DNA from: Candidatus Hydrothermarchaeota archaeon
GTDB taxonomy: Archaea > CAYFZR01
Direction: 5' to 3'
DNA length: 64,000 nucleotides
NCBI GenBank assembly: GCA_046760505.1
Contig: JBHIEG010000004.1
Coordinates: 23,111 to 87,110 of the forward strand
Part shown: in pieces, positions 1 to 64,000 of the stretch
How positions within the stretch are numbered: the stretch's first letter is position 1
How the letters are laid out: each line of letters starts with the position of its first letter
Translations under genes and position numbers: made by a program
The notes under the pieces: generated by a model
Told to the model about the DNA's origin: nothing
Seen by the model: only the letters and a program-made list of their open reading frames with translations
The model's database searches: none

Positions 1-106
1 TTCGTTTCCTTGACAGCTTGGACGACTCTTTCTATCATCTTCTTTCCTTTTATCTCTAGAAGGGGCTTTTCCACGTAGCCTAGTCTAGATCCCTTTCCTC
101 CAGCCA

Positions 107-817
107 TTATAATGCATTTATACATAGGATCACTACCAGTGAGAGGACCCTCGAAATCTCATGAGAGGCGCCGAGCGTGTCTCCTGTCGTACCTCCGAAA
201 GAAGAGGCAGAGAGTTTTGCGAAGGAGTAACCGAATATTACTGTTAGAATGACCAGTATTGGCGCAGGCTTATAAATCAAATAGGTAAAAAATAGGGCAA
301 TAAAGACACCGGATAAAAATTGTTTTGAGTCAATTCCCTCCACAAAGTGTTTACCGAGACCATTCCATAAGGGGTTGCCAAAGTACATGCAAGAAATCAT
401 ACCAAGTTTTGCATAGGTTTCAGATAATATCAGTCCCACATATCCCAATTCGAGAAGGGAAAAGAAGGTTATTAGAATAGTAAAAATTGCGATACCAAAG
501 CCGCCAACTCCAATATTGCTATCTTTCATGATTTCAACTCTTTTTTCCCTGTCTTTTATCATCCAAGCATCTCCCACGTCTATTAAACCGTCTAGGTGCA
601 AAAAACCTGTGAGGAAATATAGTGAGAACAGCCCCGCTGTTAATCCTAATTTCATATCCAATATTCCAATGAAATTAGCAATCCAGTAGGAGAAGCACCC
701 CAAGGAAAAACCCACAAAAGGTAAAAGATATAAAAATTTTATTATCTCTGAGATCTCACATTTCTTGAAGGGCATTACGGTAAAAAATGAGAACAGACCC
801 CTTATTCCATTCAACAT
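107..817 (-). CDS. cobS: adenosylcobinamide-GDP ribazoletransferase (cobalamin synthase)
   Basis: Multi-TM protein with TGFLHLDGLIDVGDA, IMKDSNIGVGG and FGGTTGDTLGA motifs typical of CobS. Confidence 0.93.
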   Translation of the reverse strand: MLNGIRGLFSFFTVMPFKKCEISEIIKFLYLLPFVGFSLGCFSYWIANFIGILDMKLGLTAGLFSLYFLTGFLHLDGLIDVGDAWMIKDREKRVEIMKDSNIGVGGFGIAIFTILITFFSLLELGYVGLILSETYAKLGMISCMYFGNPLWNGLGKHFVEGIDSKQFLSGVFIALFFTYLIYKPAPILVILTVIFGYSFAKLSASSFGGTTGDTLGASHEISRVLSLVVILCINAL

Positions 818-840
818 AGCGAGGAATATGTGAAATGCAC

Positions 841-1368
841 CTAATAAATATTATTTTCCCGATCTACTTTTTGGTCTATTTTATGCGCCTTAACTCGAAC
901 CTCGTCAAAACCATCCTCTATGCTGAATTCATAAATTACAGGGACCATCCATTTATGATCCACTTCATCGATCAAATTTTTTATTATGAGGAAATTTCTT
1001 AATTTTTCTACCCTCACGAATGAGGGTTTTCCGAGGGAAAAATCAATTACATCTTCTCCTCGCTCAACCATGTCTCTCAGATGGTAGATAAGTCTATCGA
1101 AGAACTTTTTGGTTCTTACTTCGGTAAGACTACTTTCTTTTCTCAACGAGTGATGCTCCTTGATCAGGTCGAATATTTTTTGATACGTTTCTTCTTCAGA
1201 GAAACTCTTGATTTCAAGAATTCTTTCTCTAACGAATAGAACAGTGTCTTCATAATCACCTATTTTTTCTCTATCTTCAAATACTTTGTTTCTAGCAAGT
1301 ATCATCAATTGATATATCTTTTCTGCATCATTTTTGGATATCGCTTGGATTATTTCCTTTTTGTACAA
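841..1368 (-). CDS. hypothetical protein
   Basis: 175-aa charged ORF co-oriented between cobZ and cobS; no motif recognised. Confidence 0.7.
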   Translation of the reverse strand: MYKKEIIQAISKNDAEKIYQLMILARNKVFEDREKIGDYEDTVLFVRERILEIKSFSEEETYQKIFDLIKEHHSLRKESSLTEVRTKKFFDRLIYHLRDMVERGEDVIDFSLGKPSFVRVEKLRNFLIIKNLIDEVDHKWMVPVIYEFSIEDGFDEVRVKAHKIDQKVDRENNIY

Positions 1369-1435
1369 AAAACATACCCATTATTACAGAAGATTTTTTA
1401 TAGATTTAAATTATTCTGGACCCTGCTTCTAGCAT

Positions 1436-2365
1436 TCATTTTGAATAAAGGAGCCTTGATAATGCACCAGCTACAAATCCCGCGAGAACGTCATCCATAA
1501 ATATCCCCTGTTCACGGATTATTCCTGGTTTTTTTTCATCATATCGCTTAAAATTAAATATACCTTTTGTTCCTGCAATTTCATTTGCAATTGCCATCCC
1601 TAAAATCTCGTCTGCATATAAAAAAGATGGATCTTCTTTGTTGCTTAACCCTTTTATTTTTCCATGCGCTAATTCTTCTTCAAGTTTTATTCCGGCTAAG
1701 ATCAATGAAGAGATGTTGATATCCTCTGATAGCCCTATTAATTCTTTTTTCAACTCTTTCTTAATTATTTCGCTTTCCTCTCCTATATACAATGCCATTC
1801 CTGCTTCTACAAGATCCCGCAGGAAAATTTTCTTTTCTTCGAGTTTTTCCAAAATCGTTTTCGGAAATTTGATGTTTTTTTGCTTTATCAAGGCATCCTT
1901 TAAAAGTTCCTTTGTTTTTTTAAATATTTCATCATAATCAATTTTTCTAGGATTTATTTCTTTTATAGCCAAAACTGCGTTATATGAACAGTATTCTCGT
2001 GCAGCATCCAGTTCTAAAAAAGCATATGCTTTTGCTTCTCCTATCAGAGCGTAGAGGTCTTGTATTGCATTCTCTGCTATCTCTCTAAGAATTAATAGAG
2101 TGTTAATCTTCCCATTGAAAAACTCTAACAAGAGAAATGATTTTTGATCTTCCTTGAAGATACACCTTTCAATGTTTTCCACACCAAAGAAGAATCCTCT
2201 TGGATACTGTATTTTTAAATCCTCCAGATTTAAACCATCCTCGAAAACTACAATTCTATCCGTCTTGAGAGTTTCTTTAAGGGAGTATACAGTAAATTCT
2301 TCTTTGAGGGATATAATGATATACTTATCCATGGGATATACTTCGATATCCTCCATCCCAAACAC
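1436..2365 (-). CDS. cobZ: alpha-ribazole phosphatase CobZ with N-terminal CbiZ-like domain
   Basis: C-terminal DPSFLYADEILGMAIANEIAGTKGIFNFKRYDEKKPGII..MDDVLAG is archaeal CobZ; N-half has GKINTLLIL..IGEAK, reminiscent of CbiZ; lies next to cobS. Confidence 0.82.
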   Translation of the reverse strand: MFGMEDIEVYPMDKYIIISLKEEFTVYSLKETLKTDRIVVFEDGLNLEDLKIQYPRGFFFGVENIERCIFKEDQKSFLLLEFFNGKINTLLILREIAENAIQDLYALIGEAKAYAFLELDAAREYCSYNAVLAIKEINPRKIDYDEIFKKTKELLKDALIKQKNIKFPKTILEKLEEKKIFLRDLVEAGMALYIGEESEIIKKELKKELIGLSEDINISSLILAGIKLEEELAHGKIKGLSNKEDPSFLYADEILGMAIANEIAGTKGIFNFKRYDEKKPGIIREQGIFMDDVLAGFVAGALSRLLYSK

Positions 2366-2409
2366 CTTAAAAACCTCTAGTTAAAATGTACTTAAGGATT
2401 GTGAGCACA

Positions 2410-3537
2410 ATGAAAGTACTCCTCCTAGATCCTCAACTAGCGGGAATATCAGGAGACATGTGCTTGGCATCATTGTTAGATATAGGCTTGGTTGAAATCA
2501 TAGATGAACTGGAGAATTTGTTTCCCGTAAAGATTAATGCTACGGTGAGTGAAGACAGAGGTATCCGTGGGGTAAGACTTGAAATTTTGAGAGAAGAAAA
2601 AGAAATGTCTTTCGAGGAGATAAAGGAAAATATAAGAGGCAGTAAACAAATCGTTGAAACGTCCTACAAGATCATAGATGTACTCTCAAAGGCAGAGGAA
2701 GGAATTCATGGTGAAAGACATTTTCATGATGCATGGGATCTTCTGGTAGATGTAGTGGGTTTTTCCATGTGCATAGAGAAAATTTCTCCAGAAATAATAC
2801 TTTCTTTGCCTCCAGCACTTGGAACAGGCATCGTAGAATCTCCTCATGGAACATTGCCTGTTCCAAGTCCAGCAACTCTTGAGATCTTGCGGATTTTAAA
2901 CTTCTCAACAAGGAGAACAAGTATTAAAGAGGAATTGACCACGCCGACAGGCGCCTCACTGCTCAGCGTTTCTAGCCAAGTTCTATCTTTTCCGGAGATT
3001 TATGTGAATGAAATCGGTTATGGCCTAGGTTGGAAGAAATTGGAAGTGCCCAATGTTTTCAGAAGTATAGTTGGCGAATCAATAGATATTTTTCTCACAG
3101 ACCAAGTATTCGTACTCGAGACAAATATCGATGATGTTAGTCCCGAGATTTTGAGTTACACCATGGAAAAATTGCTTGAAAAAGGTGCTAAGGACGTCTG
3201 CTACGTCCCAATATATGCGAAGAAGAACAGACCCGCCTATCAGTTGCAGGTCATATGCAGTGCTGAAGATTTATCAGACCACATAAAAATAATTTCTAAG
3301 GAAACAGGGTCTTTGGGCATAAGAATATTACCTATACAGCATAGATGGATATCAGAAAGGAAAATAGATACTCTCTCGGTAAAGATAAAAGAGAAGGAGT
3401 TTGATGTAAGGATAAAAAGATCTCAGTATGCAGCATCCATAGAATATGAGGATGCAAAAAAGATATCGGAGGAGACTGGAATTCCTCTAAGAGAGGTTTT
3501 TTCCATCATAGAAAGGCAAATCAGGAAAAAAAATTAA
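2410..3537 (+). CDS. larC: nickel pincer cofactor biosynthesis protein LarC
   Basis: [35 protein letters not shown] and KKNRP motifs; start placed at ATG 2410 (MKVLLLD). Confidence 0.9.
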
Positions 3538-4286
3538 CTTTCTCCTTTCTTCAAGGCTTCGCCAATCATTGGAACAAATCTAACGTTTGTTATGTATTTA
3601 AGCTTCAATTCCCCTCTTTCTTTCTTTATCAGGGTTAGTGTTTGATAATATCTGGTGCTTCCCAAGGGTAAGACCATCACTCCACCCTCTTTCAGTTGAT
3701 CTATCAGATACGGGGGAATATGGTTTACCGCGCACGTTATTATAATTGCATCAAACGGAGCGTGCTCTTTCCACCCAAAGTATCCGTCTGCATGCTTCAC
3801 ATGTACGTTGTCGTATCCTAGTTCTTTTAAAGTCTTTTTTGCATTATTAGCTAGCTTTTCACGGATCTCTATTGTATAAACTTCATCAGCAAGTTCAGAT
3901 AGAATTGCTGCTTGGTATCCGGAGCCAGTACCTATTTCTAGAACCTTTTCAGTTCCATTTAGCTCCAAGGATTCGGTCATCAGAGCAACAACATACGGCT
4001 GGGAAATGGTCTGGCCTTCTCCTATCGGGAGTGGATGATCGTCATATGCCTCATCTATCATGCTTGGTTCCACAAACTTGTGCCTTGGAACCTTGTTCAT
4101 GACTTCCAGTACCCTCTCATCTGAAATACCTCTTGCTTTAATCTGTTTTTCAACCATTTCTTTTCTTGCTTTGGTTAGACTTGGATCTTCAAAAAATTTT
4201 TCTTCCCTAGTTTCTTTAATGCTCTCCAAACAACCTAGGAATAGAAAAGTAAAGAGCATGATTAAAGTTATTTTTTTTAGATCCAT
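3534..4286 (-). CDS. pcm: protein-L-isoaspartate O-methyltransferase with lipoprotein-like N-terminus
   Basis: [38 protein letters not shown] and VRFVPM motifs. Confidence 0.93.
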
Positions 4287-4567
4287 ATGGATTGATTGTT
4301 AGTTTTATTAAAAAAATTTGTTGGACGACAGTTTGACTATTAAACGATAAAATCTTTTTAAGCGGAAGTTAGGAAGAAGATAGGGGTGTTTAAAAGCGCG
4401 GATAAGCTCGAATTTTTAGGAGGTAATTTATGACCCATTTCCCCCCATATATAATACTTTTTAACTATTTTAATCGATACCACTCTAGCGTTCCTTATGG
4501 TATTAAAAATATAGCATTAAAAAGTATGAAATATAAGTCGATTATAATAAGATGTTAGGTATGAATC

Positions 4568-5893
4568 ATGCTCCTGCGATGGATGTGCTTAATTTGCTCA
4601 TTACTTGCTGTGGGCTACATTGCTTCAGGTGCAAATCTCTCAGTCTATGTTGTCTACAAAGAACCTGTGGTGAATACCAGCGGATATGACTGTAAGGAAT
4701 GCCACATGGAGAGAGAGGTACTCTCTAGATACGGTAGGCTAGATCTATACATAAATAGGACCGCATACGAAAAGACAAGCCACAACAAAAACTGTACCGT
4801 CTGCCATCCTTATTCTGTAAAAATATTCTATAACGATACCCTTTTTATTTTTAATCTTACATATTGTCCACCAAGTAGATTTAGAGGAGGATTTGGAAGG
4901 GAAAATGTAACTAGAACAACCCGGTCAGAGACGTGCGTAAGCGAAGAGTGCCATGAGTACAGAGAACTTTTCTTCGGTAGCAAGCACCACCTTGCACCGG
5001 ATATCGTGAAGATGCCTCAATATAGAAATGCATCTCATCCCGAATACAGACCCCAATACTGCGAGACATGTCATGCAACCTGCTCCTCATGCCATTGGGC
5101 AGGTAAAATTCAAAATATCTCGGGGAAATTCACCCTAAATATATCAGTAAATATCAAAGATCACGCCTTTACGAAGAACATTACAAGCGAGAGATGTGCA
5201 ATATGCCATACAGGCGAATATGTATTCATAAATAAATCCACGGTAGAAATAAAAGGTCACCCCCAATATCAGGAGAAAATGGCAAGCGTGCACAAAAAAA
5301 TGGAATGCAAGGAGTGCCATACCACAATCCATACACTGGGAATCTCGGAAAAAGAAAAACCCGCGACATGCGATAAATGTCATAAGATTCAGGCTGAAAT
5401 GTATAAATTTGGGCCACATAGAATTGTAGAATGTACTATATGCCATTCTTCTTGGCTTCCTGTTTCTATCGAGCGTGGGACGTACAAAATATTCCTAAAG
5501 GCTTACAGATTCGGAGACTACGCGAGCTGGAAGACCCATGAGGTAAGAAGAAAGGCTCGCAACTGCACCCTATGTCATGGAAACAGCACGATAATTAAAG
5601 AATATAAAGAAAGGAGAGACATAATACTTGAAAAAATGAATTCAACAATTAATATGGGAGAAAGGGCCGGAGCAAATATGCTGGAGGCAAAATTGAAACA
5701 TATAGAAGCAAGGGCGGCTTGGTTTCATATCGCGCCAAATAGGGAAGAACTTTCAGAAGAAACTATTCGTTTAGCAGAGAAAGCCATAGGCCAGGCAAAT
5801 ATAACAAATTTAATAGCTTTGTTAGCGGTAGTTACGGCTTCTGTCGTAACCGTTCTCGTAGTTTTGATCATCTGGCCCTACGAGGAAAAATAA
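4568..5893 (+). CDS. membrane-anchored multiheme c-type cytochrome
   Basis: 9 CxxCH motifs plus one CxxxxCH (CVSEECH); N-terminal signal peptide; C-terminal TM helix; many N-x-S/T sequons. Confidence 0.88.
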   Translation: MLLRWMCLICSLLAVGYIASGANLSVYVVYKEPVVNTSGYDCKECHMEREVLSRYGRLDLYINRTAYEKTSHNKNCTVCHPYSVKIFYNDTLFIFNLTYCPPSRFRGGFGRENVTRTTRSETCVSEECHEYRELFFGSKHHLAPDIVKMPQYRNASHPEYRPQYCETCHATCSSCHWAGKIQNISGKFTLNISVNIKDHAFTKNITSERCAICHTGEYVFINKSTVEIKGHPQYQEKMASVHKKMECKECHTTIHTLGISEKEKPATCDKCHKIQAEMYKFGPHRIVECTICHSSWLPVSIERGTYKIFLKAYRFGDYASWKTHEVRRKARNCTLCHGNSTIIKEYKERRDIILEKMNSTINMGERAGANMLEAKLKHIEARAAWFHIAPNREELSEETIRLAEKAIGQANITNLIALLAVVTASVVTVLVVLIIWPYEEK

Positions 5894-5925
5894 CTATGTT
5901 TATCTTTTTCTCAGTTGATTATGTA

Positions 5926-7116
5926 CTAGTTGATTTTGCATTCATCGAGATAAAGACAGCACATGAAGGGATCTTTTCCATAGAATCCGCCTTCTTTTAA
6001 AGCCCTGTATCGACATCCACCCTTACAATTTTTCAAAACTTTACAATCCTCGCAATCGAGCTCACTAAGTTTTGGCAGATATTCCCGAGTAATTATCTTC
6101 CAAAAATCTTCTAACTTGCCTTCTCTGATGTTACCGACGCCTTCATCGAAAAAACCACATTTGGTGACGTTCCCGCTCACATCAATTGAGCAGAGATTGG
6201 CTCCGCATGAATAATCTTCCTCACCCGCGTGAATTCCTACGGAGTACCCATATTCTTTGAAAATTCTTGCAGCATGAAGGAAATCGATGGTTAATTCTTT
6301 GTTTTTTATTAAATTTCCGCATTCCGCTGGAATATCAAGAATCCATTCGTCTACCATTAGTTCTCTCATCAACTTATTCATTTCATCGAACTCCAGCATA
6401 TTCGCGGAGTGAATCATTGTGGCTACTGTAACGTTAAGGTATTTTTTGGCATTTTTTATCCCATTTATCGTCTTGAGAAAAGTTCCTCTTCCTCTTAAAG
6501 TTTCATGACCTTCCTCCATTCCATCTAGACTTATTTGTACGCCGTTAACATACTTGAAAAGCCTTTCAGCGATTTCTTCTTCTATTAGAGTTCCATTTGT
6601 TAGTAATTCAATTCTTATGGGGAATTTTCTAGCGTATTTCAAAATGTCCCAAAAATTTTCGTGTAAGAGTGGCTCTCCACCTGTAATCAGCAGTTTAAAA
6701 CCATATTCGCCGAATTCATTCAATATTTTCTTAATTAATCCCAGTTCCAGATCTCTATTGCTTTTTTCACCGAGATAGCAGTGTCTGCATTTTAAGTTAC
6801 ACTTCTCCGTGATGTGCAGCAGTAGATATTTTAAAGGTGGTCTCGAGTTTTGTTTAACCGTAAATTTTTCGTTTGCTGTTTGATCCTTCTGAAAAACTAG
6901 GCATCTTTCTTTCTTCAGATAGTTTATCAATTCTAAACTTTCATTTTTATTACATCCAGTTTTCAGGAGTATGTCTTCAAAGCTATTTTTTCCGGTACAA
7001 TAACTTAAAAATTCGAATGATTCATCGTCTAGCTCATATAATTCATCTTCCACAAAATTGTAAAGTACCCTCTTATCTGTCAATTTTAACGCACAGTTCT
7101 TTAACTTCGGATACAT
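5926..7116 (-). CDS. radical SAM/SPASM domain protein with N-terminal PqqD/RRE-like extension
   Basis: CNLKCRHC, ITGGEPLLH, QISLDG; Cys-rich SPASM tail CEDCKVLKNCKGGC. Confidence 0.88.
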   Translation of the reverse strand: MYPKLKNCALKLTDKRVLYNFVEDELYELDDESFEFLSYCTGKNSFEDILLKTGCNKNESLELINYLKKERCLVFQKDQTANEKFTVKQNSRPPLKYLLLHITEKCNLKCRHCYLGEKSNRDLELGLIKKILNEFGEYGFKLLITGGEPLLHENFWDILKYARKFPIRIELLTNGTLIEEEIAERLFKYVNGVQISLDGMEEGHETLRGRGTFLKTINGIKNAKKYLNVTVATMIHSANMLEFDEMNKLMRELMVDEWILDIPAECGNLIKNKELTIDFLHAARIFKEYGYSVGIHAGEEDYSCGANLCSIDVSGNVTKCGFFDEGVGNIREGKLEDFWKIITREYLPKLSELDCEDCKVLKNCKGGCRYRALKEGGFYGKDPFMCCLYLDECKIN

Positions 7117-7346
7117 AAAAACTCTTCCCAGATATTCTTTATAACGTCTTACAATCGATAGATATGATCAAACACTAAAAGGAGTTTAATAAATACTTTT
7201 CGTTGATGAGTTTTGACATCAGGTATAAATATAACAGGTATAAATATAACTGTTCATCTGTTAGACCAAACAATGAATTTAGGAAATGAATTTTTGTCTT
7301 AAAGGAAGTGGATGCAACGATAAATTTAAAAAAATCATATGATAAC

Positions 7347-7760
7347 ATGAACATAGAAGGTACCAAAGTCTTTCCATCAGCAAGAGTGATAATGCCCAGC
7401 TTATTCTCAAAGTTTTTTCCGGATATTTGTCATGGTTGTTTTAAAAGATCTCCACTGGAGAACTGGGGCGAATATAGATACTGTGAGGACTGCGGAAATA
7501 TGAGAAGAAAAAAATTCGCCTCAGCCAATCCAGATTTCGAAGTAAGACCCGTTAATTTTGCCATACCTGTCAAAGGAATAGCCTACAATATGGACGAAGG
7601 GATATTCGAGATTGTCAATTTCTTAACCGAAGACTTCGAAAATCTCATAAAAGGACTCATTCATGAGTGCGTCCATCATGTAATACATCTAAGGGTTGGG
7701 GTGAGGGAATGTTATCAGTTTGATAACCTGCCTAAAAAGTGGTTTGAAAATGAGGACTGA
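7347..7760 (+). CDS. hypothetical protein with zinc ribbon and HExxH motif
   Basis: CHGC..CEDC pair and LIHECVHHVIH; start uncertain (7308, 7347 or 7392). Confidence 0.6.
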   Translation: MNIEGTKVFPSARVIMPSLFSKFFPDICHGCFKRSPLENWGEYRYCEDCGNMRRKKFASANPDFEVRPVNFAIPVKGIAYNMDEGIFEIVNFLTEDFENLIKGLIHECVHHVIHLRVGVRECYQFDNLPKKWFENED

Positions 7761-7781
7761 TTTTATTGATTCAATGAAATC

Positions 7782-7919
7782 TCACAACTCTTCCCAAGTT
7801 ACTTTACCTTCTCCTATTAATTTTTTAATCACCTTGAATGCATAACACTCTGATGATTCTCCTTCTTTGTAGAAATCGCATTTCCTGCATACATATGTTC
7901 TCAGGCGCTTTTCGACCAT
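7782..7919 (-). CDS. small Cys-containing protein (45 aa), not in ORF track
   Basis: Hand translation MVEKRLRTYVCRKCDFYKEGESSECYAFKVIKKLIGEGKVTWEEL; GAGAGG 5 nt upstream of the ATG. Confidence 0.7.
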   Translation of the reverse strand: MVEKRLRTYVCRKCDFYKEGESSECYAFKVIKKLIGEGKVTWEEL

Positions 7920-8263
7920 TTTATCCTCTCTTAATCTTAGATATTAGAAAAAATTAATAAAAATTGAGCAAATTTGAATTACATGCAGGTCATCTTGCAG
8001 TCACAAGCACCGTATCTCATCTCTTTCTTTATTTTTCTGATCTTCATTCCAACACCTTGGAAATCTCATTAGAGAAGTCATTTTATTTAAATCTTTTGTT
8101 ATTTAAATTTAATTCAGTAATACTAATTAATAAAAAAGTATTAATTCAAATAGAAGGCTTGGAGATCAGAATAAACAATAAGGACACCAGACCTTTTCGG
8201 AAGGCTCTTCTTTTAAGAAATGGGAATAACTTGCCTATACTTATCCGATTTTTAATATGATAC

Positions 8264-9007
8264 TCAGAATTGTTTTTTGAGCTCAATGCCAGAATCAGTT
8301 ATTTCAAAGGGAATTAGTTGAGTTGGATGTTTTGTATTGTGCATTTTGAGTATTTGGAGCTTTCTTTCCCATTTATCTTCAGTTCTGGCATAGTGTAGAA
8401 CTATAACCCCTTGAGTAACGTATTCTTCTACGCCAAAGGTGCTTATCTGATCTTTTCCTCCTATTCCCGATACCAGCAGACTTGTAGCACCAGTATTGCC
8501 TAATGATTTTACCAAGGAGAGTATTTCTCCCCTCGCGGCCATGAGGCTTTCATGCTGTAAGAGAAGCGATGAAATCGGATCGATCACTATTCTTTGAGCA
8601 CCCATTTCATCCACTGTTTTTTCGAGAATGTTTCCTATGGAACTGGCGGAAAATTGTTTGGTTCCCAAAAATTCTGGAGGAGAAATAATGTATTCATCTT
8701 TAACGGATGTTCCGATTCTTACTGGAGATGCGTCAATGAATTTCAGCAGTCCTTTCTTTTCAAAACTCTCAAGATCCCAGCCAAATCTGCGCATAGCCCA
8801 TCTAATATGAATGGGACTTAATTCAAGGGAGAGATATATTCCCGGCTCTTCGTATATCGCGGCTCCCTTGTACAAGTATTGGATCCCGAATATGGTTTTA
8901 CCAGCGCCAGCGCCGCCGGACAATAGCACTGTAAGACCCCTCGGTATTCCCCCCTCGATTAATTCGTCGAGATTTGGAACTCCTGTCTTGACCCTAAATA
9001 TACTCAT
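8264..9007 (-). CDS. KaiC/RAD55-family RecA-like ATPase (single domain)
   Basis: TGVPNLDELIEGGIP, Walker A GGAGAGKT, RIVIDPIS, RKLQILKM; GGTGAT RBS. Confidence 0.88.
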   Translation of the reverse strand: MSIFRVKTGVPNLDELIEGGIPRGLTVLLSGGAGAGKTIFGIQYLYKGAAIYEEPGIYLSLELSPIHIRWAMRRFGWDLESFEKKGLLKFIDASPVRIGTSVKDEYIISPPEFLGTKQFSASSIGNILEKTVDEMGAQRIVIDPISSLLLQHESLMAARGEILSLVKSLGNTGATSLLVSGIGGKDQISTFGVEEYVTQGVIVLHYARTEDKWERKLQILKMHNTKHPTQLIPFEITDSGIELKKQF

Positions 9008-9015
9008 ATCATCAC

Positions 9016-10260
9016 CTACAACATATTGCTTTTCTCATCGATTTCCTTACTTATTGCTTTTAATTTATTTTGAATTTTTGATCTTTTATATTCGTAATCT
9101 TTAACTCCCTTTAATCTATTCAAAGCCTCTAATTTTTCTAATTCTACTTTTAATTTTTCTTCCTCGTGTTTTAATCTGGCTATCTGGTCTTTTAACTTGA
9201 TTTCTTCTTCTTCCAAATTGATCAAAGCCGTCTTGTATTCTGTGTATAATTCTTCATAAGCTTTTTGCGTAATTTTTCCTTTCTTTAAATCAGAGTCCAA
9301 AACTTTGAGTAAATGAGTAATTCTCCTTTTTTCTCTAGATATTTTTCTTCCTTCCCTTTTTTTACCAAATACTTCCTTAAAACTTTTTATGTGCTTAAAC
9401 TTACCTTTCAGATCTTTCAGATTATTCATTAGGATTGAGCCGACTCTAAGGTAATTAGCCTTAAAAATTTTTTCTCTTCCAAAGAACAAAAGCAGAATTC
9501 CAAGGAATAATAATGAGCCATATAAGACAATCGCTGGGTCGAAAAAAACAGGGATTTCTGGATAGAATGCTAGAAGATGAACCTTTTTATACATAAAGTC
9601 GATTTTTCCTGAAATTGGGGAAAATACAACTGGATGGGAAGCGACTATCTTGCAGACAGTGACCGGATTTCCTTGGTAGGATAAACCTTCTTTATGAACT
9701 TTAACGTAATTTCTTATTTTTTCGGAGGGAATGACCTCTAGATCTTCACTTTTATAGCCTATGAACAGTATGCTCAAAGATTTCTCAGGTGTTATCAGAA
9801 CCTTTTTGTTGTTAATTTTTTCCTCTTCACCTGGTACTAAATAATCACAACTAAACTTTATCTTTGGATTCTCTTGTATTTGAACTGTGATAGAATCTTC
9901 CCACAGTACCAGATTTGGAATGTCTTTTGGTCTGATGGAAATTGTTATGATGGATTCGCCAAGGGAAGAGTTTTTTCTTGTAACAATGCTCAGATGGAGG
10001 GGTTTATCCGTAACTTCCATTTCTTTTTCTAAGTTGGCAGGCAGATAAAACTTGGTTTCGTCAAAATTTATGGTTAAAACCGGTTTTAATTCTTTAAACG
10101 AATAATTGACCATTAAAACTCCTATGTCGTTGAATTTCCCGGGATAAGTTTGTAGTACATCCGTCGTTGGGGTAATCCTTACGTTAAGGATATCTTCCAA
10201 CCCATTTACAACTGTAAAACAAAATAATAATGTTATCAGCAAGGCGAATTTAGTTTTCAT
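9016..10260 (-). CDS. single-pass membrane protein with extracellular beta-rich domain and cytoplasmic coiled coil
   Basis: Signal peptide MKTKFALLITLLFCFTVVNG (start set at ATG 10260); internal TM AIVLYGSLLFLGILLLFFG; K/E-rich C-terminus. Confidence 0.7.
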   Translation of the reverse strand: MKTKFALLITLLFCFTVVNGLEDILNVRITPTTDVLQTYPGKFNDIGVLMVNYSFKELKPVLTINFDETKFYLPANLEKEMEVTDKPLHLSIVTRKNSSLGESIITISIRPKDIPNLVLWEDSITVQIQENPKIKFSCDYLVPGEEEKINNKKVLITPEKSLSILFIGYKSEDLEVIPSEKIRNYVKVHKEGLSYQGNPVTVCKIVASHPVVFSPISGKIDFMYKKVHLLAFYPEIPVFFDPAIVLYGSLLFLGILLLFFGREKIFKANYLRVGSILMNNLKDLKGKFKHIKSFKEVFGKKREGRKISREKRRITHLLKVLDSDLKKGKITQKAYEELYTEYKTALINLEEEEIKLKDQIARLKHEEEKLKVELEKLEALNRLKGVKDYEYKRSKIQNKLKAISKEIDEKSNML

Positions 10261-10454
10261 GATTTTAGTTTTGGTATGCATCCAATAAAAAATGTATTGT
10301 ATCAGAAATCTCTCTGCATTGGGTGGATGTTTACATCTCATATTTACACCTTATACATAGCACATGTTTTTCAAGGGGGATAAGTTGCCCACTCTTGTTA
10401 CTGCGAACAGGTTCTATCGGCACCGAGTTGGTTGAAGTTCATCTTGATAAAAAT

Positions 10455-10484
10455 GGTAATACTTTTATACTAGAAAGTATTACC
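10455..10484. promoter_or_regulatory. NikR-like operator palindrome upstream of cbiM
   Basis: Perfect inverted repeat GGTAATACTTT-N8-AAAGTATTACC (GTAATA-N16-TATTAC core); extra TATTAC half-sites near 10494 and 10515. Confidence 0.7.
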
Positions 10485-10530
10485 GTAGTTCAGTATTACT
10501 AACTAACTGAAAATTATTACTGGTGTGAAA

Positions 10531-11166
10531 ATGCACATACCAGATGGATTTTTGAGTCCAGCAGTTTGGATGACCATGTGGATTATTTCAGCCGGAATAA
10601 TAGGCTATGCAATTTTAAGAACAAACAAAAGGCTTAGAGAGAGACATGTTCCTTTAATGGGTGTTCTAGCAGCCTTTATATTTGCGGGGCAGATGTTAAA
10701 TGTTCCTATTGCGGCTGGAACGTCAGGACACCTGCTCGGTGGAGTTTTGTCCGCCATATTCTTGGGTCCTTTCGCGGGTAGCATAGTGATGTCAACTGTT
10801 TTTATTGTTCAGGCAGTATTTTTCCAAGATGGAGGGATCTTTGCGCTGGGAGCAAATATATTCAATATGGGCTTAATCGGTACCATACTAGGATATTACA
10901 TTTACACAGGAGTAAAAAATCTTATAGGCGGAACTAAGGGCATGTTAGTAGGCGCAGGAATCGCTGGATGGCTGGCAGTAGTACTAGCATCCATTGCTAC
11001 TTCTCTAGAACTTGGTTTCTCGGGAACTGTTCCGCTCAACTATGTTTTACCGGCTATGGTAGGCATACACGCAATCATAGGGATTATTGAAGCAGCAATC
11101 ACGATTACAGTTGTGGCATACGTTTTAAGAGTTAGACCAGACCTATTGGAACTACCTAAAGTTTGA
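10531..11166 (+). CDS. cbiM: ECF-type Co/Ni transporter substrate-binding subunit CbiM/NikM
   Basis: N-terminal MHIPDGFL metal-binding motif (requires start at 10531); GTSGHLLGG; QDGGIFALGAN. Confidence 0.93.
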   Translation: MHIPDGFLSPAVWMTMWIISAGIIGYAILRTNKRLRERHVPLMGVLAAFIFAGQMLNVPIAAGTSGHLLGGVLSAIFLGPFAGSIVMSTVFIVQAVFFQDGGIFALGANIFNMGLIGTILGYYIYTGVKNLIGGTKGMLVGAGIAGWLAVVLASIATSLELGFSGTVPLNYVLPAMVGIHAIIGIIEAAITITVVAYVLRVRPDLLELPKV

Positions 11167-11175
11167 GGTGATAAT

Positions 11176-11472
11176 ATGGGTTTAAAATGGTGGCATCTTG
11201 GATTAATAATCTCCTTGATTATGGCTGGAATAATTTCTATTTACGCTTCTTCAAGTCCAGATGGTCTTGAAAGAGTAGCGGAGGATAAAGGATTCATTTC
11301 AAAAGGAAAGAAAGAGGTCATTCACTCACCAATGCCTGAGTACACAATCCCAGGCATAAGTAACGTTAAATTATCAACATCTTTGGCAGGACTAGTAGGT
11401 ACGCTCTTAGTTTTCTTGCTTATGTACAGTATGGGAAAAGCGTTGAAGGGAGAAAAAAGGAATGGAGCATGA
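11176..11472 (+). CDS. PDGLE-domain ECF accessory subunit (NikN/CbiN-like)
   Basis: ASSSPDGLE motif; two TM helices; lies between cbiM and cbiQ. Confidence 0.85.
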   Translation: MGLKWWHLGLIISLIMAGIISIYASSSPDGLERVAEDKGFISKGKKEVIHSPMPEYTIPGISNVKLSTSLAGLVGTLLVFLLMYSMGKALKGEKRNGA

Positions 11473-12232
11473 CTTTTTAGATAAGTATGCCGATCTCAAC
11501 AGTCCAATACACAAATTGGATCCGAGAGTTAAGGTGGTCTCCTTTCTTATCTTCATCTTCTCAGTAATCTTGACTCCTCCTTTAAAATTCAAAAATTTTT
11601 TATTCTTCTTCATTTTGATTTTAGCGTTTATTTTAATCTCAAAAGTACCGCTGAGATTTATTTTAAAACGCTCACTCATAATAATACCCTTTGTTTTCTT
11701 GGTTGCTATTTTTATTCCCTTTTTAAAACAGGGTGAGATAGCTGGCTCCTATAGTTTTGGGACTTTGCATCTTTCGGTAAGTTATGGAGGTTTAATCGTA
11801 CTGTGGAACGTACTGATAAAATCCTGGCTCTCTGTCTTAAGTATGATTGTTTTGGTATCAACCACAAAATTTCAAAGGATTTTAAAGGCACTCGAGAGTT
11901 TGGGAGTTCCAAAAGTTATGGTCATGGTATTATCCTTTTTTTATCGCTATGTATTCGTACTTTTAGATGAAATGATTAGGATGAAAAGAGCAAAAGATTC
12001 GAGAAGTTTTAATGGTGGTAGAATCTGGCACATTAAAACCATAGGGAATATAATTGGCATTTTGTTTATAAGATCTTACGAAAGAGCAGAGCGAGTATAT
12101 ATTTCCATGGTCTCAAGGGGCTTTACAGGCAAAATGAGAACCATAGATGATTTTAAGATTAATAAGCATGATATTCTGTTTATCCTTCCCTTCCTCATAA
12201 TTCTCATTATAATAAACGTTCTGGTGATATAA
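11462..12232 (+). CDS. cbiQ: ECF transporter T component CbiQ
   Basis: SPIHKLDPRVK, YRYVFVL, RSYERAERVYISMVSRGF. Confidence 0.92.
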   Translation: MEHDFLDKYADLNSPIHKLDPRVKVVSFLIFIFSVILTPPLKFKNFLFFFILILAFILISKVPLRFILKRSLIIIPFVFLVAIFIPFLKQGEIAGSYSFGTLHLSVSYGGLIVLWNVLIKSWLSVLSMIVLVSTTKFQRILKALESLGVPKVMVMVLSFFYRYVFVLLDEMIRMKRAKDSRSFNGGRIWHIKTIGNIIGILFIRSYERAERVYISMVSRGFTGKMRTIDDFKINKHDILFILPFLIILIIINVLVI

Positions 12233-13035
12233 TGCCGAGAAAAATGGTGGAAATTAAAGACCTGAGTTATATATACCCGGATGGAACCGAAGCGCTAAGA
12301 GGAATAAATCTGGAGATCTTTGAAGGGGAGAGCGTAGGTTTGATAGGACCCAATGGAGCAGGCAAATCTACGTTAATCCTACATTTAAACGGTATTTTGA
12401 GGAGTAACAACGGAGAAGTTCGAGTTATGGACATGGATATGGAGAAAGATATCAAAGAAATCAGGAGCAAAATCGGATTGGTTTTTCAGGATCCGGATGA
12501 TCAATTATTTTCTCCCTCAGTATTTGATGACGTGGCATTTGGTCCCATAAACATGGGATTTTCAAAAAAGGAGGTGGAAAAAAGGGTTAATATGGCGTTA
12601 AGTCAAGTTAACATGCTCGGATACGAAGAGAGATCTCCGCACCATTTGAGTTATGGAGAGAAGAAAAGAATAGCCATAGCAACCGTTCTCTCCATGAATC
12701 CCGAGATACTGGTCCTAGATGAGCCGACGAGCAACATCGATCCACGATCAAGAAAAGGATTGATAAAACTGTTGAGAAGTTTTAATATCACGAAGATAAT
12801 TGCCTCTCACGACATGGATTTGGTTGCAGAAGTGTGTGACAAGGCAGTTTTGCTGTACAATGGGAAAATAGTTGCAAATGGACCCGTAGAAGAAATTTTG
12901 ACTGATATAGATCTCTTAGAATCTCATGGACTGGAGCCTCCAACCATGGTCAAGCTTTTTAAGACAATAAATCATAAAAATGTTCCCTTGAGGTTGGAAG
13001 ATGGCATAGAGAGATTAAAGAAAATCATGGGATGA
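12232..13035 (+). CDS. cbiO: ECF transporter ATPase CbiO
   Basis: [31 protein letters not shown]. Confidence 0.92.
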
Positions 13036-13106
13036 GTTTACACAAGGGAGACAATTCTTTACATTAAATTCTTTACATTATCTACCTTTACGTTACCATT
13101 TCTATG

Positions 13107-13466
13107 TTACGAACCCTTCCTTGAATGACTCCATTCCATTAGAGGCATTACTGCCTTTCTTAATTCTTCTCCGTCTTTTGTGAGGGAATACTCTACTCTT
13201 GGAGGTATTTCCGCAAACGTTTCTCTCTTGATGAGTCCTTCTTTTTCTAACTCTTTCAGTCTATCAGATAGGGTTTTTGGACTAATGCCCCCTAATTTTT
13301 CTTTAATTTCGTTATATCTTATTTTTTTGTGGTTACCTATGATTGCTATGATTTGTAGGGTCCACTTTTTACTTATGGTATTTATTATGCCTTCTAGAGG
13401 ACATAGACACGTATCATCAACGTTTTTGTCAGTGTTTTTACACTTGGATTTGATTTCTTCCTGCAT
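13107..13466 (-). CDS. HxlR-family winged-helix transcriptional regulator
   Basis: CLCP near N-terminus, ISKKWTL, GISPKTLSDRLKELE, EIPPRVEYSLT. Confidence 0.9.
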   Translation of the reverse strand: MQEEIKSKCKNTDKNVDDTCLCPLEGIINTISKKWTLQIIAIIGNHKKIRYNEIKEKLGGISPKTLSDRLKELEKEGLIKRETFAEIPPRVEYSLTKDGEELRKAVMPLMEWSHSRKGS

Positions 13467-13482
13467 ACTCGGTCACTTTATC

Positions 13483-13556
13483 CATAGTTACTATGTTACT
13501 TTAAACTCTATAGTTTAAATACTTTATAATTTATATCTACTTCATAATAAGAAGTA
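13483..13556. promoter_or_regulatory. divergent promoter region with three palindromes (candidate HxlR operators)
   Basis: CATAGT-T-ACTATG 13483-13495; TTTAAACT-N4-AGTTTAAA 13500-13519; TACTTC-N7-GAAGTA 13538-13556. Confidence 0.5.
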
Positions 13557-13630
13557 AAGAAATGAGGTGTTGTCTACATATAAACACTCCGCAGAAGGAT
13601 GCAGAAGCAAAAACAGGAGGAGAGGAAAAA

Positions 13631-14131
13631 ATGGAGTTTATTACGGTTATATTACGATGGATTCATGATGTTGCTACCGTTGTATGGATTGGTGGTATGG
13701 CCTTTAACATATCAGTTGTTCGTCCATCGCTGATCGTCGTCGATCCGTCTCAGCGTATAAAACTAGCAGTCACCGTATTAAAGCGTTTTATATACTTTGC
13801 CTGGGGATGTATTTTTTTGCTCGTTTTCTCGGGCGTATTCATGGTAAATAAAGCCATTTCTCTTGGCATGTACTTAAATACTCCTTATGGGAATGTTTTA
13901 GCCATTAAACATTTTGTATTACTAGCAATGGTTGTTCTGGTAGCATGGATAAGTTTTATATCATGTCCAAAGGTCGCAGAGTTGGTGAAGCCTGAACAAC
14001 CACCTGAGCCAACTCCTGAGCTAATGAAGTTGCTAGGAAACATTGTTTCAATAGTAAAGGTTAACTTGGCACTCGGCTTCCTTGTACTTCTTTTAACAGA
14101 GATAATGGTACAATTAGGAGGATTTGTCTGA
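13631..14131 (+). CDS. CopD/DUF4149-like four-TM membrane protein
   Basis: WIHDVATVVWIGGMAF and YGNVLAIKH motifs; GGAGGAGAGG upstream of ATG 13631. Confidence 0.75.
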   Translation: MEFITVILRWIHDVATVVWIGGMAFNISVVRPSLIVVDPSQRIKLAVTVLKRFIYFAWGCIFLLVFSGVFMVNKAISLGMYLNTPYGNVLAIKHFVLLAMVVLVAWISFISCPKVAELVKPEQPPEPTPELMKLLGNIVSIVKVNLALGFLVLLLTEIMVQLGGFV

Positions 14132-14177
14132 GTGTTTGTTTGAGCATGTCTAGCAGCAAAGAAGGAGGTGAGGAAAC

Positions 14178-14243
14178 ATGTGCATAGAATGTTTGCAACG
14201 TAAAAAAGAAAAAAAGGATAAGAATACTCCAAAAGACAAATGA
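14178..14243 (+). CDS. putative 21-aa CxxC micropeptide
   Basis: MCIECLQRKKEKKDKNTPKDK preceded by GGAGGTGA at 14164-14171. Confidence 0.4.
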   Translation: MCIECLQRKKEKKDKNTPKDK

Positions 14244-14245
14244 AG

Positions 14246-14385
14246 TAGAAGGGGGTTTTAACATAGCTTATACTGAAATTATTTTATACTACCTTATCAC
14301 CCCCTCTCTACACCCTAGAAGGGGGTTTTAACGTAACTTATACCGCAATTACCCTATTCTAACTTATCTCCCCCTTTCTAAACCC
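14246..14385. repeat. imperfect 70-bp tandem repeat (2 copies), each unit with inverted termini
   Basis: TAGAAGGGGGTTTTAAC starts at 14246 and 14316; units end CCCCCTCTCTACACCC and CCCCCTTTCTAAACCC. Confidence 0.8.
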
Positions 14386-14538
14386 CCATATAAAATAGAA
14401 TGCGTGAAAAAGCGGGTAAAAAAGTGGATAAAAAGTTTAGAACAGAAAACGACTCTTGTCTTAATTCTCGTCTCAGTAATAATATAATTTTTTATAAAAT
14501 TGCGGATGGAGCAAGCCATGCTCCATAGGCATACTCCG

Positions 14539-14877
14539 TTACAGTTTACCCATTAAAATGAACGCTACTGCCAACCCATATAATGCTACTCCTTCCGCTA
14601 GACCAACCATAACGAGACTCCAAGCAACCATCTCTCTCTTCTCTGCTATAGCGCCTAGTGCTGCTGATCCTGCTGTACCAACGCCTATTCCTGCTCCGGT
14701 GCAGGCAAGACCGGCAGATAGGCCAATTCCTATTGCTATCCCGAGGGATTTTAAACCGTCCCCAACTGCGAGCTCTTCTATTTTTTCTTCTCCTTGTGCA
14801 AGTACAGGTATTGTGCAAATCAAAAATAGTATCAAAAAGGCATTTAAAATTACAATTCCTTTTAACATCCTTTTCAT
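14539..14877 (-). CDS. atpK: A/V-type ATPase proteolipid subunit K/c, single hairpin, H+-type, with N-terminal leader
   Basis: GAGIGVGTAGSAALGAIAEK..GLAEGVALYGL with one Glu; lacks the Q and T/Q Na+ ligands; follows a subunit I gene. Confidence 0.9.
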   Translation of the reverse strand: MKRMLKGIVILNAFLILFLICTIPVLAQGEEKIEELAVGDGLKSLGIAIGIGLSAGLACTGAGIGVGTAGSAALGAIAEKREMVAWSLVMVGLAEGVALYGLAVAFILMGKL

Positions 14878-14924
14878 CCAATCCCTCCTTTTTATTGCTT
14901 TTTCTTATTGGCAATCATTGCGTT

Positions 14925-16922
14925 TCATAAAGGTGCTAAGAATGTATATTTACGTATTGCCTTAAAGGCTTCGAATTTAGTTCCCCCCGCATCGTAAAAC
15001 TTGGAAAACCACTCGTAGTAATGAAGCCTTAGTGTCTGTATAAAGGACACAAAGCCCTCTATTCCGATTATGAAGATGTTTCCGATTAAGAATATTATGG
15101 ATTTCAAAAACAGCGGGGCTACCATTTCCATGAACATTACCATTATGCTACACAAAGCCGCGTGAACTAATGCAATTGCTGTAATTCTTACATACGATAT
15201 ACAGTTCGCCAAATATCTCGTTATAGCCTCGAAAGAACCATAAAAGCCCCACAAAAAAGAGGTATGCTCAGCGTACTTGGTGCCGATGCATATCACCAGC
15301 AAAGGCAAATACAGGAAGGGTATTGCTAGTGTATCTCTTAACAATAGAAATACATCTGTTCCGTGTTTTATAATCAATAATGTGCCGCCCCAAAGGAGCC
15401 AGAGACCGGAGAGGCTCCATGGAGGGAATAATGCTTCCAGATAATCTTTGTGCATGATGTGGTTTAGCATATTCAGTATTATACCCAGACTTAACTGTAC
15501 CAAGCCAATAACGATTGCAAATACAACCAGATTAGTACCGCTTTCTAAAGGTCTAAGCCAGAGAGGCTCTAATATTTCCAATCCGAATACGCTTCCGTAC
15601 AATAAACCTCCAAGCGTACCCATTATTCCACAAGCAAGCATAATCTTCCCAAATTTTTCTATAACTTCGCCGAATTTAAAATAAAAACCCAGCAAGAAAC
15701 CTAAAATTGCTATTACGAGCCCCTGTCCGACATCTCCAAACATTAGCCCATACATGAAGGGGAAACTTATTCCCATAAAGAAGGTTGGATCGATTTTGTC
15801 GTAGCCAGGGAGCCCGTATGTTTCTGTCAGGATTTCAACAGGCTTTATAGGGGGTGGATTTGATAGCATTGTAGGGGGGTTATCTCCTTTTTTTGGTTCA
15901 TCTATTCTAATGATGCCATATCCATTCGTAGTATTGTTAAAGATCTCTTTTAACTTTTCAATTAGATAATAAGGAACCCAACCGCTTATCAAGTAGCTTT
16001 TAGTAGTCTTACCGAATAGAGAGGTGATTTCATCAAGATTTTTTTCTATTTCCAACTGTTCTTTCATTAAGAGTAGTTCTTTTTCATTAACGTTTGCAAT
16101 TCTTTTTAATTCTTCTTTAAGTTTATCCTCTTCTACGGTAATATGAGATATGCTTTCTTCCAAAAAGTTCTCAGCGTCTTCCAATTCAAGATCACAAATT
16201 TTTCTTGGTATGCTAAGACTCTCAAAGCCTCTAGCGCGTAAAATTTTTCGTATTTCACTTTCATATTCATATAAACTAACAATTATGATGAATTTGGTTT
16301 TTTTATCGACATCCCCCGAGAACAAATAGAGAAAATCTTCTGTTGCTTCCTTAAGTTCTGGTTCAAGGAAATTTAATTGATCTTTAGGTACGGTTCCAGT
16401 TTCTAAGTAAAATAGTTTGAAACCCTCCAGATACTTTGGACCGATACCAAAATTTTCCAAAATGGATAAAACTTCTTGGCAAGTAAGAATATCGCTTCTC
16501 TCTTCTCTCAAAGCATCAAGTTTCGATGAAGTCTTTAAAACTTCCTTTTCTATGTTCTCAAACTTTTTTTCGAATCCTTCAAATAGTTCTAGAATAGACG
16601 TTTCTTTGATCGGTATTTTTTCGATTTCTTTTACTTCTAAGATTTTTTTTATTTTGTTGCTAAATGTTTTTTCTTCTTCAACTGACTGCAGAATATCCAA
16701 AATCCTATTTATCCTAGATAAGAGCCCTGATGTTTTATATCTTACCCAAGTAGATGGTGGAACTTCTATTCCTATCTCCTTAAGCATTTCTTGGGATTCT
16801 ATTTCCTCATGAACATTAATGAGATGAATTATTCCCAATTCTTTTAGTTCTCTCATTAGGGGATCTAACTTATCTTCAAGTACAATAGCGTGAACCTTTT
16901 TCATACGTATCGGTCTTAACAT
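14925..16922 (-). CDS. atpI: A/V-type ATPase subunit I (a), paralog 1
   Basis: MLRPIRMKK, PPTMLSNP, GLMFGDVGQG, SYVR essential Arg, QTLRLHYYEWFSKFY. Confidence 0.92.
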   Translation of the reverse strand: MLRPIRMKKVHAIVLEDKLDPLMRELKELGIIHLINVHEEIESQEMLKEIGIEVPPSTWVRYKTSGLLSRINRILDILQSVEEEKTFSNKIKKILEVKEIEKIPIKETSILELFEGFEKKFENIEKEVLKTSSKLDALREERSDILTCQEVLSILENFGIGPKYLEGFKLFYLETGTVPKDQLNFLEPELKEATEDFLYLFSGDVDKKTKFIIIVSLYEYESEIRKILRARGFESLSIPRKICDLELEDAENFLEESISHITVEEDKLKEELKRIANVNEKELLLMKEQLEIEKNLDEITSLFGKTTKSYLISGWVPYYLIEKLKEIFNNTTNGYGIIRIDEPKKGDNPPTMLSNPPPIKPVEILTETYGLPGYDKIDPTFFMGISFPFMYGLMFGDVGQGLVIAILGFLLGFYFKFGEVIEKFGKIMLACGIMGTLGGLLYGSVFGLEILEPLWLRPLESGTNLVVFAIVIGLVQLSLGIILNMLNHIMHKDYLEALFPPWSLSGLWLLWGGTLLIIKHGTDVFLLLRDTLAIPFLYLPLLVICIGTKYAEHTSFLWGFYGSFEAITRYLANCISYVRITAIALVHAALCSIMVMFMEMVAPLFLKSIIFLIGNIFIIGIEGFVSFIQTLRLHYYEWFSKFYDAGGTKFEAFKAIRKYTFLAPL

Positions 16923-17035
16923 ATTTTGTACTCCTAATTACTACAAATAGAGGTTATAAATGGATTATTAGACATTATATAATTTTTTTGGTTTTAATAG
17001 GAAACTCTAAATAGGAAGAGAAGAACTTTCTATCC

Positions 17036-17614
17036 ATGATGGAGGAAGCTTTAGGCGAAGATATAGGAGAGATAGAAGAAGAGATCGAAGTTAAAGAGGT
17101 TGATGAGGTCAAACTCGAGCTGAGAGATATATCCTCTAGCCCCGAAAAAATTACCGTTGGAGCAAAAGACGTACGGTTAAATGTTAGGATATTGAATTCC
17201 GGAACAAAAACCGCTGAACTGCTAGAGATAACGATAAAATCTGACGTGATGAAACCATCCATTACAGATTCCCACCGAGCATTCATAGACGAAATAAAAC
17301 CAAAGGGCTCTGAAACAGCGAAGTTTCGCGTTGATATAACCACGAGAGAGGACGGAGTGGTTCCTGTTGACTTTGAAATAAAGTACGTTGAAGATGAAAC
17401 TGAGAAAAAGATAATTAGAACGAGAGAAATACCAATAATGCCAAAGAAAAAGAAATCAAAGGTTCTAACATTGATTACCGCCCTGATAATTATCGCTGTT
17501 CTATTATCCATTTCTTTGGGGGCTAACTATTACTTTGATTTTTATCCGCCCGTAAATCAGCAGCTATCTCAAATCATCCAGAAGATACCCCTTGAAAAGA
17601 TACCTATAAGATGA
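17036..17614 (+). CDS. hypothetical protein, Ig/CARDB-like domain plus C-terminal TM helix
   Basis: Beta-strand pattern VRILNSG..IDEIKPKGSETAKFRV; KKKK followed by a hydrophobic helix. Confidence 0.65.
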   Translation: MMEEALGEDIGEIEEEIEVKEVDEVKLELRDISSSPEKITVGAKDVRLNVRILNSGTKTAELLEITIKSDVMKPSITDSHRAFIDEIKPKGSETAKFRVDITTREDGVVPVDFEIKYVEDETEKKIIRTREIPIMPKKKKSKVLTLITALIIIAVLLSISLGANYYFDFYPPVNQQLSQIIQKIPLEKIPIR

Positions 17615-17686
17615 GATAACGGTGTAAAGCAGAATAAGGTCTGATATCATTAGTTATTTAACGGGAAAGTTAGTGTAAAGGCGAAT

Positions 17687-19264
17687 ATGATGAAGGTACT
17701 CGTACCAGATACAAGCGTCATAATTGATGGAAGATTCAACATTTTTCTAAAACAAATAAAGGATAAATGCAAGATCGTTATTCCTGAGGCAGTCATATCA
17801 GAGCTTGAAAATCAAGCCAATAAGGGTAGAGAGATAGGTTTTAAGGGGTTAGATGAGGTAATAGCCTTAAAAAAGTTAGCAGAAGAGATGGGATTGGAAT
17901 TAGTATTTCATGGTGCCAGACCCACGCCAGAACAAATAAAATACTCTCGCACCGGAGAGATCGATGAAATAATTAGATACGTCGCATTAGATGTTGGAGG
18001 AACCTTGGTTACAGGGGACAATGTCCAAGCAAAAGTTGCACAGATAAAAGGAATTGATGTTGAATTGCTCCCTCCTCTGGAAGAGAAAAGGGAAAACATC
18101 CTTGAAAGAATGTTTGAAGAGAATATAATGTCCATTCATCTAAAAGAGAACGTTATACCTGTGGCAAAGAAAGGCAGGCCAGGAAATATAAGAATCATAA
18201 AACTTCGTGAAACACCATGCACGCTGGAACAGCTTGAATATCTCGCTAAAGACATCCTGAGAGAAGCTAAGGCAAGAAGAGACGGTTTTATTGAAATAGA
18301 AAGAAGAGGAGCCACTGTAATCCAACTTGGACCATACAGAATATCGATTTGCAGGCCGCCATTCAGCGATGGGTTCGAGATAACAGCGGTAAGACCCATA
18401 GCAAAGGTAAGTTTGGAGGACTATTCTTTGTCGGACAAACTGATGAACAGACTAGAAAAGAGAGCTGAGGGAATACTCATTGCAGGACCTCCTGGTGCTG
18501 GAAAATCTACCTTTGCTCAAGCACTGGCGGAATTTTACAGTAAAAGAGAGAAGATAGTTAAGACGATGGAAAGCCCCAGAGATCTTCAGGTCACGGAGGA
18601 AATAACTCAATACTCTCCTCTGGAAGGGAGCATGGAGAAAACTGCGGATATATTGTTGTTGGTAAGACCAGATTACACGATATACGATGAACTTAGAAAA
18701 ACAAGCGATTTCCAAGTATTCGCTGACATGAGACTTGCTGGCGTAGGCATGATTGGGGTTGTGCATTCCACAGAGGCTATAGATGCAATTCAGAGGTTAA
18801 TTGGAAGAGTGGAGATGGGAATGATACCCCAAGTGGTAGACACAATTATATTCATAAAAGATGGGTGGATCAAGAAGGTTTACGAAATCAATTTCACCGT
18901 GAGAGTACCCACCGGCATGGTAGAAGCAGACTTGGCAAGACCGCTGGTAGAGGTCAGAGACTTCGACTCTGGAAAGGTGGAATACGAGATCTATACTTAC
19001 GGAGAAGAAGTCATAGTTATGCCCCTCACCGGAGAGATTGATACTGAATCTAAAAGAGACAGGGCAATAGAGAAGATCACGAGAGAGTTGGAAAGATATG
19101 TGGAAGATATAAGAAAAATAGACATGATATCCGATAGAGAAGCAATAGTCTACATCGATAAAAGAAGTATACCAAGGCTCCTTGGAAGGAAGGGAAAAAG
19201 AATTTTAAGAATAGAAAAAAGATTAGGAATAAGGATAGATATAAGACCAATAGAGGATTATTAG
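17687..19264 (+). CDS. PINc/VapC-family ATPase (PIN-ATPase-KH, PINA-like)
   Basis: VPDTSVIIDG PIN domain; GPPGAGKST; RPDYTIYDELRK; C-terminal KH (LLGRKGKRI). Confidence 0.9.
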   Translation: MMKVLVPDTSVIIDGRFNIFLKQIKDKCKIVIPEAVISELENQANKGREIGFKGLDEVIALKKLAEEMGLELVFHGARPTPEQIKYSRTGEIDEIIRYVALDVGGTLVTGDNVQAKVAQIKGIDVELLPPLEEKRENILERMFEENIMSIHLKENVIPVAKKGRPGNIRIIKLRETPCTLEQLEYLAKDILREAKARRDGFIEIERRGATVIQLGPYRISICRPPFSDGFEITAVRPIAKVSLEDYSLSDKLMNRLEKRAEGILIAGPPGAGKSTFAQALAEFYSKREKIVKTMESPRDLQVTEEITQYSPLEGSMEKTADILLLVRPDYTIYDELRKTSDFQVFADMRLAGVGMIGVVHSTEAIDAIQRLIGRVEMGMIPQVVDTIIFIKDGWIKKVYEINFTVRVPTGMVEADLARPLVEVRDFDSGKVEYEIYTYGEEVIVMPLTGEIDTESKRDRAIEKITRELERYVEDIRKIDMISDREAIVYIDKRSIPRLLGRKGKRILRIEKRLGIRIDIRPIEDY

Positions 19265-19353
19265 AATCTAGTTACGCATTTAACAATATTGCAAATTGGA
19301 TGAGGGAAAATATAAAAATGTAAGATTTGAGACCAAAGTAGGAGGTTAACACA

Positions 19354-19980
19354 TTGGAAAATTACTTAAAAGGCACAACCTGTGTAGGTTTGGTATGTAA
19401 GGACGGCATTGTTCTGGCAGCGGAGAAAAGGGCTTCCATGGGCTCTTTAGTTGTTCATAAGGAGGCTGTGAAGATATATAAGATTGATAATTATGTTGGG
19501 GCTACCATAGCGGGTTTAGTTGCCGATGCTCAAAGATTGATCAGATTATTGAAGGCAGAAACTCAATTATACAAGGTTACAAGGGGAGAATCAATGAAAG
19601 TAGAAGCTATGGCAACTTTACTAGCAAATATAATGTTTTCACAGAGATGGTTTCCATACATAAGCCAACTGCTTGTTGGGGGAATAGACAATGAAGGAAA
19701 ACATCTCTTTGCCATAAGCTTTACCGGAGACATTATAGAAGATAACATGATTGCTACAGGATCAGGATCTCCGATTGCATACGGAATACTTGAAGGTTTG
19801 TATAAAGAAGATCTTACAGTTGAAGAGGGCAAGAAATTGGCTGTTAAGGCGGTTAAGGCAGCGACTGAAAGGGACGTCTTTTCGGGAGAAGGAATTGATG
19901 TAGTGGTAATCAATGAGGGAGGTTATAACAAGTTAAGCAAAGAGGAAATCAAAAAAATAGTCGAAGGGCCCGTGGCCTAG
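19354..19980 (+). CDS. psmB: proteasome subunit beta
   Basis: Propeptide KG|TT nucleophile; ATGSGSPIAYGILE; RDVFSG; TTG start after GGAGG. Confidence 0.95.
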   Translation: MENYLKGTTCVGLVCKDGIVLAAEKRASMGSLVVHKEAVKIYKIDNYVGATIAGLVADAQRLIRLLKAETQLYKVTRGESMKVEAMATLLANIMFSQRWFPYISQLLVGGIDNEGKHLFAISFTGDIIEDNMIATGSGSPIAYGILEGLYKEDLTVEEGKKLAVKAVKAATERDVFSGEGIDVVVINEGGYNKLSKEEIKKIVEGPVA

Positions 19981-20039
19981 CTGGATAGGGCGACGGCCTC
20001 CTAAGCCGTAGATCCCGGGTTCAAATCCCGGCGGGCCCG
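19966..20039 (+). tRNA. tRNA-Arg(CCT)
   Basis: GGGCCCG/CGGGCCC acceptor stem; anticodon arm ACGGC-CTCCTAA-GCCGT; GTTCAAATC T-loop. Confidence 0.95.
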
Positions 20040-20103
20040 CTATATTTAATCTTTCTGTATTTTTGAAAATCAAATCAAGTCTGAAGTTTTAGGTGGTGAT
20101 TCT

Positions 20104-20850
20104 ATGGATTGGAAAGATGTTGCCAACGTATTATACAAGTACATAAGACTGAATAGCTTCCCAGTAGGTGTAAAGTTACTGGAAAAAAAAGAGGAGATTC
20201 CTCCAAAAACGAGAAGATTTAAAACGAAAATGAATAATTGCCAGCTTGCTGGTCTTGCCCGATCTTACGGCTGGGTTGTGGGAGCCACGAAGGAGGATCT
20301 CGTTTGCGTGGCAGGAGCAGCCTGTGTTGGATTAATTGAGACTCCTGAAAAAATAACTTCGGGGAAAATATCCTACAAGGTAAATCAGAAAACATTGGAA
20401 GCCGCCAAAAAAATGCAAGACGCTGTTTTCCGATTAAAACCTATATACGAGGCAATACTCTTTTACTCTATAGAGAGGGCTCCGATGGATCCTGATGTAG
20501 TTCTATGTTACGTAAATCCTGCACAAGCCATGAGGCTTATTCATGCTTCTTTATGGGAGATAGGAGGAAAATTAAAATTCGGGTCTAGCGGTGAATATGG
20601 TCTCTGCGGAGAGGCAATCGCTCAAACAATCATAGAAAAAGAACCAAAAATAGCAGTAGCCTGCTATGGCGACAGGAGGTTCGGTTTAACTCAAGATCAC
20701 GAACTGATTTTTTCATTTCCGGCTGAGTGGACGGAAAGAATCTTGGAAGGATTGGAAGAGACACACAAAGCGGGCGTCAGGTATCCAATACCATTCCAAT
20801 TAGAATTCGCGCCCCAGATGCCAGAAATTTATTTCATTGAAGAAGAATAG
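20104..20850 (+). CDS. DUF169 domain protein
   Basis: FPVGVKLL, CQ, DPDVV..NPAQAMRL, CYGDR and ELIFSFP motifs. Confidence 0.85.
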   Translation: MDWKDVANVLYKYIRLNSFPVGVKLLEKKEEIPPKTRRFKTKMNNCQLAGLARSYGWVVGATKEDLVCVAGAACVGLIETPEKITSGKISYKVNQKTLEAAKKMQDAVFRLKPIYEAILFYSIERAPMDPDVVLCYVNPAQAMRLIHASLWEIGGKLKFGSSGEYGLCGEAIAQTIIEKEPKIAVACYGDRRFGLTQDHELIFSFPAEWTERILEGLEETHKAGVRYPIPFQLEFAPQMPEIYFIEEE

Positions 20851-20905
20851 AGCATGAGTTCTGCATGTAACAACGCATCCTCCACATCCTCGAATAAGAA
20901 TTGAT

Positions 20906-22414
20906 CTAAATTAGATCAGGTATCTGCTCCTCCTCCCTGACTATGCATTCTATGAGAAAAGGCTCTCTTATTCTAATTGTCTCATTTAAAACTTCATTTA
21001 GAGAGGGTATGTCATCTACTCTTTCCCCATTTATTCCATAAGAATTAGCCAGCTTTGTAAAATCGGGATTTCTTAAATTTATTGAGGTAGTTCTTCCGTA
21101 TATTCTCTCTTGGAATTGTCCTATCAGTTCGAGAGATGAGTTGTTTATCAGAACTATTTTTATTGGTATCTCATATTGTTTTATCGTTGCTAGTTCACTT
21201 GAACTCATCATAAAACCGCCATCTCCAACTATAGAAACTACTAATTCGTGAGGCATTGCAATCTGCACACCTATTGAAGCAGGTACAGAGAAACCCATGG
21301 GGGTGAAGTTACCCGGTACGATAAAACTTCTCGGTCTATATACCTTAGAAAGCATGCAACCCCAAACGGTAAAGGATCCTATGTCATAGACTGTTATTCC
21401 TTTCTTACCTAGCGTATCATGGACTGTTTTGCATATGCTCTTGCTTGTGAATCCTTTATGTCCTTCAAGGTCTTCTTTGTCCTTTTTTATTCCTATCTTT
21501 TTGTTTATATCGTATTTCAACAGTCCCAGTAAGACTAATTTTGCATCTCCAATTATCTCCATATCAGCAAGGACTCTGGATGAATTTTTCTTAACGTCTA
21601 TTCTTACTACCTCAGCATCGATATCTTCAAGATCAATGGTCAATGGAGAAGCGCTGCATCCTATAATGATTAAGAGATCTGTCTCCTTTAACATTTCATT
21701 TGCTTTCTTATTACCCCTTTTCCCCATAACTCCTAAAGAAAGGGGATGATCCTCTGGTATAACTCCTCTTGCCATCATCGAGGTCGCAACAGGTATGGAA
21801 ATGGACTCTGCTAGTTTGACTAACTCTTTACATGCGTTACTCCATAAAATTCCTGATCCTGCTAAAATCATCGGATTACTCGAATTTTCAATTCTCTCCG
21901 CAAGTTTTCTAATTAAGTTCTCATCGGGCTTTCTTCTAGAAACATGAAATTTTCTTCTTTTTACATCTTCTTTTTTCTTCAAAACGTCTTCAGGTACCGC
22001 TATGTGCACTGGTCCAGGACAATCTTTCAAAGAGAACTCATAACAAGAAAGGACGGTTTCATAAACATTATTTTCCAATATAACGCTTTTTTTTGTTATA
22101 TTTCTAAATAAATTTGTTGAAACATCATCTACTCCGGTAATGGCTACGACTGGTATGTTATCTTTTTTTGCATTTGCTACTCCCATGGTAAGATTCAATG
22201 CTCCTGGACCTGCTGTTGCTATACAAGTGCCGGGAGAACCAGAAACTCTTGCGTAACCATCACATGCATGTACAGCTCCTTGTTCGTGTCTTGTCAATAT
22301 GTTTTTGATGTTAGAATCTAGCAAAAGATCGTACATTTCCAAAATTCTTTTTCCGGGAATTCCAAAAACAGTCTTTACGTTAGCATCTTCTAATGCCTTT
22401 AAGAAGGGATTCAT
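20906..22414 (-). CDS. thiamine pyrophosphate enzyme (acetolactate synthase large subunit-like / 2-oxoacid decarboxylase)
   Basis: FGIPG, RHEQGA, GPGALN, and GDGGFMM..NN TPP motif; no small-subunit gene adjacent. Confidence 0.85.
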   Translation of the reverse strand: MNPFLKALEDANVKTVFGIPGKRILEMYDLLLDSNIKNILTRHEQGAVHACDGYARVSGSPGTCIATAGPGALNLTMGVANAKKDNIPVVAITGVDDVSTNLFRNITKKSVILENNVYETVLSCYEFSLKDCPGPVHIAVPEDVLKKKEDVKRRKFHVSRRKPDENLIRKLAERIENSSNPMILAGSGILWSNACKELVKLAESISIPVATSMMARGVIPEDHPLSLGVMGKRGNKKANEMLKETDLLIIIGCSASPLTIDLEDIDAEVVRIDVKKNSSRVLADMEIIGDAKLVLLGLLKYDINKKIGIKKDKEDLEGHKGFTSKSICKTVHDTLGKKGITVYDIGSFTVWGCMLSKVYRPRSFIVPGNFTPMGFSVPASIGVQIAMPHELVVSIVGDGGFMMSSSELATIKQYEIPIKIVLINNSSLELIGQFQERIYGRTTSINLRNPDFTKLANSYGINGERVDDIPSLNEVLNETIRIREPFLIECIVREEEQIPDLI

Positions 22415-23415
22415 AAGATTTCCCTTAACGTTTTTATTAGAGATTCAGTAAATTCTTTTGTAGACGAATTTCCATTTAAATCAGGAGTTTTTATTCCTCT
22501 TTTTAATACTTTTTCGATGGACGATTCAATCTTTTTTGCATAATCTTTTTTTCCGAGATAACTCAGCATTAGGCAAGAGGACAATATGCTAGCAATGGGA
22601 TTTGCTATGCCTTTACCTGCGATATCTGGGGCACTACCATGAATCGGCTCGAAGAGAGCATAATTATCCCCCAAATTCATACTTGGAACTATACCGATGC
22701 CCCCTATCAAACCTGCGCCGATGTCGGAGATTATGTCTCCGAAGAGATTTGTCGTCAGAATAACGTCAAATTTTTTTGGATCTTCTACGAGATGCATACA
22801 AAATGAATCTATCAGACACTCTTCTTTCTCTATTTCTTGATATCTTTCACCCACTTTAAGAGAGACATCTCTGAACAATCCACATGTCTTTCTTAGGACA
22901 TTTGCTTTGTGGACAATTGTTACTTTCTTTCTTTTTTCTTTTCTAGCCTGTTCAAAAGCAATCTTTGCTATTCTCTCGCTTCCCTTTTTTGTAATAATTC
23001 TCTTCGCAGAGTATCCGTCGTTTAACTCTTCTTCAATTCCTGAGTATAATCCCTCTGAGTTTTCCCTTACCACTATCAGGTCGACATCTTTGTGGATTCC
23101 TCTTATTTCCTTTAGGCTCTTTATGGGTCTGATATTAGCGTATAATTCAAGTTCTTTTCTTAATGTAAGTATGGGACTTTTATATCCTTCAATAATCTTG
23201 GGAGGGGTGGTTGTTGCACCGAATAAACATGCATCAGTTTCTTTTACTGTCTCAATTACTTCTTCAGATATGGACTCTCCGCATTTCTTATAACATTCAT
23301 ATCCTGCTTCCAGAAAGACGAATTCCATGTCCAAATTCAATTCTTTTAAAATTTTTATGGTGGCTCCAATTACTTCAGGTCCTATTCCGTCGCCTTCAAT
23401 AACCGAGATTCGCAT
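22411..23415 (-). CDS. aksF: (homo)isocitrate/isopropylmalate dehydrogenase family protein (AksF-like)
   Basis: [44 protein letters not shown]; same operon as homoaconitase genes. Confidence 0.75.
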
Positions 23416-23894
23416 ATCCTTTTCTTCCTGTAAGGGATTAAACCTCCACTTTTTAGAATATCTAACATAAATTCTGGAAGTTTTTCTGCCTTTAGCACGT
23501 TTTTTTCGGTTTTTACGATGCCATTTTCAATATCCACCTCTATTATATCACCTTCTTCAACCATTTTTGTTATTCCTTTGCATTCGACAACTGGGAGACC
23601 TAAGTTTATCGAGTTTCTGAAGAAAATTCTGGCAAAGGATTCTGCGATAACACATTTTATGCCCGCCTCTTTTATTGCTATGGGGGCCTGTTCCCTACTA
23701 GATCCACATCCAAAGTTTTCTCCCGCTACTATTAAGTCACCTTCCTTTATTTTCTTAGAAAAATCAGGATCTAACCCTTCTAATAGATGTTCTACCCAGA
23801 TGGTGTGATCCAACGTCCTTAGATATTTTCCAGGAATGATAACGTCAGTATCGATATGATCGCCAAGTTTCCATACCCTTCCTTTAATTCTCAT
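23382..23894 (-). CDS. aksE: homoaconitase small subunit
   Basis: [14 protein letters not shown] (YLRT loop typical of methanogen homoaconitase); [11 protein letters not shown]. Confidence 0.8.
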
Positions 23895-25072
23895 GTTATC
23901 TCCCTTGGGTCCGTTATCTCTCCCGTTATCGCAGAAGCTGCCACGGTCGCAGGGCTAGCCAGGTATATCTTTGCCTTTCTGCTTCCCATTCTTCCTATGA
24001 AATTTCTATTCGAGGAGGAAATACAGATTTCCCCCTTTCCAAGAACCCCGAAATTCCCACCCAAGCACGGGCCGCAACCTGGCGGACCCAAAACCGCTCC
24101 GGCTCTTAAAAAATGTGCCAACAAACCTTCTTTACATGCTTTGTCCAAAGTCTTCTTTGAAGCAGGAACAATGATGAGTCTAACGTCTTCATGGATTTTT
24201 TTATCCTTCAAAATATTTGCAACTATCCTAAGATCCTCTATCCTTCCGTTAGTACATGATCCAATGAAAGCCTGATCTATCGAGCTTTTTACGTCTGATA
24301 CTGGCCTTACAGAGTCTACTCTGTTTGGAGAAGAAACTGAAATATCTATATCGTCTGCATCTAAGAATATTTCTTTTTCCACCTGGTATGAATCATTGTT
24401 GGCGATGATTCCTGTTTTTGCACCCATCTCTACTGACATATTACAAAGAGTCTGTTTTTCTGAGATGTTCATGTTATTTACGGTCTCTCCGAAGAATTCT
24501 ATGCACATATAGTGGGCCCCACTCATTCCGATTTCTTTTATTACATTAAGAATTACATCTTTTGCACTAACTAAGTTTGTGAGGTTACCGTTTATGTTCA
24601 CCCTGTACGTTTTTGGTACCTTGAGCCAAGTCATCCCGCTTTCTAAAATATAGGCGCAGTCTGTAGCACCCATACCTATGGCAAGGGCTTTAGATGCCCC
24701 ATTCGTACACGTGTGAGAATCCGCTCCTACCAATATCATTCCTGGCTTCACCAGTCCCCTTTCATAGATTACTTGGTGGCATATTCCGTGACCTATGTCA
24801 AAGAAGTTTTTTATATTCTGCTCTCTTGCAAATCTTCTTATCATGTTGTGCAAGTTGGCTGTTTGTTCATTGTTAGCAGGTATTAGGTGATCAAACACGA
24901 TAGCTACTTTATCAGGATCCCATACTTTCTCTGCTAGCTCTTTAAAGCTTTTAACAACTAAGGTTGCGGAACCATCATGCATCATGCAAAGATCCACAGG
25001 AGTTTCAACGAAATCTCCAGCGTATACTTTTTCTTTTATTTTTTTGCTGATTATTTCCTCAGCCAAGGACAT
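23891..25072 (-). CDS. aksD: homoaconitase / isopropylmalate isomerase large subunit
   Basis: [38 protein letters not shown]. Confidence 0.8.
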
Positions 25073-26255
25073 ATCTTTCTCCTTTCTTTACTCTTTCAGC
25101 AAATTCTCTGATTAAATCGTCTGTTATTGTGTATCCATCCTCTCTGTATTCTTTAACGAGATAAACTACCGAATCTACTTCTTCTTCGCTCAAATTATAG
25201 TTTAATTCCTTTAATTTTTCCAAAACACCACGAAATCCGCTGTGTTTACCATAAACTAATTCTCTTTTCTTTCCAACTATCTGAGGAAGGTATGGTTCGT
25301 AGGTAAATGAATTTTCCAATACGGCAGCAACATGAATTCCTGATTCATGTCTGAAAACATTTTTGCCGACTATAGCCTTGTTTGGTGGAATATCTATTCC
25401 TGAGTACCTAGACACCAACTCAGAGAGCTCACTGAGCACAGAATACCTGAAGCCCAAGTCGACTCCATACAGGATGTAAAGAGACATGATTACTTCCTCG
25501 AGAGAGGCATTTCCCCCTCTTTCTCCGATTCCATTTACCGTACATGATACCGCATTAATTCCGGCTTCCACAGCGGCTAAGGAATTGGCAACTGCAAGCC
25601 CAAAGTCGTTGTGACAATGAACCGCCATGGGTATTTTGATCTCTTTTCTGAGCGTGGATATGAGTGATTTCATTGCAGTTGGGTGTATGCAGCCAACCGT
25701 ATCTGCCAGCCCCACTCTATCGGTTTTTAATTCCTCAGCGATTTTGTATACCTTTAACAGGGCATCGATATCGGATCTCGTACCATCTTCACAACTTAAC
25801 TGTGTCCATATACCATGGTCTTTTGCATACTCTACTGTTTCTATTCCTTTTTCGATTATTTCGTCTAAACGCGCTTTTACTTTATACTTCAGGTGGATAT
25901 GAGATGTTGGGAAAAATATTATGACACCGTCAACTCCACACTTCAGGGCATAGTCCACATCCTTTATGTTTGCCCTTGCAAGAGAAAGTACTTTTAAATT
26001 TAAACCTTGGTCAACTATCTTTTTTATACCAATCCTTTCCCTTCTTGATACACTGGGAAAGCCAGCTTCGATTTCTTGAACACCCAGTTCATCCAGCTTT
26101 ATTGCTATTTCTAACTTTTGTTGGGGAGTAAACGCCACCCCCGGAGTTTGTTCACCATCCCTTAAGGTAGTATCATATATAGTCAGGTTTTCCGCTATAG
26201 AGATGTTTTTTCTCACTTCATCTGTTAAGTTAAATCCACTGACACAACTTTTCAT
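25059..26255 (-). CDS. aksA: homocitrate synthase family (AksA-like), no C-terminal regulatory domain
   Basis: DTTLRDGEQ, HCHNDFG, GIGERGGN, HESGIH, GKHSG. Confidence 0.78.
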   Translation of the reverse strand: MKSCVSGFNLTDEVRKNISIAENLTIYDTTLRDGEQTPGVAFTPQQKLEIAIKLDELGVQEIEAGFPSVSRRERIGIKKIVDQGLNLKVLSLARANIKDVDYALKCGVDGVIIFFPTSHIHLKYKVKARLDEIIEKGIETVEYAKDHGIWTQLSCEDGTRSDIDALLKVYKIAEELKTDRVGLADTVGCIHPTAMKSLISTLRKEIKIPMAVHCHNDFGLAVANSLAAVEAGINAVSCTVNGIGERGGNASLEEVIMSLYILYGVDLGFRYSVLSELSELVSRYSGIDIPPNKAIVGKNVFRHESGIHVAAVLENSFTYEPYLPQIVGKKRELVYGKHSGFRGVLEKLKELNYNLSEEEVDSVVYLVKEYREDGYTITDDLIREFAERVKKGERYVLG

Positions 26256-27161
26256 CTATATCCTTCCTATGAGTTCATTCAGAGATGAGGCAATCTCTTC
26301 TTTTGAAGCGCCAAAGTGAATTGCGATTCCTATATTATTGTTTAACTTCATGAATCCTAATTTATCTCTCAGACAACACCTCAGTATAAAAGGATGTCTC
26401 ACGATTTCTTTTGCTACTTCTCTTGGACATATGTTTTCGTGGATGAATTTCTCGTTAAATTTCTCTTCAAATACCATCTTTGATACTTCACAGCCAATAA
26501 GCACATTATTTTCCTTTACCTCTTGGACATCTGTTAGAAAGGCGAAGTTTCCATTCAGTTCATTTTTTGTTATCCCGATATCACACGGAAATAGGAGAAG
26601 GGTATTTTTAGCAATATATTTTCTTCCTTTTTCTATCAAATTTATGGCATTCAACTCGAAATCTATGAAAAAATCTTTTTCTTTTATCAAACCGCACCGT
26701 CTTAGATAAGTGATATCCTCCATCAGTTTTGAGGGGAAAGGCGGAACAACGTCTATGACCTGTATTTTTTTGATATTTGAATCTAAGGGATCGATAACGA
26801 AATTCATATGTTCATGCTCTCCAAATACTACTACTGCCTTTGCATTAGATTTTTTAGCCTCTTTGTAAGCAGTGGTTATAAGTTCGCTCTTACATCTCAC
26901 GTCTATGGGTCTTTTTATCACTGAAGTCTCTTCTGGCATTGAAATTATGGATAAATTAATTATTTTTTGAATAAATCCTTTTCCAGCTAATTCTGTCTCA
27001 ACGATTGCTGCATCATTACTTTTTTCATTTAACAGAACTATGTACTTAGATGAAAAGTAGGCTTCTTTGTTCTTAAGAGACCTTTTAATTTCTTCTCTGT
27101 CCCTCAAATTGATTTTGACTTTTTTCAATGAAACAAATCTACAGTGCTCCGGCAAGATCAT
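26256..27161 (-). CDS. conserved Cys-rich hypothetical protein (possible Fe-S/metal binding)
   Basis: FPC, IGC, ICP, RCC and HFG motifs; ATG 27161 overlaps the upstream stop (ATGA). Confidence 0.75.
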   Translation of the reverse strand: MILPEHCRFVSLKKVKINLRDREEIKRSLKNKEAYFSSKYIVLLNEKSNDAAIVETELAGKGFIQKIINLSIISMPEETSVIKRPIDVRCKSELITTAYKEAKKSNAKAVVVFGEHEHMNFVIDPLDSNIKKIQVIDVVPPFPSKLMEDITYLRRCGLIKEKDFFIDFELNAINLIEKGRKYIAKNTLLLFPCDIGITKNELNGNFAFLTDVQEVKENNVLIGCEVSKMVFEEKFNEKFIHENICPREVAKEIVRHPFILRCCLRDKLGFMKLNNNIGIAIHFGASKEEIASSLNELIGRI

Positions 27162-28156
27162 AAGATATCCCTGTGAGGAGTTAGGTCGCATCCTGTACAC
27201 GGCGGACACATTGTCTTTGGCTTATCCATCTTTAGCCCGTATGAATCGAGTATTTCCTTCTGCGCTATAGCGAGTCTTAAAAGCCTATCAGCGCTGGGTC
27301 TACTTGCTCTATTATCTGTTGAACGCATCAAATCCCCCCTTCTCAAAGGAGATATAACTAGTGCCCGTAGTATGGGAATGACCCCAATCGATGCTAAATG
27401 CTCGATTCCTTCTATTACCGTTTCATCGCTCTCTCCCAGACCTATAATCATGTTTGAAGTCACTTTATTTTCTCCAAATACTTCTACAGCATATTTCAGT
27501 GAATCTATAATTTCATCGAGAGATAAATCCTTGCATGTTCTTTTGAATATCTCCTGATCGTAACTCTCTATGTTGTACTTTATTTCATCGGCTCCAGCGC
27601 TGTACAGTAGATCTGTCCCCTCGTTTCCTGCAGAATAAGGAGATACGCCTATTGGGACATTAAATTCTTCTTTTGCCAGTCTGATTATTTTTGCCAGTTT
27701 AATTACCTCTTCTCTGGGATCTTTAGGTACCCCACTCGTTAGAGAAATCGCTGAAAATTCCTTATTTTTTGAGGCTGATCTTATCATATCCAATACTTTC
27801 TCAACTGATCTGTTTTCACCTTTCAGTTTGGGTACTGGACAGAATTTACAATCGAATATACAGGAGGCATCTACTGTTATGTAAGCCTGTTTTGGACAAT
27901 GAAGAATTGGTTCTTCAAGTTCAAATTTATCGATTATTATTTCGTCCTCCATTATTATTTCATTTTCCTTTAGTATAAGAGGAGAATCCTTTGCTATTGT
28001 AAGTCTTACTCTTTTCCCACCTTTTTTTATGAATATGGATTCTGAACCGGCGCCAGGTCCAGAAGCAGAGTAACCTAGCCTTAAATTATCAATACTAACC
28101 TCGTCGATGTTTATTTTTCCTATTGAGATTAGTTTTGCCTTTATTTCGGGCTTCAT
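27158..28156 (-). CDS. radical SAM protein (BioB/LipA-like core)
   Basis: HCPKQAYITV, CIFDCKFC, IIGLGESD, C-terminal CPPCTGCD. Confidence 0.88.
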   Translation of the reverse strand: MKPEIKAKLISIGKINIDEVSIDNLRLGYSASGPGAGSESIFIKKGGKRVRLTIAKDSPLILKENEIIMEDEIIIDKFELEEPILHCPKQAYITVDASCIFDCKFCPVPKLKGENRSVEKVLDMIRSASKNKEFSAISLTSGVPKDPREEVIKLAKIIRLAKEEFNVPIGVSPYSAGNEGTDLLYSAGADEIKYNIESYDQEIFKRTCKDLSLDEIIDSLKYAVEVFGENKVTSNMIIGLGESDETVIEGIEHLASIGVIPILRALVISPLRRGDLMRSTDNRASRPSADRLLRLAIAQKEILDSYGLKMDKPKTMCPPCTGCDLTPHRDIL

Positions 28157-29091
28157 ATCAGAACACCTTGATCTGGTTTATCATAATAAGGTATCGCTGC
28201 CAATGCACCGATTAACCCTCTTTTTCCTGTTATTTGGAATAAGTTTACGTCGTTTTTTCTCGCAACATTATAGGCTTTTTCTATTGTGACTATGCTTTCC
28301 TTTGCCTCTCTTGAAAATTTTTTTAAATCCTCATTAATAAAAAATCTCCCATATGTTGCGAGTCCGGTTTGATCAGATAGGGTATTCTTTTCGAGATATT
28401 TCTGGGCAAACTCTATGATTTCATTCTTTTTTTCTTTTTTTGAGGCAAATCCCAATGATACACTCACGCAATTTTGAGTTTTATCAGGATTTTTTGGATA
28501 AAGCTGAACTATTGAGTGATATATGTATTCTCCCAATCCTTTTTTCTGAATTTCGCACCCCAAATTATGCGTTAATGACCATGTTGCTCCTTCTTCTTTA
28601 TTATCTGTATCATCTACTCCCAAGACTAATCTTTCCATTCTTGGCAAGACTACGGTTGCTCTACTGTACTTGCTTCCGCCTCCGCTAGCGTGTATCTCGA
28701 CTCTTTTAACTCCTTCTGCCATTCCACGCGAATAGGATGCGCCAACACCTCCTCCCCCCAATCCTGCATAAGTAACATGGATTTCATTCTCTATTATTTT
28801 GATTTCCTCTATTCCTGCGCCCGAAATGCCGGGAACCAAGTTGAGATCGCATTTTCCAGCAAGAGTTAAGAAAACATTTCTCTTTCCTTCCCTTCTAGCT
28901 TCTTTTACTAATTTGCTGGTTTTTTTGAAGTGGAGAGTGGTCCAAGCCGAACCCCCAAAACTTGCAGTCTCCTCTATAATCTCTACATAGGTATTGTCCT
29001 CGCTTGCTATGGCAATTATTTTGTCACAGGGAGCAATCCACTCCTTATCTCCGAATTCTTCAGCAAACTCCTCTCTCGAATAGACCTTCAT
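28153..29091 (-). CDS. mmp11: methanogenesis marker protein 11 (TiaS-like domain)
   Basis: YAGLGGGGVGA, GVDDTDNKEEGATW, VQLYP..KTQNC, GLIGALAAI. Confidence 0.8.
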   Translation of the reverse strand: MKVYSREEFAEEFGDKEWIAPCDKIIAIASEDNTYVEIIEETASFGGSAWTTLHFKKTSKLVKEARREGKRNVFLTLAGKCDLNLVPGISGAGIEEIKIIENEIHVTYAGLGGGGVGASYSRGMAEGVKRVEIHASGGGSKYSRATVVLPRMERLVLGVDDTDNKEEGATWSLTHNLGCEIQKKGLGEYIYHSIVQLYPKNPDKTQNCVSVSLGFASKKEKKNEIIEFAQKYLEKNTLSDQTGLATYGRFFINEDLKKFSREAKESIVTIEKAYNVARKNDVNLFQITGKRGLIGALAAIPYYDKPDQGVLI

Positions 29092-29115
29092 CCTATCACC
29101 TTTGAAGAAGGTTTA

Positions 29116-29922
29116 TTAAAATGATATTTCTTTTCTAAAGAACCTTTGGATGTCAAAGCCCTTAGTTTTCATCCTTAAGAGAGTTGTTGAGTAGGGATCG
29201 ATAATCTCCTCTTCCAGATATTTTACCAAAATGGGATCTATCTCCTTTAATTTATCGATTAACTCGTTTCTTTCAGATTTATTCATTATTCTGGGATCTG
29301 TCATTGCTGCAACATGAAATCTTACACCGTAATCCAACAGATTTTTGATAGCATCAAATGGAATTTCGAAAGACTCGGGAATTGCTCCTGTCAGAAATGA
29401 GAACTTTTCCGGAGTTCCTGCTTTGAGCGATACTCTTACATGGACTTTTTTATAATTTTTTAATTTTTTTACGTAGTCTTTATCAATTCCAAATAAGATT
29501 CCGTTGGTTTCTAATATAAATAAAGAAAAATCCGAATCTTCTACATACTCTAAAAGAGATAGAAGGTGTTCTTTTCCTAAAGTTGGTTCTGCTCCTGAAA
29601 TCCTTAATTTTCGAACGTTATACATTTTTGCTGCCTTGGATAACCTCTCATAGGCTTCTTTGGGAGAATAGAAAGAACCCATGCTCTCAGGATACTCTCT
29701 GCTTAAATCCACCCAGCAAAAACAGCATCTCAAGCAGCATCCACATGCGTATCCAGTACTGATCCCTCCATAGACACCTACCGTATAGAAATCCGTGTAT
29801 TTTCTCTCTTCTCTATTTTTTCCTCTGGTAACTATTTTCTCGGTTTCTTTAGCTAACCAAACCGGATCGAATGGTTTTGAGTCCTCTTCTAGAAGCCTTG
29901 GATACATAGGTGAAACATTCAT
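29116..29922 (-). CDS. radical SAM protein (PflA-like)
   Basis: YGGISTG, CCLRCCFCW, RISGAEPT, FILETNG; start moved to ATG 29922 because the longer ORF runs antisense through a tRNA. Confidence 0.85.
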   Translation of the reverse strand: MNVSPMYPRLLEEDSKPFDPVWLAKETEKIVTRGKNREERKYTDFYTVGVYGGISTGYACGCCLRCCFCWVDLSREYPESMGSFYSPKEAYERLSKAAKMYNVRKLRISGAEPTLGKEHLLSLLEYVEDSDFSLFILETNGILFGIDKDYVKKLKNYKKVHVRVSLKAGTPEKFSFLTGAIPESFEIPFDAIKNLLDYGVRFHVAAMTDPRIMNKSERNELIDKLKEIDPILVKYLEEEIIDPYSTTLLRMKTKGFDIQRFFRKEISF

Positions 29923-30011
29923 AAATAAAATTTGGAACCGATGATTAATAAGTTGAAGGATAAGGCAAGAGATAAATATCAGTTTATGGTTTCTTAAATA
30001 TCGTGTCTCAT

Positions 30012-30084
30012 GGGCCCGTAGCTTAGTGGTTAGAGCGCCCGGCTCATAACCGGGCGGTCGCGGGTTCGAATCCTGCCGGGCCCA
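30012..30084 (+). tRNA. tRNA with CAT anticodon, probably tRNA-Ile2
   Basis: GGGCCCG acceptor stem; CCCGG-CTCATAA-CCGGG anticodon arm; GTTCGAATC; body resembles archaeal Ile rather than Met tRNAs. Confidence 0.9.
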
Positions 30085-30130
30085 CCTCACACGAAGATCG
30101 AAGATCCTCGGTGCGCCAAAAATCCTCGAT

Positions 30131-30151
30131 TCAACCTTTTATAAAGGTTGA
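30131..30151. repeat. short palindrome downstream of tRNA
   Basis: TCAACCTTT-TAT-AAAGGTTGA followed by TCAAAG. Confidence 0.55.
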
Positions 30152-30247
30152 TCAAAGGAACCACCTCTTCGAGGTAGATCATCATGCATTTGTTTTTACA
30201 TTTTTGTTTTATTTCTAAAAGTTCGTTTTTTATTTTCGCTTTGTCAC

Positions 30248-30525
30248 CTATCTCACGCAAGATCTTCCCTCTTGAATTATTTCTTTCATTTCTACAGGAG
30301 CGTTCTCTTCATAAAATTGTGTCACATATCCTAATACTTTTTCAGCATTTCCTACCAATTCCTTAGACAACTTTTCATCGTAGATTTCTTCAGGGGAGAT
30401 TATTCTCTCGTGTGTTTCCCATCCATATCTTGGCATACTCCGTTGTTCTTCCAACGAACCCGCTTCTTTAATAATTTTTACCAGGAGATTTACGTCTTTT
30501 TCTTTAATTTTCAGTCTCTTTAACT
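30248..30525 (-). pseudogene. 5'-truncated HEPN-domain gene remnant
   Basis: Frame reads ..LVKIIKEAGSLEEQRSMPRYGWE..PEEIYDEKLSKELVGNAEKVL, like a HEPN C-terminus; N-terminal half absent. Confidence 0.55.
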
Positions 30526-30760
30526 GAGTGGGCTTTCCAAAATATCTGAGATGTTTCTCGATGGAAAATGAGTTTTTTCAATTGTCATCCGAAACCAATC
30601 AGAAGACCCTTGCGTGTTTTTCATTGATATCTAAATTTCATTTAAGAATAGGAGTTTAGATGCATGAGGAGAAAATCAAAAGCAAGACATAATTAAGCGA
30701 TTTCTAAGAATGAATATCACTTAATCAAATTATTTAAACTAGTTATGCTGGATAAAATTC

Positions 30761-32131
30761 ATGGATGATACTCTGAATAAGAGATCTGTTTTACTTGTTG
30801 CTACATTGGCTTCTTTCCTTACTCCATTTATGGGCTCATCCATTAATATTGCACTTCCTTCAATTGGAACAGAATTTGCAATGGATGCGGTTCTGTTGAG
30901 TTGGGTTGCCACTTCGTATCTTTTAGCCGCCGCAATGTTTCTTGTTCCATTTGGAAGGATAGCAGACATACATGGAAGAAAGAGAATCTTTACATACGGC
31001 ATAATAATCTATACGGTTTCCTCATTCCTCTCCGCAATCTCAACTTCTTCTCTTATGCTTATTTCATTTAGGGTTTTACATGGGATAGGTAGTGCAATGA
31101 TATTTGGTACTGGGGTTGCACTTCTCACTTCCGTATTTCCTGTTGGAGAGAGGGGTAAGGTCTTGGGAATAAATGTTGCAGCAGTTTATTTAGGACTTTC
31201 ATCTGGCCCATTTTTGGGCGGATTTCTTACACAACATTTTGGCTGGAGAAGCATATTTCTTGCAAACATCCCTCTAGGCTTGATAATAATTTTTTTAATT
31301 TTCTGGAAATTGAAGGGAGAGTGGGCAGGGGCAAAAGGTGAAAAGTTCGATTTCACCGGCTCCATAATCTACAGTCTCACGCTCATCGCGATAATTTATG
31401 GTTTCTCCCTGCTTCCAGCGATGTCAGGTGCTTGGTTAATTTTGATTGGTCTTTTGGGGATTTCAACATTTGTTAGGTGGGAAATGAATGTGGAAAGTCC
31501 TGTTTTGGATATAAATCTCTTCAGAAATAACACAGTATTTGCTTTCTCTAATCTTGCGGCGTTGATTAACTATAGTGCAACCTTTGCGGTAAGTTTCCTC
31601 TTAAGTCTTTACTTGCAGTACGTAAAAGGGCTTAACCCTCAGGAAGCAGGTTTCATCCTTGTCTCTCAGCCAGCTGTGATGGCTGTTTTTTCACCACTAG
31701 CAGGAAGGCTTTCCGATAGAATAGAGCCAAGAATAGTTGCCTCATCAGGAATGGCCTTGACAACCATAGGACTTTTCCTATTTACCTTTTTATCTGAAAA
31801 AACAGCCTTAGAGTTCGTTGTGGGCAGTTTAATTCTGCTAGGTTTTGGTCTCGCCCTTTTTTCGTCTCCAAATACAAACGCGGTTATGAGTTCTGTTGAA
31901 AAAAGATTTTATGGAGTGGCTTCAGGGACACTTGCAACTATGCGGCTCGTTGGACAGATGCTCAGCATGGGCATTGCCATGCTGATATTTGCCATATTTC
32001 TTGGTAGGGTTCAGATTACACCTGCTAACTTCCATCTCTTTTTAATAAGTGCGAAGGTAGCGTTCATCGTTTTCTCCATACTTTGTTTTGGTGGCATATT
32101 CGCATCGCTTGGAAGGGGAAAAGTTAGATAA
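30761..32131 (+). CDS. MFS transporter (DHA2/EmrB-like)
   Basis: GRIADIHGRKR motif A; INIALPSI; WRSIFLANIP; about 14 TM helices. Confidence 0.92.
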   Translation: MDDTLNKRSVLLVATLASFLTPFMGSSINIALPSIGTEFAMDAVLLSWVATSYLLAAAMFLVPFGRIADIHGRKRIFTYGIIIYTVSSFLSAISTSSLMLISFRVLHGIGSAMIFGTGVALLTSVFPVGERGKVLGINVAAVYLGLSSGPFLGGFLTQHFGWRSIFLANIPLGLIIIFLIFWKLKGEWAGAKGEKFDFTGSIIYSLTLIAIIYGFSLLPAMSGAWLILIGLLGISTFVRWEMNVESPVLDINLFRNNTVFAFSNLAALINYSATFAVSFLLSLYLQYVKGLNPQEAGFILVSQPAVMAVFSPLAGRLSDRIEPRIVASSGMALTTIGLFLFTFLSEKTALEFVVGSLILLGFGLALFSSPNTNAVMSSVEKRFYGVASGTLATMRLVGQMLSMGIAMLIFAIFLGRVQITPANFHLFLISAKVAFIVFSILCFGGIFASLGRGKVR

Positions 32132-32178
32132 TTTTTTAAGTTTTTTCTGGTATTTTAAGCACCAGATTTTTAAGTTTT

Positions 32179-33255
32179 ATGAAAAAGTCTAATGATATGA
32201 CTCTTAAATTCAAACCCATATGGTTTGATTCTTTTGGTGCAAAAAGTTCTTGCACGCTGGTTAAAACTCCAGATGTTTCTGTTCTAATAGACCCTGGGAT
32301 AGCGGTCATGCATCCGAGTTTTCCCGCTGGTAAAGAAGAAAAAATTTACTGGAAATCTCAGGGTCAAAAAGCGATAAAAAAAGCGAGTGAAAAAGCAGAT
32401 GTGATAATCATATCTCATTATCATTACGATCACTATCTTCCAAATGATATGAATTTGTACGAAAATAAACTTTTGCTCGCAAAAAATCCAAATGAATACA
32501 TAAACGATTCACAGCGAAGGAGAGCAGAGGATTTTTATTCAAAAATTTGCGAGCAATTTGGAAAGATTAAACTGGAAAGTGTATTAAAACAACCAAAGAG
32601 CAAAGAGTATGTAGATCCCTTGGACGATTTGCCCATAGCCAGACATAAAGACTTTGGAAATTATAACGAAAGGAGAAACCAATTGTTTGATCAAGGTAGA
32701 AAAGGATTTAAACGCAGAGTTAGCAAGTGGAACAAAAATCCAGAGATACCTGAGTTGAGATTCAACGGGTTAGAGGTAAAATTCGCAGAAGGCAGGGAGT
32801 TCCGCTTCGGTGAGACAAAACTAAGATTCACAAACCCTTTGTTTCATGGAATTGAATTTTCAAGGGTAGGATGGATATTTGCTACGGTAATAGAGCATGA
32901 AGGTAAAAAATTGATGCACACAAGCGATATGAACGGTCCAATAATAGAAGACTATGCAGAATTAATTGTAGGGGAAAAGCCAAACATACTGATTTTAGAC
33001 GGTCCGATGACTTATATGCTCGGTTACTTGCTGAACAGAACTAATTTGAAAAGAGCAATAACCAATGTTTTGAGGATAATAAAGGATACTAAAACAGATC
33101 TCATTATCTATGACCATCATTTGCCGAGAGAAGCCAAATTTAAGGAAAATACCAAAGATGTCTGGGAGGTTGCAAAAAAATTAAATAAAAAGGTGCTTAC
33201 TGCTGCGGAGTTTTTGGGTGAAACCCCAAAGGTTTTGGAAAGGAAGACTTCGTGA
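32179..33255 (+). CDS. MBL-fold metallo-hydrolase (UPF0282-like)
   Basis: DSFGAKS, IDPG, SHYHYDH, HG, LDGP, DHHL. Confidence 0.85.
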   Translation: MKKSNDMTLKFKPIWFDSFGAKSSCTLVKTPDVSVLIDPGIAVMHPSFPAGKEEKIYWKSQGQKAIKKASEKADVIIISHYHYDHYLPNDMNLYENKLLLAKNPNEYINDSQRRRAEDFYSKICEQFGKIKLESVLKQPKSKEYVDPLDDLPIARHKDFGNYNERRNQLFDQGRKGFKRRVSKWNKNPEIPELRFNGLEVKFAEGREFRFGETKLRFTNPLFHGIEFSRVGWIFATVIEHEGKKLMHTSDMNGPIIEDYAELIVGEKPNILILDGPMTYMLGYLLNRTNLKRAITNVLRIIKDTKTDLIIYDHHLPREAKFKENTKDVWEVAKKLNKKVLTAAEFLGETPKVLERKTS

Positions 33256-33358
33256 ACTTTACTTCGACCTTCTTTTTTATTCTTTGAACTTCTTCCAGTA
33301 GGACAAATCCTCTCTCAGGACTTTATATGAATTGGTTTAAATCTAATTTCTGGAGAGA

Positions 33359-33420
33359 GTCAAGTACTCTTGACATATAGTAAAGTTTAAATAACATTAT
33401 GTAATATATTCTTTACATAA
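33359..33420. promoter_or_regulatory. two operator palindromes flanking a TATA box (XRE regulator site)
   Basis: GTCAAG-TACT-CTTGAC 33359-33374; TTTAAATA; TTATGTAA-N8-TTACATAA 33397-33420. Confidence 0.65.
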
Positions 33421-33431
33421 GAGGTGATGAT

Positions 33432-33818
33432 ATGGATCGGAAGAAATTCAGACTGTGCGCAATAATAATATCAGGAACTATGGGAGGCTTAATCGGTTGG
33501 TCTGTGGCAATTGGAAATCCCGTACTGCCAATAGTTGCGGTTTTTGGGGGGATGGCGCTACTTTACTTGTGTAAAAGCAGAGTTGAAGAAGTAATAGAGG
33601 ATGAGAGACTCTGGAGAATAGGTGAAAAGGCATCCCAAAGAACGCTACAGATCTTCGGATTGATGATTGCGCTAACTGGTGCCGTTTTAATAGCACTGAG
33701 TAAAGGCGGGAGCGCTGAGTTTACACAGGCTGGCTTTGCATTAGCCTACTCTGCCTGCGCCTTAATGGTGTTGTATTACATTTTCTACGGATACTACAGC
33801 AAGAAATATGGATACTAG
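33432..33818 (+). CDS. DUF2178-like membrane protein
   Basis: TM helices with EDER..IGEKAS motif; paired with a small HTH gene. Confidence 0.8.
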   Translation: MDRKKFRLCAIIISGTMGGLIGWSVAIGNPVLPIVAVFGGMALLYLCKSRVEEVIEDERLWRIGEKASQRTLQIFGLMIALTGAVLIALSKGGSAEFTQAGFALAYSACALMVLYYIFYGYYSKKYGY

Positions 33819-33825
33819 TGGTAAG

Positions 33826-34029
33826 ATGAGAAACAAACTCAAGGTTTACAGAGCGATGCATGATTTAACACAGGAGGCGCTTGCAGAGGAGCTTGGAGTA
33901 ACTAGACAGACAATAATAGCCATAGAAAAAGGAAAGTACGACCCATCTTTAGAACTGGCATTCAAAATAGCAAGGCTCTTTAAAGTTAAAATTGAAGACA
34001 TCTTTATCTATGAAGAAAATGAGAAATAA
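33826..34029 (+). CDS. XRE-family HTH transcriptional regulator
   Basis: LTQEALAEELGVTRQTIIAIEKGKYDPSLELAFKIA. Confidence 0.92.
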   Translation: MRNKLKVYRAMHDLTQEALAEELGVTRQTIIAIEKGKYDPSLELAFKIARLFKVKIEDIFIYEENEK

Positions 34030-34197
34030 GTTGGCAACTCTGGTATGCTTCGCTTATATGGTTCCACCGAGTCGAACAATGGCAAGTATATGATCGCTTC
34101 TGCCGTTCAAATTGCTCTCGTCAACTCTCCTATCCGCGAAACGCTAGCAGAAATTTGGTGCTCTAAATTAGTTAACGATACAAAATTCTAAAATTTT

Positions 34198-34716
34198 TTA
34201 AATATATGATTCAATCACGCTAGGATATTCTTTATGGAGCAATTTCTCTAGTTCTTCCGTTAACATTAAATCCAATTTCTTCTGCTTCTTTGAAATAAGC
34301 CTAAGATTAGAGTATATTACAGGTCCTTGCGCCACCATGGGACCCTTTAACTTATCTTGTGGAACCGGTTTTATGTCCGCAATCATTTCAACCGTTTGCT
34401 GAGAAAGAAAACCTTTTTTCTCTATTTCTTTTGATAATTCAATCATCAATCTCTTAGAAATAGGTCTAAATCCATAAGATGGGAATTTTTCTGTGATTTT
34501 CTTTATATAATCTCTATCCGTTCTTGCACCAAATCCAACTGACTTGTAAGGATTTATTGTTTCCGTTTTAATGTGCCAAGATTCTTCTAAACTGGAAATG
34601 AATATATTACTATAACCTCTCTCATCTTTTCCTACCAAAACTCCCCATCCCTCGGGTTTTTTGTTGTACTTTCTTACTATTTCATCCATTATTTCTTCAA
34701 AGTGTTTTATTTCCAT
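34198..34716 (-). CDS. conserved archaeal hypothetical protein
   Basis: 172-aa ORF with PEGW, YGFRP and SKKQKKLD motifs. Confidence 0.7.
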   Translation of the reverse strand: MEIKHFEEIMDEIVRKYNKKPEGWGVLVGKDERGYSNIFISSLEESWHIKTETINPYKSVGFGARTDRDYIKKITEKFPSYGFRPISKRLMIELSKEIEKKGFLSQQTVEMIADIKPVPQDKLKGPMVAQGPVIYSNLRLISKKQKKLDLMLTEELEKLLHKEYPSVIESYI

Positions 34717-34755
34717 ACGTCATCATCTTAGGATCATTTATTTTAACATAAATCT

Positions 34756-35343
34756 TCATTCGGGAAGGTATATTACAACTTTCCCCTTCTCATTAGTACT
34801 CTCATTTATCTTCTTGATCAGGTAATTTCTCCATTCTTGGGTTCCAACGGCTCTGACATCTATATCTTTCAATTCTGAAATTGAATTTGCGGTTAATATT
34901 TTCTTTCTTAACCTAGCTTTTTCGGGATTATATGCCAGAGGGCCCGTGAAAATTTTCTCAACCTCTGATAGTTTTTCATACCTAAGTCTTTCAAGCGTGG
35001 CTATGCTCTTTACCTCTATTGCATTAACTTCTTCTATTGATCTTGCTTTCATTGTTCTTTCAATTAAGTCATTCATTTTTGGACTCCTAATGCCAGAAAA
35101 CTCCTTTTTAATCTCCAAAATTTTGTTCTTTTTTGTAATTTCTAGTTTTTCCTTTTTAGGCTTCAGATAAAATAAATAAGTGATTCCACCACCTATTGAG
35201 GAGAATATTAAAATAAAAACCAACGCTCCCACAATCAATCTTAGTTTATCTCTTTCTGGAGGTCTTTCTACTACTAATTCAGCTTCAGGTATTCTTTCTC
35301 TAAGATCCCTGATTTTTTCTCTAATATCCTCAGTCCTTGCCAT
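34756..35343 (-). CDS. DUF515-like N-terminal domain membrane protein
   Basis: One TM helix, then two repeats (KKNKILEIKKEFSG / RYEKLSEVEKIFTGP..A.SI.E...I.V). Confidence 0.55.
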   Translation of the reverse strand: MARTEDIREKIRDLRERIPEAELVVERPPERDKLRLIVGALVFILIFSSIGGGITYLFYLKPKKEKLEITKKNKILEIKKEFSGIRSPKMNDLIERTMKARSIEEVNAIEVKSIATLERLRYEKLSEVEKIFTGPLAYNPEKARLRKKILTANSISELKDIDVRAVGTQEWRNYLIKKINESTNEKGKVVIYLPE

Positions 35344-35483
35344 CTTTAAAATGAATCATTTTTCTTTGTTTGGATTATTTTCAAATATATGTTTCTTTCT
35401 TTAAGAACCTATCGTGTTTGCGATAACTTTGGAATTTAACGATAAAATACAATTTATATAAATAATTTAACACAATAATAGGT

Positions 35484-36203
35484 ATGGAGTATTCCATAGT
35501 AAATACTACAAAATCCATGGTGTTAGCACATACGGCTAAAATAGCAAATAATTTTTTTTCTAGATTTAAAGGACTCATGCTGAAAACTGAGTTAAAAGAC
35601 GGCTCTGGGTTGATTATTGATTTAAAAAAAGAGAGAAAATGGGCGAGCATTCACACCTTTTTCATGAGATTCCCAATTGATCTGATATATGTTGATTCGA
35701 ATAACATCGTAAAAGAGGTTGTGGAAGACCTAAGACCCTGGAGATTATACTTTCCTAAAAATAATGCTAGATACGTGATTGAATTGCCAGCGGGAATTCT
35801 TGCCGCAACCAAAACAGAAGTTGGAGATGAAATTTCATTAGAAGAGGCAGACTTCAGCTCAGCATTAACCCTAAAAGTCCAGTCTAGAAAAAACGTTACG
35901 AAAGCACTTACTTATGTGGTAAGAAATTCAATTCTCTCAATGAAATTGAAATCCGAGGTTTACTATAATCCGAACACAGGGGGACTCCATGTTGGGGGGC
36001 CTGATAAATACTTCGTTATTGACGCTCTGGAAGAAATTTTCGGGGACGACATAGAAATTAGCGAGGGAAAAATGAAGTTCATGAAGGACGACCATACACT
36101 GGTAGTTAGAGTAAAAAGAACGCTTCCTCTAATAAAAAAATTAAAAGAGATGAAAGGATACGAAGAAAGTATAATCCTCAAAGAAATCCACGAGTTGTTC
36201 TAG
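35484..36203 (+). CDS. DUF192 domain protein with C-terminal extension
   Basis: FSRFKGLM, IHTFFMRFPID, LRPWR, YVIELPAG. Confidence 0.82.
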   Translation: MEYSIVNTTKSMVLAHTAKIANNFFSRFKGLMLKTELKDGSGLIIDLKKERKWASIHTFFMRFPIDLIYVDSNNIVKEVVEDLRPWRLYFPKNNARYVIELPAGILAATKTEVGDEISLEEADFSSALTLKVQSRKNVTKALTYVVRNSILSMKLKSEVYYNPNTGGLHVGGPDKYFVIDALEEIFGDDIEISEGKMKFMKDDHTLVVRVKRTLPLIKKLKEMKGYEESIILKEIHELF

Positions 36204-36483
36204 AAGAGGACCCTACTTATTTAATGCTGATTTTATTCTATCTCCCATCCTAACTTATTATCTCCTCCTCTCTCTTTCCTGCATCCCTATAAAGGAGGTC
36301 GGATAAAAATAAAGGGTGGAACACGACTAATTTAAACCATTAATAAAATAATCTCGGATATTATCGCGCATAGAACAAGTATCGCTGTATTTTTCTATCA
36401 AAAAATTTGTAAAGTCTGACAAACGTCTTAAACACATTTATATACTTGTTATTCTAAGAATTAAATGTTCGGAGGGGGGCAAT

Positions 36484-37728
36484 GTGCTCAACGAACTCGT
36501 AATAGATGATTTGGGATTAACCAAAGAGGAGTTGTATCATTTATTCAAGGGAAAGTACAGTGCGGAATGGTTGCACAGTCTCTTGGATACAAAAGATTCC
36601 CAGCCAATTAAGGAGAATGCAGAAGGAATATGGAGTAATGCCGTAAAAGCAGTTATTGACTTGGAATCCTGTAAGTATTATGAAGTGACAAGTATAAACT
36701 TGGGGAAAACAACAAAAATAGCAGGACATTTTGAGGTGGATTTTAAGTCCGAAAAGGCCCATCATGTAATCCAACTAAACGGGCAGAAATCAGAGGCTTA
36801 TATAATCGGGAATACCGAATACCTCTACAAGAATAAATGGAAGAAGACTCACGCAAGACTCGATTATTGGAGTGATGAAGCTAAACTGGAGGAACTATTG
36901 GGTTCAAAAGAAAATGCTAAAATAAGTTTTATCGGCAGTGATAATATAAATGGGGAAGAATGTTGGGTTTTGAAAGTTATACCTAACGAAAAACAAGAAG
37001 ATGTCGAAAAAATCGTAAGAGTTTGGGTATCAAAAGAGAGTTACCTGCCATTGAAAAACGTGGTAGAGGCGAAGATAAAAGTTAAGAAGGGAATTCTCAC
37101 TTCAACCAAAATAACATCCATATACGATTTCAACGTTCCGATAGATATAAAATTGCCTGATCACCTCCGCCCTCACTTTGCGAGTGTTGAGATCAACCAT
37201 AACTTGAATAAAAAGAGATTTTCCGTGACTGGGGAAGTTGAGAATGTGGGCACAATGAACATTGGTTTCATGAGGGTCATTGCTTTCTTCCGTGATGAAG
37301 AAGGAAATCTGATAGATAAAGAATCTTTTGAAACCAACGACATAATAACGCCTGGAATGAAATATCCCTTCGAAATTAGTGTTGGATCAACTCCATTTGA
37401 AATCGCGAGTTGCGATCTAGATGTTGATTTCATGACGACAAGAGAGAAACCTTATAAGGAGTTAGAGATTTTGAGGAAAGAACTTAAAGTAACTCACCAT
37501 CACTATCAGGTCGAGGCGGTTGTGAAAAATAAAGGAGAATTGGATTTAGATAAGGTAAAAGGTATAGGTACTTTCTATGATGCAAAGGGAAATGTAATAG
37601 CCATGGTTAACTCAACAGTAAATAACTTAGCCTCAGGTAAAATCGCCTTACTTTATCTGCAGGTACCTAAAGATAACTTGACTGAGGAGGTAAGTGATTA
37701 CTCTGTACAGGTGTTTGTTCCGAGGTAG
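36484..37728 (+). CDS. LolA/LppX-like domain plus two FxLYD-like domains
   Basis: INGEECWVL..VWVSKESYLP; VTGEVENVG..AFFRDEEG; VKNKG..GTFYDAKG. Confidence 0.65.
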   Translation: MLNELVIDDLGLTKEELYHLFKGKYSAEWLHSLLDTKDSQPIKENAEGIWSNAVKAVIDLESCKYYEVTSINLGKTTKIAGHFEVDFKSEKAHHVIQLNGQKSEAYIIGNTEYLYKNKWKKTHARLDYWSDEAKLEELLGSKENAKISFIGSDNINGEECWVLKVIPNEKQEDVEKIVRVWVSKESYLPLKNVVEAKIKVKKGILTSTKITSIYDFNVPIDIKLPDHLRPHFASVEINHNLNKKRFSVTGEVENVGTMNIGFMRVIAFFRDEEGNLIDKESFETNDIITPGMKYPFEISVGSTPFEIASCDLDVDFMTTREKPYKELEILRKELKVTHHHYQVEAVVKNKGELDLDKVKGIGTFYDAKGNVIAMVNSTVNNLASGKIALLYLQVPKDNLTEEVSDYSVQVFVPR

Positions 37729-37737
37729 AATGAACTA

Positions 37738-38118
37738 CTAGAGTCTATCCAACTCATCACCTATTTTTTCTTTTATTATATTCAAAAGCGCTGTAAAACC
37801 ATCTATTGCTCTCTTTTCTTCCTCTTTTTTTGCCTCAATTAATTTGAGGTTTGACTCTAGAACATCAACGCACGTTTCGATATTTACTCTACCTTTTAGC
37901 CAAGCGTATAGTATTAACGATTCCACAATATCCCCTATTTTACCCCTATCTAGACGTGAAGGAAAAAATTCACGAATTCCGGAGGCAATACAGGCATTTT
38001 TTAAAATTTTGTCTGAAACTTTTTTCCCTCCTGGTTTTTTGAGGGCTTTTGAATAAGAAAGCGAATATATGAAGTTGACAAAACTGTCCCCAAGCCTTGC
38101 CCACCCACTATCTTCCAG
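37738..38118 (-). CDS. archaeal ribonuclease III-related protein; no canonical start codon
   Basis: Frame extends upstream of the 62-aa ORF: DSGWARLGDSFVNFIYSL..GDIVESLILYAW; 5' end tentatively set at CTG 38118. Confidence 0.7.
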   Translation of the reverse strand: MEDSGWARLGDSFVNFIYSLSYSKALKKPGGKKVSDKILKNACIASGIREFFPSRLDRGKIGDIVESLILYAWLKGRVNIETCVDVLESNLKLIEAKKEEEKRAIDGFTALLNIIKEKIGDELDRL

Positions 38119-38132
38119 AACTGCTCTTAAAT

Positions 38133-38414
38133 TTAATCCGGGAGAGATTTCAAGAATTCTTTCCTGAAGACTTGAAATTTCTTTATTAATCTTTCAGCAG
38201 CCTCCTTAAATGCCTGCTTTGGATCTTTATTACCATCTGTAATTACATATATTTTTGGATTACTCAGGAGAGGATGTTCTATTATGTAAGCAGAAGAAAC
38301 GACGTTTTCATCTTCAAACAATTCTGTTCTCAATGAGTTGCAAAAGGTATGGTCTTCTCCAATGATCTCAATCTCAAGCATATTCTCGCCGACCTCAACT
38401 AACTTGATCTCCAT
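38133..38414 (-). CDS. rpoL: DNA-directed RNA polymerase subunit L (Rpo11)
   Basis: GEDHTFCNSL, AYIIEHPL. Confidence 0.95.
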   Translation of the reverse strand: MEIKLVEVGENMLEIEIIGEDHTFCNSLRTELFEDENVVSSAYIIEHPLLSNPKIYVITDGNKDPKQAFKEAAERLIKKFQVFRKEFLKSLPD

Positions 38415-39023
38415 TTAGAAACCCCCTAGGGCATTCATAATTTTTTCAATTGCTATTTTTTTATCTGTTGCCAGTTCAAATCTACTTTCGTCAATAACTC
38501 TAAATACTCCAATTTTACAGCCTGTTTCAGCGATTTCACGTGGGTCAAATTCGGTAAAGAACGATATTTCAGTCAGTATCTCTGCCAACGGTTTTGATGA
38601 AGAAATTTTGGAACTTTCATCCATCAAGTAAGATAGTTCAATGCATACGTCTACAAGTTCTTCCTCAGGGATGTTACTTTTTAAAATGTTTCCATGAGAA
38701 TATGCAAGATGACCAAGGCGCCTTAAGACGTTGGTTACCAGTTTCGGGGAAACAGTCCTTTTACATTCCTTGAATATATCGTTCCAAACATAAGTATAGA
38801 ATCCATTTTTGTCAGCAAGTTTCTTTTTTCTCGCGTTCTCAACTATTTTTTTGATTAAATAGGATGCCTGCTTCAACTGGTCTCTTTCTCCATAAAGTCT
38901 TATCTTAATTTCTCCTGGTCTTGAGTCAATTTTCATGTTTAACTCTTCCAATCTGCTAAATGCAGTTAGCAGGCTTATCCTTTCTTCCTCGTTTACATGA
39001 ATACCAATTACTTTCTTCTTCAT
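38415..39023 (-). CDS. DUF2067-like protein
   Basis: Position between csl4 and rpoL; IKIRLYG motif. Confidence 0.65.
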   Translation of the reverse strand: MKKKVIGIHVNEEERISLLTAFSRLEELNMKIDSRPGEIKIRLYGERDQLKQASYLIKKIVENARKKKLADKNGFYTYVWNDIFKECKRTVSPKLVTNVLRRLGHLAYSHGNILKSNIPEEELVDVCIELSYLMDESSKISSSKPLAEILTEISFFTEFDPREIAETGCKIGVFRVIDESRFELATDKKIAIEKIMNALGGF

Positions 39024-39602
39024 TTATATCATACCCTTCCCATAAAGTGTAGATAACTTTCTGGTTTCCATGTTTTTACATCGAGGACATATCAATGATC
39101 TTCTATTCTTTTTCACCATGGAAGCTCTGCACTTGGAGCAGTACGCCTTTATTACCCCCAGATGGTCTTGGACCGTGGAGAGTTGAAGGGGTAATTTCCC
39201 TGCGTTTATTACACTGGCAGTAATGATGTCTCCTGGTCTGAATTCTTCCGTGAGAGAGTTCACGTATGCGTCCTTTACTTGAGAGATATGTATTCCAGCA
39301 AGCGTAGGTACAGGAAGTTCTCTATCCTCTCTGCCTTTGAGTCTAGAAACATCTACGAGAACGAGTTGATCCCTAATTTCTATGACTTTACCCATCACAA
39401 CGTCCTTGTCTTTCAGTGTGGGCGGTGTGCTTGTCTTTGGAAATATCGAAATTACCTTTTCCTTAAGATCTATCAAAACTATGCCTGTTAAGGATGCGAA
39501 AACTTTTCCCTTCTCCTCATAGGTACCTTCTCCTGGTATGAATTCTTCTGAAACACCGAGTATATCTCCGGGAACAACGAAATCGCCACTCTTAACCTTC
39601 AT
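39024..39602 (-). CDS. csl4: exosome complex RNA-binding protein Csl4
   Basis: VVPGD..EEFIPGEGTYE; S1 domain IHISQV; CSKC..CPRC..ETRK zinc ribbon. Confidence 0.95.
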   Translation of the reverse strand: MKVKSGDFVVPGDILGVSEEFIPGEGTYEEKGKVFASLTGIVLIDLKEKVISIFPKTSTPPTLKDKDVVMGKVIEIRDQLVLVDVSRLKGREDRELPVPTLAGIHISQVKDAYVNSLTEEFRPGDIITASVINAGKLPLQLSTVQDHLGVIKAYCSKCRASMVKKNRRSLICPRCKNMETRKLSTLYGKGMI

Positions 39603-39743
39603 ACCTACACCTCAACCAATTTGTCTTGGAAACAAACAGGAAAATCTCCATTAATTTTTCTATGGTATATATTTATAAACTTCTCGAAAGAGCATGAGCT
39701 TATAATTAAATTCATAACTTATGTTTGGTCCATAACTATTGTT

Positions 39744-41402
39744 ATGCTTTACTCAGAACTCGCAGACGTATTTGAGAAAGTGGAAGGGACAAGCAAGAGA
39801 CTTGAAAAAATTGAGATAGTTAGCAATCTTTTAAGAAGTTTGGAAGACGATGAAATTCCAATCGTTGTTTTACTTACCCTAGGCAAAATATTCCCTGATG
39901 GTGATCCAAGGGAATTAGGTGTTTCTTCAAGGACGATAAAAAAAGTATTAACCAATCTGGCGGGATTAAAGGGGGAAGATATTGTGAGAGCCCACAAAAA
40001 AACAGGAGATCTGGGCGGGGCTATAGAAATATTACTTGATAAAAAATCCCAGACCACTCTCAGGGAATCTGCCCCTCTTTCTGTGAGAACACTGTACCAA
40101 AAACTCTTGAAGTTGTCGGAGTATAGCGGAGAGGATTCAATGAGAAGGAAGGAGAGATCCCTCTTCGATATATTTGGTAAGTTGTCCCCAAGAGAGGCGA
40201 AGTATGTCGTTAGAACGATCTTGTTTTCTATGTATATAGGGTTTAACGAGGGATTGATGGAAGAGTCAATTTCAAAAGCCTTCAATGTAAAAATAGATCT
40301 AGTCAGGAGATCCAATCAGATAATCTGTGATTTGGGCGAGATCGCCTTAATAGCCAAGCAAGAAGGTAGGGAAGGTTTAGAAAAAATAAAACCAAAGCCA
40401 TTGAAACCTATAAAACCTATGTTGGCAGTAAATGCATCATTAGATGAATTAAAAGGTGAATACGCCTTCGAATACAAGTACGATGGAGCGAGAATCCAGT
40501 TACATAGAAGTTACGACAGGATAAAAATCTTCTCAAGAAGGTTGGAAGATGTAACTCATGCTTTTCCTGAAATTGTCTCGGAAGCATTTGAAAAAATTGA
40601 GGGTAAAGAATACATAATCGAGGGAGAAATTATAGCAGAAAGAATGAAGGAAAAGTTACCTTTCCAAGAACTTCTCCATAGGTTGAGGCGCAAATATGAT
40701 GTAGAAGAGAAACTTAAAGATATTCCAATTACACTCTATGCTTTTGATTTGTTGTACTACAAGAGCCTAAATTATGATTCCCTCTTAAAAAAGCCTTTTT
40801 TCCAAAGAAGAGGATTGTTAGAGAGTATAATCAAAGAATCCGATCATATCAAACTTTCTCATCTAACGATTACGGAGGATATGGATGAAATTAGAAATCT
40901 GTTTGAAAATGCTATAAAGCAAGGATATGAAGGATTGATGGCAAAAAATCTAAAAGCCACCTATTCTCCCGGAATCAGGGGTAAGAAAATGCTAAAAATA
41001 AAAGAGGCTTTGGATACATTAGATTTAGTGATAACCGGAGCGGAGTACGGTGAAGGAAGAAAAAGCAAATATTTAAGCAGGTACTTCATGGCATGCCTCA
41101 ACGATGAACTTATACCTCTTGCAAAAGTATCTTCCGGTTTAACCGATCAAGAACTGGAATACTTGACGAAAAGGCTAAAAGAACTAATCATATCAGAGAA
41201 AGGAAGAATAGTTCAGGTGAGACCAGAAATTGTATTAGAGATAGCGTTCAGTGAAATTCAAAAGAGTAAAAAATATGAATGCGGATACACGTTAAGGTTC
41301 CCAAGAATCAAGAGATTGAGGGAGGATCTCTCGATTTACGATGTTGATACCTTAAAGAGAGTGGAGGAAATCTATAAAATCCAGAGGAGGCGCGCTAAAT
41401 GA
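39744..41402 (+). CDS. lig: ATP-dependent DNA ligase
   Basis: KPMLA, EYKYDGARIQLH, EGLMAK, LRFPRI; start set at ATG 39744. Confidence 0.95.
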   Translation: MLYSELADVFEKVEGTSKRLEKIEIVSNLLRSLEDDEIPIVVLLTLGKIFPDGDPRELGVSSRTIKKVLTNLAGLKGEDIVRAHKKTGDLGGAIEILLDKKSQTTLRESAPLSVRTLYQKLLKLSEYSGEDSMRRKERSLFDIFGKLSPREAKYVVRTILFSMYIGFNEGLMEESISKAFNVKIDLVRRSNQIICDLGEIALIAKQEGREGLEKIKPKPLKPIKPMLAVNASLDELKGEYAFEYKYDGARIQLHRSYDRIKIFSRRLEDVTHAFPEIVSEAFEKIEGKEYIIEGEIIAERMKEKLPFQELLHRLRRKYDVEEKLKDIPITLYAFDLLYYKSLNYDSLLKKPFFQRRGLLESIIKESDHIKLSHLTITEDMDEIRNLFENAIKQGYEGLMAKNLKATYSPGIRGKKMLKIKEALDTLDLVITGAEYGEGRKSKYLSRYFMACLNDELIPLAKVSSGLTDQELEYLTKRLKELIISEKGRIVQVRPEIVLEIAFSEIQKSKKYECGYTLRFPRIKRLREDLSIYDVDTLKRVEEIYKIQRRRAK

Positions 41403-41420
41403 AGTTAAATGCGCCTCCTC
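41384..41420. terminator. GC-rich hairpin between convergent genes
   Basis: GAGGAGGCGC (41384-41393) pairs with GCGCCTCCTC (41411-41420), spanning the lig stop codon. Confidence 0.5.
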
Positions 41421-41433
41421 CCGAGGGGGTGGT

Positions 41434-41592
41434 TTAGGTGTTATGTACGATGTACTTCAAAGTTATAAAGAAAGCAGAAGCGATAATGCCTATGAACAAG
41501 AAAAAGAGCGTATATGCAAATAATTTAGTTCCTATAGAAGCATCTTTGACGATAGGTCTCCCATAGGCATCAACTTCGTAATCGCATTTCAA
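41434..41592 (-). CDS. small single-TM protein (52 aa), not in ORF track
   Basis: TTG start after AGGTGG; MKCDYEVDAYGRPIVKDASIGTKLFAYTLFFLFIGIIASAFFITLKYIVHNT. Confidence 0.6.
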   Translation of the reverse strand: MKCDYEVDAYGRPIVKDASIGTKLFAYTLFFLFIGIIASAFFITLKYIVHNT

Positions 41593-41752
41593 AATAACCA
41601 CCTGTTCTATAGGTTAACAAACACAAATAAACAATTTTCATCTACAAAAATGTATAAAAAGAAGGACACTTATGCAAATTTTTTTTAAACTCTTTGGGGG
41701 TACAAATTTGTTATGAGCGGTAGCAATTGTGTTCAGATTCAATCTAAATAAC

Positions 41753-42790
41753 TCATTCGAAGTCTTTGATGGAAGAGATGATGAGATCTGTAGGATCTTC
41801 CATTGTTCTTTTTACCTCTTTAGAGAGATCCTCAAAATATTTTTTACCCTCTAACAACTCAATCGATTTTTTTACTATTTCATCCGGGTCGAATAATTTA
41901 AAAGCCAATCCCTTCTTTATTATAAAATCATCCGAGACAGGAATGGGCCCAGAATAACAATTTATAACTGGTGTGCCAAGTAAAGCAGCCTCCCTATTCA
42001 TCGTTCCTCCTGCCCCTATCAACAAATTTGAATATGCAAGTAAACTTGGAGCATCGATAGCCCCCTTTGGAACAATAACCTTATTACCAAACTTCTTTTC
42101 TATTACGCTACGCTGATTTGGATATCTGGGCAAAACAACAATTTTTATATCACCCAAATTAATTAATTTATTGATTGTTGGAAATAAAACTGAATTCGAT
42201 AGCATATAGGAAGATTGGGGTTCTGTTCTTACGACAACAATCGCATCTTCACTTTCCAATCCTAAATCTTCAAGCACTTTCGAGCTTGGGGTGAAATTTT
42301 TGAGATAGGCATATTCAAATATTCCGTCGAAGAGCCTAATTCCATTGGGATCTGCTCCGCATGAAATTAATTCCTCCATGTCGGTTACGCTTGGAGCAAT
42401 GATCCTATCGCTAAAGGGCAACCCAAGTTTGCTCTGTGCTTTGGCGTGAATATCGTCTATAAGATATACAACGGGCTTTCCCAGTCCAAATCCTACCTGA
42501 GAGGCAGGGGCAGAATGTCTTGATAGGACAACATCAGGGGGATTCTCTTTAAACATTTTTGCAAGTTCTAGAGTTCTTTCAAGCCGCATTAAAAGTTTTT
42601 CGCCCAATGTATTGCCGCCGTGGGATCCCACAATTATATGGGGCATTTTCACACACTGTAGCAGAGAAGGAGTTTCCTGATAAGTTCTACCTGTGATAAT
42701 TATCTCATGTCCTTCTTTGCTCAGGAACTTCCATATATCCTTGAATAAGAATACGTCAGGGGGACAGATAACATCGATCCATATCTTCAT
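41753..42790 (-). CDS. DUF354 domain protein (GT-B glycosyltransferase-like)
   Basis: MKIWIDV, VGSHGG, VVRTEP, IGAGGTMNREAALLGTP. Confidence 0.85.
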   Translation of the reverse strand: MKIWIDVICPPDVFLFKDIWKFLSKEGHEIIITGRTYQETPSLLQCVKMPHIIVGSHGGNTLGEKLLMRLERTLELAKMFKENPPDVVLSRHSAPASQVGFGLGKPVVYLIDDIHAKAQSKLGLPFSDRIIAPSVTDMEELISCGADPNGIRLFDGIFEYAYLKNFTPSSKVLEDLGLESEDAIVVVRTEPQSSYMLSNSVLFPTINKLINLGDIKIVVLPRYPNQRSVIEKKFGNKVIVPKGAIDAPSLLAYSNLLIGAGGTMNREAALLGTPVINCYSGPIPVSDDFIIKKGLAFKLFDPDEIVKKSIELLEGKKYFEDLSKEVKRTMEDPTDLIISSIKDFE

Positions 42791-42940
42791 AGGATTTACC
42801 TTAGTCGGGATGAATAAAAGATTTTCCCCAGAACCATGGATAAAAACTTGTTCAAAGGAGAACTTTTTTGAAAGGTGAGTATTGAGTTCTAAAACACAGA
42901 GACAATATATTTATCTATAGAGTCGTTCAATATCAAACCT

Positions 42941-44089
42941 ATGGGATTCGCAAAAAGGACAGAGGAGATTTCTCTCTCAGGTATAAGGAAGATGTTCGAA
43001 CTTATTAAAGAGGATACGATAAATCTGGCGCTTGGAGAGCCAGATTTTACAACTCCCAAGCATATATGCGATGCTGCTAAAAATGCATTGAATGCTGGTT
43101 TTACTCACTACACATCAACTTTCGGCATGGAAGAGCTGAGAGAGGCTATTGCAAATAAATTAAAAAAAGATAACAACTTGGATGTGACTTCTGAAAATAT
43201 AATGGTTACCTGCGGAGCGAGTGAGGCTATACTATGCGCAATACTCGCTTTGGTGGAGAAAGGAGACGAAGTAATAATTACGGACCCCGGATTCGTCTCT
43301 TACGATGCATGTGTGAAGATCGCAGAGGGAAAAACCGTTTATCTGCCTGTTTACGAAGAAAACGAATTTTCCATTTCGCTTGAGAGCCTTTCTGAAAAAA
43401 TTACCAAAAGAACTAAGTTACTGATAATAAACTCCCCAAACAATCCAACAGGCTCCGTATTTCCAAAATCAAATCTCAAGGCAATAGCTGACCTAGCAGA
43501 GGATCATGATTTTTTTGTCCTTTCGGATGAGGTTTATGAGAAGATATTGTATGAAGGAGAGCACCACAGCATAGGAAAATGGATACCTGATAGAACAATA
43601 ACAGTAAATGCTTTTTCAAAGACTTATGCCATGACCGGCTGGAGAATAGGATATTTAGCAGCTAGTGAAGAGTTGATGGAGGAGATACTGAAGATACATC
43701 AATATACAAGTGTTTGTGCATCTTCCATTTCACAATTCGCAGCATTGGCAGCATTAAATGGTCCACAGGACTTTGTCTATCAAATGAAAGAAGATTTTCT
43801 CAAGAGAAGGAACTTAATGTTAACTAAAATAAATGAGATAGAGGGCTTTTCTTGTATGAAACCAAAGGGAGCCTTTTATGTCTTTGTGAATGCAAAAGCT
43901 CTGGGAATGCTCTCTACTTCACTCGCTGATTATATATTTGAAGACGCAGGAGTACTAACCGTTCCAGGAATAGCCTTCGGAAAAAATGGAGAAGGGTATT
44001 TAAGAATCTCATACGCTACATCTATGGATAAAATATCCCTAGCTCTAGACCTAATCAAGAAATCTATAGAAAAACTGAGTAAAAAATGA
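42941..44089 (+). CDS. class I/II PLP-dependent aminotransferase (aspartate aminotransferase-like)
   Basis: LGEPDF, NSPNNPTG, SDEVYE, FSKTYAMTGWRIG. Confidence 0.92.
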   Translation: MGFAKRTEEISLSGIRKMFELIKEDTINLALGEPDFTTPKHICDAAKNALNAGFTHYTSTFGMEELREAIANKLKKDNNLDVTSENIMVTCGASEAILCAILALVEKGDEVIITDPGFVSYDACVKIAEGKTVYLPVYEENEFSISLESLSEKITKRTKLLIINSPNNPTGSVFPKSNLKAIADLAEDHDFFVLSDEVYEKILYEGEHHSIGKWIPDRTITVNAFSKTYAMTGWRIGYLAASEELMEEILKIHQYTSVCASSISQFAALAALNGPQDFVYQMKEDFLKRRNLMLTKINEIEGFSCMKPKGAFYVFVNAKALGMLSTSLADYIFEDAGVLTVPGIAFGKNGEGYLRISYATSMDKISLALDLIKKSIEKLSKK

Positions 44090-44098
44090 GGTGGTGGA

Positions 44099-45148
44099 AT
44101 GTTTGAATTACTCAAAAGACTTTCAGAAGCTCCTGGTTTGTCTAGCAGCGAAGATAACGTAAGAAACATAATTTACGAGGAACTGAAGGGGCATGCAGAC
44201 AAGGTAGAGAAAGATAGATTAGGCAACCTGATTTTCACCAAAGAAGGTAAACCCCCTAAGGTTATGCTAGCGGCTCATATGGATGAAATAGGCTTAATGG
44301 TAAAGTTCATAGACGAAAAAGGATTCGTAAGGTTCATAAAGGTAGGTGGCTTCTACGATCCTTCACTTCTGAATCAGAGAGTGGTGATTCATGGAGAGAA
44401 GGATGTTTATGGAGTCATTGGATCTAAACCTCCTCATTTGCTAAAGGAAGAGGAAAAAAAGAAGGAAATAAAGAGTGAAGACATGTTCATAGACGTTGGT
44501 GCCTTAAGCAGGGAAGATTGCAAGAAACTAGGCATAAAGCACGGAGACCCTATTACACTCGAGAGAGAAATGATCAGACTCGCAAATAACCTTGTTACCG
44601 GCAAGGCATTTGATGATAGAGTTGGCTGCGCAATCTTAATAGAGACTTTTAAAGGTTTAGAGACCGATAATTCTGTCTATGCAGTCTTTACTGTGCAGGA
44701 AGAAGTTGGTTTGAAGGGAGCTACCGTATCGAGTTTCAAGATAAATCCAGATGTTGGAATAGCGATAGATGTAACAACTGCTGGCGATTATCCAGGAATG
44801 AAGGAACATGAGTCTCCCATCTACGTAGGAAAGGGTCCCGCTATAAAGATAGCAGATGGAAGAAGAGAGAGCCTAGGAGGAGGTTTGATTTCCCATCCTT
44901 TGGTTAGACAATTGCTCATAGAAACCGCAAAAGCAGAAAACATTCCACATCAGGTCGAAATACTAGAGGGAGGAACCACAGATGCTACGGCAATACATTT
45001 GTCTAGGGAAGGAGTACCATCTGGAGTACTATCCATACCCACGAGGTATATTCACTCTGCGGTAGAGGTCTTGTCACTTGACGACGTTGAAAATTCCGTA
45101 AAGTTACTCAGAGCCTCTTTGAAGCGAATAAATGAATACTTTAAATAA
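44099..45148 (+). CDS. M42 family aminopeptidase (TET)
   Basis: AAHMDEIG, KAFDDRVG, QEEVGLKGA, GGTTDA, RYIHS. Confidence 0.93.
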   Translation: MFELLKRLSEAPGLSSSEDNVRNIIYEELKGHADKVEKDRLGNLIFTKEGKPPKVMLAAHMDEIGLMVKFIDEKGFVRFIKVGGFYDPSLLNQRVVIHGEKDVYGVIGSKPPHLLKEEEKKKEIKSEDMFIDVGALSREDCKKLGIKHGDPITLEREMIRLANNLVTGKAFDDRVGCAILIETFKGLETDNSVYAVFTVQEEVGLKGATVSSFKINPDVGIAIDVTTAGDYPGMKEHESPIYVGKGPAIKIADGRRESLGGGLISHPLVRQLLIETAKAENIPHQVEILEGGTTDATAIHLSREGVPSGVLSIPTRYIHSAVEVLSLDDVENSVKLLRASLKRINEYFK

Positions 45149-45539
45149 AAACTCCAGGAAATCTTTTATGGATGTTCCCAAGTCTATACTAAAGGAAAGG
45201 TGTATGAAGTTATTGAGTATCATAGATCAGAATACAATTCCATATTCAGAATTTGTGAATCTGCTGGAACTGGTTACATTTGACTTAGAGGTAAAAAAAG
45301 AAGTAATCAGGGAGGCACAAGAAAAAGGTATCATAAAAAAAGAAGGGAAACACATAATATTTTGCGTTTCCGAAAAGAGAGAATTTGAACCAAAGATTAT
45401 AAAAAGAGAATTAGAGAATAAGTGTAGAAGATGTGGAAGAAGGATAAAAAACTGCTATTATATAGAATTCTCAGACGGTAGACTGGGTCCATTTGGTTCA
45501 TCGTGTATAAAAAAGTCTGGGCTGTCTACAAAAATATAA
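45132..45539 (+). CDS. DUF5830-like protein with C-terminal Cys motif
   Basis: CRRCGR and GPFGSSCI. Confidence 0.7.
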   Translation: MNTLNKNSRKSFMDVPKSILKERCMKLLSIIDQNTIPYSEFVNLLELVTFDLEVKKEVIREAQEKGIIKKEGKHIIFCVSEKREFEPKIIKRELENKCRRCGRRIKNCYYIEFSDGRLGPFGSSCIKKSGLSTKI

Positions 45540-45556
45540 TAAAATGGAGAGATAAA

Positions 45557-46324
45557 ATGGTAAGCATCTTATCGCCTATTTACAAGGTGTATGAGTGGAA
45601 ACTGATGCAGGAAGTGAGAAATGGGCCAATACCCAATCATGTTGCAATTATAATGGATGGCAACAGGAGATTTGCAAAGAAACTTGGTATGAAGCCATGG
45701 GACGGTCACGAACTAGGTGCAAACAAACTTGAAGAAGTTTTGGATTGGTGTCTCGAACTTGGTATTAAAGTTGTTACGGTATACGGATTTTCCACTGAAA
45801 ATAAGGGGAGATCACATCCTGAGCTGGATCAGTTGATGAAAATAATCGAAAGAAAGTTTAACGAGGTCTGCAATCATAGCAAAATACACAAAAAGAAGGT
45901 AAGAATAAAGGCGATTGGAAGAATTGAAGAACTACCAGAAGGGGTTAAAAAAGCAATCAAGAAAGCCGAGGAAGCGACAAAAGATTATGATAACTATTTC
46001 CTAAATGTAGCGATACTTTATGGGGGTAGAGGGGAGATAGTAGACGCAGTTAAAAAGATATCAAACGCGGTACTCTCTGGAGAATTGGCACCCGAAGATA
46101 TAGATGAGAAAGTCATAAATAAAAACTTATACACGGCAGGACTTCCAGATCCGGACCTAATAATCAGGACGAGTGGAGAAGAAAGAATAAGCGGCTTCCT
46201 CCTCTGGCAGGCAGCATACAGTGAGTTCTACTTTTGCGATACTTACTGGCCTGTTTTTAGGAAGGTCGATTTCCTAAGGGCACTGCGAACCTATCAGCAG
46301 AGGGAAAGGAGATATGGACTTTAA
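45557..46324 (+). CDS. uppS: cis-prenyltransferase (polyprenyl diphosphate synthase)
   Basis: HVAIIMDGNRR, FSTEN, YGGR, DLIIRTSGEERISGFLLWQ. Confidence 0.95.
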   Translation: MVSILSPIYKVYEWKLMQEVRNGPIPNHVAIIMDGNRRFAKKLGMKPWDGHELGANKLEEVLDWCLELGIKVVTVYGFSTENKGRSHPELDQLMKIIERKFNEVCNHSKIHKKKVRIKAIGRIEELPEGVKKAIKKAEEATKDYDNYFLNVAILYGGRGEIVDAVKKISNAVLSGELAPEDIDEKVINKNLYTAGLPDPDLIIRTSGEERISGFLLWQAAYSEFYFCDTYWPVFRKVDFLRALRTYQQRERRYGL

Positions 46325-46339
46325 GGGGAGTAATGAATC

Positions 46340-47383
46340 ATGAGAAAAAACTTTGCTTTGCTCTCTATCTTGATTCTCTCATTGTTCTTCATTAAACCCT
46401 CAACATCTTTAAATGTAACACTAATCTATGTCAAGGGTTGCCCCTCGTGCGAGAGAGCCTACGAGGTTATGGAAGAAACCAAGATTAAAAATGTAACCTA
46501 TAACGTCATCGATTGGTATGAGGTCCCAGATTTGGTGGCAGAATATGGAGAGAAATGCTGCCCCATGTTAATGATTGGCAATAAGGTTATATCTGCCTCT
46601 GAACTTGAAGAAATGTCTAAACAGGAGATAAGGGATACTTTGGTAAGAGAGGTGATGTATCAGAGGATGAATAAAACTAAACCAAAAGATGAGAGTACCA
46701 TAAGGAAATTCGTTTTGAGTCCATACGTAGTATTTTCTACAGGGTTTCTTGCTGGTTTAAGTCCATGTACCTATGCGGTATGGGTCTTTCTTGTTTCCTA
46801 TCTGATAGCATCCGGAAAGAGGAGACTGCAGATGTTTTATCTGTTAACTGCCTTTTGCCTAGGAATATTTGCCCTCTCAATGTCTCAGGGTTTGTTAATA
46901 TTATTTCTATTCCAGTCTCTACCTGAGTATACGGGAATATTAACCTATATTCTGGCTATATTTACCATTTTCCTCGGTCTATGGTATATAAAAGACTATG
47001 CGAACCCAGAAAGTAGATTATTCAGAACTCCTGATAGTGTTAAGAGGTTGGTCAGCAAATTCACGTTGCGTGCAACCCTCTTATCTGTTTTTCTTTTGGG
47101 ATTCATCTTTAGCCTCGTAAAAGCACCATGTATAAGTGGTGTTTACATAGCAATAGTAAATGCAATAGCAAAAGGACACAATGTAGCGCAGGGAGTGCCA
47201 TTGTTGATATTATACAACATTGGTCAAACCATAGATGATTTCTTGCTTGGAATAGGAACGGTTATAAGTTTGAGCCCAAAAGCATTGGATAAATTTAGAG
47301 AAGAGGAAAGGCCCATATTCAGGCTATTTGCGGGCATACTAATGGTAATCCTCGGAATACTCCTGATAACGGGCATTCTTTAG
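46340..47383 (+). CDS. ccdA: thioredoxin-like plus CcdA/DsbD-type cytochrome c biogenesis protein
   Basis: Signal peptide; CPSC; TM domain with SPC and APC cysteines; LYN motif. Confidence 0.78.
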   Translation: MRKNFALLSILILSLFFIKPSTSLNVTLIYVKGCPSCERAYEVMEETKIKNVTYNVIDWYEVPDLVAEYGEKCCPMLMIGNKVISASELEEMSKQEIRDTLVREVMYQRMNKTKPKDESTIRKFVLSPYVVFSTGFLAGLSPCTYAVWVFLVSYLIASGKRRLQMFYLLTAFCLGIFALSMSQGLLILFLFQSLPEYTGILTYILAIFTIFLGLWYIKDYANPESRLFRTPDSVKRLVSKFTLRATLLSVFLLGFIFSLVKAPCISGVYIAIVNAIAKGHNVAQGVPLLILYNIGQTIDDFLLGIGTVISLSPKALDKFREEERPIFRLFAGILMVILGILLITGIL

Positions 47384-47416
47384 TAGATGAAAATTAAAAT
47401 CTCTTATTTCTCGAAA

Positions 47417-47878
47417 TCAGATATATTCTTCTATCCCCTCGAACAACCTCTCGCAGTAGTAACATCTCAACCTAACCGGTGCTGTGGTTTCGACAAAAAA
47501 TTTGGTTTTGATGGGTTCAGGGTCGTTTGTAATGCAGTCAGGATTTGGACACTTCAAGAATGCTTCTATTGTGGGTGGTAGTGCTACCTTTCTTTTTTCC
47601 ACAACTTTGTAATCTCTGATGATGTTTATAGTGGCTTCTGATGAGATCAGGGCAATTTTATTTACCTCGTCTTCAGCAAGCTCTCTCCCTTCCACCTTTA
47701 CTATGTCCTTTGATCCCATCTTTTCGCTTGGAACGTTCATAGCAACCGAGACTGTAGTCTGGAGAGATCTATGGTCCACGCCCAAGATCTTTAAAACAAT
47801 TAGAGCCTTTCCTTTTTGGATATGATCGATTACAGTTCCATTTCTTATTTTTTTAACCTTTAATTCTTCCTCCATCAA
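47417..47878 (-). CDS. pyrI: aspartate carbamoyltransferase regulatory chain
   Basis: GTVIDHI, KDIVKVEG, CPNPDCIT, CYYCE. Confidence 0.96.
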   Translation of the reverse strand: MMEEELKVKKIRNGTVIDHIQKGKALIVLKILGVDHRSLQTTVSVAMNVPSEKMGSKDIVKVEGRELAEDEVNKIALISSEATINIIRDYKVVEKRKVALPPTIEAFLKCPNPDCITNDPEPIKTKFFVETTAPVRLRCYYCERLFEGIEEYI

Positions 47879-48795
47879 AAGTCAACTCCTAAAACAAGAC
47901 AGAGTAAAGCCATTCTTACTATCAACCCGTTAAGGACTTGGTCGAAGTACTTTGCATGTGCTGTACTGTCCAAGGATGGATCTATCTCATCTATTCTTGG
48001 GAGCGGATGCAGGACTATTGCGTCGGTATTTCTTAAAATCTCTGCTGATAACCTGTATGTTCCCTTGACTTTTTCATATTCGCTAGGATCAGCAAATCTT
48101 TCTCTCTGAATTCTCGTCACATATATTACATCAGCATCGACTAATTCCTTTAAATCATGTGTTTGTTTAAGAGATGAATTGTATGACTTTAAATCATTTA
48201 TAACGCTTTCTGGCATCTCCAATCCTTTTGGTGAGATACAGATTATATTTGAATCGTAGTGAGCGAGAGCATAGGCAAGAGAATGAACAGTTCTACCATA
48301 TTTGAGATCTCCTACAAGAGCAATACTCAAACCGTCTATTTTCCCTTTTTCTTTTTTTATTGAATATAAATCTAACAGTGTCTGGGTTGGATGCTGATTT
48401 GCTCCATCTCCTGCATTTATGACAGGTATCTTGGCTACTTCTGCGGCCCATCTTGCCGATCCTTCTTTTGGATGTCTGATTACTATTACGTCCGAGTATT
48501 TCTCAATGGTCTTTATCGTATCCGCGAGTGTTTCGCCCTTCGCTAGGGAAGTAGTTTCCCTTTCCGATATACCAACAACCCTTCCTCCTAGTCTATGCAT
48601 TGCGCTTTCAAAAGAAAAGCGTGTTCTCGTACTTGGTTCAAAGAACAGGCTAGCCAATACCCTTCCCGAGGCAAAATCAAGGTTCTTTTTCGTTTCAATA
48701 ATTTTCTCCATTATTTTGCTTTTATCTAAAATAAGTTCTAGATCTTCTCTTGAAAGATCCCTAATTGAGAGGATATCTCTCCCTAAAAAACTCAT
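47875..48795 (-). CDS. pyrB: aspartate carbamoyltransferase catalytic chain
   Basis: FFEPSTRT, HPTQTLLD, GDLKYGRTVHSL, HPLPR. Confidence 0.97.
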   Translation of the reverse strand: MSFLGRDILSIRDLSREDLELILDKSKIMEKIIETKKNLDFASGRVLASLFFEPSTRTRFSFESAMHRLGGRVVGISERETTSLAKGETLADTIKTIEKYSDVIVIRHPKEGSARWAAEVAKIPVINAGDGANQHPTQTLLDLYSIKKEKGKIDGLSIALVGDLKYGRTVHSLAYALAHYDSNIICISPKGLEMPESVINDLKSYNSSLKQTHDLKELVDADVIYVTRIQRERFADPSEYEKVKGTYRLSAEILRNTDAIVLHPLPRIDEIDPSLDSTAHAKYFDQVLNGLIVRMALLCLVLGVDF

Positions 48796-48844
48796 TTGAG
48801 ACCTCCTTCAGCATTTCTTTTTATAGCCCCTTCGTATAGAATCT

Positions 48845-49105
48845 TCACCATCTCCAGAACAAGAAAAACGCCAACAAGGTAAGTATTAATGCCAGTACAA
48901 GCACAATCTTGGCAGAATCTATATCAGTACCCAATACTATGGGTATTGGTCCGATAAGAATGACTCCTCCACCTTTTACTTCTGATCTCCCCTCTTTTTG
49001 TGCAAAACTACCTTTAGCAATGCTAAATAGGATGCCCGCCGTTATCAGCAAGAAACCTAGGACTAGAAATACTATTCCCAGTCCTATAATGCTAATCCCC
49101 TTCAT
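48845..49105 (-). CDS. DUF131 family membrane protein
   Basis: GGGVILIGPIPIVLGT; start set at ATG 49105 after GGGGGA. Confidence 0.85.
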   Translation of the reverse strand: MKGISIIGLGIVFLVLGFLLITAGILFSIAKGSFAQKEGRSEVKGGGVILIGPIPIVLGTDIDSAKIVLVLALILTLLAFFLFWRW

Positions 49106-49189
49106 CGTATCCCCCCAAAGTATAAATAAATAGGATACATGATCACATCCAAATGCTTTATTCCTATTCATGAATCTTATGGTGTTGAG

Positions 49190-50047
49190 ATGGTTGAGAG
49201 ATTCAAGATTCCATATGAAAAACTCATGGTTATTCCAGTTTTCCTTCTGATATCTTCATTATTGATTGTATATTTCCATGGACTCTCTTTAGGTGTTGAT
49301 CTAAAGGGGGGGACAACTGTCACCATTTTACTTTCTGATAACCCCTCCTCTTATGAGATAGAAAGTCTTTTGGAAACCGAACTGAAAATATCTGATGTTG
49401 TGGTCAGAATAACGCAACCTTGGGGAGAAAAAAATAGATACGCTGAGATTGATTTTCCATTAAGTAAAGAAGAATTAGATATGAAAAGAGTGGAGGAGGT
49501 ACTATCAAGGTATGGCACTATTACCGAGTCGGTATCGTTTGGGGCATCTCTAAGCAGATCGTTCGTTGAGCAAGGGAAGAAGGCCATACTAATTGCTTTC
49601 TTTTTTATGGCCGCGGTTGTTTTCATAACCTTTAGAACCATCGTACCGGCCTTTGCAGTTATTTTAGCCGCTTTCTCAGACATCGTTGTTACGCTTGGAG
49701 TTATGAGTCTTTTGAAAATACCTGTTTCTCTGGCATCAATAGCTGCACTGCTCGTGCTAATAGGCTACTCGGTAGATACTGATATATTGTTAACCACACG
49801 CGTTCTGAAAAGAAAAAAAGGCTCCGTAGAAGATAGAATTTGGTCTGCTATGGAAACAGGGTTGACTACGGGCGGAACAACTATTGCTGTCGTCTTAATA
49901 ATGTACTTGATTGCAAAATTCTTGGCTGTTGAGGTAATCGATCAGATTGCGAGTGTTTTGGTAATAGGTTTATTTATAGACATGATAAATACTTGGATAC
50001 AGAATGCATGGATAATCAAGATTTATGCTGAGCGTGGTAAGAGATGA
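49190..50047 (+). CDS. secF: protein translocase subunit SecF
   Basis: GVDLKGGT, IGYSVDTDILLTTRVL, NTW..NA. Confidence 0.93.
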   Translation: MVERFKIPYEKLMVIPVFLLISSLLIVYFHGLSLGVDLKGGTTVTILLSDNPSSYEIESLLETELKISDVVVRITQPWGEKNRYAEIDFPLSKEELDMKRVEEVLSRYGTITESVSFGASLSRSFVEQGKKAILIAFFFMAAVVFITFRTIVPAFAVILAAFSDIVVTLGVMSLLKIPVSLASIAALLVLIGYSVDTDILLTTRVLKRKKGSVEDRIWSAMETGLTTGGTTIAVVLIMYLIAKFLAVEVIDQIASVLVIGLFIDMINTWIQNAWIIKIYAERGKR

Positions 50048-51315
50048 AAGTTGAAGATTTTATTCGTGATACGAAAATTATCATACTTCTTTTGTTTCTG
50101 GCAGGGTCATTCACCCTTATCTTTTCAAAAGGCTTAGTAATGGGTCTTGATCTTCAAGGAGGAACAAGAATCATTGTAGAATTGAAGGAAAAGCCTGAAA
50201 ACAAGACAATGACTCAAGTAAGGGAGGAAGCAATCGATGTTTTGAAAATAAGGTTGAATGCCCTAGGTATTGGAGATATAACTCCGAAACCATGGGGAGA
50301 TCGATTTATTCTAATCGATGCCGCAATAAGGGGAAAAAATGAGAGTCAAATGAGAAAAGAAGCAGAGACCATACTCGGTATTCTGCAGGAAACAGGTGTT
50401 TTTGAGGCAAAAATTGGCAATAAAACTGTATTCACAGGAGAGGACATCGTTCAGGTATTCCCACCACGAGTATCTCAGATTCAAACTGCTGGAGGAACAT
50501 CATTCAGGTGGGAAGTTCCCTTTGCCCTCTCTTCTGAAGGAGCAAGACGTTTTGCAAACCTAACTAAAGATATGGAGAGTTACTACGATCAGAGCGAAGG
50601 AAAGAGATATCTTGTCAAGCCTCTTGATATGTATCTAGATAAATCTCTGGAATCCAGTCCAAGGATCTCCGCAGATTTAGCAGGGAGAATAGAGCAAAGA
50701 GTGGAGATAAGTGGTGTGAATGCTTCTCATAGATTCGCATTAAAAGAAGCAGAGAGAATCAAGTCAATATTGACCTCTGGTCGCCTACCTGTAGAAATAG
50801 AGATCGTGCAGAAAAAAAGCGTTTCACCTAGGCTTGGTGAAGGTTTCATAGAAGCATCAAGAATTATGGGCCTTCTTGCTGTTTTTGTAGTTGCAGCCAT
50901 AGTCTTCGGTAGATATAAAGAAAAGAAGATCGTTGTCCCGATAATTGTTACGTGTATAAGCGAGGTAGTAATAATTTTAGGTTTTGCCTCTTTCATAAGG
51001 TGGAACCTAGACCTTGCATCGATAGGGGGTATAATAGCAGCAGTCGGCACCGGGGTAGATCATCAAATCGTAATAACAGATGAGGTTTTGAGAGGAGAGA
51101 CAAGAAGAACTGCTTACGGTATAAAAAAAGGCATAGATATGGCCTTTTTCATTATCCTTGCTGCTGCGGCAACCACAATTGTTGCAATGATACCGCTTTT
51201 CAGAATTATAGATGTAAGAGGATTTGCCCTGACCACGATAGTTGGGGTGTTTGTCGGCGTGTTTGTAACAAGGCCAGCTTATGCGAGGATCATCGCCATT
51301 TTACTTAAAGAGTAA
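50044..51315 (+). CDS. secD: protein translocase subunit SecD
   Basis: GLDLQGGT, SGRLP, GTGVDHQIVITDE, GFALTT, TRPAY. Confidence 0.93.
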   Translation: MKVEDFIRDTKIIILLLFLAGSFTLIFSKGLVMGLDLQGGTRIIVELKEKPENKTMTQVREEAIDVLKIRLNALGIGDITPKPWGDRFILIDAAIRGKNESQMRKEAETILGILQETGVFEAKIGNKTVFTGEDIVQVFPPRVSQIQTAGGTSFRWEVPFALSSEGARRFANLTKDMESYYDQSEGKRYLVKPLDMYLDKSLESSPRISADLAGRIEQRVEISGVNASHRFALKEAERIKSILTSGRLPVEIEIVQKKSVSPRLGEGFIEASRIMGLLAVFVVAAIVFGRYKEKKIVVPIIVTCISEVVIILGFASFIRWNLDLASIGGIIAAVGTGVDHQIVITDEVLRGETRRTAYGIKKGIDMAFFIILAAAATTIVAMIPLFRIIDVRGFALTTIVGVFVGVFVTRPAYARIIAILLKE

Positions 51316-51416
51316 AATTACCGTAAAAATATAGACAAAAAAAGAGAGTTGATGGTTGAGAAGCATTGTTAAATGTTGTATAACAAAAAATTAAAATACA
51401 AACCCACATAATTCTT

Positions 51417-52286
51417 ATGACGGTGCATCCAATGAAAACTCACTCGGTAAAGGCAGTAGTTTTCACTTCTCCTTATTGCGTTGTATGTGAGATCCTTGCA
51501 TCTCAGTTGATGGACATTGCCGATGAAATCAAGATTCCGGTTAAGGTATACATGGTTGACGTAGTTGAGGCTCCAGACATGGCAGGGAAATATTGCATAA
51601 GAACTGTTCCAACTACATTTATCGGTGAAGAAAGGTTCGAGGGAACAGTAGACGATGAGGATCTCCGTGAATTACTGACAACTGCATATTGTGAACGTCA
51701 GGCATCTCCAATTGATAAGGATGAGAGGCTTTTTCAGGTGGCAAAATCGTATCCCATGTACTGGTACGAACTTGCGAGCAAGATTAACGTAATGGTCAAA
51801 GACTCGATAAAAAAAAGTATTAAAGGTGAGGAGATGAGAAATATGGGTGATAAGGCTACCATGCATCTCATCAATACCTTAGGACTTTCATTAATTGAAG
51901 AGAGTAAAGGGAGGAAAATAGGACACATTCTGAGAAGATCTGCCAATTTAGTAGCGGATGCTTGTATTGAATCCATTGACCTTGAGAGAGTCGAATCTAT
52001 TGAATCTGAGATTAAAAAATATGCTGAGAGACTGGGATTAGGAAGAATTGAGTTAGTAAAGGAAACCCCTGAAAAGATGATATGCCGTGTTCATGAGTGT
52101 TATCTGTGTGTTTTTTTCAAAGATCAAAAATTTGAGTTAGACTTTCCTTATTGTTTGTGGATGGGCGAGTTTCTTTTAGCAGTTTTCTCCCATGTAGCAG
52201 AAGTTACCACGTTCAAAGAGATTCGGTGCACGGGTATGGGAGATCCGTACTGCGAATTCGAGCTGTATAAAAGAAAGAAAACATGA
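51417..52286 (+). CDS. thioredoxin-like plus V4R domain protein
   Basis: TSPYCVVC..TVPT thioredoxin fold; LGLG, VHECYLC and EIRCTGMGDPYCEF of V4R. Confidence 0.82.
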   Translation: MTVHPMKTHSVKAVVFTSPYCVVCEILASQLMDIADEIKIPVKVYMVDVVEAPDMAGKYCIRTVPTTFIGEERFEGTVDDEDLRELLTTAYCERQASPIDKDERLFQVAKSYPMYWYELASKINVMVKDSIKKSIKGEEMRNMGDKATMHLINTLGLSLIEESKGRKIGHILRRSANLVADACIESIDLERVESIESEIKKYAERLGLGRIELVKETPEKMICRVHECYLCVFFKDQKFELDFPYCLWMGEFLLAVFSHVAEVTTFKEIRCTGMGDPYCEFELYKRKKT

Positions 52287-52393
52287 TTCTTCATATTTCT
52301 ATAACTCTATAAATCTACGAAAAATTTGAAATGCGAAAATTTTAAATAACGATAAGGTCACCGATATACTCGCAAAAATTGATTTAAGGAAGG

Positions 52394-52639
52394 ATGAGTG
52401 GCTTAATGGGGAGTAAACCAAAATTTATCATTACTTGTGACTACTGTAAAAAAGAAACCGATAAAATCGTTGAATGTTACATGTGCGGAAAACTTACCTG
52501 TTTAGATTGCGAAAGAATACTTGCCGGACATTACTCCGATGGAAGACTTTTCGCACATATAGTGTGTCCCTCTTGCAAAGTTGAGGCGACATATCCTAGA
52601 TTCAAGGTTTACGAAGAAAAAGAGGAAAAGGGAAAGTAA
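52394..52639 (+). CDS. small double zinc-finger protein
   Basis: Four CxxC pairs (CDYC, CYMC, CLDC, CPSC). Confidence 0.75.
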   Translation: MSGLMGSKPKFIITCDYCKKETDKIVECYMCGKLTCLDCERILAGHYSDGRLFAHIVCPSCKVEATYPRFKVYEEKEEKGK

Positions 52640-52646
52640 TTCTGAT

Positions 52647-52838
52647 TTATTCTTTACTAAACTCTCTTATCACGGCATAGATATTTGTAAAAAAACCTGC
52701 AAAAAAGCCACAAATGAAACCGATTGTTGACCAGGTTGTACCGAATTTTTTTCCGATGAGGTACCCAATAAATCCAAATAAGATGCTAGATAAAGCCAAT
52801 TTTACCCCAAAAGTCATGGCTTGGATAGTTTTTCTCAT
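52647..52838 (-). CDS. AtpZ/AtpQ (ATP synthase gene 1)-like two-TM protein
   Basis: GVKLALSSILFGFIGYLIGKKFG..GFFAGF pattern; last gene of the I-K-C module; paralog of 60363..60572. Confidence 0.7.
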   Translation of the reverse strand: MRKTIQAMTFGVKLALSSILFGFIGYLIGKKFGTTWSTIGFICGFFAGFFTNIYAVIREFSKE

Positions 52839-52886
52839 TTTACATCTTTTCTCATTTTACATCATTTATCTTATATCGTTTTTATC

Positions 52887-53219
52887 TTACATCGTTTCGA
52901 TGTATAAAATTTCTATCATGAGTGATGTGAATGAAATAAAGAGGATGAGGCAGTATATTTTACCAATCGTGCTCTTTACTATCACTTTGTGCATAACAAG
53001 CACCACGCCCAATGAGGAAAGCGCGAGCCAGAGGGATATTCCGAAAGTGATGTAAAGTAGATTTACTTTTGCTAGGAGCAGCAACCCATAGAAGAACCCA
53101 ACCAAAATTAATTGTAAACTGAGGGTGGAAACTAAAAAAATATCATTTGCATGCTCTACTCGTGCCAAAATTTGTCTTTTTCTAAGTCGTTTCAAGAGCC
53201 AGATATTTGTCGATTTCAT
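52887..53219 (-). CDS. small hydrophobic membrane protein (possible UncI/AtpR-like)
   Basis: About three TM helices; lies between the C subunit and the AtpZ-like gene; start uncertain. Confidence 0.5.
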   Translation of the reverse strand: MKSTNIWLLKRLRKRQILARVEHANDIFLVSTLSLQLILVGFFYGLLLLAKVNLLYITFGISLWLALSSLGVVLVMHKVIVKSTIGKIYCLILFISFTSLMIEILYIETM

Positions 53220-54342
53220 CCGGGCTCAAGCCCTCCTGTATTCCCGTTAGTATACTGCGGACACAATCAATCTCAATCTCTTTTATTAGTAAGAAGGCGA
53301 TTATTGGACCGGCTCCAAATGATCTTTTCAGTGAGATATCCCGCACTCTACTAATCAAAATTTTTTGTAGGTATTTCTCAATTCCAACGTAGTCTTTATC
53401 TCTCTCAAATTCCTTAATGGCTTGTGTTATGAACTCCCCATAGGGAGTAGCAGTTAATAGATTTAATATATCCTCTATCTTATCCAGCTGGACAAGGCTG
53501 TTCATGGTTTCTGGATCGATTTCAAATCCTGGGTAAATTAAATTCTCTTTTATGGTTTCTGGTGGTACCTGATCCACTTTTAATCTGATGATAAGTCTTA
53601 TATTGGTAATATCTATAATGGTCCCGATTAGAGTGAGAAGATCTTCTCTGTCCTCCCCCTTAATGTCTTCTATGAGTCGATGGCATTTCGAGAAATAATA
53701 TCTAAATAAAAGAGTTGTTAGTGGCGATATCGAGCCGGTTTCTCTCCAGTCTCGAACACCTTCTGTAATCAGTGCAGCGTACTCTGTTTCGTCTAACTTG
53801 GGCAAAATTTCACCTAACTCTTGAGTCTCGTACATTGATTTTACTAGATCAAAATCGATTGTTCCTATTCTGATTAGATCGACTGGCATTTCAATGATTC
53901 TTTCCTTTGAATATGCCTCTAATAGGACTCTTTTAATGTTTCTGATATCCCATCTTGCTCTAACAAATGAATCAAAAAAGCCCCTTAGGTGCTGAGGAAT
54001 AACAAGGTCAATTTCCTCCTGAGTATGTGCCAGATATAACCTCAGACCCACTTCGTATCCGTTTTCCAGACTCAGGTAGGTGGGATAGTCCAAACCTTCG
54101 AGGCTGGATATGAACACTGGAACGTTATCAGCCTCTGTTAATTCCTTGATTTTGGAGGAAGAAAGGAGTTTGCCTTCCATTGTTCTTATACCTGAAACGG
54201 GATAGAAATAAGGTATTTTTCTGTACAGCCATTGTACTGTCGGGGCTATTAGAATTGCAATTAGCATGAAACCTAGGAAAATAACAATTATCAGAGCTGC
54301 CTCGAATCCCACTAGTTCTACCAGATAATCAAACAACCCCAA
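53182..54342 (-). CDS. atpC: A/V-type ATPase subunit C (d), paralog A
   Basis: N-terminal TM; YPVSGIRTMEGKLL; WDIRNIK; IDITNIRLIIRLK; FLLIKEIEI. Confidence 0.85.
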   Translation of the reverse strand: MGLFDYLVELVGFEAALIIVIFLGFMLIAILIAPTVQWLYRKIPYFYPVSGIRTMEGKLLSSSKIKELTEADNVPVFISSLEGLDYPTYLSLENGYEVGLRLYLAHTQEEIDLVIPQHLRGFFDSFVRARWDIRNIKRVLLEAYSKERIIEMPVDLIRIGTIDFDLVKSMYETQELGEILPKLDETEYAALITEGVRDWRETGSISPLTTLLFRYYFSKCHRLIEDIKGEDREDLLTLIGTIIDITNIRLIIRLKVDQVPPETIKENLIYPGFEIDPETMNSLVQLDKIEDILNLLTATPYGEFITQAIKEFERDKDYVGIEKYLQKILISRVRDISLKRSFGAGPIIAFLLIKEIEIDCVRSILTGIQEGLSPDEIDKYLALETT

Positions 54343-54352
54343 TCAGATGCAC

Positions 54353-54829
54353 CTATCCGAGTAGACCGGAGTTCAGTAAGATCATGACAGCCATGACAAA
54401 TCCCAGTATAGCGAAGAATTCTGCCATTATTCCAAATACCATGGATTTTCCGAATACTTCTTCATTCTTCGCAGTGGCGCTTATGCCCCCTGCACAGGTT
54501 ATTCCCTGCCCTATTGCTGTTAGACCTGCTACTCCCATGCATAAACCCGCAGCAATAGCAGCGAGGCTTACTGGACTTGTAATCTCCTTTCCTGAAAGAA
54601 GGGCGCCAGAAAGAATGAATATACCTACCAAAAATCCGTAGATCCCCTGAGTTTGAGGTAATTGCTGTAGTATTAGGGATTTACTGAACTTCTTCGGATC
54701 TTGCGCAGTAACTCCAGCTGCAGAGGCTCCAGCAATACCGACACCCAGTGCTGCCCCGAATCCCGCAATTCCAACTGATAGTCCAATACCTATGGTTGCG
54801 AGAGCAGCAGTTTGCGTCAATTCAACCAT
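54353..54829 (-). CDS. atpK: A/V-type ATPase subunit K/c, two hairpins, one Na+-type site
   Basis: LPQTQGIYG, AIGQG, MAEFFAILG; GAGGTG RBS before ATG 54829. Confidence 0.92.
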   Translation of the reverse strand: MVELTQTAALATIGIGLSVGIAGFGAALGVGIAGASAAGVTAQDPKKFSKSLILQQLPQTQGIYGFLVGIFILSGALLSGKEITSPVSLAAIAAGLCMGVAGLTAIGQGITCAGGISATAKNEEVFGKSMVFGIMAEFFAILGFVMAVMILLNSGLLG

Positions 54830-56945
54830 AGTCACACCTCCTTAATTTTGTATATTTTCTTACAGCGCGGAAGGGAATGTACTTATCTCCTCCACCTTCA
54901 TAGAACTTTCCAAATAATTCTGCATAGTGTAATCTCAATGAATGGATGAATCCACCGAGAGAATTTAATCCGAAACTTGTCAAGTGTCCTATGAACAATA
55001 TCAAAAATACCAAGAAAAGTGCAAGTAAACCAAAAGGAGATTTCATTCCATTGCTTATTATACCAAAGATGCTTGTGTATCCACCTATCTCTGCCAATCC
55101 CATGGTGGTTGCCAAGATATAAGCAGTTACATTTACAGCTAGAGCCAAGCCACCCGTTGCCATTGCAAGCGCCAGAATTCTTGAATAAGAGATCAGATCG
55201 CCAAGAAGTCCGGTACAATCGAAAAAGCCTAGTGGACCTCCGCGTACTATTACTAATGCAGAGCCAACCAAGAGCAAGTAGAGTCCATATTTGAAGGCTT
55301 TTTCAGTGATAGCTTTAACTCCAAACAACTTGAATAACACAAGTATTAGGCCTATTTCGAGTGTCAATAATCCAACTTGACCTATAGCTTCTCTCAAGTT
55401 TTTATTCTCTAACGCATTCTTGAAAGAAATGAGAATCCCTATATCCATATGAACGGCTCCCAAAAGTACTGAAACTACTAATACTAGCAAAACCGGACTT
55501 ATTGGATGGCCTAAAAACAGTAATGACTCGGTAGCAAAGGGATCTACCCATATAGGCTTTGTTTCAAAGTTTAGGAAACGTTCTGAAAAATCTCCAAGGT
55601 AACTGCCTGTTAGAATACCGAAGAATATTGCTGAGAGTCCGCCTATTATAAGGATACTAGAAACGTCGTTTATACTCTCGTTGATTTTTCCATGACCCTT
55701 TTTCACGAGCAGGGCAAAAATTACGGCCATCAACCCGTAAATAGCATCTGTTAGCATAAAACCAAAGAATACTGTGAAGAAAACTGCTATTATCAAGGTT
55801 GGATCGAGTTCTCCCTTCTTTGGTAGTCCAAACATTCCGGTCAGCATCTCGTAAGGCTTTATAAGCTTGGGATTCTCAAGCAGAACCGGAGGCTCTTCTT
55901 CAGAGGAACTTTGGGCTTCCTCTACCAATACACATCCATCGGTAATTTCCTCGGATAGTTTCTTTACCCTATCAAGATTTCTCTTTGGACACCATGCCTC
56001 AAGGATAACAGCGTTTTTTGTCTCAAGAAGGAAAGGGGTTATTCCTTCTCTCTCAGCCTCTATGACAGAGATTTCATGGTTTAATAGCATGTTCCACTCA
56101 TTTTCTTTGACAATTTCGTATGCCGATTCAATTATCCTCTTTTCTTCGGCCTCTAGTTCATCAAGGGCTCTTTCTATTTTCTCTACAGACTCTGAAGGCG
56201 TACCTTCAACTTCTGGCAATTCAATAGACTCAAACTTAACTTTCAACAAAAAATCGTTTACCACTTCCATAAACTCATTGGTTGTTATTACAACCACTAG
56301 TGATCTTCCGTCTATCTCTTCGGCGTGGAAAAATAAGCATTCATTTGTTAAAGATCTTAAAATTTCTAATTCTTTCACTTTCTCCAGAGATATAGTACCG
56401 ATCCAGATTTTGCAAAACTTGTAATTTTCTTCCTTTAAATACTCAACATTTACATCTAAAGGTTCCAGCAATTTTAGTGTATTTAAATAATCCCTAAACC
56501 TGTCTTTTTCAGAATCGATTTCGTTCAGTCTTGTCTCAAAAACACTTACCTCATTCTCGATTTCCGATATGCTGGTCTCTAGACGGTTAATCAGCTCATC
56601 TACTTCAAGTTTGTCTATCTCTTCCCCTTCTATAACTCCTGGAAACAAAGCCGAGTAAATGTTGTTCAGCGCTGCTCGAACTTTTGATTTTAAATTTCCT
56701 TTTTTTGTTTCAGAACCTTTTATATCTTTTATTACATCGAAAAATGTGAGTATACGCCTGAACCTCATTGAGAAGTGCAGAAAAATACGCTCTTCACCCT
56801 TTGATTCTTCAGCAAATTCTGATAATTCTTTGCTGGTTTCTTTAACTTGGAGAAGCCCTTCTTCGTGCAGCGCTCTGATGAGGGGGGCAGCAAAGTATTT
56901 ATGCGTAACTATTACTACCTTTTTCATCTCTGCAGGCCGCATCAT
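54822..56945 (-). CDS. atpI: A/V-type ATPase subunit I (a), paralog 2
   Basis: MRPAEMKK, PPVLLENP, GFMLTDAIYG, SYSRILALAMATGG, HSLRLHYAELFGKFY. Confidence 0.93.
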   Translation of the reverse strand: MMRPAEMKKVVIVTHKYFAAPLIRALHEEGLLQVKETSKELSEFAEESKGEERIFLHFSMRFRRILTFFDVIKDIKGSETKKGNLKSKVRAALNNIYSALFPGVIEGEEIDKLEVDELINRLETSISEIENEVSVFETRLNEIDSEKDRFRDYLNTLKLLEPLDVNVEYLKEENYKFCKIWIGTISLEKVKELEILRSLTNECLFFHAEEIDGRSLVVVITTNEFMEVVNDFLLKVKFESIELPEVEGTPSESVEKIERALDELEAEEKRIIESAYEIVKENEWNMLLNHEISVIEAEREGITPFLLETKNAVILEAWCPKRNLDRVKKLSEEITDGCVLVEEAQSSSEEEPPVLLENPKLIKPYEMLTGMFGLPKKGELDPTLIIAVFFTVFFGFMLTDAIYGLMAVIFALLVKKGHGKINESINDVSSILIIGGLSAIFFGILTGSYLGDFSERFLNFETKPIWVDPFATESLLFLGHPISPVLLVLVVSVLLGAVHMDIGILISFKNALENKNLREAIGQVGLLTLEIGLILVLFKLFGVKAITEKAFKYGLYLLLVGSALVIVRGGPLGFFDCTGLLGDLISYSRILALAMATGGLALAVNVTAYILATTMGLAEIGGYTSIFGIISNGMKSPFGLLALFLVFLILFIGHLTSFGLNSLGGFIHSLRLHYAELFGKFYEGGGDKYIPFRAVRKYTKLRRCDYG

Positions 56946-56961
56946 CTAAGTACACCATGGA

Positions 56962-57378
56962 CTAAAGTGCCTTCAACTCGACCTTGAACACATTTTCAAC
57001 CTGCCTTATGTCATCGGCTAATTTTTCAAGGTTTGCTTTATCAGGTCCGGAGAGAAATCCTTCCCAAATACAAGCTTCTTTTGCATAGCAAAATCCAGTT
57101 GTATGTATGATCTTCACTTTTGCATCTGCCAGCTTCAATTCTAACTTGTGAGTGGTGTCGTAGATATCCTTTGCAACGATCCTCAATTTGTACAGTTCTT
57201 TATCGATCTTCATTAATCTAACTTGCTTCCTCTCTGGAATTAATATGGTAGCCACTGCATCTCCATCCTTTAGATTTAAGGCTTCCAGAATATTTTTAGG
57301 GATTTCGATTTTTCCATCTTTAATTTCACACCTCTCTCCTACGGATATCTCCGGAAACTCTTCAACTTTCTTTTCCAT
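56962..57378 (-). CDS. AbrB/MazE-like plus ACT-like domain protein
   Basis: DGKIEIPKNILEALNLKDGD (AbrB signature) followed by a beta-alpha-beta-beta-alpha-beta pattern. Confidence 0.7.
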   Translation of the reverse strand: MEKKVEEFPEISVGERCEIKDGKIEIPKNILEALNLKDGDAVATILIPERKQVRLMKIDKELYKLRIVAKDIYDTTHKLELKLADAKVKIIHTTGFCYAKEACIWEGFLSGPDKANLEKLADDIRQVENVFKVELKAL

Positions 57379-57791
57379 ACTTCCACCTCTAAACTTTTAA
57401 TCAGGTCCAAATAATCTTCTCCAGCTTTTGAAAGAACTATCTTATCGTTTTGTCTCTCGACAAGACCCAAAACCTCCAACATTTTAGATCTTCTTTCTAT
57501 AAGACCCCTAGGCAGGCCTGTTAGAGTTTCTATTTGCTCTATATCATGAACTCCTGTTCCCGCGGTTTTAAGTATTAATGTCCCTGCTTCACCGAGTCTT
57601 ATTTCAGTTTTTCTTAGTAAATTCTCAATGCGCTTAAACTGGAGTGGCAGGAGGAGCCAATAACCCACAATTGATGCGATTGTTGCTATAATTACTGAGG
57701 CCCATATCAATACGTTTAGACCAAAATAAGATATGAGCAATACTATCACGAAGATGCCAATACTTCCCATTGATGCGATGTTGACTCTCAT
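57339..57791 (-). CDS. membrane protein with C-terminal winged-helix domain
   Basis: Two TM helices, then IEQIETLTGLPRGLIERRSKMLEVLGLV..LSKAG. Confidence 0.72.
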   Translation of the reverse strand: MRVNIASMGSIGIFVIVLLISYFGLNVLIWASVIIATIASIVGYWLLLPLQFKRIENLLRKTEIRLGEAGTLILKTAGTGVHDIEQIETLTGLPRGLIERRSKMLEVLGLVERQNDKIVLSKAGEDYLDLIKSLEVEVWKRKLKSFRRYP

Positions 57792-58008
57792 TGAAATTTT
57801 CCCCCATGTTGTTATTTCAAGTTTGATCTAAAATAATATATTAAATTTTTCGTATATAATGCCCTGATAGTTGTAATTAAAATTAAGAACAGTTGATAGA
57901 ATACCTTATACAAAAAACCCCGAGTCTCATCGTTTTTTCTCCAAAAAAAGTTGTATGCATTTTAAAAAAAAATTGTAAGAAAATTATATAAAAAATGTAC
58001 AAAGGAGT

Positions 58009-59478
58009 TTATTCTTCTTCCACCCTCTTTATTAGTTTTACAATACTCTCTCCTTTTCTGGTTAATTTTAGTCCTTTTTCCGTTTCTGCAACCAAACCCA
58101 TCAATCTGAGCACTCTCAGTCTTTCTTCTATTCTATGTCTCGGTAATCCGGTGGTGGACTCTATTCCTTCAATGTCTTTAGCCCCATAGTGGATTGACAT
58201 TGTTATAAGGCGACCCATCTCGCCTAGGTCAATATCAAGCCTGGTTCTAATTGCTTCCGGCTCAAACAATTCTATTACTGGAACTGCCACTCCATATTCA
58301 ATGAGTTTTTGAGTTTGTTCAGAGTCATATCCCTCTTCCTTGCATTTAAGAACTGTTCTAATATCATTAATTTCATTCTCCCTTTGAAGTAGATAGTTTA
58401 CGAGCGGTGAAATAGAAAAAGGCTGCCTTAAGGAGAGTGCCAACTCAGTCTCCAACAAGAATTCATCAAGTTTTCTTTCAAAAGGAATTATTGACCCGAT
58501 TTCTTCGTATTCGGGCAATAGTTCACTTATTATTCTACCGTAAGGAGTTCCCTCGAGACCGCTTATGACCTCTTCTACGTTATATGCCTCTGCTAGGCTC
58601 AAGAGAACCTCAGGCATTATGTTATAGCCAATCGGTATGAGCAGACTTTTTATGTCTTCCGGAGAAACGTTCTCTGACTTCAGTCTTAGCAGATTCTTTA
58701 TATTTTCTATGTCAATCCATGTTCCGAGGAATACCTTGAACATCTTTAGCTCATCTGTTAAACCTGATGCAACCAGCGACCAAACTTTAAAGTAGTAATA
58801 CCTGTCTAGAGCACTTTCCAGGACCAAAAGAGATTTTTTCTCTTCATAATCCGGTAAAACTTCCTTGAGAACATTCGCATACTCCGTACCCTCGAGTTTT
58901 GAGATGAATTCTTCCATACTCCTAGAATCAGCAAGGGTTTCCAACTCAGTTAGGTCAAGATCGCCAATGGGTATCATCGTATTGATATCTGGCATTACAT
59001 TTGCATGGATCGCCCTGATTATCTTTTTTAGGTTTTTTATTTCCCATCTCTTCGTCCATGCAGCAACAATCCTTTTGGCATCTTCTGGAGAGTAATGTAA
59101 AATCTTCTCGTATACATCCTTCAAACAGCGGTTAAACATAATTTCAGCATCGAATAATCCCTTGCTTTCCGCTAAAACTTCTTCTGTATATTTCCCATAT
59201 TCTGTATCGCCCAGGTTTACCATAGCTTCAATCAAAGAATCAGATTCTAAAAGTTGATTGAATTTAGGTTTGCCGATGTATTTTGCTTCCATTGCCCGAA
59301 TTTTTGCGTTAAGCAAAGAATATGGTGCAATATCTGTCACGAACCTAATAATGGGTATAATGATGATTATAAAACACAGAATCGCCAAAAGAAGAACTAG
59401 AAAGAAGAAAATTTGAGGATGGTCTGAAAATCCAAAAACTTCTGCAATGGCTAGGTAATCTTCGATACCGCCTACCAT
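58009..59478 (-). CDS. atpC: A/V-type ATPase subunit C (d), paralog B, fused to a C-terminal winged-helix domain
   Basis: PYSLLNAKIRAMEAK, WEIKNLK, LEGTEY, IDIENIKNLLRLK, ENEINDIR, then IESTTGLPRHRIEERLRVLRLMGLV..LTRKG. Confidence 0.88.
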   Translation of the reverse strand: MVGGIEDYLAIAEVFGFSDHPQIFFFLVLLLAILCFIIIIIPIIRFVTDIAPYSLLNAKIRAMEAKYIGKPKFNQLLESDSLIEAMVNLGDTEYGKYTEEVLAESKGLFDAEIMFNRCLKDVYEKILHYSPEDAKRIVAAWTKRWEIKNLKKIIRAIHANVMPDINTMIPIGDLDLTELETLADSRSMEEFISKLEGTEYANVLKEVLPDYEEKKSLLVLESALDRYYYFKVWSLVASGLTDELKMFKVFLGTWIDIENIKNLLRLKSENVSPEDIKSLLIPIGYNIMPEVLLSLAEAYNVEEVISGLEGTPYGRIISELLPEYEEIGSIIPFERKLDEFLLETELALSLRQPFSISPLVNYLLQRENEINDIRTVLKCKEEGYDSEQTQKLIEYGVAVPVIELFEPEAIRTRLDIDLGEMGRLITMSIHYGAKDIEGIESTTGLPRHRIEERLRVLRLMGLVAETEKGLKLTRKGESIVKLIKRVEEE

Positions 59479-59510
59479 AACTTTACACCGCTTGTACCTT
59501 TGAGTGGAAT

Positions 59511-60239
59511 TTAACCAAACAGCCCAGTGCCGTACATTATTAGCAAAGCAATCAACAGGCCAAATATCGCGAAAGTTTCAGACATAACTGCCAATACAAT
59601 GCTTTTTCCCATTGTAGCGGGCTCTTTTGCAGCCGCTCCTATTCCACTTGCCGCAGTTATTCCCTGTCCTATTCCCGATAGTCCTGCTAGCCCTACAGAA
59701 GCACCTGCTCCAATTGTTGCGAGTCCTACCATGGGTGAGAGTGCTTTACCCATCGTACCTATGATACCAGCGAAAACAAGCAATAGTATAGCCGTGAGTA
59801 ACCCATAGATTGCCTGGGTCTCAGGCAATACGGAGAATACCATTCCCTTACCGAATACCTCTGGATTCTCTGATGTTGCCCCTATTCCACTTGCCGCTGC
59901 TATTCCTTGTCCTATGGCAGATAAACCTGCCATACCAACTCCTATTCCTGCTCCAAGAGATGCCATAGCCATAAGAGCGGAAAAACCCTCTCTTGGAGCC
60001 TTCGTTATTAGTCCAGTCCCTAGAAGTATTAATATCGCTGTCAATAATCCATAAATGGCTTGAGTTTGTGGCAGCGCTGAGAATACGATTGTTACGCCAA
60101 ATTTCTCTGGGCTCTCCGATATCACGGTGGCTCCTGCAGCCCCAGTTATACCTACACCAATTCCAGATCCTACCGCTGCAATTCCCATTGCAAGACCTGC
60201 TCCAACTGCTGCAAGAGCGAGATTAACATCCAATGGCAT
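59511..60239 (-). CDS. atpK: A/V-type ATPase subunit K/c, three hairpins, two Na+-type sites
   Basis: LPQTQAIYG, LPETQAIYG, MSETFAIFG; IGQG in hairpins 2 and 3. Confidence 0.93.
   Translation of the reverse strand: MPLDVNLALAAVGAGLAMGIAAVGSGIGVGITGAAGATVISESPEKFGVTIVFSALPQTQAIYGLLTAILILLGTGLITKAPREGFSALMAMASLGAGIGVGMAGLSAIGQGIAAASGIGATSENPEVFGKGMVFSVLPETQAIYGLLTAILLLVFAGIIGTMGKALSPMVGLATIGAGASVGLAGLSGIGQGITAASGIGAAAKEPATMGKSIVLAVMSETFAIFGLLIALLIMYGTGLFG
59777..59855 (-). repeat. 79-bp exact block shared (inverted) with 63442..63520
   Basis: The reverse complement TTCGGTAAGGGAATGGTATTCTCC..CTATTGCTTG is identical in both K genes. Confidence 0.9.
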
Positions 60240-60362
60240 ATTTTCATTCCCCCGTTACGGCAGATGTTGTTACAAACAGTTCACAAAATTTATATTATTA
60301 AAGATTTCGGAGTAAAATTAAAGATTGTAGTAAAAAAATTAGAACATAATGTTGTAAAAAAA

Positions 60363-60572
60363 TTAAATATCCAATGAGAGAATCCTTTTGATCCCTATGA
60401 AGAATCCAAACAACAATCCTATAGTTAGACCTAAAACAGTTTGAATTTCACCGAACTTTCTCCCGATAAAATATCCCAAAAATGTGCAAATTACAATGGT
60501 GAATGCTAATTCCGTTCCGATTGTTATTCCCCTTATCCAAGTTATGGTTTTTTTGTCTGGTCTAGAGGCCAC
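60363..60572 (-). CDS. AtpZ/AtpQ (ATP synthase gene 1)-like two-TM protein
   Basis: IGTELAFTIVICTFLGYFIGRKFG..GLLFGFFIG. Confidence 0.75.
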   Translation of the reverse strand: MASRPDKKTITWIRGITIGTELAFTIVICTFLGYFIGRKFGEIQTVLGLTIGLLFGFFIGIKRILSLDI

Positions 60573-60661
60573 TTTTATCCCGCTCTATAACTCTTTTATG
60601 GGCGATAAAATATAAATACCCATTCAATAAATTACAACGTAGAAGAGACGGGGGCTTAACA

Positions 60662-60976
60662 GTGGTTGTAGAGGCATTGATGACCATAAAAAAAGTCGAA
60701 AATGAGTGTCTAAAGAAAATAGAAGACGCAGAAAAGGAAGCAGAAAGAATGATTGAAAATGCTGAGATAGAAGCTTCTGACATGCTCAAAAAGGCTGAAG
60801 AAGAGGCAAAAGATCATGTAAGGAAATTAATCGAAAAAGCGAGAGAGGAAGCAGAGGAAGAAGCCTCAAAAATACTCAAAGAGGGTGAAAAAGAGTCAGA
60901 AGAATTAAAAAAAAGAGCTATTAGAAAACTCGATGAGGCCGTTGATGCAATAATAAAGCCAGTTCTTGGACTTTGA
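60662..60976 (+). CDS. atpH: A/V-type ATPase subunit H (G-like peripheral stalk)
   Basis: E/K/A-rich coiled coil ending LDEAVDAII; directly before a subunit I gene. Confidence 0.85.
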   Translation: MVVEALMTIKKVENECLKKIEDAEKEAERMIENAEIEASDMLKKAEEEAKDHVRKLIEKAREEAEEEASKILKEGEKESEELKKRAIRKLDEAVDAIIKPVLGL

Positions 60977-60997
60977 ATATTGTTCAGAGGGAAATCT

Positions 60998-63046
60998 ATG
61001 TTTAGACCAGCGAGAATGCAAAAATTAAAAGTAGTTACTTTAGACGTGTACAAACACGATCTTGTAAGGAACCTTCATGAACTGGGAACTGTCCAACTCT
61101 ATGATCTTTCTGATAAAGTTTCGGCACCTGATTTGGCAAAGATCGTTAGAAAAGATGAACCCTCGGAAATCGGCCGCAAGGTTTCCCCCCTTCTCATGAG
61201 GATCGGAAGGGTTTTATCTATTTTTGAGTCTGCCAAACCAGAACAAAAAATAAATCCTATAAAAGCATTTTTTGCTCCTAATGAGCCCAAAAAAATAAAA
61301 ATTAAAAAGAGGGAGCCTGAGGAATTAATTGAAGAAACAAACAAAATATTGAATGATATCGAGCCGTTAGTTCAAGAACTTGAGAGAAACTTGAATTCTT
61401 TAGAAGAGAGAGGAGAACAGATTGATGCTCTTCTCAAAGTGATGGACGAGTTAAAACACATAGATGTGAATTTAGAGTTACTCTATGATGGTCCTTATGT
61501 ATCTATCTTATGTGGGTCGTTGCCCGCTGGCAAGGACTTAACCAACGTAATACTCGCCGAAGCAAACGGTGAAGCAATAACGAAAACAAAAATAATCGAC
61601 GAAGAGCATGCTATACTGGTGGTTGCCGTTTCTAAGGAGTATCTCGAAAATGTTAGTGAAGTTTTGAGAAGAGCGGGATTTGAGGCGTTTGAATTACCTT
61701 CTGGTCTAAGAGGCCATCCTTCCAAGGTAACTTCAGATTTAAAGGAAGAATTGATTGAAATAAACTCAAAAAAAGATAAAATCCTTTCCGAGATAAGAGA
61801 ACTGTCTGATAATTGGGAGGATAAATTGCTGGCAATTCAAGAAGAACTTACGATAGAGAAGGAGAGAGGAGAAGTAAGTATGAACTTCTTGAAGACTGAA
61901 AATGCCTTTATGTTGGAAGCATGGGTTACTGCAAAGAACTCTCCGGAAACTGTGAGGAAAATAGAGCATATAACGGATGGACATTGTGTAATCGAAATTT
62001 CAAATCCGATTAATGAGCCTGTAGAGGAGATTCCCGTACTCTTTGATAATCCAAAGATATTCAGGCCTTTTGAACTCTTAACCGAAACTTTTTCACCTCC
62101 AAGATACGATGAAATCGATCCTACGATAATATTTGCGATTGCATTTCTAATCTTTTATGGCTTGATGCTTTCTGATGCTTTTTACGGTATCATAATAGGA
62201 TTGATAGGTTTTGGACTTTTCAGAGGGGCTGGAAAATACAATATGGGAGTAAGAAAGTTCAGCGTAATACTAATGTCCGCAGGAGCCAGCACGGTGGTTA
62301 TAGGAGCCTTGTTGGGAGGTTGGCTGGGAGATCTACCAACAAGGTTGCATGAGGCGGGAATAATCCCTTTTAAGATACCCGCGATATGGTTTGAACCTCT
62401 TGGAAAAGAAAATATAAGTTTTCTTGGAACGGTTCAGAGCCCCCTAGTTGTTTTTCTTTTAACGGCATTGATATTCGGGCTTATCCACATAAATATTGGA
62501 GTTCTAATAGGTCTCTACCTCTCCGTAAAAAGGAAGCGATATATGGAGGCGGTAAGCGAACATTTGTGGTTATGGTTTTTCCAACCGGGCATGTACGTGC
62601 TGGTGACCTCCACGTTGTTTGGTTTGGAGTTTAGCCCTTTCATAAAGAAAATTGCAGTCCTAATAACAATAGTATCTCTGTTGATGCTTTTGGTTAGACC
62701 AGAATTCCCTTACATAGATCCAATGGGCTTTTTTGATATTACGGGTTATATAGGTGACTTTTTATCCTATGCAAGGTTACTTGCATTAGGATTGGCCACT
62801 GGAGGAATTGCTATGACGGTAAACATGCTTGCCGGAATGGTAAAAGCAACTCCTTATATTGGATTGATATTAATGGTAATAGTATTCATCGTGGGTCACA
62901 CATTTAACATGGCGATGAACGGACTTGGAGCCTTTGTTCATTCGCTTAGGTTACACTACGTAGAATTCTTCGGAAAATTTTATGAGGGCGGCGGCAAAAG
63001 ATTCACGCCCTTTAAAGTAAATCGAGAGGTTACAGTAGTGGAATAG
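60998..63046 (+). CDS. atpI: A/V-type ATPase subunit I (a), paralog 3 (probable main operon)
   Basis: MFRPARMQKL, GLMLSDAFYG, SYARLLALGLATGGIA, HSLRLHYVEFFGKFYEGGG. Confidence 0.95.
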   Translation: MFRPARMQKLKVVTLDVYKHDLVRNLHELGTVQLYDLSDKVSAPDLAKIVRKDEPSEIGRKVSPLLMRIGRVLSIFESAKPEQKINPIKAFFAPNEPKKIKIKKREPEELIEETNKILNDIEPLVQELERNLNSLEERGEQIDALLKVMDELKHIDVNLELLYDGPYVSILCGSLPAGKDLTNVILAEANGEAITKTKIIDEEHAILVVAVSKEYLENVSEVLRRAGFEAFELPSGLRGHPSKVTSDLKEELIEINSKKDKILSEIRELSDNWEDKLLAIQEELTIEKERGEVSMNFLKTENAFMLEAWVTAKNSPETVRKIEHITDGHCVIEISNPINEPVEEIPVLFDNPKIFRPFELLTETFSPPRYDEIDPTIIFAIAFLIFYGLMLSDAFYGIIIGLIGFGLFRGAGKYNMGVRKFSVILMSAGASTVVIGALLGGWLGDLPTRLHEAGIIPFKIPAIWFEPLGKENISFLGTVQSPLVVFLLTALIFGLIHINIGVLIGLYLSVKRKRYMEAVSEHLWLWFFQPGMYVLVTSTLFGLEFSPFIKKIAVLITIVSLLMLLVRPEFPYIDPMGFFDITGYIGDFLSYARLLALGLATGGIAMTVNMLAGMVKATPYIGLILMVIVFIVGHTFNMAMNGLGAFVHSLRLHYVEFFGKFYEGGGKRFTPFKVNREVTVVE

Positions 63047-63057
63047 GAGGAGTTGAT

Positions 63058-64000
63058 ATGCCAATGAACCCAAATGTTGCCCTTGCAGCTGTAGGAGCAG
63101 GTCTTGCAATGGGACTCTCTGGTATTGGATCTGGAATTGGTGTAGGTATAACTGGGGCTGCTGGAACCGGTGTAATAGCTGAGGATCCCGGTAAATTTGG
63201 CACGGCTATTGTATTTCAGGCACTGCCACAAACTCAAGCCATTTATGGATTATTGACAGCGATATTAATACTTCTCGGAACCGGTTTACTGGCGGGAGCG
63301 CCAAAAACAGATTTCAATTTATTAATGGGTCTTGCCTCTTTGGGAGCAGGAATAGGAGTTGGTATGGCAGGTTTGTCTGCCATAGGACAGGGGATAGCAG
63401 CGGCAAGTGGAGTTGGAATTACAGCAGAGGCGCCGGAGATGTTCGGTAAGGGAATGGTATTCTCCGTATTGCCTGAGACCCAGGCAATCTATGGGTTACT
63501 CACGGCTATACTATTGCTTGCCTCTACCGGCGTCCTCGCCGGCGCAGGAAAAGTAGCACCTTACGAAGATTTTTACTTCCTTGCGGGCCTAGCTGGTGTA
63601 GGCGCAGGAGTTGCAGTAGGTTTAGCAGGCTTATCTGCCATAGGACAGGGGATAGCGGCCTCAGCAGGCATTGGAGCCTCCAGAGAAGTACCTGAAATAT
63701 TCGGTAAGGGAATGGTATTCTCCGTATTGCCTGAGACCCAAGCAATCTATGGGTTGCTGATTGCCATACTGCTACTAGTATTTTCAGGACTTTTAGGAAC
63801 GATTAAAGAGATTTCTCCCTTGGTTGGAGTTGCTTTAATCGGAGCAGGTGCTTCTGTAGGATTAGCGGGACTATCGGGAATAGGACAGGGAATAACTGCT
63901 GCCGGAGGAATCGGTGCGGCTGCAAAAGAGCCCGCTACAATGGGTAAAAGTCTAGTCCTCTCGGTAATGTCCGAGACGTTCGCGATATTTGGCCTGTTAA
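63058..64000 (+). CDS. atpK: A/V-type ATPase subunit K/c, four hairpins, three Na+-type sites (3' end outside window; not in ORF track)
   Basis: Hand translation of 314 open codons from ATG 63058 (GGAGGAG RBS): LPQTQAIYG, LPETQAIYG, LPETQAIYG, MSETFAIFG. Confidence 0.92.
   Translation, partial: MPMNPNVALAAVGAGLAMGLSGIGSGIGVGITGAAGTGVIAEDPGKFGTAIVFQALPQTQAIYGLLTAILILLGTGLLAGAPKTDFNLLMGLASLGAGIGVGMAGLSAIGQGIAAASGVGITAEAPEMFGKGMVFSVLPETQAIYGLLTAILLLASTGVLAGAGKVAPYEDFYFLAGLAGVGAGVAVGLAGLSAIGQGIAASAGIGASREVPEIFGKGMVFSVLPETQAIYGLLIAILLLVFSGLLGTIKEISPLVGVALIGAGASVGLAGLSGIGQGITAAGGIGAAAKEPATMGKSLVLSVMSETFAIFGLL
63442..63740 (+). repeat. 41-bp exact direct repeat within the 4-hairpin K gene
   Basis: TTCGGTAAGGGAATGGTATTCTCCGTATTGCCTGAGACCCA at 63442 and 63700 (258 bp = 86 codons apart). 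Confidence 0.9.

Follow-up and report, generated by a model that had tools for sequence, protein, structure and literature searches.

Within the window, the 64,000-nucleotide stretch of DNA that was analysed, eight genes on the minus strand overlap or abut one another between 20906 and 29091, at the coordinates given in a first-pass annotation made from the sequence alone. The eight-gene operon described there was incomplete in one respect: a ninth co-directional gene, coding for a second radical SAM enzyme, stops 24 nt before mmp11. The features are as follows.

30012-30086, plus strand: tRNA-Met (ARAGORN), the upstream boundary of the operon
29922-29119, minus strand: second radical SAM gene (Radical_SAM and Fer4_12 domains)
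29091-28153, minus strand: mmp11 (TIGR03280 and the TiaS TCKD domain)
28156-27158, minus strand: radical SAM gene (Radical_SAM domain)
27209/27161-26256, minus strand: DUF7714 gene (PF24830), initially described as Cys-rich
26255-25059, minus strand: aksA (HMGL-like and HCS_D2 domains)
25072-23891, minus strand: aksD (Aconitase domain)
23894-23382, minus strand: aksE (Aconitase_C domain)
23415-22411, minus strand: aksF (Iso_dh domain)
22414-20906, minus strand: thiamine diphosphate (ThDP) enzyme gene (three TPP_enzyme domains)

According to the gene coordinates, 4-nt overlaps join mmp11 to the radical SAM gene, aksD to aksE, and aksF to the ThDP enzyme gene, and longer ones join aksA to aksD (14 nt) and aksE to aksF (34 nt). 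The radical SAM and DUF7714 genes overlap by 4 nt if the latter starts at the ATG at 27161 and by 52 nt if it starts at the GTG at 27209, and the DUF7714 gene abuts aksA (0 nt). These overlaps argue for one transcript. The second radical SAM protein has about 268 residues when counted from Met57 of a long ORF, the N terminus of which is an artefact that reads through the opposite-strand tRNA-Met gene. The protein clusters closest to it hold MoaA-like radical SAM proteins without a name. Its position beside mmp11 is conserved only in the congener, and we regard it as a possible ninth member of the operon. The flanking genes (proteasome beta, DUF169, an MFS transporter and a metallo-beta-lactamase fold protein) are all unrelated. 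The only congeneric genome available (G001) has the identical nine-gene order, with proteins that are 77-89% identical. The host is a deep-branching archaeon from a hydrothermal vent.

Elongation genes and their host paralogues

The four aks genes belong to the same families as the methanogen enzymes AksA, HacAB (AksD/E) and AksF, and they resemble them further in their grouping in one operon, in a short-form synthase and in a YLRT-type loop. AksA, a short-form homocitrate-type synthase, scored 510.4 bits on the LEU1_arch subfamily model (cut-off, 484.75); its three host paralogues, on contigs C14, C29 and C11, are longer LeuA/CimA-like or divergent proteins. AksD, a HacA-like homoaconitase large subunit, reached 527.6 bits on IPMI_arch (cut-off, 410) and 520.1 bits on HacA_Meth, just short of the cut-off of 550. 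The corresponding values for AksE, the HacB-like small subunit, were 226 bits on LEUD_arch (cut-off, 109) and 211.5 on HacB_Meth (cut-off, 230), and those for AksF, a homoisocitrate-type dehydrogenase, were 446.1 on LEU3_arch (cut-off, 409.8) and 450.8 on its best equivalog, AksF2_Meth (cut-off, 540). The operon proteins thus differ from the methanogen pathway in that they pass the subfamily cut-offs but narrowly miss those of the HacA, HacB and AksF equivalogs, which we counted against a coenzyme B (CoB)-type product, and in that their host has no methyl/alkyl-coenzyme M (CoM) reductase (MCR).

The recognition loop of AksE reads GKYLRT, in agreement with the YLRT loop noted initially. The same loop occurs in Methanosarcinaceae-like aksE (GKYLRT) and in one of the three small subunits of a Methanocaldococcus sp. 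The other small subunits of the host read GKYLVI (LeuD on C14) and GKYKFS (a third paralogue). A complete ilvB-ilvN-ilvC-ilvD-leuA/leuC-leuD-leuB cluster, with its Leu-type loop, is located on contig C14, and a DapB equivalog is encoded elsewhere in the genome; both speak against a role of the operon's aks genes in leucine or lysine synthesis. In line with the initial observation that no ilvN or ilvC gene is adjacent, there is no ilvN beside the ThDP enzyme gene, and the true ilv/leu cluster is on that other contig.

Four enzymes beside the elongation genes

The ThDP enzyme (502 aa) is IlvB-like and falls under every NCBIfam cut-off. It shares 34% identity with the host's own IlvB, lacks the 14-residue segment that bears the G.DAFQE of IlvB, and is placed outside the supported IlvB clade (SH-aLRT, 98). 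These sequence features, together with the lack of an adjacent ilvN, disfavour an acetolactate synthase; we propose that the protein is a 2-oxosuberate decarboxylase. Its homologues in five Methanomethylicia loci are 38-41% identical to it, and those linked to Mmp11 also lack G.DAFQE. The tree did not resolve orthology between the operon enzyme and these Methanomethylicia enzymes, which was counted against the CoB-type reading.

Mmp11 scored 367 bits on TIGR03280 (cut-off, 255.8) and 26 columns are invariant in 28 homologues. The Mmp11 of the host lineage forms a separate deep branch. Comparison of its AF2 model (pLDDT, 94.5) with the PDB returned nine matches at E<=0.001, every one of them TiaS and over ~155 columns, whereas the N-terminal 150 residues gave no significant structural match. 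The architecture is thus an N-terminal domain of no known kind joined to a TiaS-type kinase (TCKD/FLD) half, in which the motifs DDTD, P..P.KT and G.IGALAA align with TiaS, in line with the TiaS-like character assigned initially. In TiaS, the tRNA(Ile2) agmatidine synthetase, a carbonyl is activated with ATP so that agmatine can attack. By analogy, we propose that Mmp11 is an ATP-dependent activation or ligation enzyme that would likewise prime a carbonyl to react with an amine. The two proteins differ in that only ~155 of the 312 residues of Mmp11 match, against ~155 of the 417-420 residues of TiaS, with the remainder of TiaS beyond the TCKD/FLD half missing, and in that Mmp11 scores 52.5 bits on the TiaS equivalog (cut-off, 600). 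The host also has a separate TiaS-like gene (430 aa).

The radical SAM enzyme likewise lies under every NCBIfam cut-off, its nearest models being variant_rSAM, MSMEG_0568 and LipS2. Its eight invariant Cys comprise those of C99x3C103x2C106 and of a C-terminal C317xxC320xxC323, among others, and the protein probably carries an auxiliary Fe-S cluster. In its CX3CX2C motif and additional invariant Cys it resembles the sulfur-inserting enzymes LipA/LipS2 and BioB, which have auxiliary clusters, but its matches to the LipS2, BioB and LipA models are weak and far under all cut-offs (LipS2, 61.8 versus 270). We propose that it is the sulfur-handling partner of DUF7714.

DUF7714 (196.6 bits on PF24830) contains 8 Cys, five of which are invariant in 24 homologues. 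It scored 115.8 bits (E 2.2e-33) on the NCBIfam XcbA family, under the cut-off of 150, and the match runs from residue 18 to residue 315 of the ORF, covering positions 8-290 in a profile of 293; at the sequence level, DUF7714 is a distant full-length relative of XcbA. Its model (pLDDT, 91.3) had no match in the PDB at E<=0.001. The available text of PMC9457059 describes XcbA, from Xanthobacter autotrophicus Py2, as the [2Fe-2S] thioaldehyde reductase of bacterial CoM synthesis, which converts sulfoethanethioaldehyde to CoM. Given the homology, the Cys content and the thiol-cofactor context, DUF7714 is proposed to be an Fe-S thioaldehyde/thiol-forming reductase. It differs from XcbA in being archaeal, in its linkage to aks rather than CoM genes, and in its partner, a radical SAM enzyme instead of the PLP enzyme XcbE.

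Linkage, co-occurrence and the host genome

The whole operon combines aks genes with four further enzymes; the other lineages examined show this arrangement only in parts. In Methanomethylicia, aksD, aksE (YLRS), an IlvB-like ThDP enzyme gene and mmp11 follow one another in 5/5 loci, with aksA also upstream in two of them and Mmp4 beside aksA in the one locus scanned (L049). In 4/4 Methanosarcinaceae-like genomes, DUF7714 sits between aksE (YLRT) and aksF, and mmp11 is immediately followed by an IorA-like ThDP enzyme gene that is non-orthologous to the IlvB-like one. DUF7714 and the radical SAM gene are adjacent in genome G117. The linkage in Methanobacteriales is ambiguous: the small subunit in the trio adjoining mmp11 is of the Leu type (YLV[LIVM]) and a YLRT copy is elsewhere, so this frequent adjacency (47 of 54 loci) cannot be counted as Aks linkage.

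Co-occurrence was determined in 221 archaeal genomes, of which 38 are mcrA-positive and 183 mcrA-negative. Mmp11 was found in 36 of the former and 5 of the latter, DUF7714 in 10 and 2, respectively, and DUF7714 and strong radical SAM orthologues occur in exactly the same 12/221 genomes. In this profiling against mcrA, which the first-pass annotation had suggested, the distributions of Mmp11 and DUF7714 were counted in favour of a CoB-type reading. DUF7714 and the radical SAM enzyme, however, are missing from 28/38 mcrA-positive genomes and thus cannot be the universal thiolation system.

To our knowledge, MCR is the only established user of CoB. Neither mcrA nor mcrBDCG, A2 or CfbD was found in the host genome or its one congener, and ComD was likewise not found in either (G000 and G001). 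Both retain HdrB and Mmp16, the host having several HdrB-type heterodisulfide reductases and a Mmp16 gene away from the operon. The methanogen host implied initially was therefore not borne out; Hdr is present, and its occurrence without MCR changes what the pathway is for.

A putative route to a coenzyme B-type thiol

According to the available text of PMC12068725, the CoB pathway was still called unknown in May 2025, its late steps being without assigned genes. The four uncharacterised enzymes beside the early CoB genes look like these missing steps. With moderate confidence, we favour the reading that the nine-gene operon (29922-20906) leads from 2-oxoglutarate and acetyl-CoA to a CoB-type thiol in a non-methanogen. 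Judging from homology and the YLRT loop, AksA, AksD/E and AksF would elongate 2-oxoglutarate, presumably to 2-oxosuberate. The IlvB-derived ThDP enzyme, having lost the G.DAFQE segment of AHAS, may then decarboxylate the 2-oxoacid to the omega-aldehyde 7-oxoheptanoate, from which the radical SAM enzyme and DUF7714 would form the thiol via a thioaldehyde-level intermediate, as the XcbA analogy suggests. The TiaS-type kinase domain of Mmp11 could use ATP to phosphorylate the carboxylate, which the amine of threonine (or phosphothreonine) would attack. As the host is without MCR, the product would serve another use, most plausibly the several HdrB-type heterodisulfide reductases. The archaeal end steps of CoM synthesis are similar in that ComDE, a sulfopyruvate decarboxylase, converts a 2-oxoacid to an aldehyde with ThDP before reductive thiolation by ComF/Mmp16 (PMC12068725, available text); the operon enzymes are different ones, with ComD not found and Mmp16 unlinked in the host.

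The initial assignment of the four enzymes to late CoB steps is thus partly supported, by independent linkage and co-occurrence in other lineages, XcbA homology and the TiaS fold, and weakened by the host's lack of MCR, A2 and CfbD and by the absence of DUF7714 and the radical SAM enzyme from most mcrA-positive genomes. No threonine kinase candidate was identified, and genetics in M. acetivorans implicate the COG1900 proteins MMP16/L-ASST in CoB thiolation (PMC12068725, available text); the former and, with the unlinked host Mmp16, the latter were also counted against this reading.

The same enzyme logic might instead yield another thiol- or 2-oxoacid-derived cofactor for an MCR-free metabolism, with a chain length or head group other than that of 7-mercaptoheptanoylthreonine phosphate. 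The missing MCR, A2 and CfbD, the missed Aks equivalog cut-offs and the deep Mmp11 branch would fit such a product, but we consider it unlikely in view of an aksE loop identical to that of Methanosarcinaceae-like genomes, an Mmp11 well above its family cut-off, and radical SAM and DUF7714 orthologues that otherwise occur only in mcrA-positive genomes. It is quite improbable that Mmp11, the radical SAM enzyme and DUF7714 serve to mature or modify proteins or RNAs, or to regulate them (e.g., Fe-S maturation or TiaS-like nucleic-acid modification), and are merely co-regulated with aks. The sole characterised relative of Mmp11 does modify tRNA, most sampled methanogens lack DUF7714 and the radical SAM enzyme, and in Archaeoglobales mmp11 is paired with an MSMEG_0568-family radical SAM gene in 7/8 loci, with an aks-like gene within reach in only 1/8. 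Against this, Mmp11 lacks the rest of TiaS, the host has a separate TiaS-like gene, and the XcbA substrate is a small molecule (PMC9457059, available text); the linkage of two unrelated ThDP 2-oxoacid enzymes to mmp11 across lineages points to small-molecule chemistry as well.

A role of the Aks-like genes in amino acid synthesis (lysine via 2-aminoadipate, or leucine/isoleucine), beside an acetolactate synthase and unrelated neighbours, appears very improbable. All four proteins and the ThDP enzyme do belong to families common to Leu, Ilv and Lys enzymes, and none of the former reaches an Aks equivalog cut-off. This is countered by the complete ilv/leu cluster on C14 and the DapB equivalog, by the features that separate the ThDP enzyme from IlvB, and by gene overlaps that suggest a single transcript.

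The nine-gene operon and its Aks-like genes

The operon comprises eight open reading frames (ORFs), identified from the ORF listing and by Pfam and NCBIfam searches, and a ninth gene upstream of them:

29091-20906, minus strand: eight ORFs, in the order mmp11, radical SAM gene, DUF7714 gene, aksA, aksD, aksE, aksF and thiamine diphosphate (ThDP) enzyme gene
29922-29119, minus strand: second radical SAM gene (~268 aa), the ninth gene, ending 24 nt upstream of mmp11

Successive overlaps among the eight genes amounted to 4, 4 (52 with the upstream GTG), 0, 14, 4, 34 and 4 nt. The first-pass annotation had described eight overlapping or abutting genes at 20906-29091; this observation is confirmed and slightly enlarged, because all eight ORFs were identified and a ninth gene precedes mmp11. 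The apparent long N-terminus of this second radical SAM gene is a read-through of a tRNA-Met gene lying on the other strand. On either side of the operon are unrelated genes, which encode a proteasome beta subunit, a DUF169 protein, an MFS transporter and a protein of the metallo-beta-lactamase fold. Promoter and terminator scans, made with models that are ill-suited to archaea, were at or below the shuffle expectation.

The host assembly (2.17 Mb in 142 contigs, with the window on contig C4) was rated 100% complete and 5.67% contaminated. In the GTDB set searched, the host phylum consisted of this genome and one congener only. Since these nine genes recur in identical order in the congener, with protein identities of 77-89%, the operon is native and not a binning artefact, which rules out contamination as its source. 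Four public DNA runs, all from one study of hydrothermal-vent metagenomes, contained the stretch, three of them being possible sources, and no RNA run containing it was found among the public sequencing runs. The operon-type radical SAM gene is present a second time in the congener (contig C84:7211-8152 of that genome, locus L148; 45-48% identity), and the host genome has no such additional copy at that level.

Pfam and NCBIfam assigned the aks products to a synthase of the short-form homocitrate/isopropylmalate type, to both subunits (large and small) of a homoaconitase/isopropylmalate isomerase-type dehydratase, and to an isohomocitrate/isopropylmalate-type dehydrogenase. The archaeal subfamily models IPMI_arch, LEUD_arch and LEU3_arch were passed. 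The methanogen HacA (NF040615; 520.1 vs. a cut-off of 550), HacB (NF040604; 211.5 vs. 230) and AksF (NF040626; 450.8 vs. 540) equivalogs were narrowly missed. As the first-pass annotation had stated, no ilvN gene adjoins the operon: the ilvBN genes sit in a separate canonical cluster on contig C14, where one strand carries ilvC, ilvN, ilvB, ilvD and leuA in its long form, and the opposite strand leuC, leuD and leuB.

The small subunits of the host genome differ in their loops, namely, GKYLRT in the window, GKYLVI in the LeuD of C14 and GKYKFS in a copy on contig C39, so that aksE has the Arg-Thr of the YLRT substrate-recognition loop. According to Jeyakanthan et al. 2010, YLRT is reportedly the signature of homoaconitase (HACN). 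Three small-subunit paralogues with YLVY, YLRT (GPYLRT) and YLKT were found in a Methanocaldococcus genome. In Methanocaldococcus jannaschii, the loop dictates which substrate the enzymes prefer, as stated in a paper citing Jeyakanthan 2010 (PMC7308503). The DapB equivalog was recovered in the host genome with 326.5 bits (cut-off 122), which argues that lysine is made through diaminopimelate.

Further paralogues in the host genome include a third LeuCD-like pair on C39, synthases on C29 and C11, and a dehydrogenase on C12. Besides the C39 pair (C39:11355-13081, locus L112), with its unusual GKYKFS loop, the genome has an isocitrate/homoisocitrate-type dehydrogenase (C12:7342-8349, L113) and a 432-aa homocitrate/Re-citrate-synthase-like gene (C11:32011-33018, L115). 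Together, these genes may form a route to 2-oxoglutarate.

Mmp11, the ThDP enzyme and the putative thiolation proteins

Mmp11 scored 367 bits against TIGR03280 (cut-off 255.8; 366.8 bits in the genome search) and also contained the TCKD domain of TiaS (Pfam TiaS_TCKD, 61.3 bits vs. 27). The structure predicted for it had a pLDDT of 94.5, and in Foldseek searches its C-terminal half matched TiaS structures only (9 at E ≤ 0.001, rmsd 1.9-3.5 Å), with no significant structural match for the N-terminal 150 residues. Mmp11 thus has in common with TiaS the TCKD-type kinase fold and the conserved motifs DDTD, P..P.KT and G.IGALAA; however, the match extends over ~155 columns only, the TiaS chains being 417-420 residues long, and the score against the TiaS equivalog NF040849 was 52.5, as compared to a cut-off of 600. 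TiaS phosphorylates a carbonyl oxygen at the expense of ATP, letting the amine of agmatine attack. By analogy, if a carboxylate were activated in this way for attack by the amine of threonine, the result would be the amide bond of coenzyme B (CoB; 7-mercaptoheptanoylthreonine phosphate).

Judging from the family description, we take the "marker" property of TIGR03280 to be its confinement to genomes with methyl-CoM reductase (MCR). However, Mmp11 was present without mcrA in the host genome, its congener and the archaeal genomes G168 and G188, and four of five further Mmp11-bearing genomes checked lacked mcrA. In a sample of 221 archaeal genomes, Mmp11 was found in 36 of the 38 mcrA-positive genomes, both misses having a very divergent mcrA, and in 5 of the 183 mcrA-negative genomes (host, congener, two of family f11, and G141, which was counted as mcrA-negative with 276 kb of its genome outside the search). 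The Mmp11 of the host lineage forms a deep branch that is weakly sister to the clade of the Methanosarcinaceae-like family f42 (SH-aLRT 81), and there is therefore no sign of a recent transfer. Two genomes of family f32 (G045 and G133) were characterized by a very divergent mcrA (~515 bits), no Mmp11 at E ≤ 1e-35 and weaker MSMEG_0568-like radical SAM matches.

The ThDP enzyme (502 aa) is IlvB-like, and acetolactate synthase was considered as its identity. Both the HEQ glutamate and the ThDP motif GDG...NN are retained. Against its being the large subunit IlvB are the following results: its best score was 396.8 bits vs. a cut-off of 866, it lies outside the supported IlvB clade (SH-aLRT 98) that includes the genome's own IlvB, it lacks the 14-residue segment that bears G.DAFQE in every IlvB of the tree, and it has no adjacent ilvN. 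The glutamine of FQE has a catalytic role in acetolactate synthase. In the Mmp11-linked ThDP enzymes of Methanomethylicia, the G.DAFQE segment is replaced. The tree supported no branching order among the non-IlvB paralogues, and nothing relevant was seen among the genes around the IlvB-like paralogues that class I methanogens have.

The DUF7714 protein, which the first-pass annotation had called Cys-rich, scored 196.6 bits against PF24830 (gathering score 25). Its match to the XcbA family NF052538 was full-length, aligning residues 18-315 with positions 8-290 of the 293-position profile, at 115.8 bits, below the cut-off of 150. XcbA contains a [2Fe-2S] cluster and reduces sulfoethanethioaldehyde to coenzyme M (PMC9457059). 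In the DUF7714 protein, five cysteines are invariant in 24 homologues. The predicted structure (pLDDT 91.3) gave no match in the PDB at E ≤ 0.001. A profile search of 5.8 billion proteins returned only 256 relatives, and those among the 120 matches listed were all named "hypothetical," "uncharacterized" or "DUF7714."

The radical SAM protein encoded next to it scored 67.3 bits against PF04055 (cut-off 29.5) and has eight invariant cysteines, including those of the CX3CX2C motif (C99, C103 and C106, invariant in 10 homologues) and of a C-terminal CxxCxxC, as expected for auxiliary cluster ligands. It was below every curated cut-off, the nearest models being variant_rSAM, MSMEG_0568 and LipS2, and it missed all of the sulfur-insertion equivalogs LipS2 (61.8 vs. 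270), BioB (36.8 vs. 225) and LipA (21.2 vs. 310).

DUF7714 was present in 12 of the 221 archaeal genomes (host, congener, 6/6 of family f23 and 4/4 of f42), and strong radical SAM orthologues (E ≤ 1e-48, full length) occurred in exactly these 12; the two genes are adjacent in genome G117. In this profiling against mcrA, which the first-pass annotation had proposed for three unknown genes, the radical SAM and DUF7714 proteins were absent from 28 of the 38 mcrA-positive genomes.

Gene neighbourhoods in other archaea

Relatives of Mmp11 were scanned in one genome per species, and the best 80 loci were compared with the window proteins. Five loci of Methanomethylicia (L049, L062, L069, L075 and L092) showed the order aksD, aksE, IlvB-like ThDP enzyme and mmp11, with aksA further upstream in L049 and L075. 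Their ThDP enzymes are 38-41% identical to that of the window, and their aksE loop reads AKYLRS. At L049, the sole such locus scanned with NCBIfam, Mmp4 lay immediately downstream of aksA, and mmp11 was followed by an FAD oxidoreductase. In all four genomes of family f42, DUF7714 lies between aksE (GKYLRT) and aksF, and mmp11 is followed immediately by an IorA-like ThDP enzyme of 501-537 aa from another branch (323-327 bits vs. a cut-off of 650.9 for the two proteins scanned). Two unrelated 2-oxoacid ThDP enzymes thus adjoin mmp11 in different lineages, a pattern expected of non-orthologous replacement in one pathway.

In Methanobacteriales, aksD/E/F-like genes were located ~2 kb upstream of mmp11 in 47 of 54 loci, and in all 38 for which 6 kb or more of sequence upstream was available. 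Nevertheless, we did not count this as an Aks linkage, because the small subunits near mmp11 have Leu-type loops (YLVL, YLVI, YLVV, YLIY, YLVF and YLVM; 44 loci), a second, unlinked small subunit with YLRT exists in 3/3 genomes examined, and one trio was split by NCBIfam (HacA_Meth, 588.5 vs. 550; AksF2_Meth, 529.8 vs. 540; small subunit best matched by LeuD). Moreover, a SufS-like desulfurase gene and ribH lie between the trio and mmp11 (e.g., L050:8134-9922 and L136:10111-11833). This SufS-family cysteine desulfurase may donate sulfur, or its position may be coincidental.

In Archaeoglobales and some other archaea, mmp11 lies beside a radical SAM gene of the MSMEG_0568 family, and radical SAM-like neighbours of any kind were observed at 16 of the 80 loci. 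Four of the five genomes of this type examined lacked mcrA. The pairing was seen at L032, L042, L047, L051-L053, L055, L059, L063, L077, L079, L086, L098 and L109, including a Methanocellales metagenome-assembled genome (MAG). A cysteate-synthase-like gene comes next after the pair in Geoglobus (L053), and L109, filed under an Actinomycetota MAG, is probably a mis-binned contig.

A candidate CoB-type pathway in a host without mcrA

Neither mcrA nor component A2 was found in the host genome or its congener, and no CfbD/Mmp13 scored above its cut-off in either. The products of the mcrBDCGA operons of one Methanocaldococcus and one Methanosalsum had no tblastn match in the host genome at E ≤ 0.001, and sulfopyruvate decarboxylase ComD was not found in either of the two genomes. 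HdrB, in turn, exceeded the equivalog cut-off in two copies in the host and three in the congener, along with many more CCG-domain matches. A check of the genome for mcr and hdr, put forward in the first-pass annotation, therefore came out positive for hdr but negative for mcr. The HdrB/CCG-domain gene set of the host is unusually large for an MCR-free genome: it includes 19 matches to the HdrB model (e.g., C1:107132-107968, C8:12298-13164, C16:37035-37856 and several on C7), two of which exceed the cut-off for CoB-CoM heterodisulfide reductase subunit B.

The best-supported reading of the operon is a CoB-type thiol pathway, to which operon structure, homology, fold, co-occurrence and neighbourhoods point, and from which we infer all catalytic roles, the chain length and the end product. 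AksADEF would elongate the 2-oxoacid, which the ThDP enzyme would then decarboxylate; the radical SAM protein and the XcbA-like DUF7714 protein may carry out the thiolation, and Mmp11 would perform the ATP-dependent ligation. The main points against this reading are that the host lacks the only known CoB user, that DUF7714 and the radical SAM protein are missing from most mcrA-positive genomes (28/38), and that another thiolation route has been proposed: in Methanosarcina acetivorans, COG1900 proteins (MMP16, L-ASST) were suggested to thiolate the CoB precursor (PMC12068725). These points fit, but do not prove, alternative or redundant thiolation modules.

The early CoB pathway is already known, and what is new here is the presence of candidate late enzymes in one operon and their occurrence in an MCR-free archaeon. 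To our knowledge, every reaction by which organisms form methane, or oxidise methane or alkanes anaerobically, requires CoB. The operon, along with the partial linkages in Methanosarcinaceae-like genomes and Methanomethylicia, offers four concrete candidates for the genes of the last four CoB steps; these make a long-standing question directly testable and provide new targets for methanogen inhibition. In line with the first-pass annotation, by which the late CoB genes are not firmly assigned, a 2025 paper (PMC12068725) still calls the pathway unknown. The titles and abstracts listed for open full-text papers assigned no role to Mmp11, DUF7714 or the radical SAM protein, nor did they assign a 2-oxosuberate decarboxylase. 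No open full-text paper contained both "TiaS" and "methanogenesis marker," and the available parts of PMC11619418, PMC11237513 and PMC6474303 added nothing on the late steps.

The occurrence of Mmp11, Mmp16 and HdrB in the absence of MCR leads one to ask whether the redox role of CoB-type thiols is older or broader than methanogenesis. A tentative and, in our estimate, rather unlikely scenario is that archaea produce and employ CoB, or a closely related compound, outside methane and alkane metabolism. This phylum-level vent archaeon and several Archaeoglobales, all of them MCR-free, would then keep a dedicated pathway whose thiol serves as a substrate of HdrB-type heterodisulfide reductases. 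If so, the four missing late enzymes would all be identified by the operon together: the decarboxylase, the two proteins of the thiolation module, and Mmp11 as the ligase.

Mmp16/ComF of the host was above its cut-off (458 bits) and is encoded on a contig other than that of the operon. In the same region (C5:69621-72526; L150:9624-12526) of this genome, which lacks ComD, a 384-aa ATP-grasp ligase that is uncharacterised and matches MfnD/MptN weakly is encoded two genes away. It is an alternative candidate for an amide-forming step. The window also contains three paralogous genes for V/A-type ATPase subunit I (14925-16922 and 54822-56945, minus strand; 60980-63046, plus strand), as well as a gene for a C/AC39 subunit and two ORFs whose N-termini are proteolipid-like (58009-59478 and 59511-60239, minus strand; 63058-64000, plus strand), which suggests more than one A-type ATPase membrane sector.

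What the first reader, a model, noticed from the sequence alone, without database searches (positions are those of the whole stretch)
52647..64000. Rotor-subunit ladder (2, 3, 4 hairpins; 1, 2, 3 Na+ sites): candidate gear-shifting A-type ATP synthase
Seen: three adjacent units, namely [TM-wHTH, AbrB-ACT, I, K2, C, small TM, atpZ-like], [atpZ-like, K3, C-wHTH] and [H, I, K4...]. In each K the first hairpin has Q instead of the essential E and the last lacks the Q/Y ligands, so n hairpins give n-1 sites: densities 1/2, 2/3 and 3/4. The two accessory K genes each have their own C(d) adaptor, and no A/B genes are in those units. Known: sites per ring set the ion/ATP ratio. Two- and three-hairpin subunits are known from separate species (Pyrococcus, E. 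hirae; Methanocaldococcus jannaschii). I know of no characterised four-hairpin subunit or of such a set in one genome. Inference: interchangeable or mixed rotors on a shared catalytic head would tune the ion/ATP ratio to available energy, or switch between synthesis and pumping.
Basis: partly seen in the sequence, partly recalled or inferred. Interest (0 to 1): 0.92.

Follow-up and report, generated by a model that had tools for sequence, protein, structure and literature searches.

The report
One ATPase head, four rotor sets
An uncultured archaeon from a hydrothermal-vent metagenome encodes a single ATP-synthase head but four different membrane rotor/stator gene sets, which may let one enzyme change its coupling ion and its ions-per-ATP ratio; so far this rests on gene content alone.

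Summary
Window 52647-64000 holds three units: [TM-wHTH, AbrB-ACT, I, K2, C, small TM, AtpZ-like], [AtpZ-like, K3, C-wHTH] and [H, I, K4...]. K2, K3 and K4 have 2, 3 and 4 hairpins. The motifs give n-1 Na+ sites.

K4 is cut by the contig end. A unique 55-nt overlap joins it to a contig carrying E-C-F-A-B-D. A, B, D, E, F and H are single-copy in a MAG rated 100% complete.

K1 has one hairpin, resembles the Thermus type and lacks Na+ ligands.

All sets recur in the one congeneric genome under strong purifying selection (dN/dS 0.01-0.15 for the I, K and C genes).

Four- to six-hairpin K genes are common in databases, so K4 alone is not new. Extra I-K-C sets beside one A1 also occur in two other archaeal families.

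Best reading (about 0.5): alternative Ao sectors share one A1 head and differ in ion (H+ or Na+) and in sites per hairpin. Six marker families of primary ion pumps or methanogenesis were not found, so pumping is as likely as synthesis. Expression, ring sizes and assembly are untested. I rate it a new variant of a known kind.

The parts
57339..57791 (-). Unit 1, gene 1: 150-aa protein with N-terminal TM helices and a C-terminal winged-helix domain (putative membrane-anchored regulator)
   Evidence: ORF. No Pfam hit above cut-off. ESM-Atlas leads to MarR/ArnR1-like wHTH, TM 0.48-0.56. 36.7% identical over 98 aa to the C-terminal region of the 489-aa C. dN/dS 0.074 vs G001.
56962..57378 (-). Unit 1, gene 2: 138-aa AbrB/MazE-like + ACT-like protein (putative ligand-sensing regulator)
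   Evidence: NCBIfam NF006352 E 2.2e-8 over the full length (below cut-off) and TIGR01439 AbrB E 0.0023. Atlas structure TM 0.72-0.75 to clusters carrying PF04014 + PF01842. A paralogous pair with the wHTH gene lies on contig C16 beside FeoB/DtxR-like genes. dN/dS 0.035.
54822..56945 (-). Unit 1: stator subunit I (a), 707 aa, full length with the N-terminal cytoplasmic domain
   Evidence: PF01496 E 1.7e-22. Best PDB match is E. hirae Na+ V-ATPase subunit I, 8wci_P, E 1.3e-34. The Arg of the S-Y-x-R motif aligns to chain R573. 34% identical to the main I. dN/dS 0.076.
54353..54835 (-). Unit 1: K2, 160 aa, two hairpins, one predicted Na+ site (E. hirae NtpK type)
   Evidence: PF00137 x2. 2bl2_A E 1.1e-20, with all six aligned site positions conserved. 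dN/dS 0.034, 94.9% identical to G001.
53182..54342 (-). Unit 1: subunit C (d), 386 aa with an N-terminal TM helix; very divergent
   Evidence: PF01992 E 1.4e-61. 26-29% identical to the other three C. In 1.84 billion representatives the hits are 84% (the G001 ortholog by identity; one search gives 83.2%), then 37%, 32%, and the rest at most 31%. Modelled docking on the single D: score 0.89 vs best control 0.12. dN/dS 0.069.
52887..53219 (-). Unit 1: 110-aa hydrophobic protein of no known family
   Evidence: ORF. No family. Conserved in G001 at 67% identity, dN/dS 0.24.
52647..52838 (-). Unit 1: 63-aa AtpZ/AtpI-like protein (PF09527)
   Evidence: PF09527 E 2.6e-7, 31.0 bits vs cut-off 26.6. One of only two copies in the genome.
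60363..60572 (-). Unit 2: 69-aa AtpZ/AtpI-like protein (PF09527), divergent from H across 89 nt
   Evidence: PF09527 E 2.3e-8, 34.4 bits.
59511..60239 (-). Unit 2: K3, 242 aa, three hairpins, two predicted Na+ sites (M. jannaschii type)
   Evidence: PF00137 x3. NCBIfam NF004913 283 bits vs cut-off 211, covering 5-218 of 220. Hairpins match K4 h1, h2 and h4 at 74, 78 and 88%. Outer helices are 72/81 identical to K4. 98.8% identical to G001, dN/dS 0.013.
58009..59478 (-). Unit 2: subunit C (d) fused to a C-terminal wHTH, 489 aa
   Evidence: PF01992 E 9.7e-81 over residues 56-390. Sister of the main C in the tree, support 99/99, 50% identity. Only one close homologue in 5.8 billion proteins (89%, G001); the next is at 36-39%. 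AF2: C domain confident, linker 397-416 below pLDDT 50, tail 417-489 low. dN/dS 0.047.
60662..60976 (+). Main operon: subunit H (peripheral-stalk G/H type), 104 aa
   Evidence: PF16999 E 6.2e-10. Single copy by tblastn.
60980..63046 (+). Main operon: stator subunit I (a), 688 aa
   Evidence: PF01496 E 8.5e-28. 40% identical to the I beside the six-hairpin K of G295.
63058..64000 (+). Main operon: K4, first 314 of 327 codons, four hairpins, three predicted Na+ sites. It continues on contig C2, followed by E-C-F-A-B-D.
   Evidence: PF00137 hits. NF004913 362.6 bits. The 55-nt overlap join is unique in the genome. Same gene and same continuation in G001 through a 113-nt overlap.
14925..16922 (-). 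Fourth set (outside the finding): stator subunit I', 665 aa
   Evidence: PF01496 E 4.7e-35. 40-41% identical to the I' of G295 and G315 but 30% to canonical I. Nearest database relatives 45-47%.
14539..14877 (-). Fourth set: K1, 112 aa, N-terminal presequence plus one hairpin. It has the Glu but no Na+ ligands, so an H+ site is predicted.
   Evidence: PF00137 x1. Best PDB match is T. thermophilus subunit K, 5gar_O, E 3e-10, aligned over 17-112 including the presequence. Motif A-E-G-V-A-L-Y, with Val at the inner-helix Gln position. The same type sits beside the I' of G295 and G315.

Best explanation
The locus is the membrane half of an ordinary archaeal A1Ao ATPase operon (H-I-K4, continuing E-C-F-A-B-D on the next contig) surrounded by extra membrane-sector (Ao) gene sets. 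These are I-K2-C with two regulators and two small membrane proteins; K3-C(wHTH) with an AtpZ-like protein; and, 38 kb away, I'-K1 with its C' elsewhere in the genome. The genome holds a single set of head, shaft and stalk genes (A, B, D, F, E, H). The extra sets are therefore most likely alternative Ao sectors that assemble with that one A1 head. They would give up to four enzyme forms. K1 is Thermus-like: one H+ site per hairpin. K2 is E. hirae-like: one Na+ site per two hairpins, with its own stator. K3 and K4 are M. jannaschii-like: 2/3 and 3/4 Na+ sites per hairpin. K3 would probably run against the main stator I, because its outer helices are almost those of K4. The AtpZ-like proteins would help ring assembly, and the wHTH and AbrB-ACT proteins would control which set is made. 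No marker of six primary-pump or methanogenesis families was found, so the enzyme may work largely as an ATP-driven pump, where fewer sites per turn give a steeper gradient. SHOWN: gene content, hairpin numbers, site motifs, single-copy A1, conservation and purifying selection. INFERRED: sharing of the head, separate rather than mixed rings, ion specificity, direction of operation, regulation.
For: (1) Copy numbers in G000 (2.17 Mb, completeness 100, contamination 5.67): K x4, I x3, C x4, A/B x1 each. H, E, F, A, B and D have no second tblastn hit at E<0.01 apart from A-B cross-hits.
(2) The sister genome G001 (completeness 100) has the same layout plus a fifth K, and also only 2 PF00006 matches.
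(3) Purifying selection between G000 and G001, with dS 0.7-1.6: K3 0.013, K4 0.023, K2 0.034, C-wHTH 0.047, C_u1 0.069, I_u1 0.076, I' 0.10, K1 0.147. For comparison A is 0.028 and B 0.019.
(4) All three I are full length and keep the S-Y-x-R Arg and the L-R-L-H-Y-x-E motif, as expected if they hold peripheral stalks and face a ring.
(5) The paralogues are old and of three recognisable kinds. K2 and I_u1 best match E. hirae NtpK and NtpI. K1 best matches Thermus K. K3 and K4 pass the NF004913 cut-off. The I are 30-34% identical to each other and the C 26-50%.
(6) K3 and K4 outer helices are 72/81 identical, against 25/54 for K2 and K4. This fits K3 lacking its own I and K2 having one.
(7) Model of the only D with the most divergent accessory C (residues 45-386): score 0.89, best of 3 controls 0.12. 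That mark was reached by 58 of 80 solved complexes and 2 of 110 mismatched pairs. The runs agree in at least 96% of contacts and partner pLDDT is at least 87. My own small alignments were used. d-D complexes are solved, so the pass may come from memory and shows likeness only.
(8) The same principle occurs elsewhere. G295 has C'-I'-K1 beside H-E-A-B-D, plus a separate I-K6-C. G315 has I'-K1-C' plus I-K-C. Each has 2 PF00006 matches. The C' form a 100/100 clade.
(9) Both PF09527 genes of the genome lie in the accessory units. That AtpI/UncI-type proteins help c-ring assembly is recalled knowledge.
Against: No assembly, expression or activity data exist. Both genomes are MAGs of 142 and about 90 contigs, so a second A1 set could be unassembled or unbinned. 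K4 itself is split over two contigs, and in G001 a 113-nt repeat makes the K4 join ambiguous. The three accessory C are only 26-50% identical to the main C, so fitting one D/F shaft is not self-evident. The docking model is a textbook pair and is not discriminating. K3 and K4 differ little in site density, so a 'gear' difference between them depends wholly on unknown ring sizes. The wHTH/AbrB-ACT pair is not ATPase-specific: a paralogous pair sits beside iron-transport genes. No shared operator motif was found in the promoter regions. Ion specificity is predicted from motifs only. Only six marker families were searched, so redox-loop or other ion-motive systems are not excluded.
Confidence: 0.5

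Rival explanations
1. Mixed (hetero-oligomeric) rotor: K2, K3 and K4 co-assemble in one ring, as in the A. woodii F/V hybrid ring or the yeast c/c'/c'' ring. Hairpin and site totals would then be set by the mixture, not by exchange of whole Ao sectors.
For: K3 and K4 have nearly the same outer helices (72/81), so they could pack in one ring and face one stator. Unit 2 has no I of its own. Hybrid rings are documented: A. woodii has nine one-hairpin subunits plus one V-type c (PMC9171764, passages read).
Against: A ring binds one d subunit, yet every K gene sits beside its own C, and unit 1 and the K1 set also carry their own I. K2 is far from K3/K4: outer helices 25/54 identical, hairpins 39-50%. 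Separate operons with their own promoter regions and regulators fit alternatives better than fixed partners.
Confidence: 0.13
2. A1-independent membrane modules: I-K-C sets that work without the catalytic head, for example as gated ion conductors, ion exchangers or a rotor for another task. The wHTH fused to C would report their state.
For: The accessory units carry no A1 or stalk gene at all. The C-wHTH fusion is unique to this genus among 5.8 billion proteins and has no known role in an ATPase. The I'-K1-C' module recurs as a separate unit in three families.
Against: All I keep the long N-terminal cytoplasmic domain, whose known role is to hold the E/H stalks. The C proteins keep the full PF01992 fold. 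The accessory C is modelled onto D like a normal d subunit (with the memory caveat). In G295 the I'-K1-C' module lies directly beside H-E-A-B-D. No A1-free function of a prokaryotic Ao is known to me (recalled).
Confidence: 0.15
3. Each set belongs to its own complete ATPase, and the further A1 genes are simply missing from the two MAGs. That would make this an ordinary case of several A-ATPases in one genome.
For: Several complete A-ATPases per genome are catalogued in 3% of archaeal genera, some with different ion specificity (ProAD, PMC11738941, passages read). In my own sample G105, G127, G327 and G365 have two A/B sets. Both genomes here are fragmented MAGs.
Against: Both MAGs are rated 100% complete, and each shows only one A and one B. 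There are no fragments of further A, B, D, E, F or H by tblastn at E<0.01. The accessory units lie on an 87-kb contig with no A1 gene beside them, whereas complete operons normally keep I-K-C with A-B-D.
Confidence: 0.1
4. Redundant or decaying paralogues, or assembly or binning artefacts, without a distinct function.
For: K genes are internally repetitive. The assembly breaks inside K4, and k=31 contigs of the runs fragment across K3/K4. Contamination is estimated at 5.67%.
Against: The same genes in the same order occur in a second species from another assembly. All frames are intact with dN/dS 0.013-0.24 at dS 0.7-1.6. Single contigs of the runs bridge 52000-59682 and 60141-63156 at even depth, though these runs may be the source.
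Confidence: 0.04

Closest known systems
Archaeal A1Ao ATP synthase operon (ahaH-I-K-E-C-F-A-B-D) with the M. jannaschii-type triplicated K
   Same: Gene order H-I-K then E-C-F-A-B-D. K3 and K4 exceed the cut-off of NCBIfam NF004913, the 220-position three-hairpin K model. The first hairpin lacks the carboxylate, so n hairpins carry n-1 sites. The triplication in M. jannaschii is described in PMC2359735 (passages read). C has the N-terminal TM helix seen in Methanococcales and Methanobacteriales C.
   Different: The main K has four hairpins. The genome adds three more K genes, two more I and three more C without further A1 genes.
Enterococcus hirae Na+-translocating V-type ATPase (NtpI, NtpK; K10 ring, one Na+ per two hairpins)
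   Same: K2 and the unit-1 I have these as their best solved relatives (E 1e-20 and 1e-34). The aligned site residues and the stator Arg are conserved. It works as an inducible Na+ pump beside another ATPase (recalled; general statement in PMC9171764).
   Different: E. hirae has a complete ntp operon with its own A, B, D, E, F and G. Here only I, K and C are present, plus two regulators, a small TM protein and an AtpZ-like protein.
Thermus thermophilus V/A-ATPase membrane sector (single-hairpin K with presequence, 12-mer H+ ring)
   Same: K1 aligns over its whole length, presequence included, to 5gar_O (E 3e-10) and keeps the Glu. I' has bacterial V-type I among its roughly 30% relatives.
   Different: K1 is below every NCBIfam equivalog cut-off (61.4 vs 101 bits). 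I'-K1 stands alone, its C' lies elsewhere, and no A1 is attached.
Acetobacterium woodii F/V-hybrid c ring and the yeast V-ATPase c/c'/c'' ring
   Same: Several rotor-subunit genes with different hairpin numbers and site densities serve one catalytic head, lowering the ions per turn (PMC9171764).
   Different: Those paralogues form one fixed mixed ring and share one a subunit (and one d in yeast). Here each K has its own C and two have their own I, which points to separate sectors.
Eukaryotic V-ATPase subunit isoforms (a1-a4 or Vph1/Stv1, d1/d2) on a common V1, with reversible V1-Vo dissociation
   Same: One head is combined with alternative membrane-sector isoforms that change the enzyme's properties (recalled knowledge, not from a call).
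   Different: The eukaryotic isoforms do not change hairpin number or coupling ion. Nothing comparable has been described for prokaryotes in the papers I searched.
Genomes with several complete rotary ATPases (ProAD survey)
   Same: H+ and Na+ forms coexist in one genome. 3% of archaeal genera have two or more A-ATPases, and seven genera have different predicted ion specificities (PMC11738941, passages read).
   Different: ProAD counts an enzyme only if A, B, D, I and K are all present. Here A, B and D are single, so the extra sets are not second enzymes by that definition.

Membership tests
A-type (A1Ao) ATP synthase, canonical operon | Genes for H, I, K, E, C, F, A, B, D in one cluster | tested here: met
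   H-I-K4 at 60662-64000. E-C-F-A-B-D lie on the reverse complement of the C2 end, joined by a unique 55-nt overlap. The same holds in G001.
Multi-hairpin K of the M. jannaschii type (NCBIfam NF004913) | Score above the curated cut-off (211 bits), and carboxylate missing from the first hairpin only | tested here: met
   K3 283.2 bits, K4 362.6 bits. Motifs P-Q-T-Q, then P-E-T-Q, then S-E-T-F.
V-type two-hairpin K with one Na+ site (E. hirae NtpK type) | Four helices; Na+ ligands on helix 2 (L, T, Q, and the Y aligned with NtpK Y68), helix 3 (Q) and helix 4 (E) | tested here: met
   K2 vs 2bl2_A, E 1.1e-20. All six aligned positions are identical. The ligand list is recalled.
V-type two-hairpin K with one Na+ site (E. 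hirae NtpK type) | NCBIfam equivalog cut-off for a two-hairpin K model | tested here: not met
   The best two-hairpin model, NF005124, scores 118.7 bits against a cut-off of 127. NF006219 scores 103 against 108.
Single-hairpin H+ K of the Thermus type | Presequence plus one hairpin with the Glu, and no E-[STQ]-[STQ]-x-x-Y / inner Q-E Na+ motif | tested here: met
   5gar_O E 3e-10 over residues 17-112. Motif A-E-G-V-A-L-Y, with Val at the inner position. The motif rule comes from preprint 10.64898/2026.10.01.756066 (passages). The NCBIfam equivalog cut-off is not reached (61.4 vs 101).
Second complete A-ATPase (ProAD criterion: A, B, D, I, K all present) | Own A, B and D for each I-K set | tested here: not met
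   PF00006 gives 2 matches in G000 and 2 in G001. D, E, F and H have no second tblastn hit.
Hybrid (mixed) rotor ring, A. woodii / yeast type | Different K species in one ring | not testable with these tools
   A ring exceeds the size limits of complex prediction. Only indirect arguments are available.
AtpI/AtpZ family (PF09527) | Pfam gathering score | tested here: met
   31.0 and 34.4 bits vs 26.6. These are the only two copies in the genome.
Alternative Ao sectors sharing one A1 (the claim itself) | Physical association of K1, K2 or K3 sectors with the single A3B3DF head | not testable with these tools
   Only a docking model of C_u1 on D exists: 0.89 vs control 0.12, a textbook pair that may come from memory.

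The most novel reading that the evidence does not exclude
A prokaryote runs one A1 head on four genetically encoded, exchangeable membrane sectors: an H+ sector (I'-K1-C'), a low-ratio Na+ sector (I-K2-C), and two high-ratio Na+ rotors (K3-C, K4-C on the main I). It thereby switches both coupling ion and ions per ATP according to conditions. The C-wHTH fusion and the membrane-anchored wHTH/AbrB-ACT pair would feed the assembly or ion state back to transcription. This would be a prokaryotic counterpart of V1-Vo reassortment and a natural 'gearbox'. In an organism without any of the six pump or methanogenesis markers searched, it would be the sole means of energising the membrane.
Probability: 0.25. 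Interest if true: 0.9.

Novelty: new variant of a known kind. Interest (0 to 1): 0.7.

Why it matters
Whether cells can change the ion/ATP ratio of a rotary ATPase is an old question. The accepted view is that ring size is fixed by the c-subunit sequence. Known variation lies between species, or in fixed hybrid rings.

Here one genome, and its sister species, keeps four rotor genes under selection. They have 1, 2, 3 and 4 hairpins and site densities of 1, 1/2, 2/3 and 3/4. They come with matching d and a subunits, yet there is only one head.

If the sectors are exchanged, this would be the first prokaryotic case of isoform-based retuning of a rotary ATPase, including a change of coupling ion. 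It would also supply natural parts for testing how site number sets thresholds for synthesis and pumping.

The specialist literature I read lists 1, 2, 3 or 13 hairpins (PMC9171764). Yet 4- to 6-hairpin K genes are widespread, including in cultured methanogens. Extra I-K-C sets beside one A1 also recur in other archaeal families. Surveys that count only complete ABDIK sets would pass over such sets.

Tried and rejected
Expression: the look-up of sequencing runs listed no RNA holder. Four DNA runs of one study, labelled hydrothermal vent metagenome, hold the stretch and may be its source. Nothing can therefore be said about expression.

Read laying used contigs only. It gives no independent support and no expression data. 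The K3/K4 repeats are broken into 121-237-nt pieces there, which says nothing about the genes.

Shared operators: a k-mer comparison of five promoter and intergenic regions gave only AT-rich words of 9-12 nt. No regulator site is proposed.

Wider relatives of the accessory sets:
- The genome-contig scan with C-wHTH found only the G001 contig.
- The metagenome scan with a C_u1 alignment gave 30 loci. Only 3 were close (81-85%). L022 is 99.86% identical to G001 contig C22 and so is not independent. The other 27 were ordinary C at 19-31% and were not examined.

N-terminal TM helix on C: at first it looked unusual. It is normal in Methanococcales and Methanobacteriales C, so I dropped it.

wHTH/AbrB-ACT as ATPase-specific regulators: rejected as specific, because a paralogous pair lies beside FeoB/DtxR-like genes.

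Structure of C-wHTH: the model shows only that the wHTH hangs on a low-confidence linker. I ran no fold search and take no functional insight from it.

Ring-size modelling was not possible within the limits of complex prediction.

Literature: searches found no description of several K genes with one A1, or of characterised 4- to 6-hairpin K. I read passages only of 10.64898/2026.10.01.756066, PMC3146512, PMC2359735, PMC11738941 and PMC9171764. Subscription papers, such as Müller 2004 (listed only as a reference), and all supplements were not seen. The ProAD tables and the c-subunit alignments in supplements could hold such cases.

Survey limits: the count of 18 genomes with two PF01992 matches is my reading of the table. 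198 of its match rows were not listed. Two matches can be one split gene. Only 14 of these genomes were checked for K, and only G295 and G315 were read.

Full report
WHAT IS THERE

The window is G000:C4:23111-87110 and ends exactly at the end of contig C4.

Unit 1 lies on the minus strand. Its genes abut or overlap:
- a 150-aa TM + winged-helix protein (57339-57791)
- a 138-aa AbrB/MazE + ACT-like protein (56962-57378)
- subunit I, 707 aa (54822-56945)
- K2, 160 aa (54353-54835)
- subunit C, 386 aa (53182-54342)
- a 110-aa hydrophobic protein (52887-53219)
- a 63-aa PF09527 (AtpZ/AtpI-like) protein (52647-52838)

Unit 2 is also on the minus strand:
- a 69-aa PF09527 protein (60363-60572)
- K3, 242 aa (59511-60239)
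- a 489-aa C with a C-terminal extension (58009-59478)

Unit 3 is on the plus strand, divergent from unit 2 across 89 nt: H (60662-60976), I of 688 aa (60980-63046), and K4 from 63058 running off the contig.

Pfam and NCBIfam confirm I, K, C, H and the two PF09527 proteins. The regulator assignments rest on weaker evidence. For the 138-aa protein they are NCBIfam NF006352 (E 2e-8, below cut-off), a weak AbrB hit, and ESM-Atlas feature and structure neighbours carrying PF04014 + PF01842. For the 150-aa protein there are Atlas leads to MarR/ArnR1-like winged helices only. The wHTH of that protein and the tail of the 489-aa C are homologous, at 41% over 82 aa.

THE END OF K4 AND THE CATALYTIC GENES

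The last 55 nt of C4 equal the first 55 nt of the reverse complement of contig C2. This 55-mer occurs nowhere else in the genome. Read through, K4 is 327 aa with four PF00137 repeats. It is followed by E, C, F, A, B and D.

The whole genome is 2.17 Mb in 142 contigs, with completeness 100 and contamination 5.67. It has two PF00006 matches, namely A and B. H, E, F, A, B and D have no second tblastn hit at E<0.01. By contrast there are three I genes, four C genes, four K genes and two PF09527 genes.

A FOURTH SET THAT THE FINDING MISSED

At 14925-16922 and 14539-14877 on the minus strand lie a third I (I', 665 aa) and a 112-aa K1. K1 has an N-terminal hydrophobic presequence and one hairpin.

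The fourth C (C', about 343 aa, without the N-terminal TM helix) sits on the 3-kb contig C86. It is not contamination. The sister genome has an 83% identical copy with the same neighbours on a 91-kb contig.

HAIRPINS AND SITES

In an alignment of the ten hairpins:
- Every first hairpin has P-Q-T-Q-x-I-Y on the outer helix and no Gln on the inner helix.
- Every middle hairpin has P-E-T-Q-A-I-Y and an inner G-Q-G.
- Every last hairpin keeps the Glu and the inner Gln but replaces the following ligands (S-E-T-F-A-I-F, or A-E-F-F-A-I-L in K2).

K2 aligns with E. hirae NtpK (2bl2_A, E 1e-20). K2 L59, T62, Q63, Y66, Q110 and E139 fall on L61, T64, Q65, Y68, Q110 and E139 of the chain. As I recall the structure, the site is built from helix 2 of one hairpin and helices 3 and 4 of the next. 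That is why n hairpins give n-1 sites.

K3 and K4 exceed the cut-off of NCBIfam NF004913, the three-hairpin K model. K1 has A-E-G-V-A-L-Y and a Val at the inner position. It fails the Na+ motif rule quoted in preprint 10.64898/2026.10.01.756066. Its best solved relative is the Thermus thermophilus K, aligned with its presequence (5gar_O, E 3e-10). It is predicted to bind H+.

THREE KINDS OF MEMBRANE SECTOR

The paralogues are old. The three I are 30-34% identical to each other. The C are 26-31% identical, except C of unit 2 and the main C at 50%. Those two are sisters in a tree with 99/99 support.

- K3 corresponds position by position to K4 lacking one middle hairpin: 74, 78 and 88% identity for h1, h2 and last. 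Its outer helices are 72/81 identical to those of K4, against 25/54 for K2. This fits K3 having no I of its own and K2 having one.
- The unit-1 I has E. hirae NtpI as its best solved relative (8wci_P, E 1e-34), with the stator Arg aligned.
- I', K1 and C' form a separate, conserved kind. I' is 40-41% identical to the I' of G295 and G315 but 30% to canonical I. The three C' form a 100/100 clade. All K1 share the presequence and the A-L-A-E-G-x-A-x-Y-G motif.

ARE THE EXTRA SETS REAL AND IN USE?

The only congeneric genome in the collection, G001, comes from another assembly. All other genomes are related only at domain level. G001 has the same three units in the same order on one contig, I'-K1 on another and E-C-F-A-B-D on a third. 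It also has part of a fifth K with at least three hairpins. It too has only two PF00006 matches.

Between the two species dS is 0.7-1.6 and dN/dS is low:

| Gene | dN/dS |
|---|---|
| K3 | 0.013 |
| K4 | 0.023 |
| K2 | 0.034 |
| C-wHTH | 0.047 |
| C of unit 1 | 0.069 |
| I of unit 1 | 0.076 |
| I' | 0.10 |
| K1 | 0.147 |
| small proteins | 0.05-0.24 |
| A (comparison) | 0.028 |
| B (comparison) | 0.019 |

The accessory genes are maintained as strictly as the core enzyme.

Contigs of four public runs bridge 52000-59682 and 60141-63156 at even depth. These runs may be the source of the assembly, so this is not independent support.

HOW UNUSUAL IS IT?

Four-hairpin K is not rare. The K4 search returned many K of about 320, 400 and 480 aa, that is 4, 5 and 6 hairpins. 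They include Methanocalculus, Methanolinea mesophila, Methanofollis fontis and Methanomicrobium at about 481-484 aa, and a Hydrothermarchaeaceae MAG at 321 aa and 70% identity. G018 and G012 have a four-hairpin K as their only K. The six-hairpin K of G295 follows the same n-1 pattern. The specialist literature I could read still lists 1, 2, 3 or 13 hairpins (PMC9171764; PMC2359735).

What is unusual is the set. Among 401 archaeal genomes, only G000 and G001 have more than two PF01992 matches, with four each. By my reading of the table 18 others have two. Of those 18:
- four have two A/B sets, so they are ordinary double ATPases;
- among the 14 checked for K, G295 and G315 have a second K with one A/B pair.

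G295 carries C'-I'-K1 next to H-E-A-B-D and a separate I-K6-C. G315 carries I'-K1-C' and I-K-C. The principle of more than one Ao set for one A1 therefore exists in at least three families, but only this genus has four or five rotor genes. ProAD, a survey of GTDB genomes, reports several complete A-ATPases in 3% of archaeal genera but counts only complete A-B-D-I-K sets (PMC11738941). I found no paper describing extra Ao sets.

CONTEXT

The genome has no match to McrA, to NuoL/Mrp-type antiporter subunits, to NuoH, to membrane pyrophosphatase, to RnfD/NqrB or to the decarboxylase beta subunit. It has three Na+/H+ exchanger genes. No known primary pump marker among those searched is present. 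The organism may be a fermenter that energises its membrane with the ATPase. In that direction fewer sites per turn give a steeper gradient (PMC9171764). Other ion-motive systems were not searched for.

MECHANISM PROPOSED

I take the sets to be alternative Ao sectors for one A1 head. The arguments are:
- head, shaft and stalk genes are single-copy;
- all I are full length with the stalk-binding N-terminal half and the catalytic Arg;
- each K has a C of its own;
- both PF09527 genes, a family whose bacterial members assist c-ring assembly (recalled), lie beside K2 and K3;
- unit 1 has its own regulators;
- unit 2 and the main operon have a divergent arrangement.

A model of the single D with the most divergent accessory C scored 0.89 against a best control of 0.12. 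That mark was reached by 58 of 80 solved complexes and 2 of 110 mismatched pairs. The runs agreed in at least 96% of contacts and partner pLDDT was at least 87. My own small alignments were used. Because d-D complexes are solved, this shows likeness, not binding.

With ring sizes unknown, the ions per ATP cannot be computed. Only the site densities (1, 1/2, 2/3, 3/4) and the predicted ions (H+ for K1, Na+ for the rest) are given by the sequences.

The C-wHTH fusion is found in only two sequences among 5.8 billion. Its wHTH hangs on a low-confidence linker. Its role is unexplained.

VERDICT

Ring-size compensation, expression and physical sharing remain open. I rate it a new variant of a known kind, with interest 0.7.

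Noticed in passing
window 14539-16922 (-): A third stator gene (I', 665 aa) and a single-hairpin K1 with a presequence and no Na+ ligands. This fourth Ao set was not mentioned in the finding. The same I'-K1-C' kind occurs in G295 and G315.
   Followed up: yes
G000 contig C86:775-1767; L052 7601-8632 (G001): A fourth subunit C (C', no N-terminal TM helix) stands alone beside an epimerase-like gene. It is 83% identical in the sister genome, with the same neighbours, on a 91-kb contig there.
   Followed up: yes
L018 (G295:C46) and L019 (G295:C13); L020, L021 (G315): Other archaeal families also carry two Ao sets for one A/B pair. G295 has I-K6-C flanked by universal-stress-like genes, plus C'-I'-K1 beside H-E-A-B-D. 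G315 has I-K-C plus I'-K1-C'.
   Followed up: partly
L014 1-467 and L013 12518-12652 (G001): The sister species has a fifth K gene of at least three hairpins, split between two contigs. Its last hairpin shares a 113-nt exact repeat with K4 and is followed by a second TM-wHTH + AbrB-ACT pair.
   Followed up: partly
G000 contig C16:15437-16287: A paralogous TM-wHTH + AbrB-ACT gene pair (34% and 48% identical to the unit-1 pair) lies next to FeoB- and DtxR-like genes. The pair is therefore a general two-gene regulator cassette.
   Followed up: partly
window 58009-59478 (-), residues 395-489: A winged-helix domain is fused to the C-terminus of an ATPase d subunit through a roughly 20-residue low-confidence linker. 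Only two such sequences were found among 5.8 billion proteins. The function is unexplained.
   Followed up: partly
window 51417-52286 (+) and G000 contig C16:18392-19246: A thioredoxin-like domain is fused to a V4R-like C-terminal region (289 aa; Pfam E 3e-9 and 3e-4). A 285-aa look-alike by sequence inspection lies near the second regulator pair.
   Followed up: no
whole genome G000: No match to McrA, PF00361, PF00146, H+-PPase, RnfD/NqrB or OAD-beta, but three Na+/H+ exchanger genes. The organism may have no primary ion pump other than the ATPase.
   Followed up: partly
window 52394-52639 (+): An 81-aa Cys-rich protein (weak zinc-ribbon hits only) lies between the thioredoxin-V4R gene and unit 1. 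It is conserved in G001 (86% identity, dN/dS 0.06).
   Followed up: no

Follow-up and report, generated by a model that had tools for sequence, protein, structure and literature searches.

Probable recurrent gene conversion between the inverted ATP synthase rotor genes K3 and K4 of an uncultured vent archaeon

The exact DNA blocks shared by K3 and K4, two neighbouring and oppositely oriented ATP synthase rotor-subunit genes of an uncultured vent archaeon, very probably reflect recurrent, patchy gene conversion, judging from sequence comparison. Both genes have a mosaic structure, synonymous sites are homogenised within the genome in each of two species, and variants in other samples change K3 letters to those of K4. 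The pair adds a further instance of an ordinary evolutionary process that is already known. All compared sequences derive from metagenome assemblies.

The K3 and K4 locus and its shared blocks

Within the window (the whole 64,000-nt stretch of DNA analysed here), K3 occupies 59511–60239 on the minus strand, an open reading frame for an A-type ATPase proteolipid (subunit K/c) of 242 aa with three hairpins. PF00137 matched it in three stretches (E = 4.5e-48), and its TM2 motifs are PQTQ (without carboxylate), PETQ and SETF. K4 (63058–64000, plus strand), a proteolipid of four hairpins matched by PF00137 in four stretches, is truncated by the contig end, as the window and contig C4 (87110 nt) stop at the same base. 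Its remainder was read from contig C2 (reverse complement), which joins C4 through a 55-nt overlap of contig ends; 44 of the 56 directed end overlaps in this assembly have that length, more than any other. The joined gene has 984 nt, coding for 327 aa and four hairpins. As in A/V-type ATPase proteolipids, glutamate was read from the sequence in two of three K3 hairpins and three of four K4 hairpins.

K4 belongs to a plus-strand ATPase operon, H-I-K4-E-C-F-A-B-D, whose genes after K4 lie on C2. A minus-strand cluster, atpZ-K3-C'-...-I-K2-C, is transcribed divergently from it. K3 has an AtpZ-like gene and a C/d paralog as neighbours and no A and B genes of its own; the whole genome holds a single A and a single B. 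The segment between the inverted genes (60240–63057) contains the AtpZ/AtpI-like gene (60363–60572, minus strand), an 89-nt AT-rich divergent intergenic region, H (60662–60976, plus strand) and I (60980–63046, plus strand). Directly downstream of K3 lies C' (58009–59478, minus strand), a subunit C/d paralog that shares 49% identity with C from the K4 operon and is the likely partner of the K3-specific loops.

Exact matching confirmed the three inverted K3/K4 blocks of 79, 53 and 35 nt described in the sequence-only reading. The longest, at 59777–59855 in K3 (hairpin 2, TM2, FGKGMVFSVLPETQAIYGLLTAILLL), pairs with 63442–63520 in hairpin 2 of K4, and the match stops if extended by one base on either side. 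The 53-nt block (60022–60074, hairpin 1, TM2) pairs with 63223–63275, and the 35-nt block (60136–60170, hairpin 1, TM1) with 63127–63161. Further inverted exact matches have 32 nt (59923–59954 with 63343–63374, and 59653–59684 with 63868–63899) and 29 nt (59608–59636 with 63916–63944). The 41-nt direct repeat reported inside K4 was likewise recovered, with a spacing of 258 nt: the first 41 nt of the K4 copy of the longest block (63442–63482) recur at 63700–63740 on the plus strand, in TM2 of hairpin 3. This second copy lies inside a 43-nt out-of-register match between K3 hairpin 2 and K4 hairpin 3 (59815–59857 with 63698–63740).

Across 723 aligned columns, K3 and K4 agree at 78.7% of nucleotides. 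Shuffling the columns 5000 times gave longest runs that averaged 23 nt and never exceeded 62 nt, compared with the observed 79 nt. A permutation restricted to codons that specify one and the same residue in the two genes gave p = 3e-4 for the observed run of 26 identical codons. The blocks coincide with the most conserved peptide segments, namely the GxGxGxG helix and the ion-site helix.

Concerted evolution in the sister species and in other samples

The only other species of the lineage, represented by genome G001, shares about 81% nucleotide identity with the source genome (G000); these two genomes make up the phylum set, to which two metagenome contigs of the G001 species (L043 and L044) were added. 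They were the only two contigs recovered by the metagenome contig search. A scan of genome contigs returned only the G001 contig and two bacterial proteins (37% and 67% identity, partial), and among the 120 of 370 protein matches listed, those within the genus were P0006 (99% identical to K3) and P0013 (the K4 of the window).

In G001, K3 and K4 lie in the same order and orientation within a colinear 11.7-kb block of 81.5% nucleotide identity. Since both genes are syntenic in both species, the duplication is older than the species split. The K3 orthologs are 99% identical as proteins (pN 0.009, pS 0.47), and pN between the K4 orthologs is 0.020. The K3/K4 loops differ at 31–36% of nonsynonymous and 67–85% of synonymous sites, near synonymous saturation. 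The earlier suggestion had been recent duplication or ongoing conversion; recent duplication is rejected by the synteny and the strongly diverged loops, while conversion is favoured by the sister-species comparison and the sample variants.

A four-way codon alignment of 726 columns contained 33 sites at which K3 equals K4 inside each species while the species differ, against 6 sites of the control pattern (binomial p = 1.4e-5) and 80 of the gene-specific pattern. Concerted sites concentrate in the helix-coding blocks. Third-position identity was 0.636 and 0.599 between paralogs inside one genome, 0.479 and 0.512 between paralogs across species, and 0.628 and 0.620 between orthologs. Permutation over 229 polymorphic sites gave p ~1e-4 for the longest shared run in G000 (15 sites) and p ~5e-4 for that in G001 (10 sites), compared with p = 0.56 and 0.26 for the cross-species paralog pairs. 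The longest exact paralog runs are 79, 53 and 35 nt in G000 and 56, 44 and 36 nt, with different letters, in G001; the segment of the 53-nt block is the one that forms the 56-nt block. Exact runs reach at most 20 nt between cross-species paralogs and at most 30 nt between orthologs.

The synonymous-divergence scan along the genes, proposed earlier as a check, agreed with this pattern. In TM2 of hairpins 1 and 2, the synonymous difference was 0–0.20 between same-genome paralogs, 0.59–0.71 between orthologs and 0.52–0.71 between cross-species paralogs. The 79-nt block has no synonymous difference within G000 and a pS of 0.61–0.71 between orthologs. The bases of the TM2 blocks are thus free to change between species, as the ortholog values indicate. 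In an internal control limited to codons whose residue agrees across all four sequences, concerted sites accounted for 20 of 26 variable positions in the two TM2 blocks versus 5 of 34 in the equally conserved last hairpin (Fisher's test, p = 1.4e-6). Hairpins 2 and 3 of K4 showed 7 concerted and 0 control sites. A third example comes from G001: the 3' end of its fifth K gene matches K4 exactly over at least 119 nt, and the 389 nt at its 5' end match K4 at only 67% identity.

Variants in other samples shift K3 towards K4. Four sequencing runs of one study (X1–X4), available as k = 31 contigs, contain the locus. In X2, K3 carries the K4 letters at 59904, 59907 and 59922 (59904–59922, minus strand), which are all the K3/K4 differences of that stretch, and the variant is linked to the K3-specific loop. 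The corresponding conversion tract would span 19 to 69 nt. This variant is one 127-nt contig of one run, in which K4 is partly covered. In the G001 species, four of five SNPs over 9.5 kb fall in the 729-nt K3 gene. Two of the four shift to the K4 state; the remaining two, at K3 positions 423 and 426, carry letters other than those of K4, and no donor was found for them.

Together, these comparisons indicate that K3 and K4 are old paralogs of rotor subunit K, leading two divergent gene clusters, and that the exact blocks are very probably footprints of recurrent, short-tract and putatively non-reciprocal homologous recombination between them. The same conversion would also act between hairpins 2 and 3 inside K4. 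Its products would last only in segments coding for transmembrane helices, where the same residues are needed and the DNA is similar enough for pairing. Loops and linkers would remain gene-specific, probably through contact with different partners, since K3 has a C/d paralog of its own directly downstream. The enzymology may be RadA-dependent repair; a RadA gene lies on contig C11. We infer the direction and non-reciprocity of transfer from the reciprocal pattern, limited to 6 unclustered sites, and from the X2 allele, which moves K3 towards K4 in a sample with partly covered K4. Recombination and selection would thereby share out a small membrane protein, with helices homogenised and partner-binding loops kept separate, and trees of multi-hairpin K subunits would mislead if conversion is ignored.

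Rotor composition, segment orientation and other explanations

Precisely one hairpin of 86 codons distinguishes K4 from K3, and its junction falls within the repeated block; this fits a past unequal event. The sequence-only reading had proposed that out-of-register events add or remove hairpins. The one-hairpin difference and its junction agree with that proposal, but the numbers are stable at three and four in both species, and among the 120 of 370 database matches listed no close relative was chimeric or had another hairpin number. K-family proteins of about 240, 320 and 400 aa were common in public data among the same listed matches.

The larger question concerns the context and not the repeats: four rotor genes with 1, 2, 3 and 4 hairpins, three I (stator) genes and four C/d genes accompany one catalytic head in this genome. 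One reading, which we regard as rather improbable, is that the single A1 head works with alternative rotor rings made of K3 and of K4, or with one mixed ring. Conversion would then keep the stator-facing, ion-binding helices identical for the same stator while the loops match their own C/d paralogs, and recombination would occasionally flip atpZ-H-I, re-linking H-I to K3 and C'. With K1, K2, the three I and the four C/d genes, these would be exchangeable membrane sectors. Ion sites number two per three hairpins in K3 and three per four in K4, and if this reading were true, one enzyme could change its ion-to-ATP ratio.

The proposal of an invertible switch, in which crossover between the inverted genes flips atpZ-H-I so that both orientations coexist and downstream genes or rotor composition change, is very unlikely. 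The exact inverted blocks of 79, 53 and 35 nt do flank a 2.8-kb segment that holds both promoter regions, a flip would give the canonical-looking order H-I-K-C', and inverted tufA/tufB of Salmonella show inversion in up to 50% of recombination events (PMC6735719). However, a single orientation was found in all four independent assemblies from the two species (C4 of G000, C22 of G001, L043 and L044), so the strain comparison called for earlier spoke against the switch. The 6 reciprocal-pattern sites are scattered, and no swapped segment is visible among them. The observation that no recombinase is visible held up in the genome scan: none of the 8 tyrosine recombinase matches (PF00589) and not the single serine recombinase match (PF00239, on C104) lies on C4 or C2, and the 13 scanned proteins of 51417–64000 contain no recombinase domain. 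The repeats are coding homology rather than short recombination sites, and since all genes would still be expressed after a flip, the arrangement would not act as an on/off device. Chimeric contigs and joints both numbered 0 in the four runs, a count of little power at k = 31: these contigs break in every exact block of at least 31 nt, so that orientation, rare inversions and 258-nt indels are not readable from them. The 3016-nt contig (60141–63156), for example, ends at the 35-nt blocks in all four runs.

Nucleotide-level selection in the segments that code for helices, through codon usage, mRNA structure or translation pausing, could in principle keep the blocks identical without recombination, and the coincidence of the blocks with the most conserved peptide segments is in its favour. 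Yet between orthologs the same blocks diverge at synonymous sites as much as the rest of the genes, the equally conserved last hairpin lacks the excess of concerted sites, and a lineage-wide codon shift would affect the genes evenly; we give this explanation hardly any credence.

An assembly artefact, with paralog reads collapsed or chimerically joined into identical stretches, is just as improbable. The sources are metagenome bins (G000 has 142 contigs and 5.67% contamination), and contig ends fall within K genes in both species; K4 is truncated in this way in G000, in G001 and in both metagenome contigs, so K genes evidently break short-read assemblies. Nevertheless, the k = 31 contigs of the four runs independently reproduce K3- and K4-specific flanks that reach 28–30 nt into the 79-nt block with 0–1 mismatches (X1 records 2, 6 and 7; X4 record 28). 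Removal of a bubble between two 55-mer anchors would be unlikely to yield a block as short as this one. The G001 assembly was made separately (the name of its contig begins with 'k119', taken as the assembler k-mer size), and the mosaic recurs, with species-specific letters, in two further contigs. The gene-specific flanks and the separate assembly thus contradict the earlier concern about collapse. Pairing between K3 and K4 mRNAs was rejected by reasoning, as the two genes are inverted and their transcripts carry identical, not complementary, segments.

Comparison with known systems

In word searches of open-access text, no publication dealt with gene conversion between ATPase K/c genes, and none with several K genes of different hairpin number in one archaeon. 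The K subunit of Methanocaldococcus jannaschii reportedly has three hairpins and two carboxylates, and K3 shares this build. Methanopyrus kandleri K has 13 hairpins (bioRxiv 10.64898/2026.10.01.756066). Descriptions of both organisms mention one K gene each, in contrast to the four K genes here, two of which would be exchanging DNA.

The tufA/tufB genes of Salmonella enterica are inverted paralogs under concerted evolution by RecA-dependent gene conversion (PMC5485169, PMC6735719). Both pairs are inverted protein-coding paralogs on one chromosome, with short tracts stopped by diverged sequence (non-reciprocal in tuf and, as we infer, in K3/K4), and in both, the same recombination might also invert the DNA between the genes. 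Inversion is demonstrated for tuf and not for K3/K4. The tuf genes are nearly identical over their full length and 761 kb apart, whereas K3 and K4 are 79% identical and 2.8 kb apart. Unlike in tuf, conversion between K3 and K4 would be confined to patches of 30–80 nt, with gene-specific loops and a whole-hairpin difference.

Long-lasting concerted evolution is also described for archaeal paralogs, including mtrA, mtmB/C, mtbB/C, glnB and histones (PMC6053082, PMC4632066). Like K3 and K4, these encode parts of complexes or homo-oligomers, and homogenisation persists after speciation. The seven archaeal genes in PMC6053082 include no ATPase subunit, the words 'ATPase' and 'ATP synthase' being absent from its main text; K3/K4 would therefore add to that survey a gene family that it lacks and a clean case of sub-genic concerted evolution in archaea. 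Its archaeal cases, as described there, all come from methanogens. Unlike in the archaeal cases listed, homogenisation of K3 and K4 is sub-genic and also extends to repeats inside one gene.

Gene clusters around K3 and K4

K3, an A-type ATPase proteolipid gene (subunit K, PF00137), lies on the minus strand at 59511-60239 and encodes 242 aa with three hairpins. Its inverted neighbour K4, of the same family and with four hairpins, begins at 63058 (plus strand). The contig (C4, JBHIEG010000004.1) is 87,110 nt long, so the final base of the window is the contig end; end-overlap comparison revealed that its last 55 nt are the reverse complement of the end of another contig, C2. The same length was found in 44 of the 56 directed end overlaps of this assembly (G000, GCA_046760505.1). 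Read across the overlap into C2, full K4 comprises 984 nt (327 aa), with E, C, F, A, B and D downstream in that order; therefore, the plus-strand operon is the canonical H-I-K4-E-C-F-A-B-D. The break in K4 falls at this overlap (63946-64000), whose words occur in no further contig of the G000 bin, and could reflect differences between strains or a K-like contig outside the bin.

The minus-strand cluster begins with an AtpZ/AtpI-like gene (PF09527) and K3 and continues, in order, with a C/d paralog of 489 aa, two small ORFs, another I gene, two-hairpin K2 and a further C/d paralog. The AtpZ/AtpI-like gene (60363-60572, minus strand; 34.4 bits, cut-off 26.6) heads a cluster of an archaeal A-type system; its family is named for F-type operons. 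AtpI assists c-ring assembly in some bacteria. Two close C/d paralogs (58009-59478, next to K3, and L042 10048-11238) start with a hydrophobic stretch that probably spans the membrane. In the K3-linked paralog, moreover, a C-terminal extension of ~100 aa resembles the C-terminal part of a neighbouring 150-aa ORF (57339-57791); judged by eye, with no Pfam match, it is possibly a winged helix.

K4 exceeds K3 by exactly one hairpin of 86 codons, with the junction within a repeated TM2 block. Second-helix motifs are PQTQ, PETQ and SETF in K3 (two carboxylates) and PQTQ, PETQ, PETQ and SETF in K4 (three carboxylates). ETQxxY matches the Na+ motif E[STQ][STQ]xxY given in bioRxiv 10.64898/2026.10.01.756066, and both proteins may accordingly be Na+-specific.

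All four K genes of the genome are on C4, with 1, 2, 3 and 4 hairpins; they include K1 (14539-14877) and K2 (54353-54835). The three I genes (14925-16922, 54822-56945 and 60980-63046) are 30-34% identical to each other. There are four C/d genes, one on contig C86, and a single gene each for subunits A and B. ATPase genes occupy 14539-16922, 53182-56945, 58009-60572 and 60662-64000 of the window. This set suggests several alternative membrane sectors for a single catalytic head.

Concerted variation of K3 and K4 in two species

The exact blocks from which the sequence-only reading derived recent duplication or ongoing conversion were recovered to the base: inverted blocks of 79 nt (K3 59777-59855, K4 63442-63520), 53 nt (60022-60074, 63223-63275) and 35 nt (60136-60170, 63127-63161), and a 41-nt direct repeat inside K4 with copies 258 nt apart. 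Further K3/K4 blocks measure 32, 32 and 29 nt, and a 43-nt out-of-register match joins K3 hairpin 2 to K4 hairpin 3. Overall nucleotide identity is 78.7% (723 aligned columns). The longest run in 5000 column shuffles of the alignment averaged 23 and never exceeded 62, and a stretch of 26 identical codons remained improbable when only same-residue codons were permuted (p = 3e-4). Protein conservation alone thus does not explain the blocks.

The comparison set consisted of G000 and a sister species of the same genus, G001, which also make up the whole phylum-level set. Contig C22 of G001 is colinear with C4:87102-75426 (81.5% identity over 11.7 kb), and gene order and orientation are the same: K4, I, H, atpZ, K3, the K3-linked C/d paralog, I, K2, C. 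Orthologs are under strong purifying selection (pN 0.009 and pS 0.47 for K3; pN 0.020 and pS 0.51 for K4). In a four-way codon alignment of both genes from both species (726 columns), 80 sites separated K3 from K4, as expected of old paralogs. Another 33 were concerted, with K3 equal to K4 within each species and the species differing, versus 6 control sites at which K3 of one species equals K4 of the other (binomial p = 1.4e-5). Concerted sites fall in helix-coding blocks (columns 87-99, 168-216, 312-345 and 387-462), and gene-specific sites in loops and linkers.

Third-position identity between paralogs was 0.636 and 0.599 within one genome and 0.479 and 0.512 across species; orthologs had 0.628 and 0.620. 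By permutation over 229 polymorphic sites, the longest shared run had p ~1e-4 in G000 and ~5e-4 in G001, versus 0.56 and 0.26 for cross-species paralog pairs. The three longest exact runs measure 79, 53 and 35 nt in G000 and 56, 44 and 36 nt in G001, in partly the same segments with species-specific letters; between cross-species paralogs no run is longer than 20 nt. Runs within both genomes, each with its own letters, indicate that the process has been active in both lineages since their split. Within K4, hairpins 2 and 3 showed 7 concerted and 0 control sites in the TM2 block.

The locus was also present in four runs of one study of hydrothermal vent metagenomes. In one run (X2), K3 carries the K4 letter at 59904, 59907 and 59922, all three K3/K4 differences in that stretch; the converted patch, of 19 to 69 nt, is joined to a K3-specific loop. 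Its source is one 127-nt contig (depth 37.8), the sole form seen in that run. Over 9.5 kb, five SNPs separate L043, a metagenome contig of the G001 species, from C22, with one N-containing insertion left out. Four of the five lie inside the 729-nt K3, and three of these are common to a second such contig, L044. Two of the four K3 SNPs change to the K4 state; no donor was identified for those at positions 423 and 426. These variants and the X2 patch are signs that homogenisation still goes on. Short N-containing indels relative to G001 (L043 near C22 6177; L044 near C22 2558-2569 and 3318) probably represent masked or unresolved bases and did not enter the variant count.

A fifth K gene occurs in G001, divided over two contigs, the end of C22 (L035 12491-12652) and the start of C3 (L036 1-395). 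Over its last 162 nt it matches K4 at 94% identity, including an unbroken match of at least 119 nt up to the contig end; over its first 389 nt, identity to K4 is only 67%. It sits between the K2-C cluster, with which it is convergent, and a thioredoxin-like gene; G000 is contiguous at that position and has no counterpart there.

Inversion, assembly and sequence constraint as alternatives

The sequence-only reading also proposed a switch, in which crossover between the inverted genes flips the atpZ-H-I segment. The geometry permits this, and up to half of recombination events between tufA and tufB of Salmonella are reported to invert the intervening DNA (PMC6735719). A flip would move atpZ, H, I and the two promoter regions together. 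One side would then read H-I-K followed by the K3-linked C/d paralog, and the other atpZ-K-E-C-F-A-B-D, with all genes presumably still transcribed. The proposal found no support: all four assemblies have a single orientation, the six reciprocal-pattern sites are scattered, and none of the genome's nine tyrosine- or serine-recombinase matches is on C4 or C2. The k=31 contigs of the four runs end in every block of at least 31 nt, so rare inversions would be invisible to them. Crossovers between K3 and K4, whether in-register or hairpin-2/hairpin-3, would do no more than exchange the 3- and 4-hairpin forms between the two loci; a change in hairpin number would require an event between the K4 direct repeats. 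Both species have 3 and 4 hairpins, and no length variant or chimera of the K genes was present among 120 listed of 370 database matches.

Contig breaks fall in K genes in every assembly, which would fit an assembly origin of the blocks. However, in the independent k=31 contigs of the four runs, K3- and K4-specific flanks enter the 79-nt block with 0-1 mismatches, and this block would be too short for bubble removal between two 55-mer anchors. The separately assembled G001, L043 and L044 have the same mosaic with different letters.

Nucleotide-level constraint is not what keeps the blocks alike: in TM2 of hairpins 1 and 2, synonymous difference was 0 to 0.20 for paralogs within one genome, versus 0.59-0.71 for orthologs and 0.52-0.71 for paralogs across species, so these bases are free to change between species and are reset inside each genome; at codons where all four sequences encode the same residue, concerted sites made up 20 of the 26 variable ones in the two TM2 blocks and 5 of 34 in the equally conserved last hairpin (Fisher's test, p = 1.4e-6), and codon preference shifting throughout the lineage would not be limited to blocks.

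Patchy homogenisation and related systems

On the evidence of nucleotide patterns, K3 and K4, as well as K4 hairpins 2 and 3, have undergone patchy, recurrent homogenisation, which bears out the ongoing conversion first proposed. Homologous repair with the paralog as template may be responsible; a RadA gene is present on contig C11. Tracts could be confined to the blocks if diverged loops halt heteroduplex extension, by analogy with tuf genes, in which diverged sequence is reported to stop it (PMC5485169). Converted loops may also be eliminated by selection. The K3 loops probably matter, since K3 has its own C/d paralog downstream, only 49% identical to C of the K4 operon.

No paper describing conversion between K/c genes emerged from a word search of open-access text. 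A survey of concerted evolution lists seven archaeal genes, with no ATPase subunits among them, and its main text does not contain "ATPase" or "ATP synthase" (PMC6053082). K3 and K4 are a new example of a known process, gene conversion and concerted evolution, and the closest systems are tufA/tufB and the long-lasting concerted evolution of archaeal mtrA, methylamine methyltransferase genes, glnB and histones.
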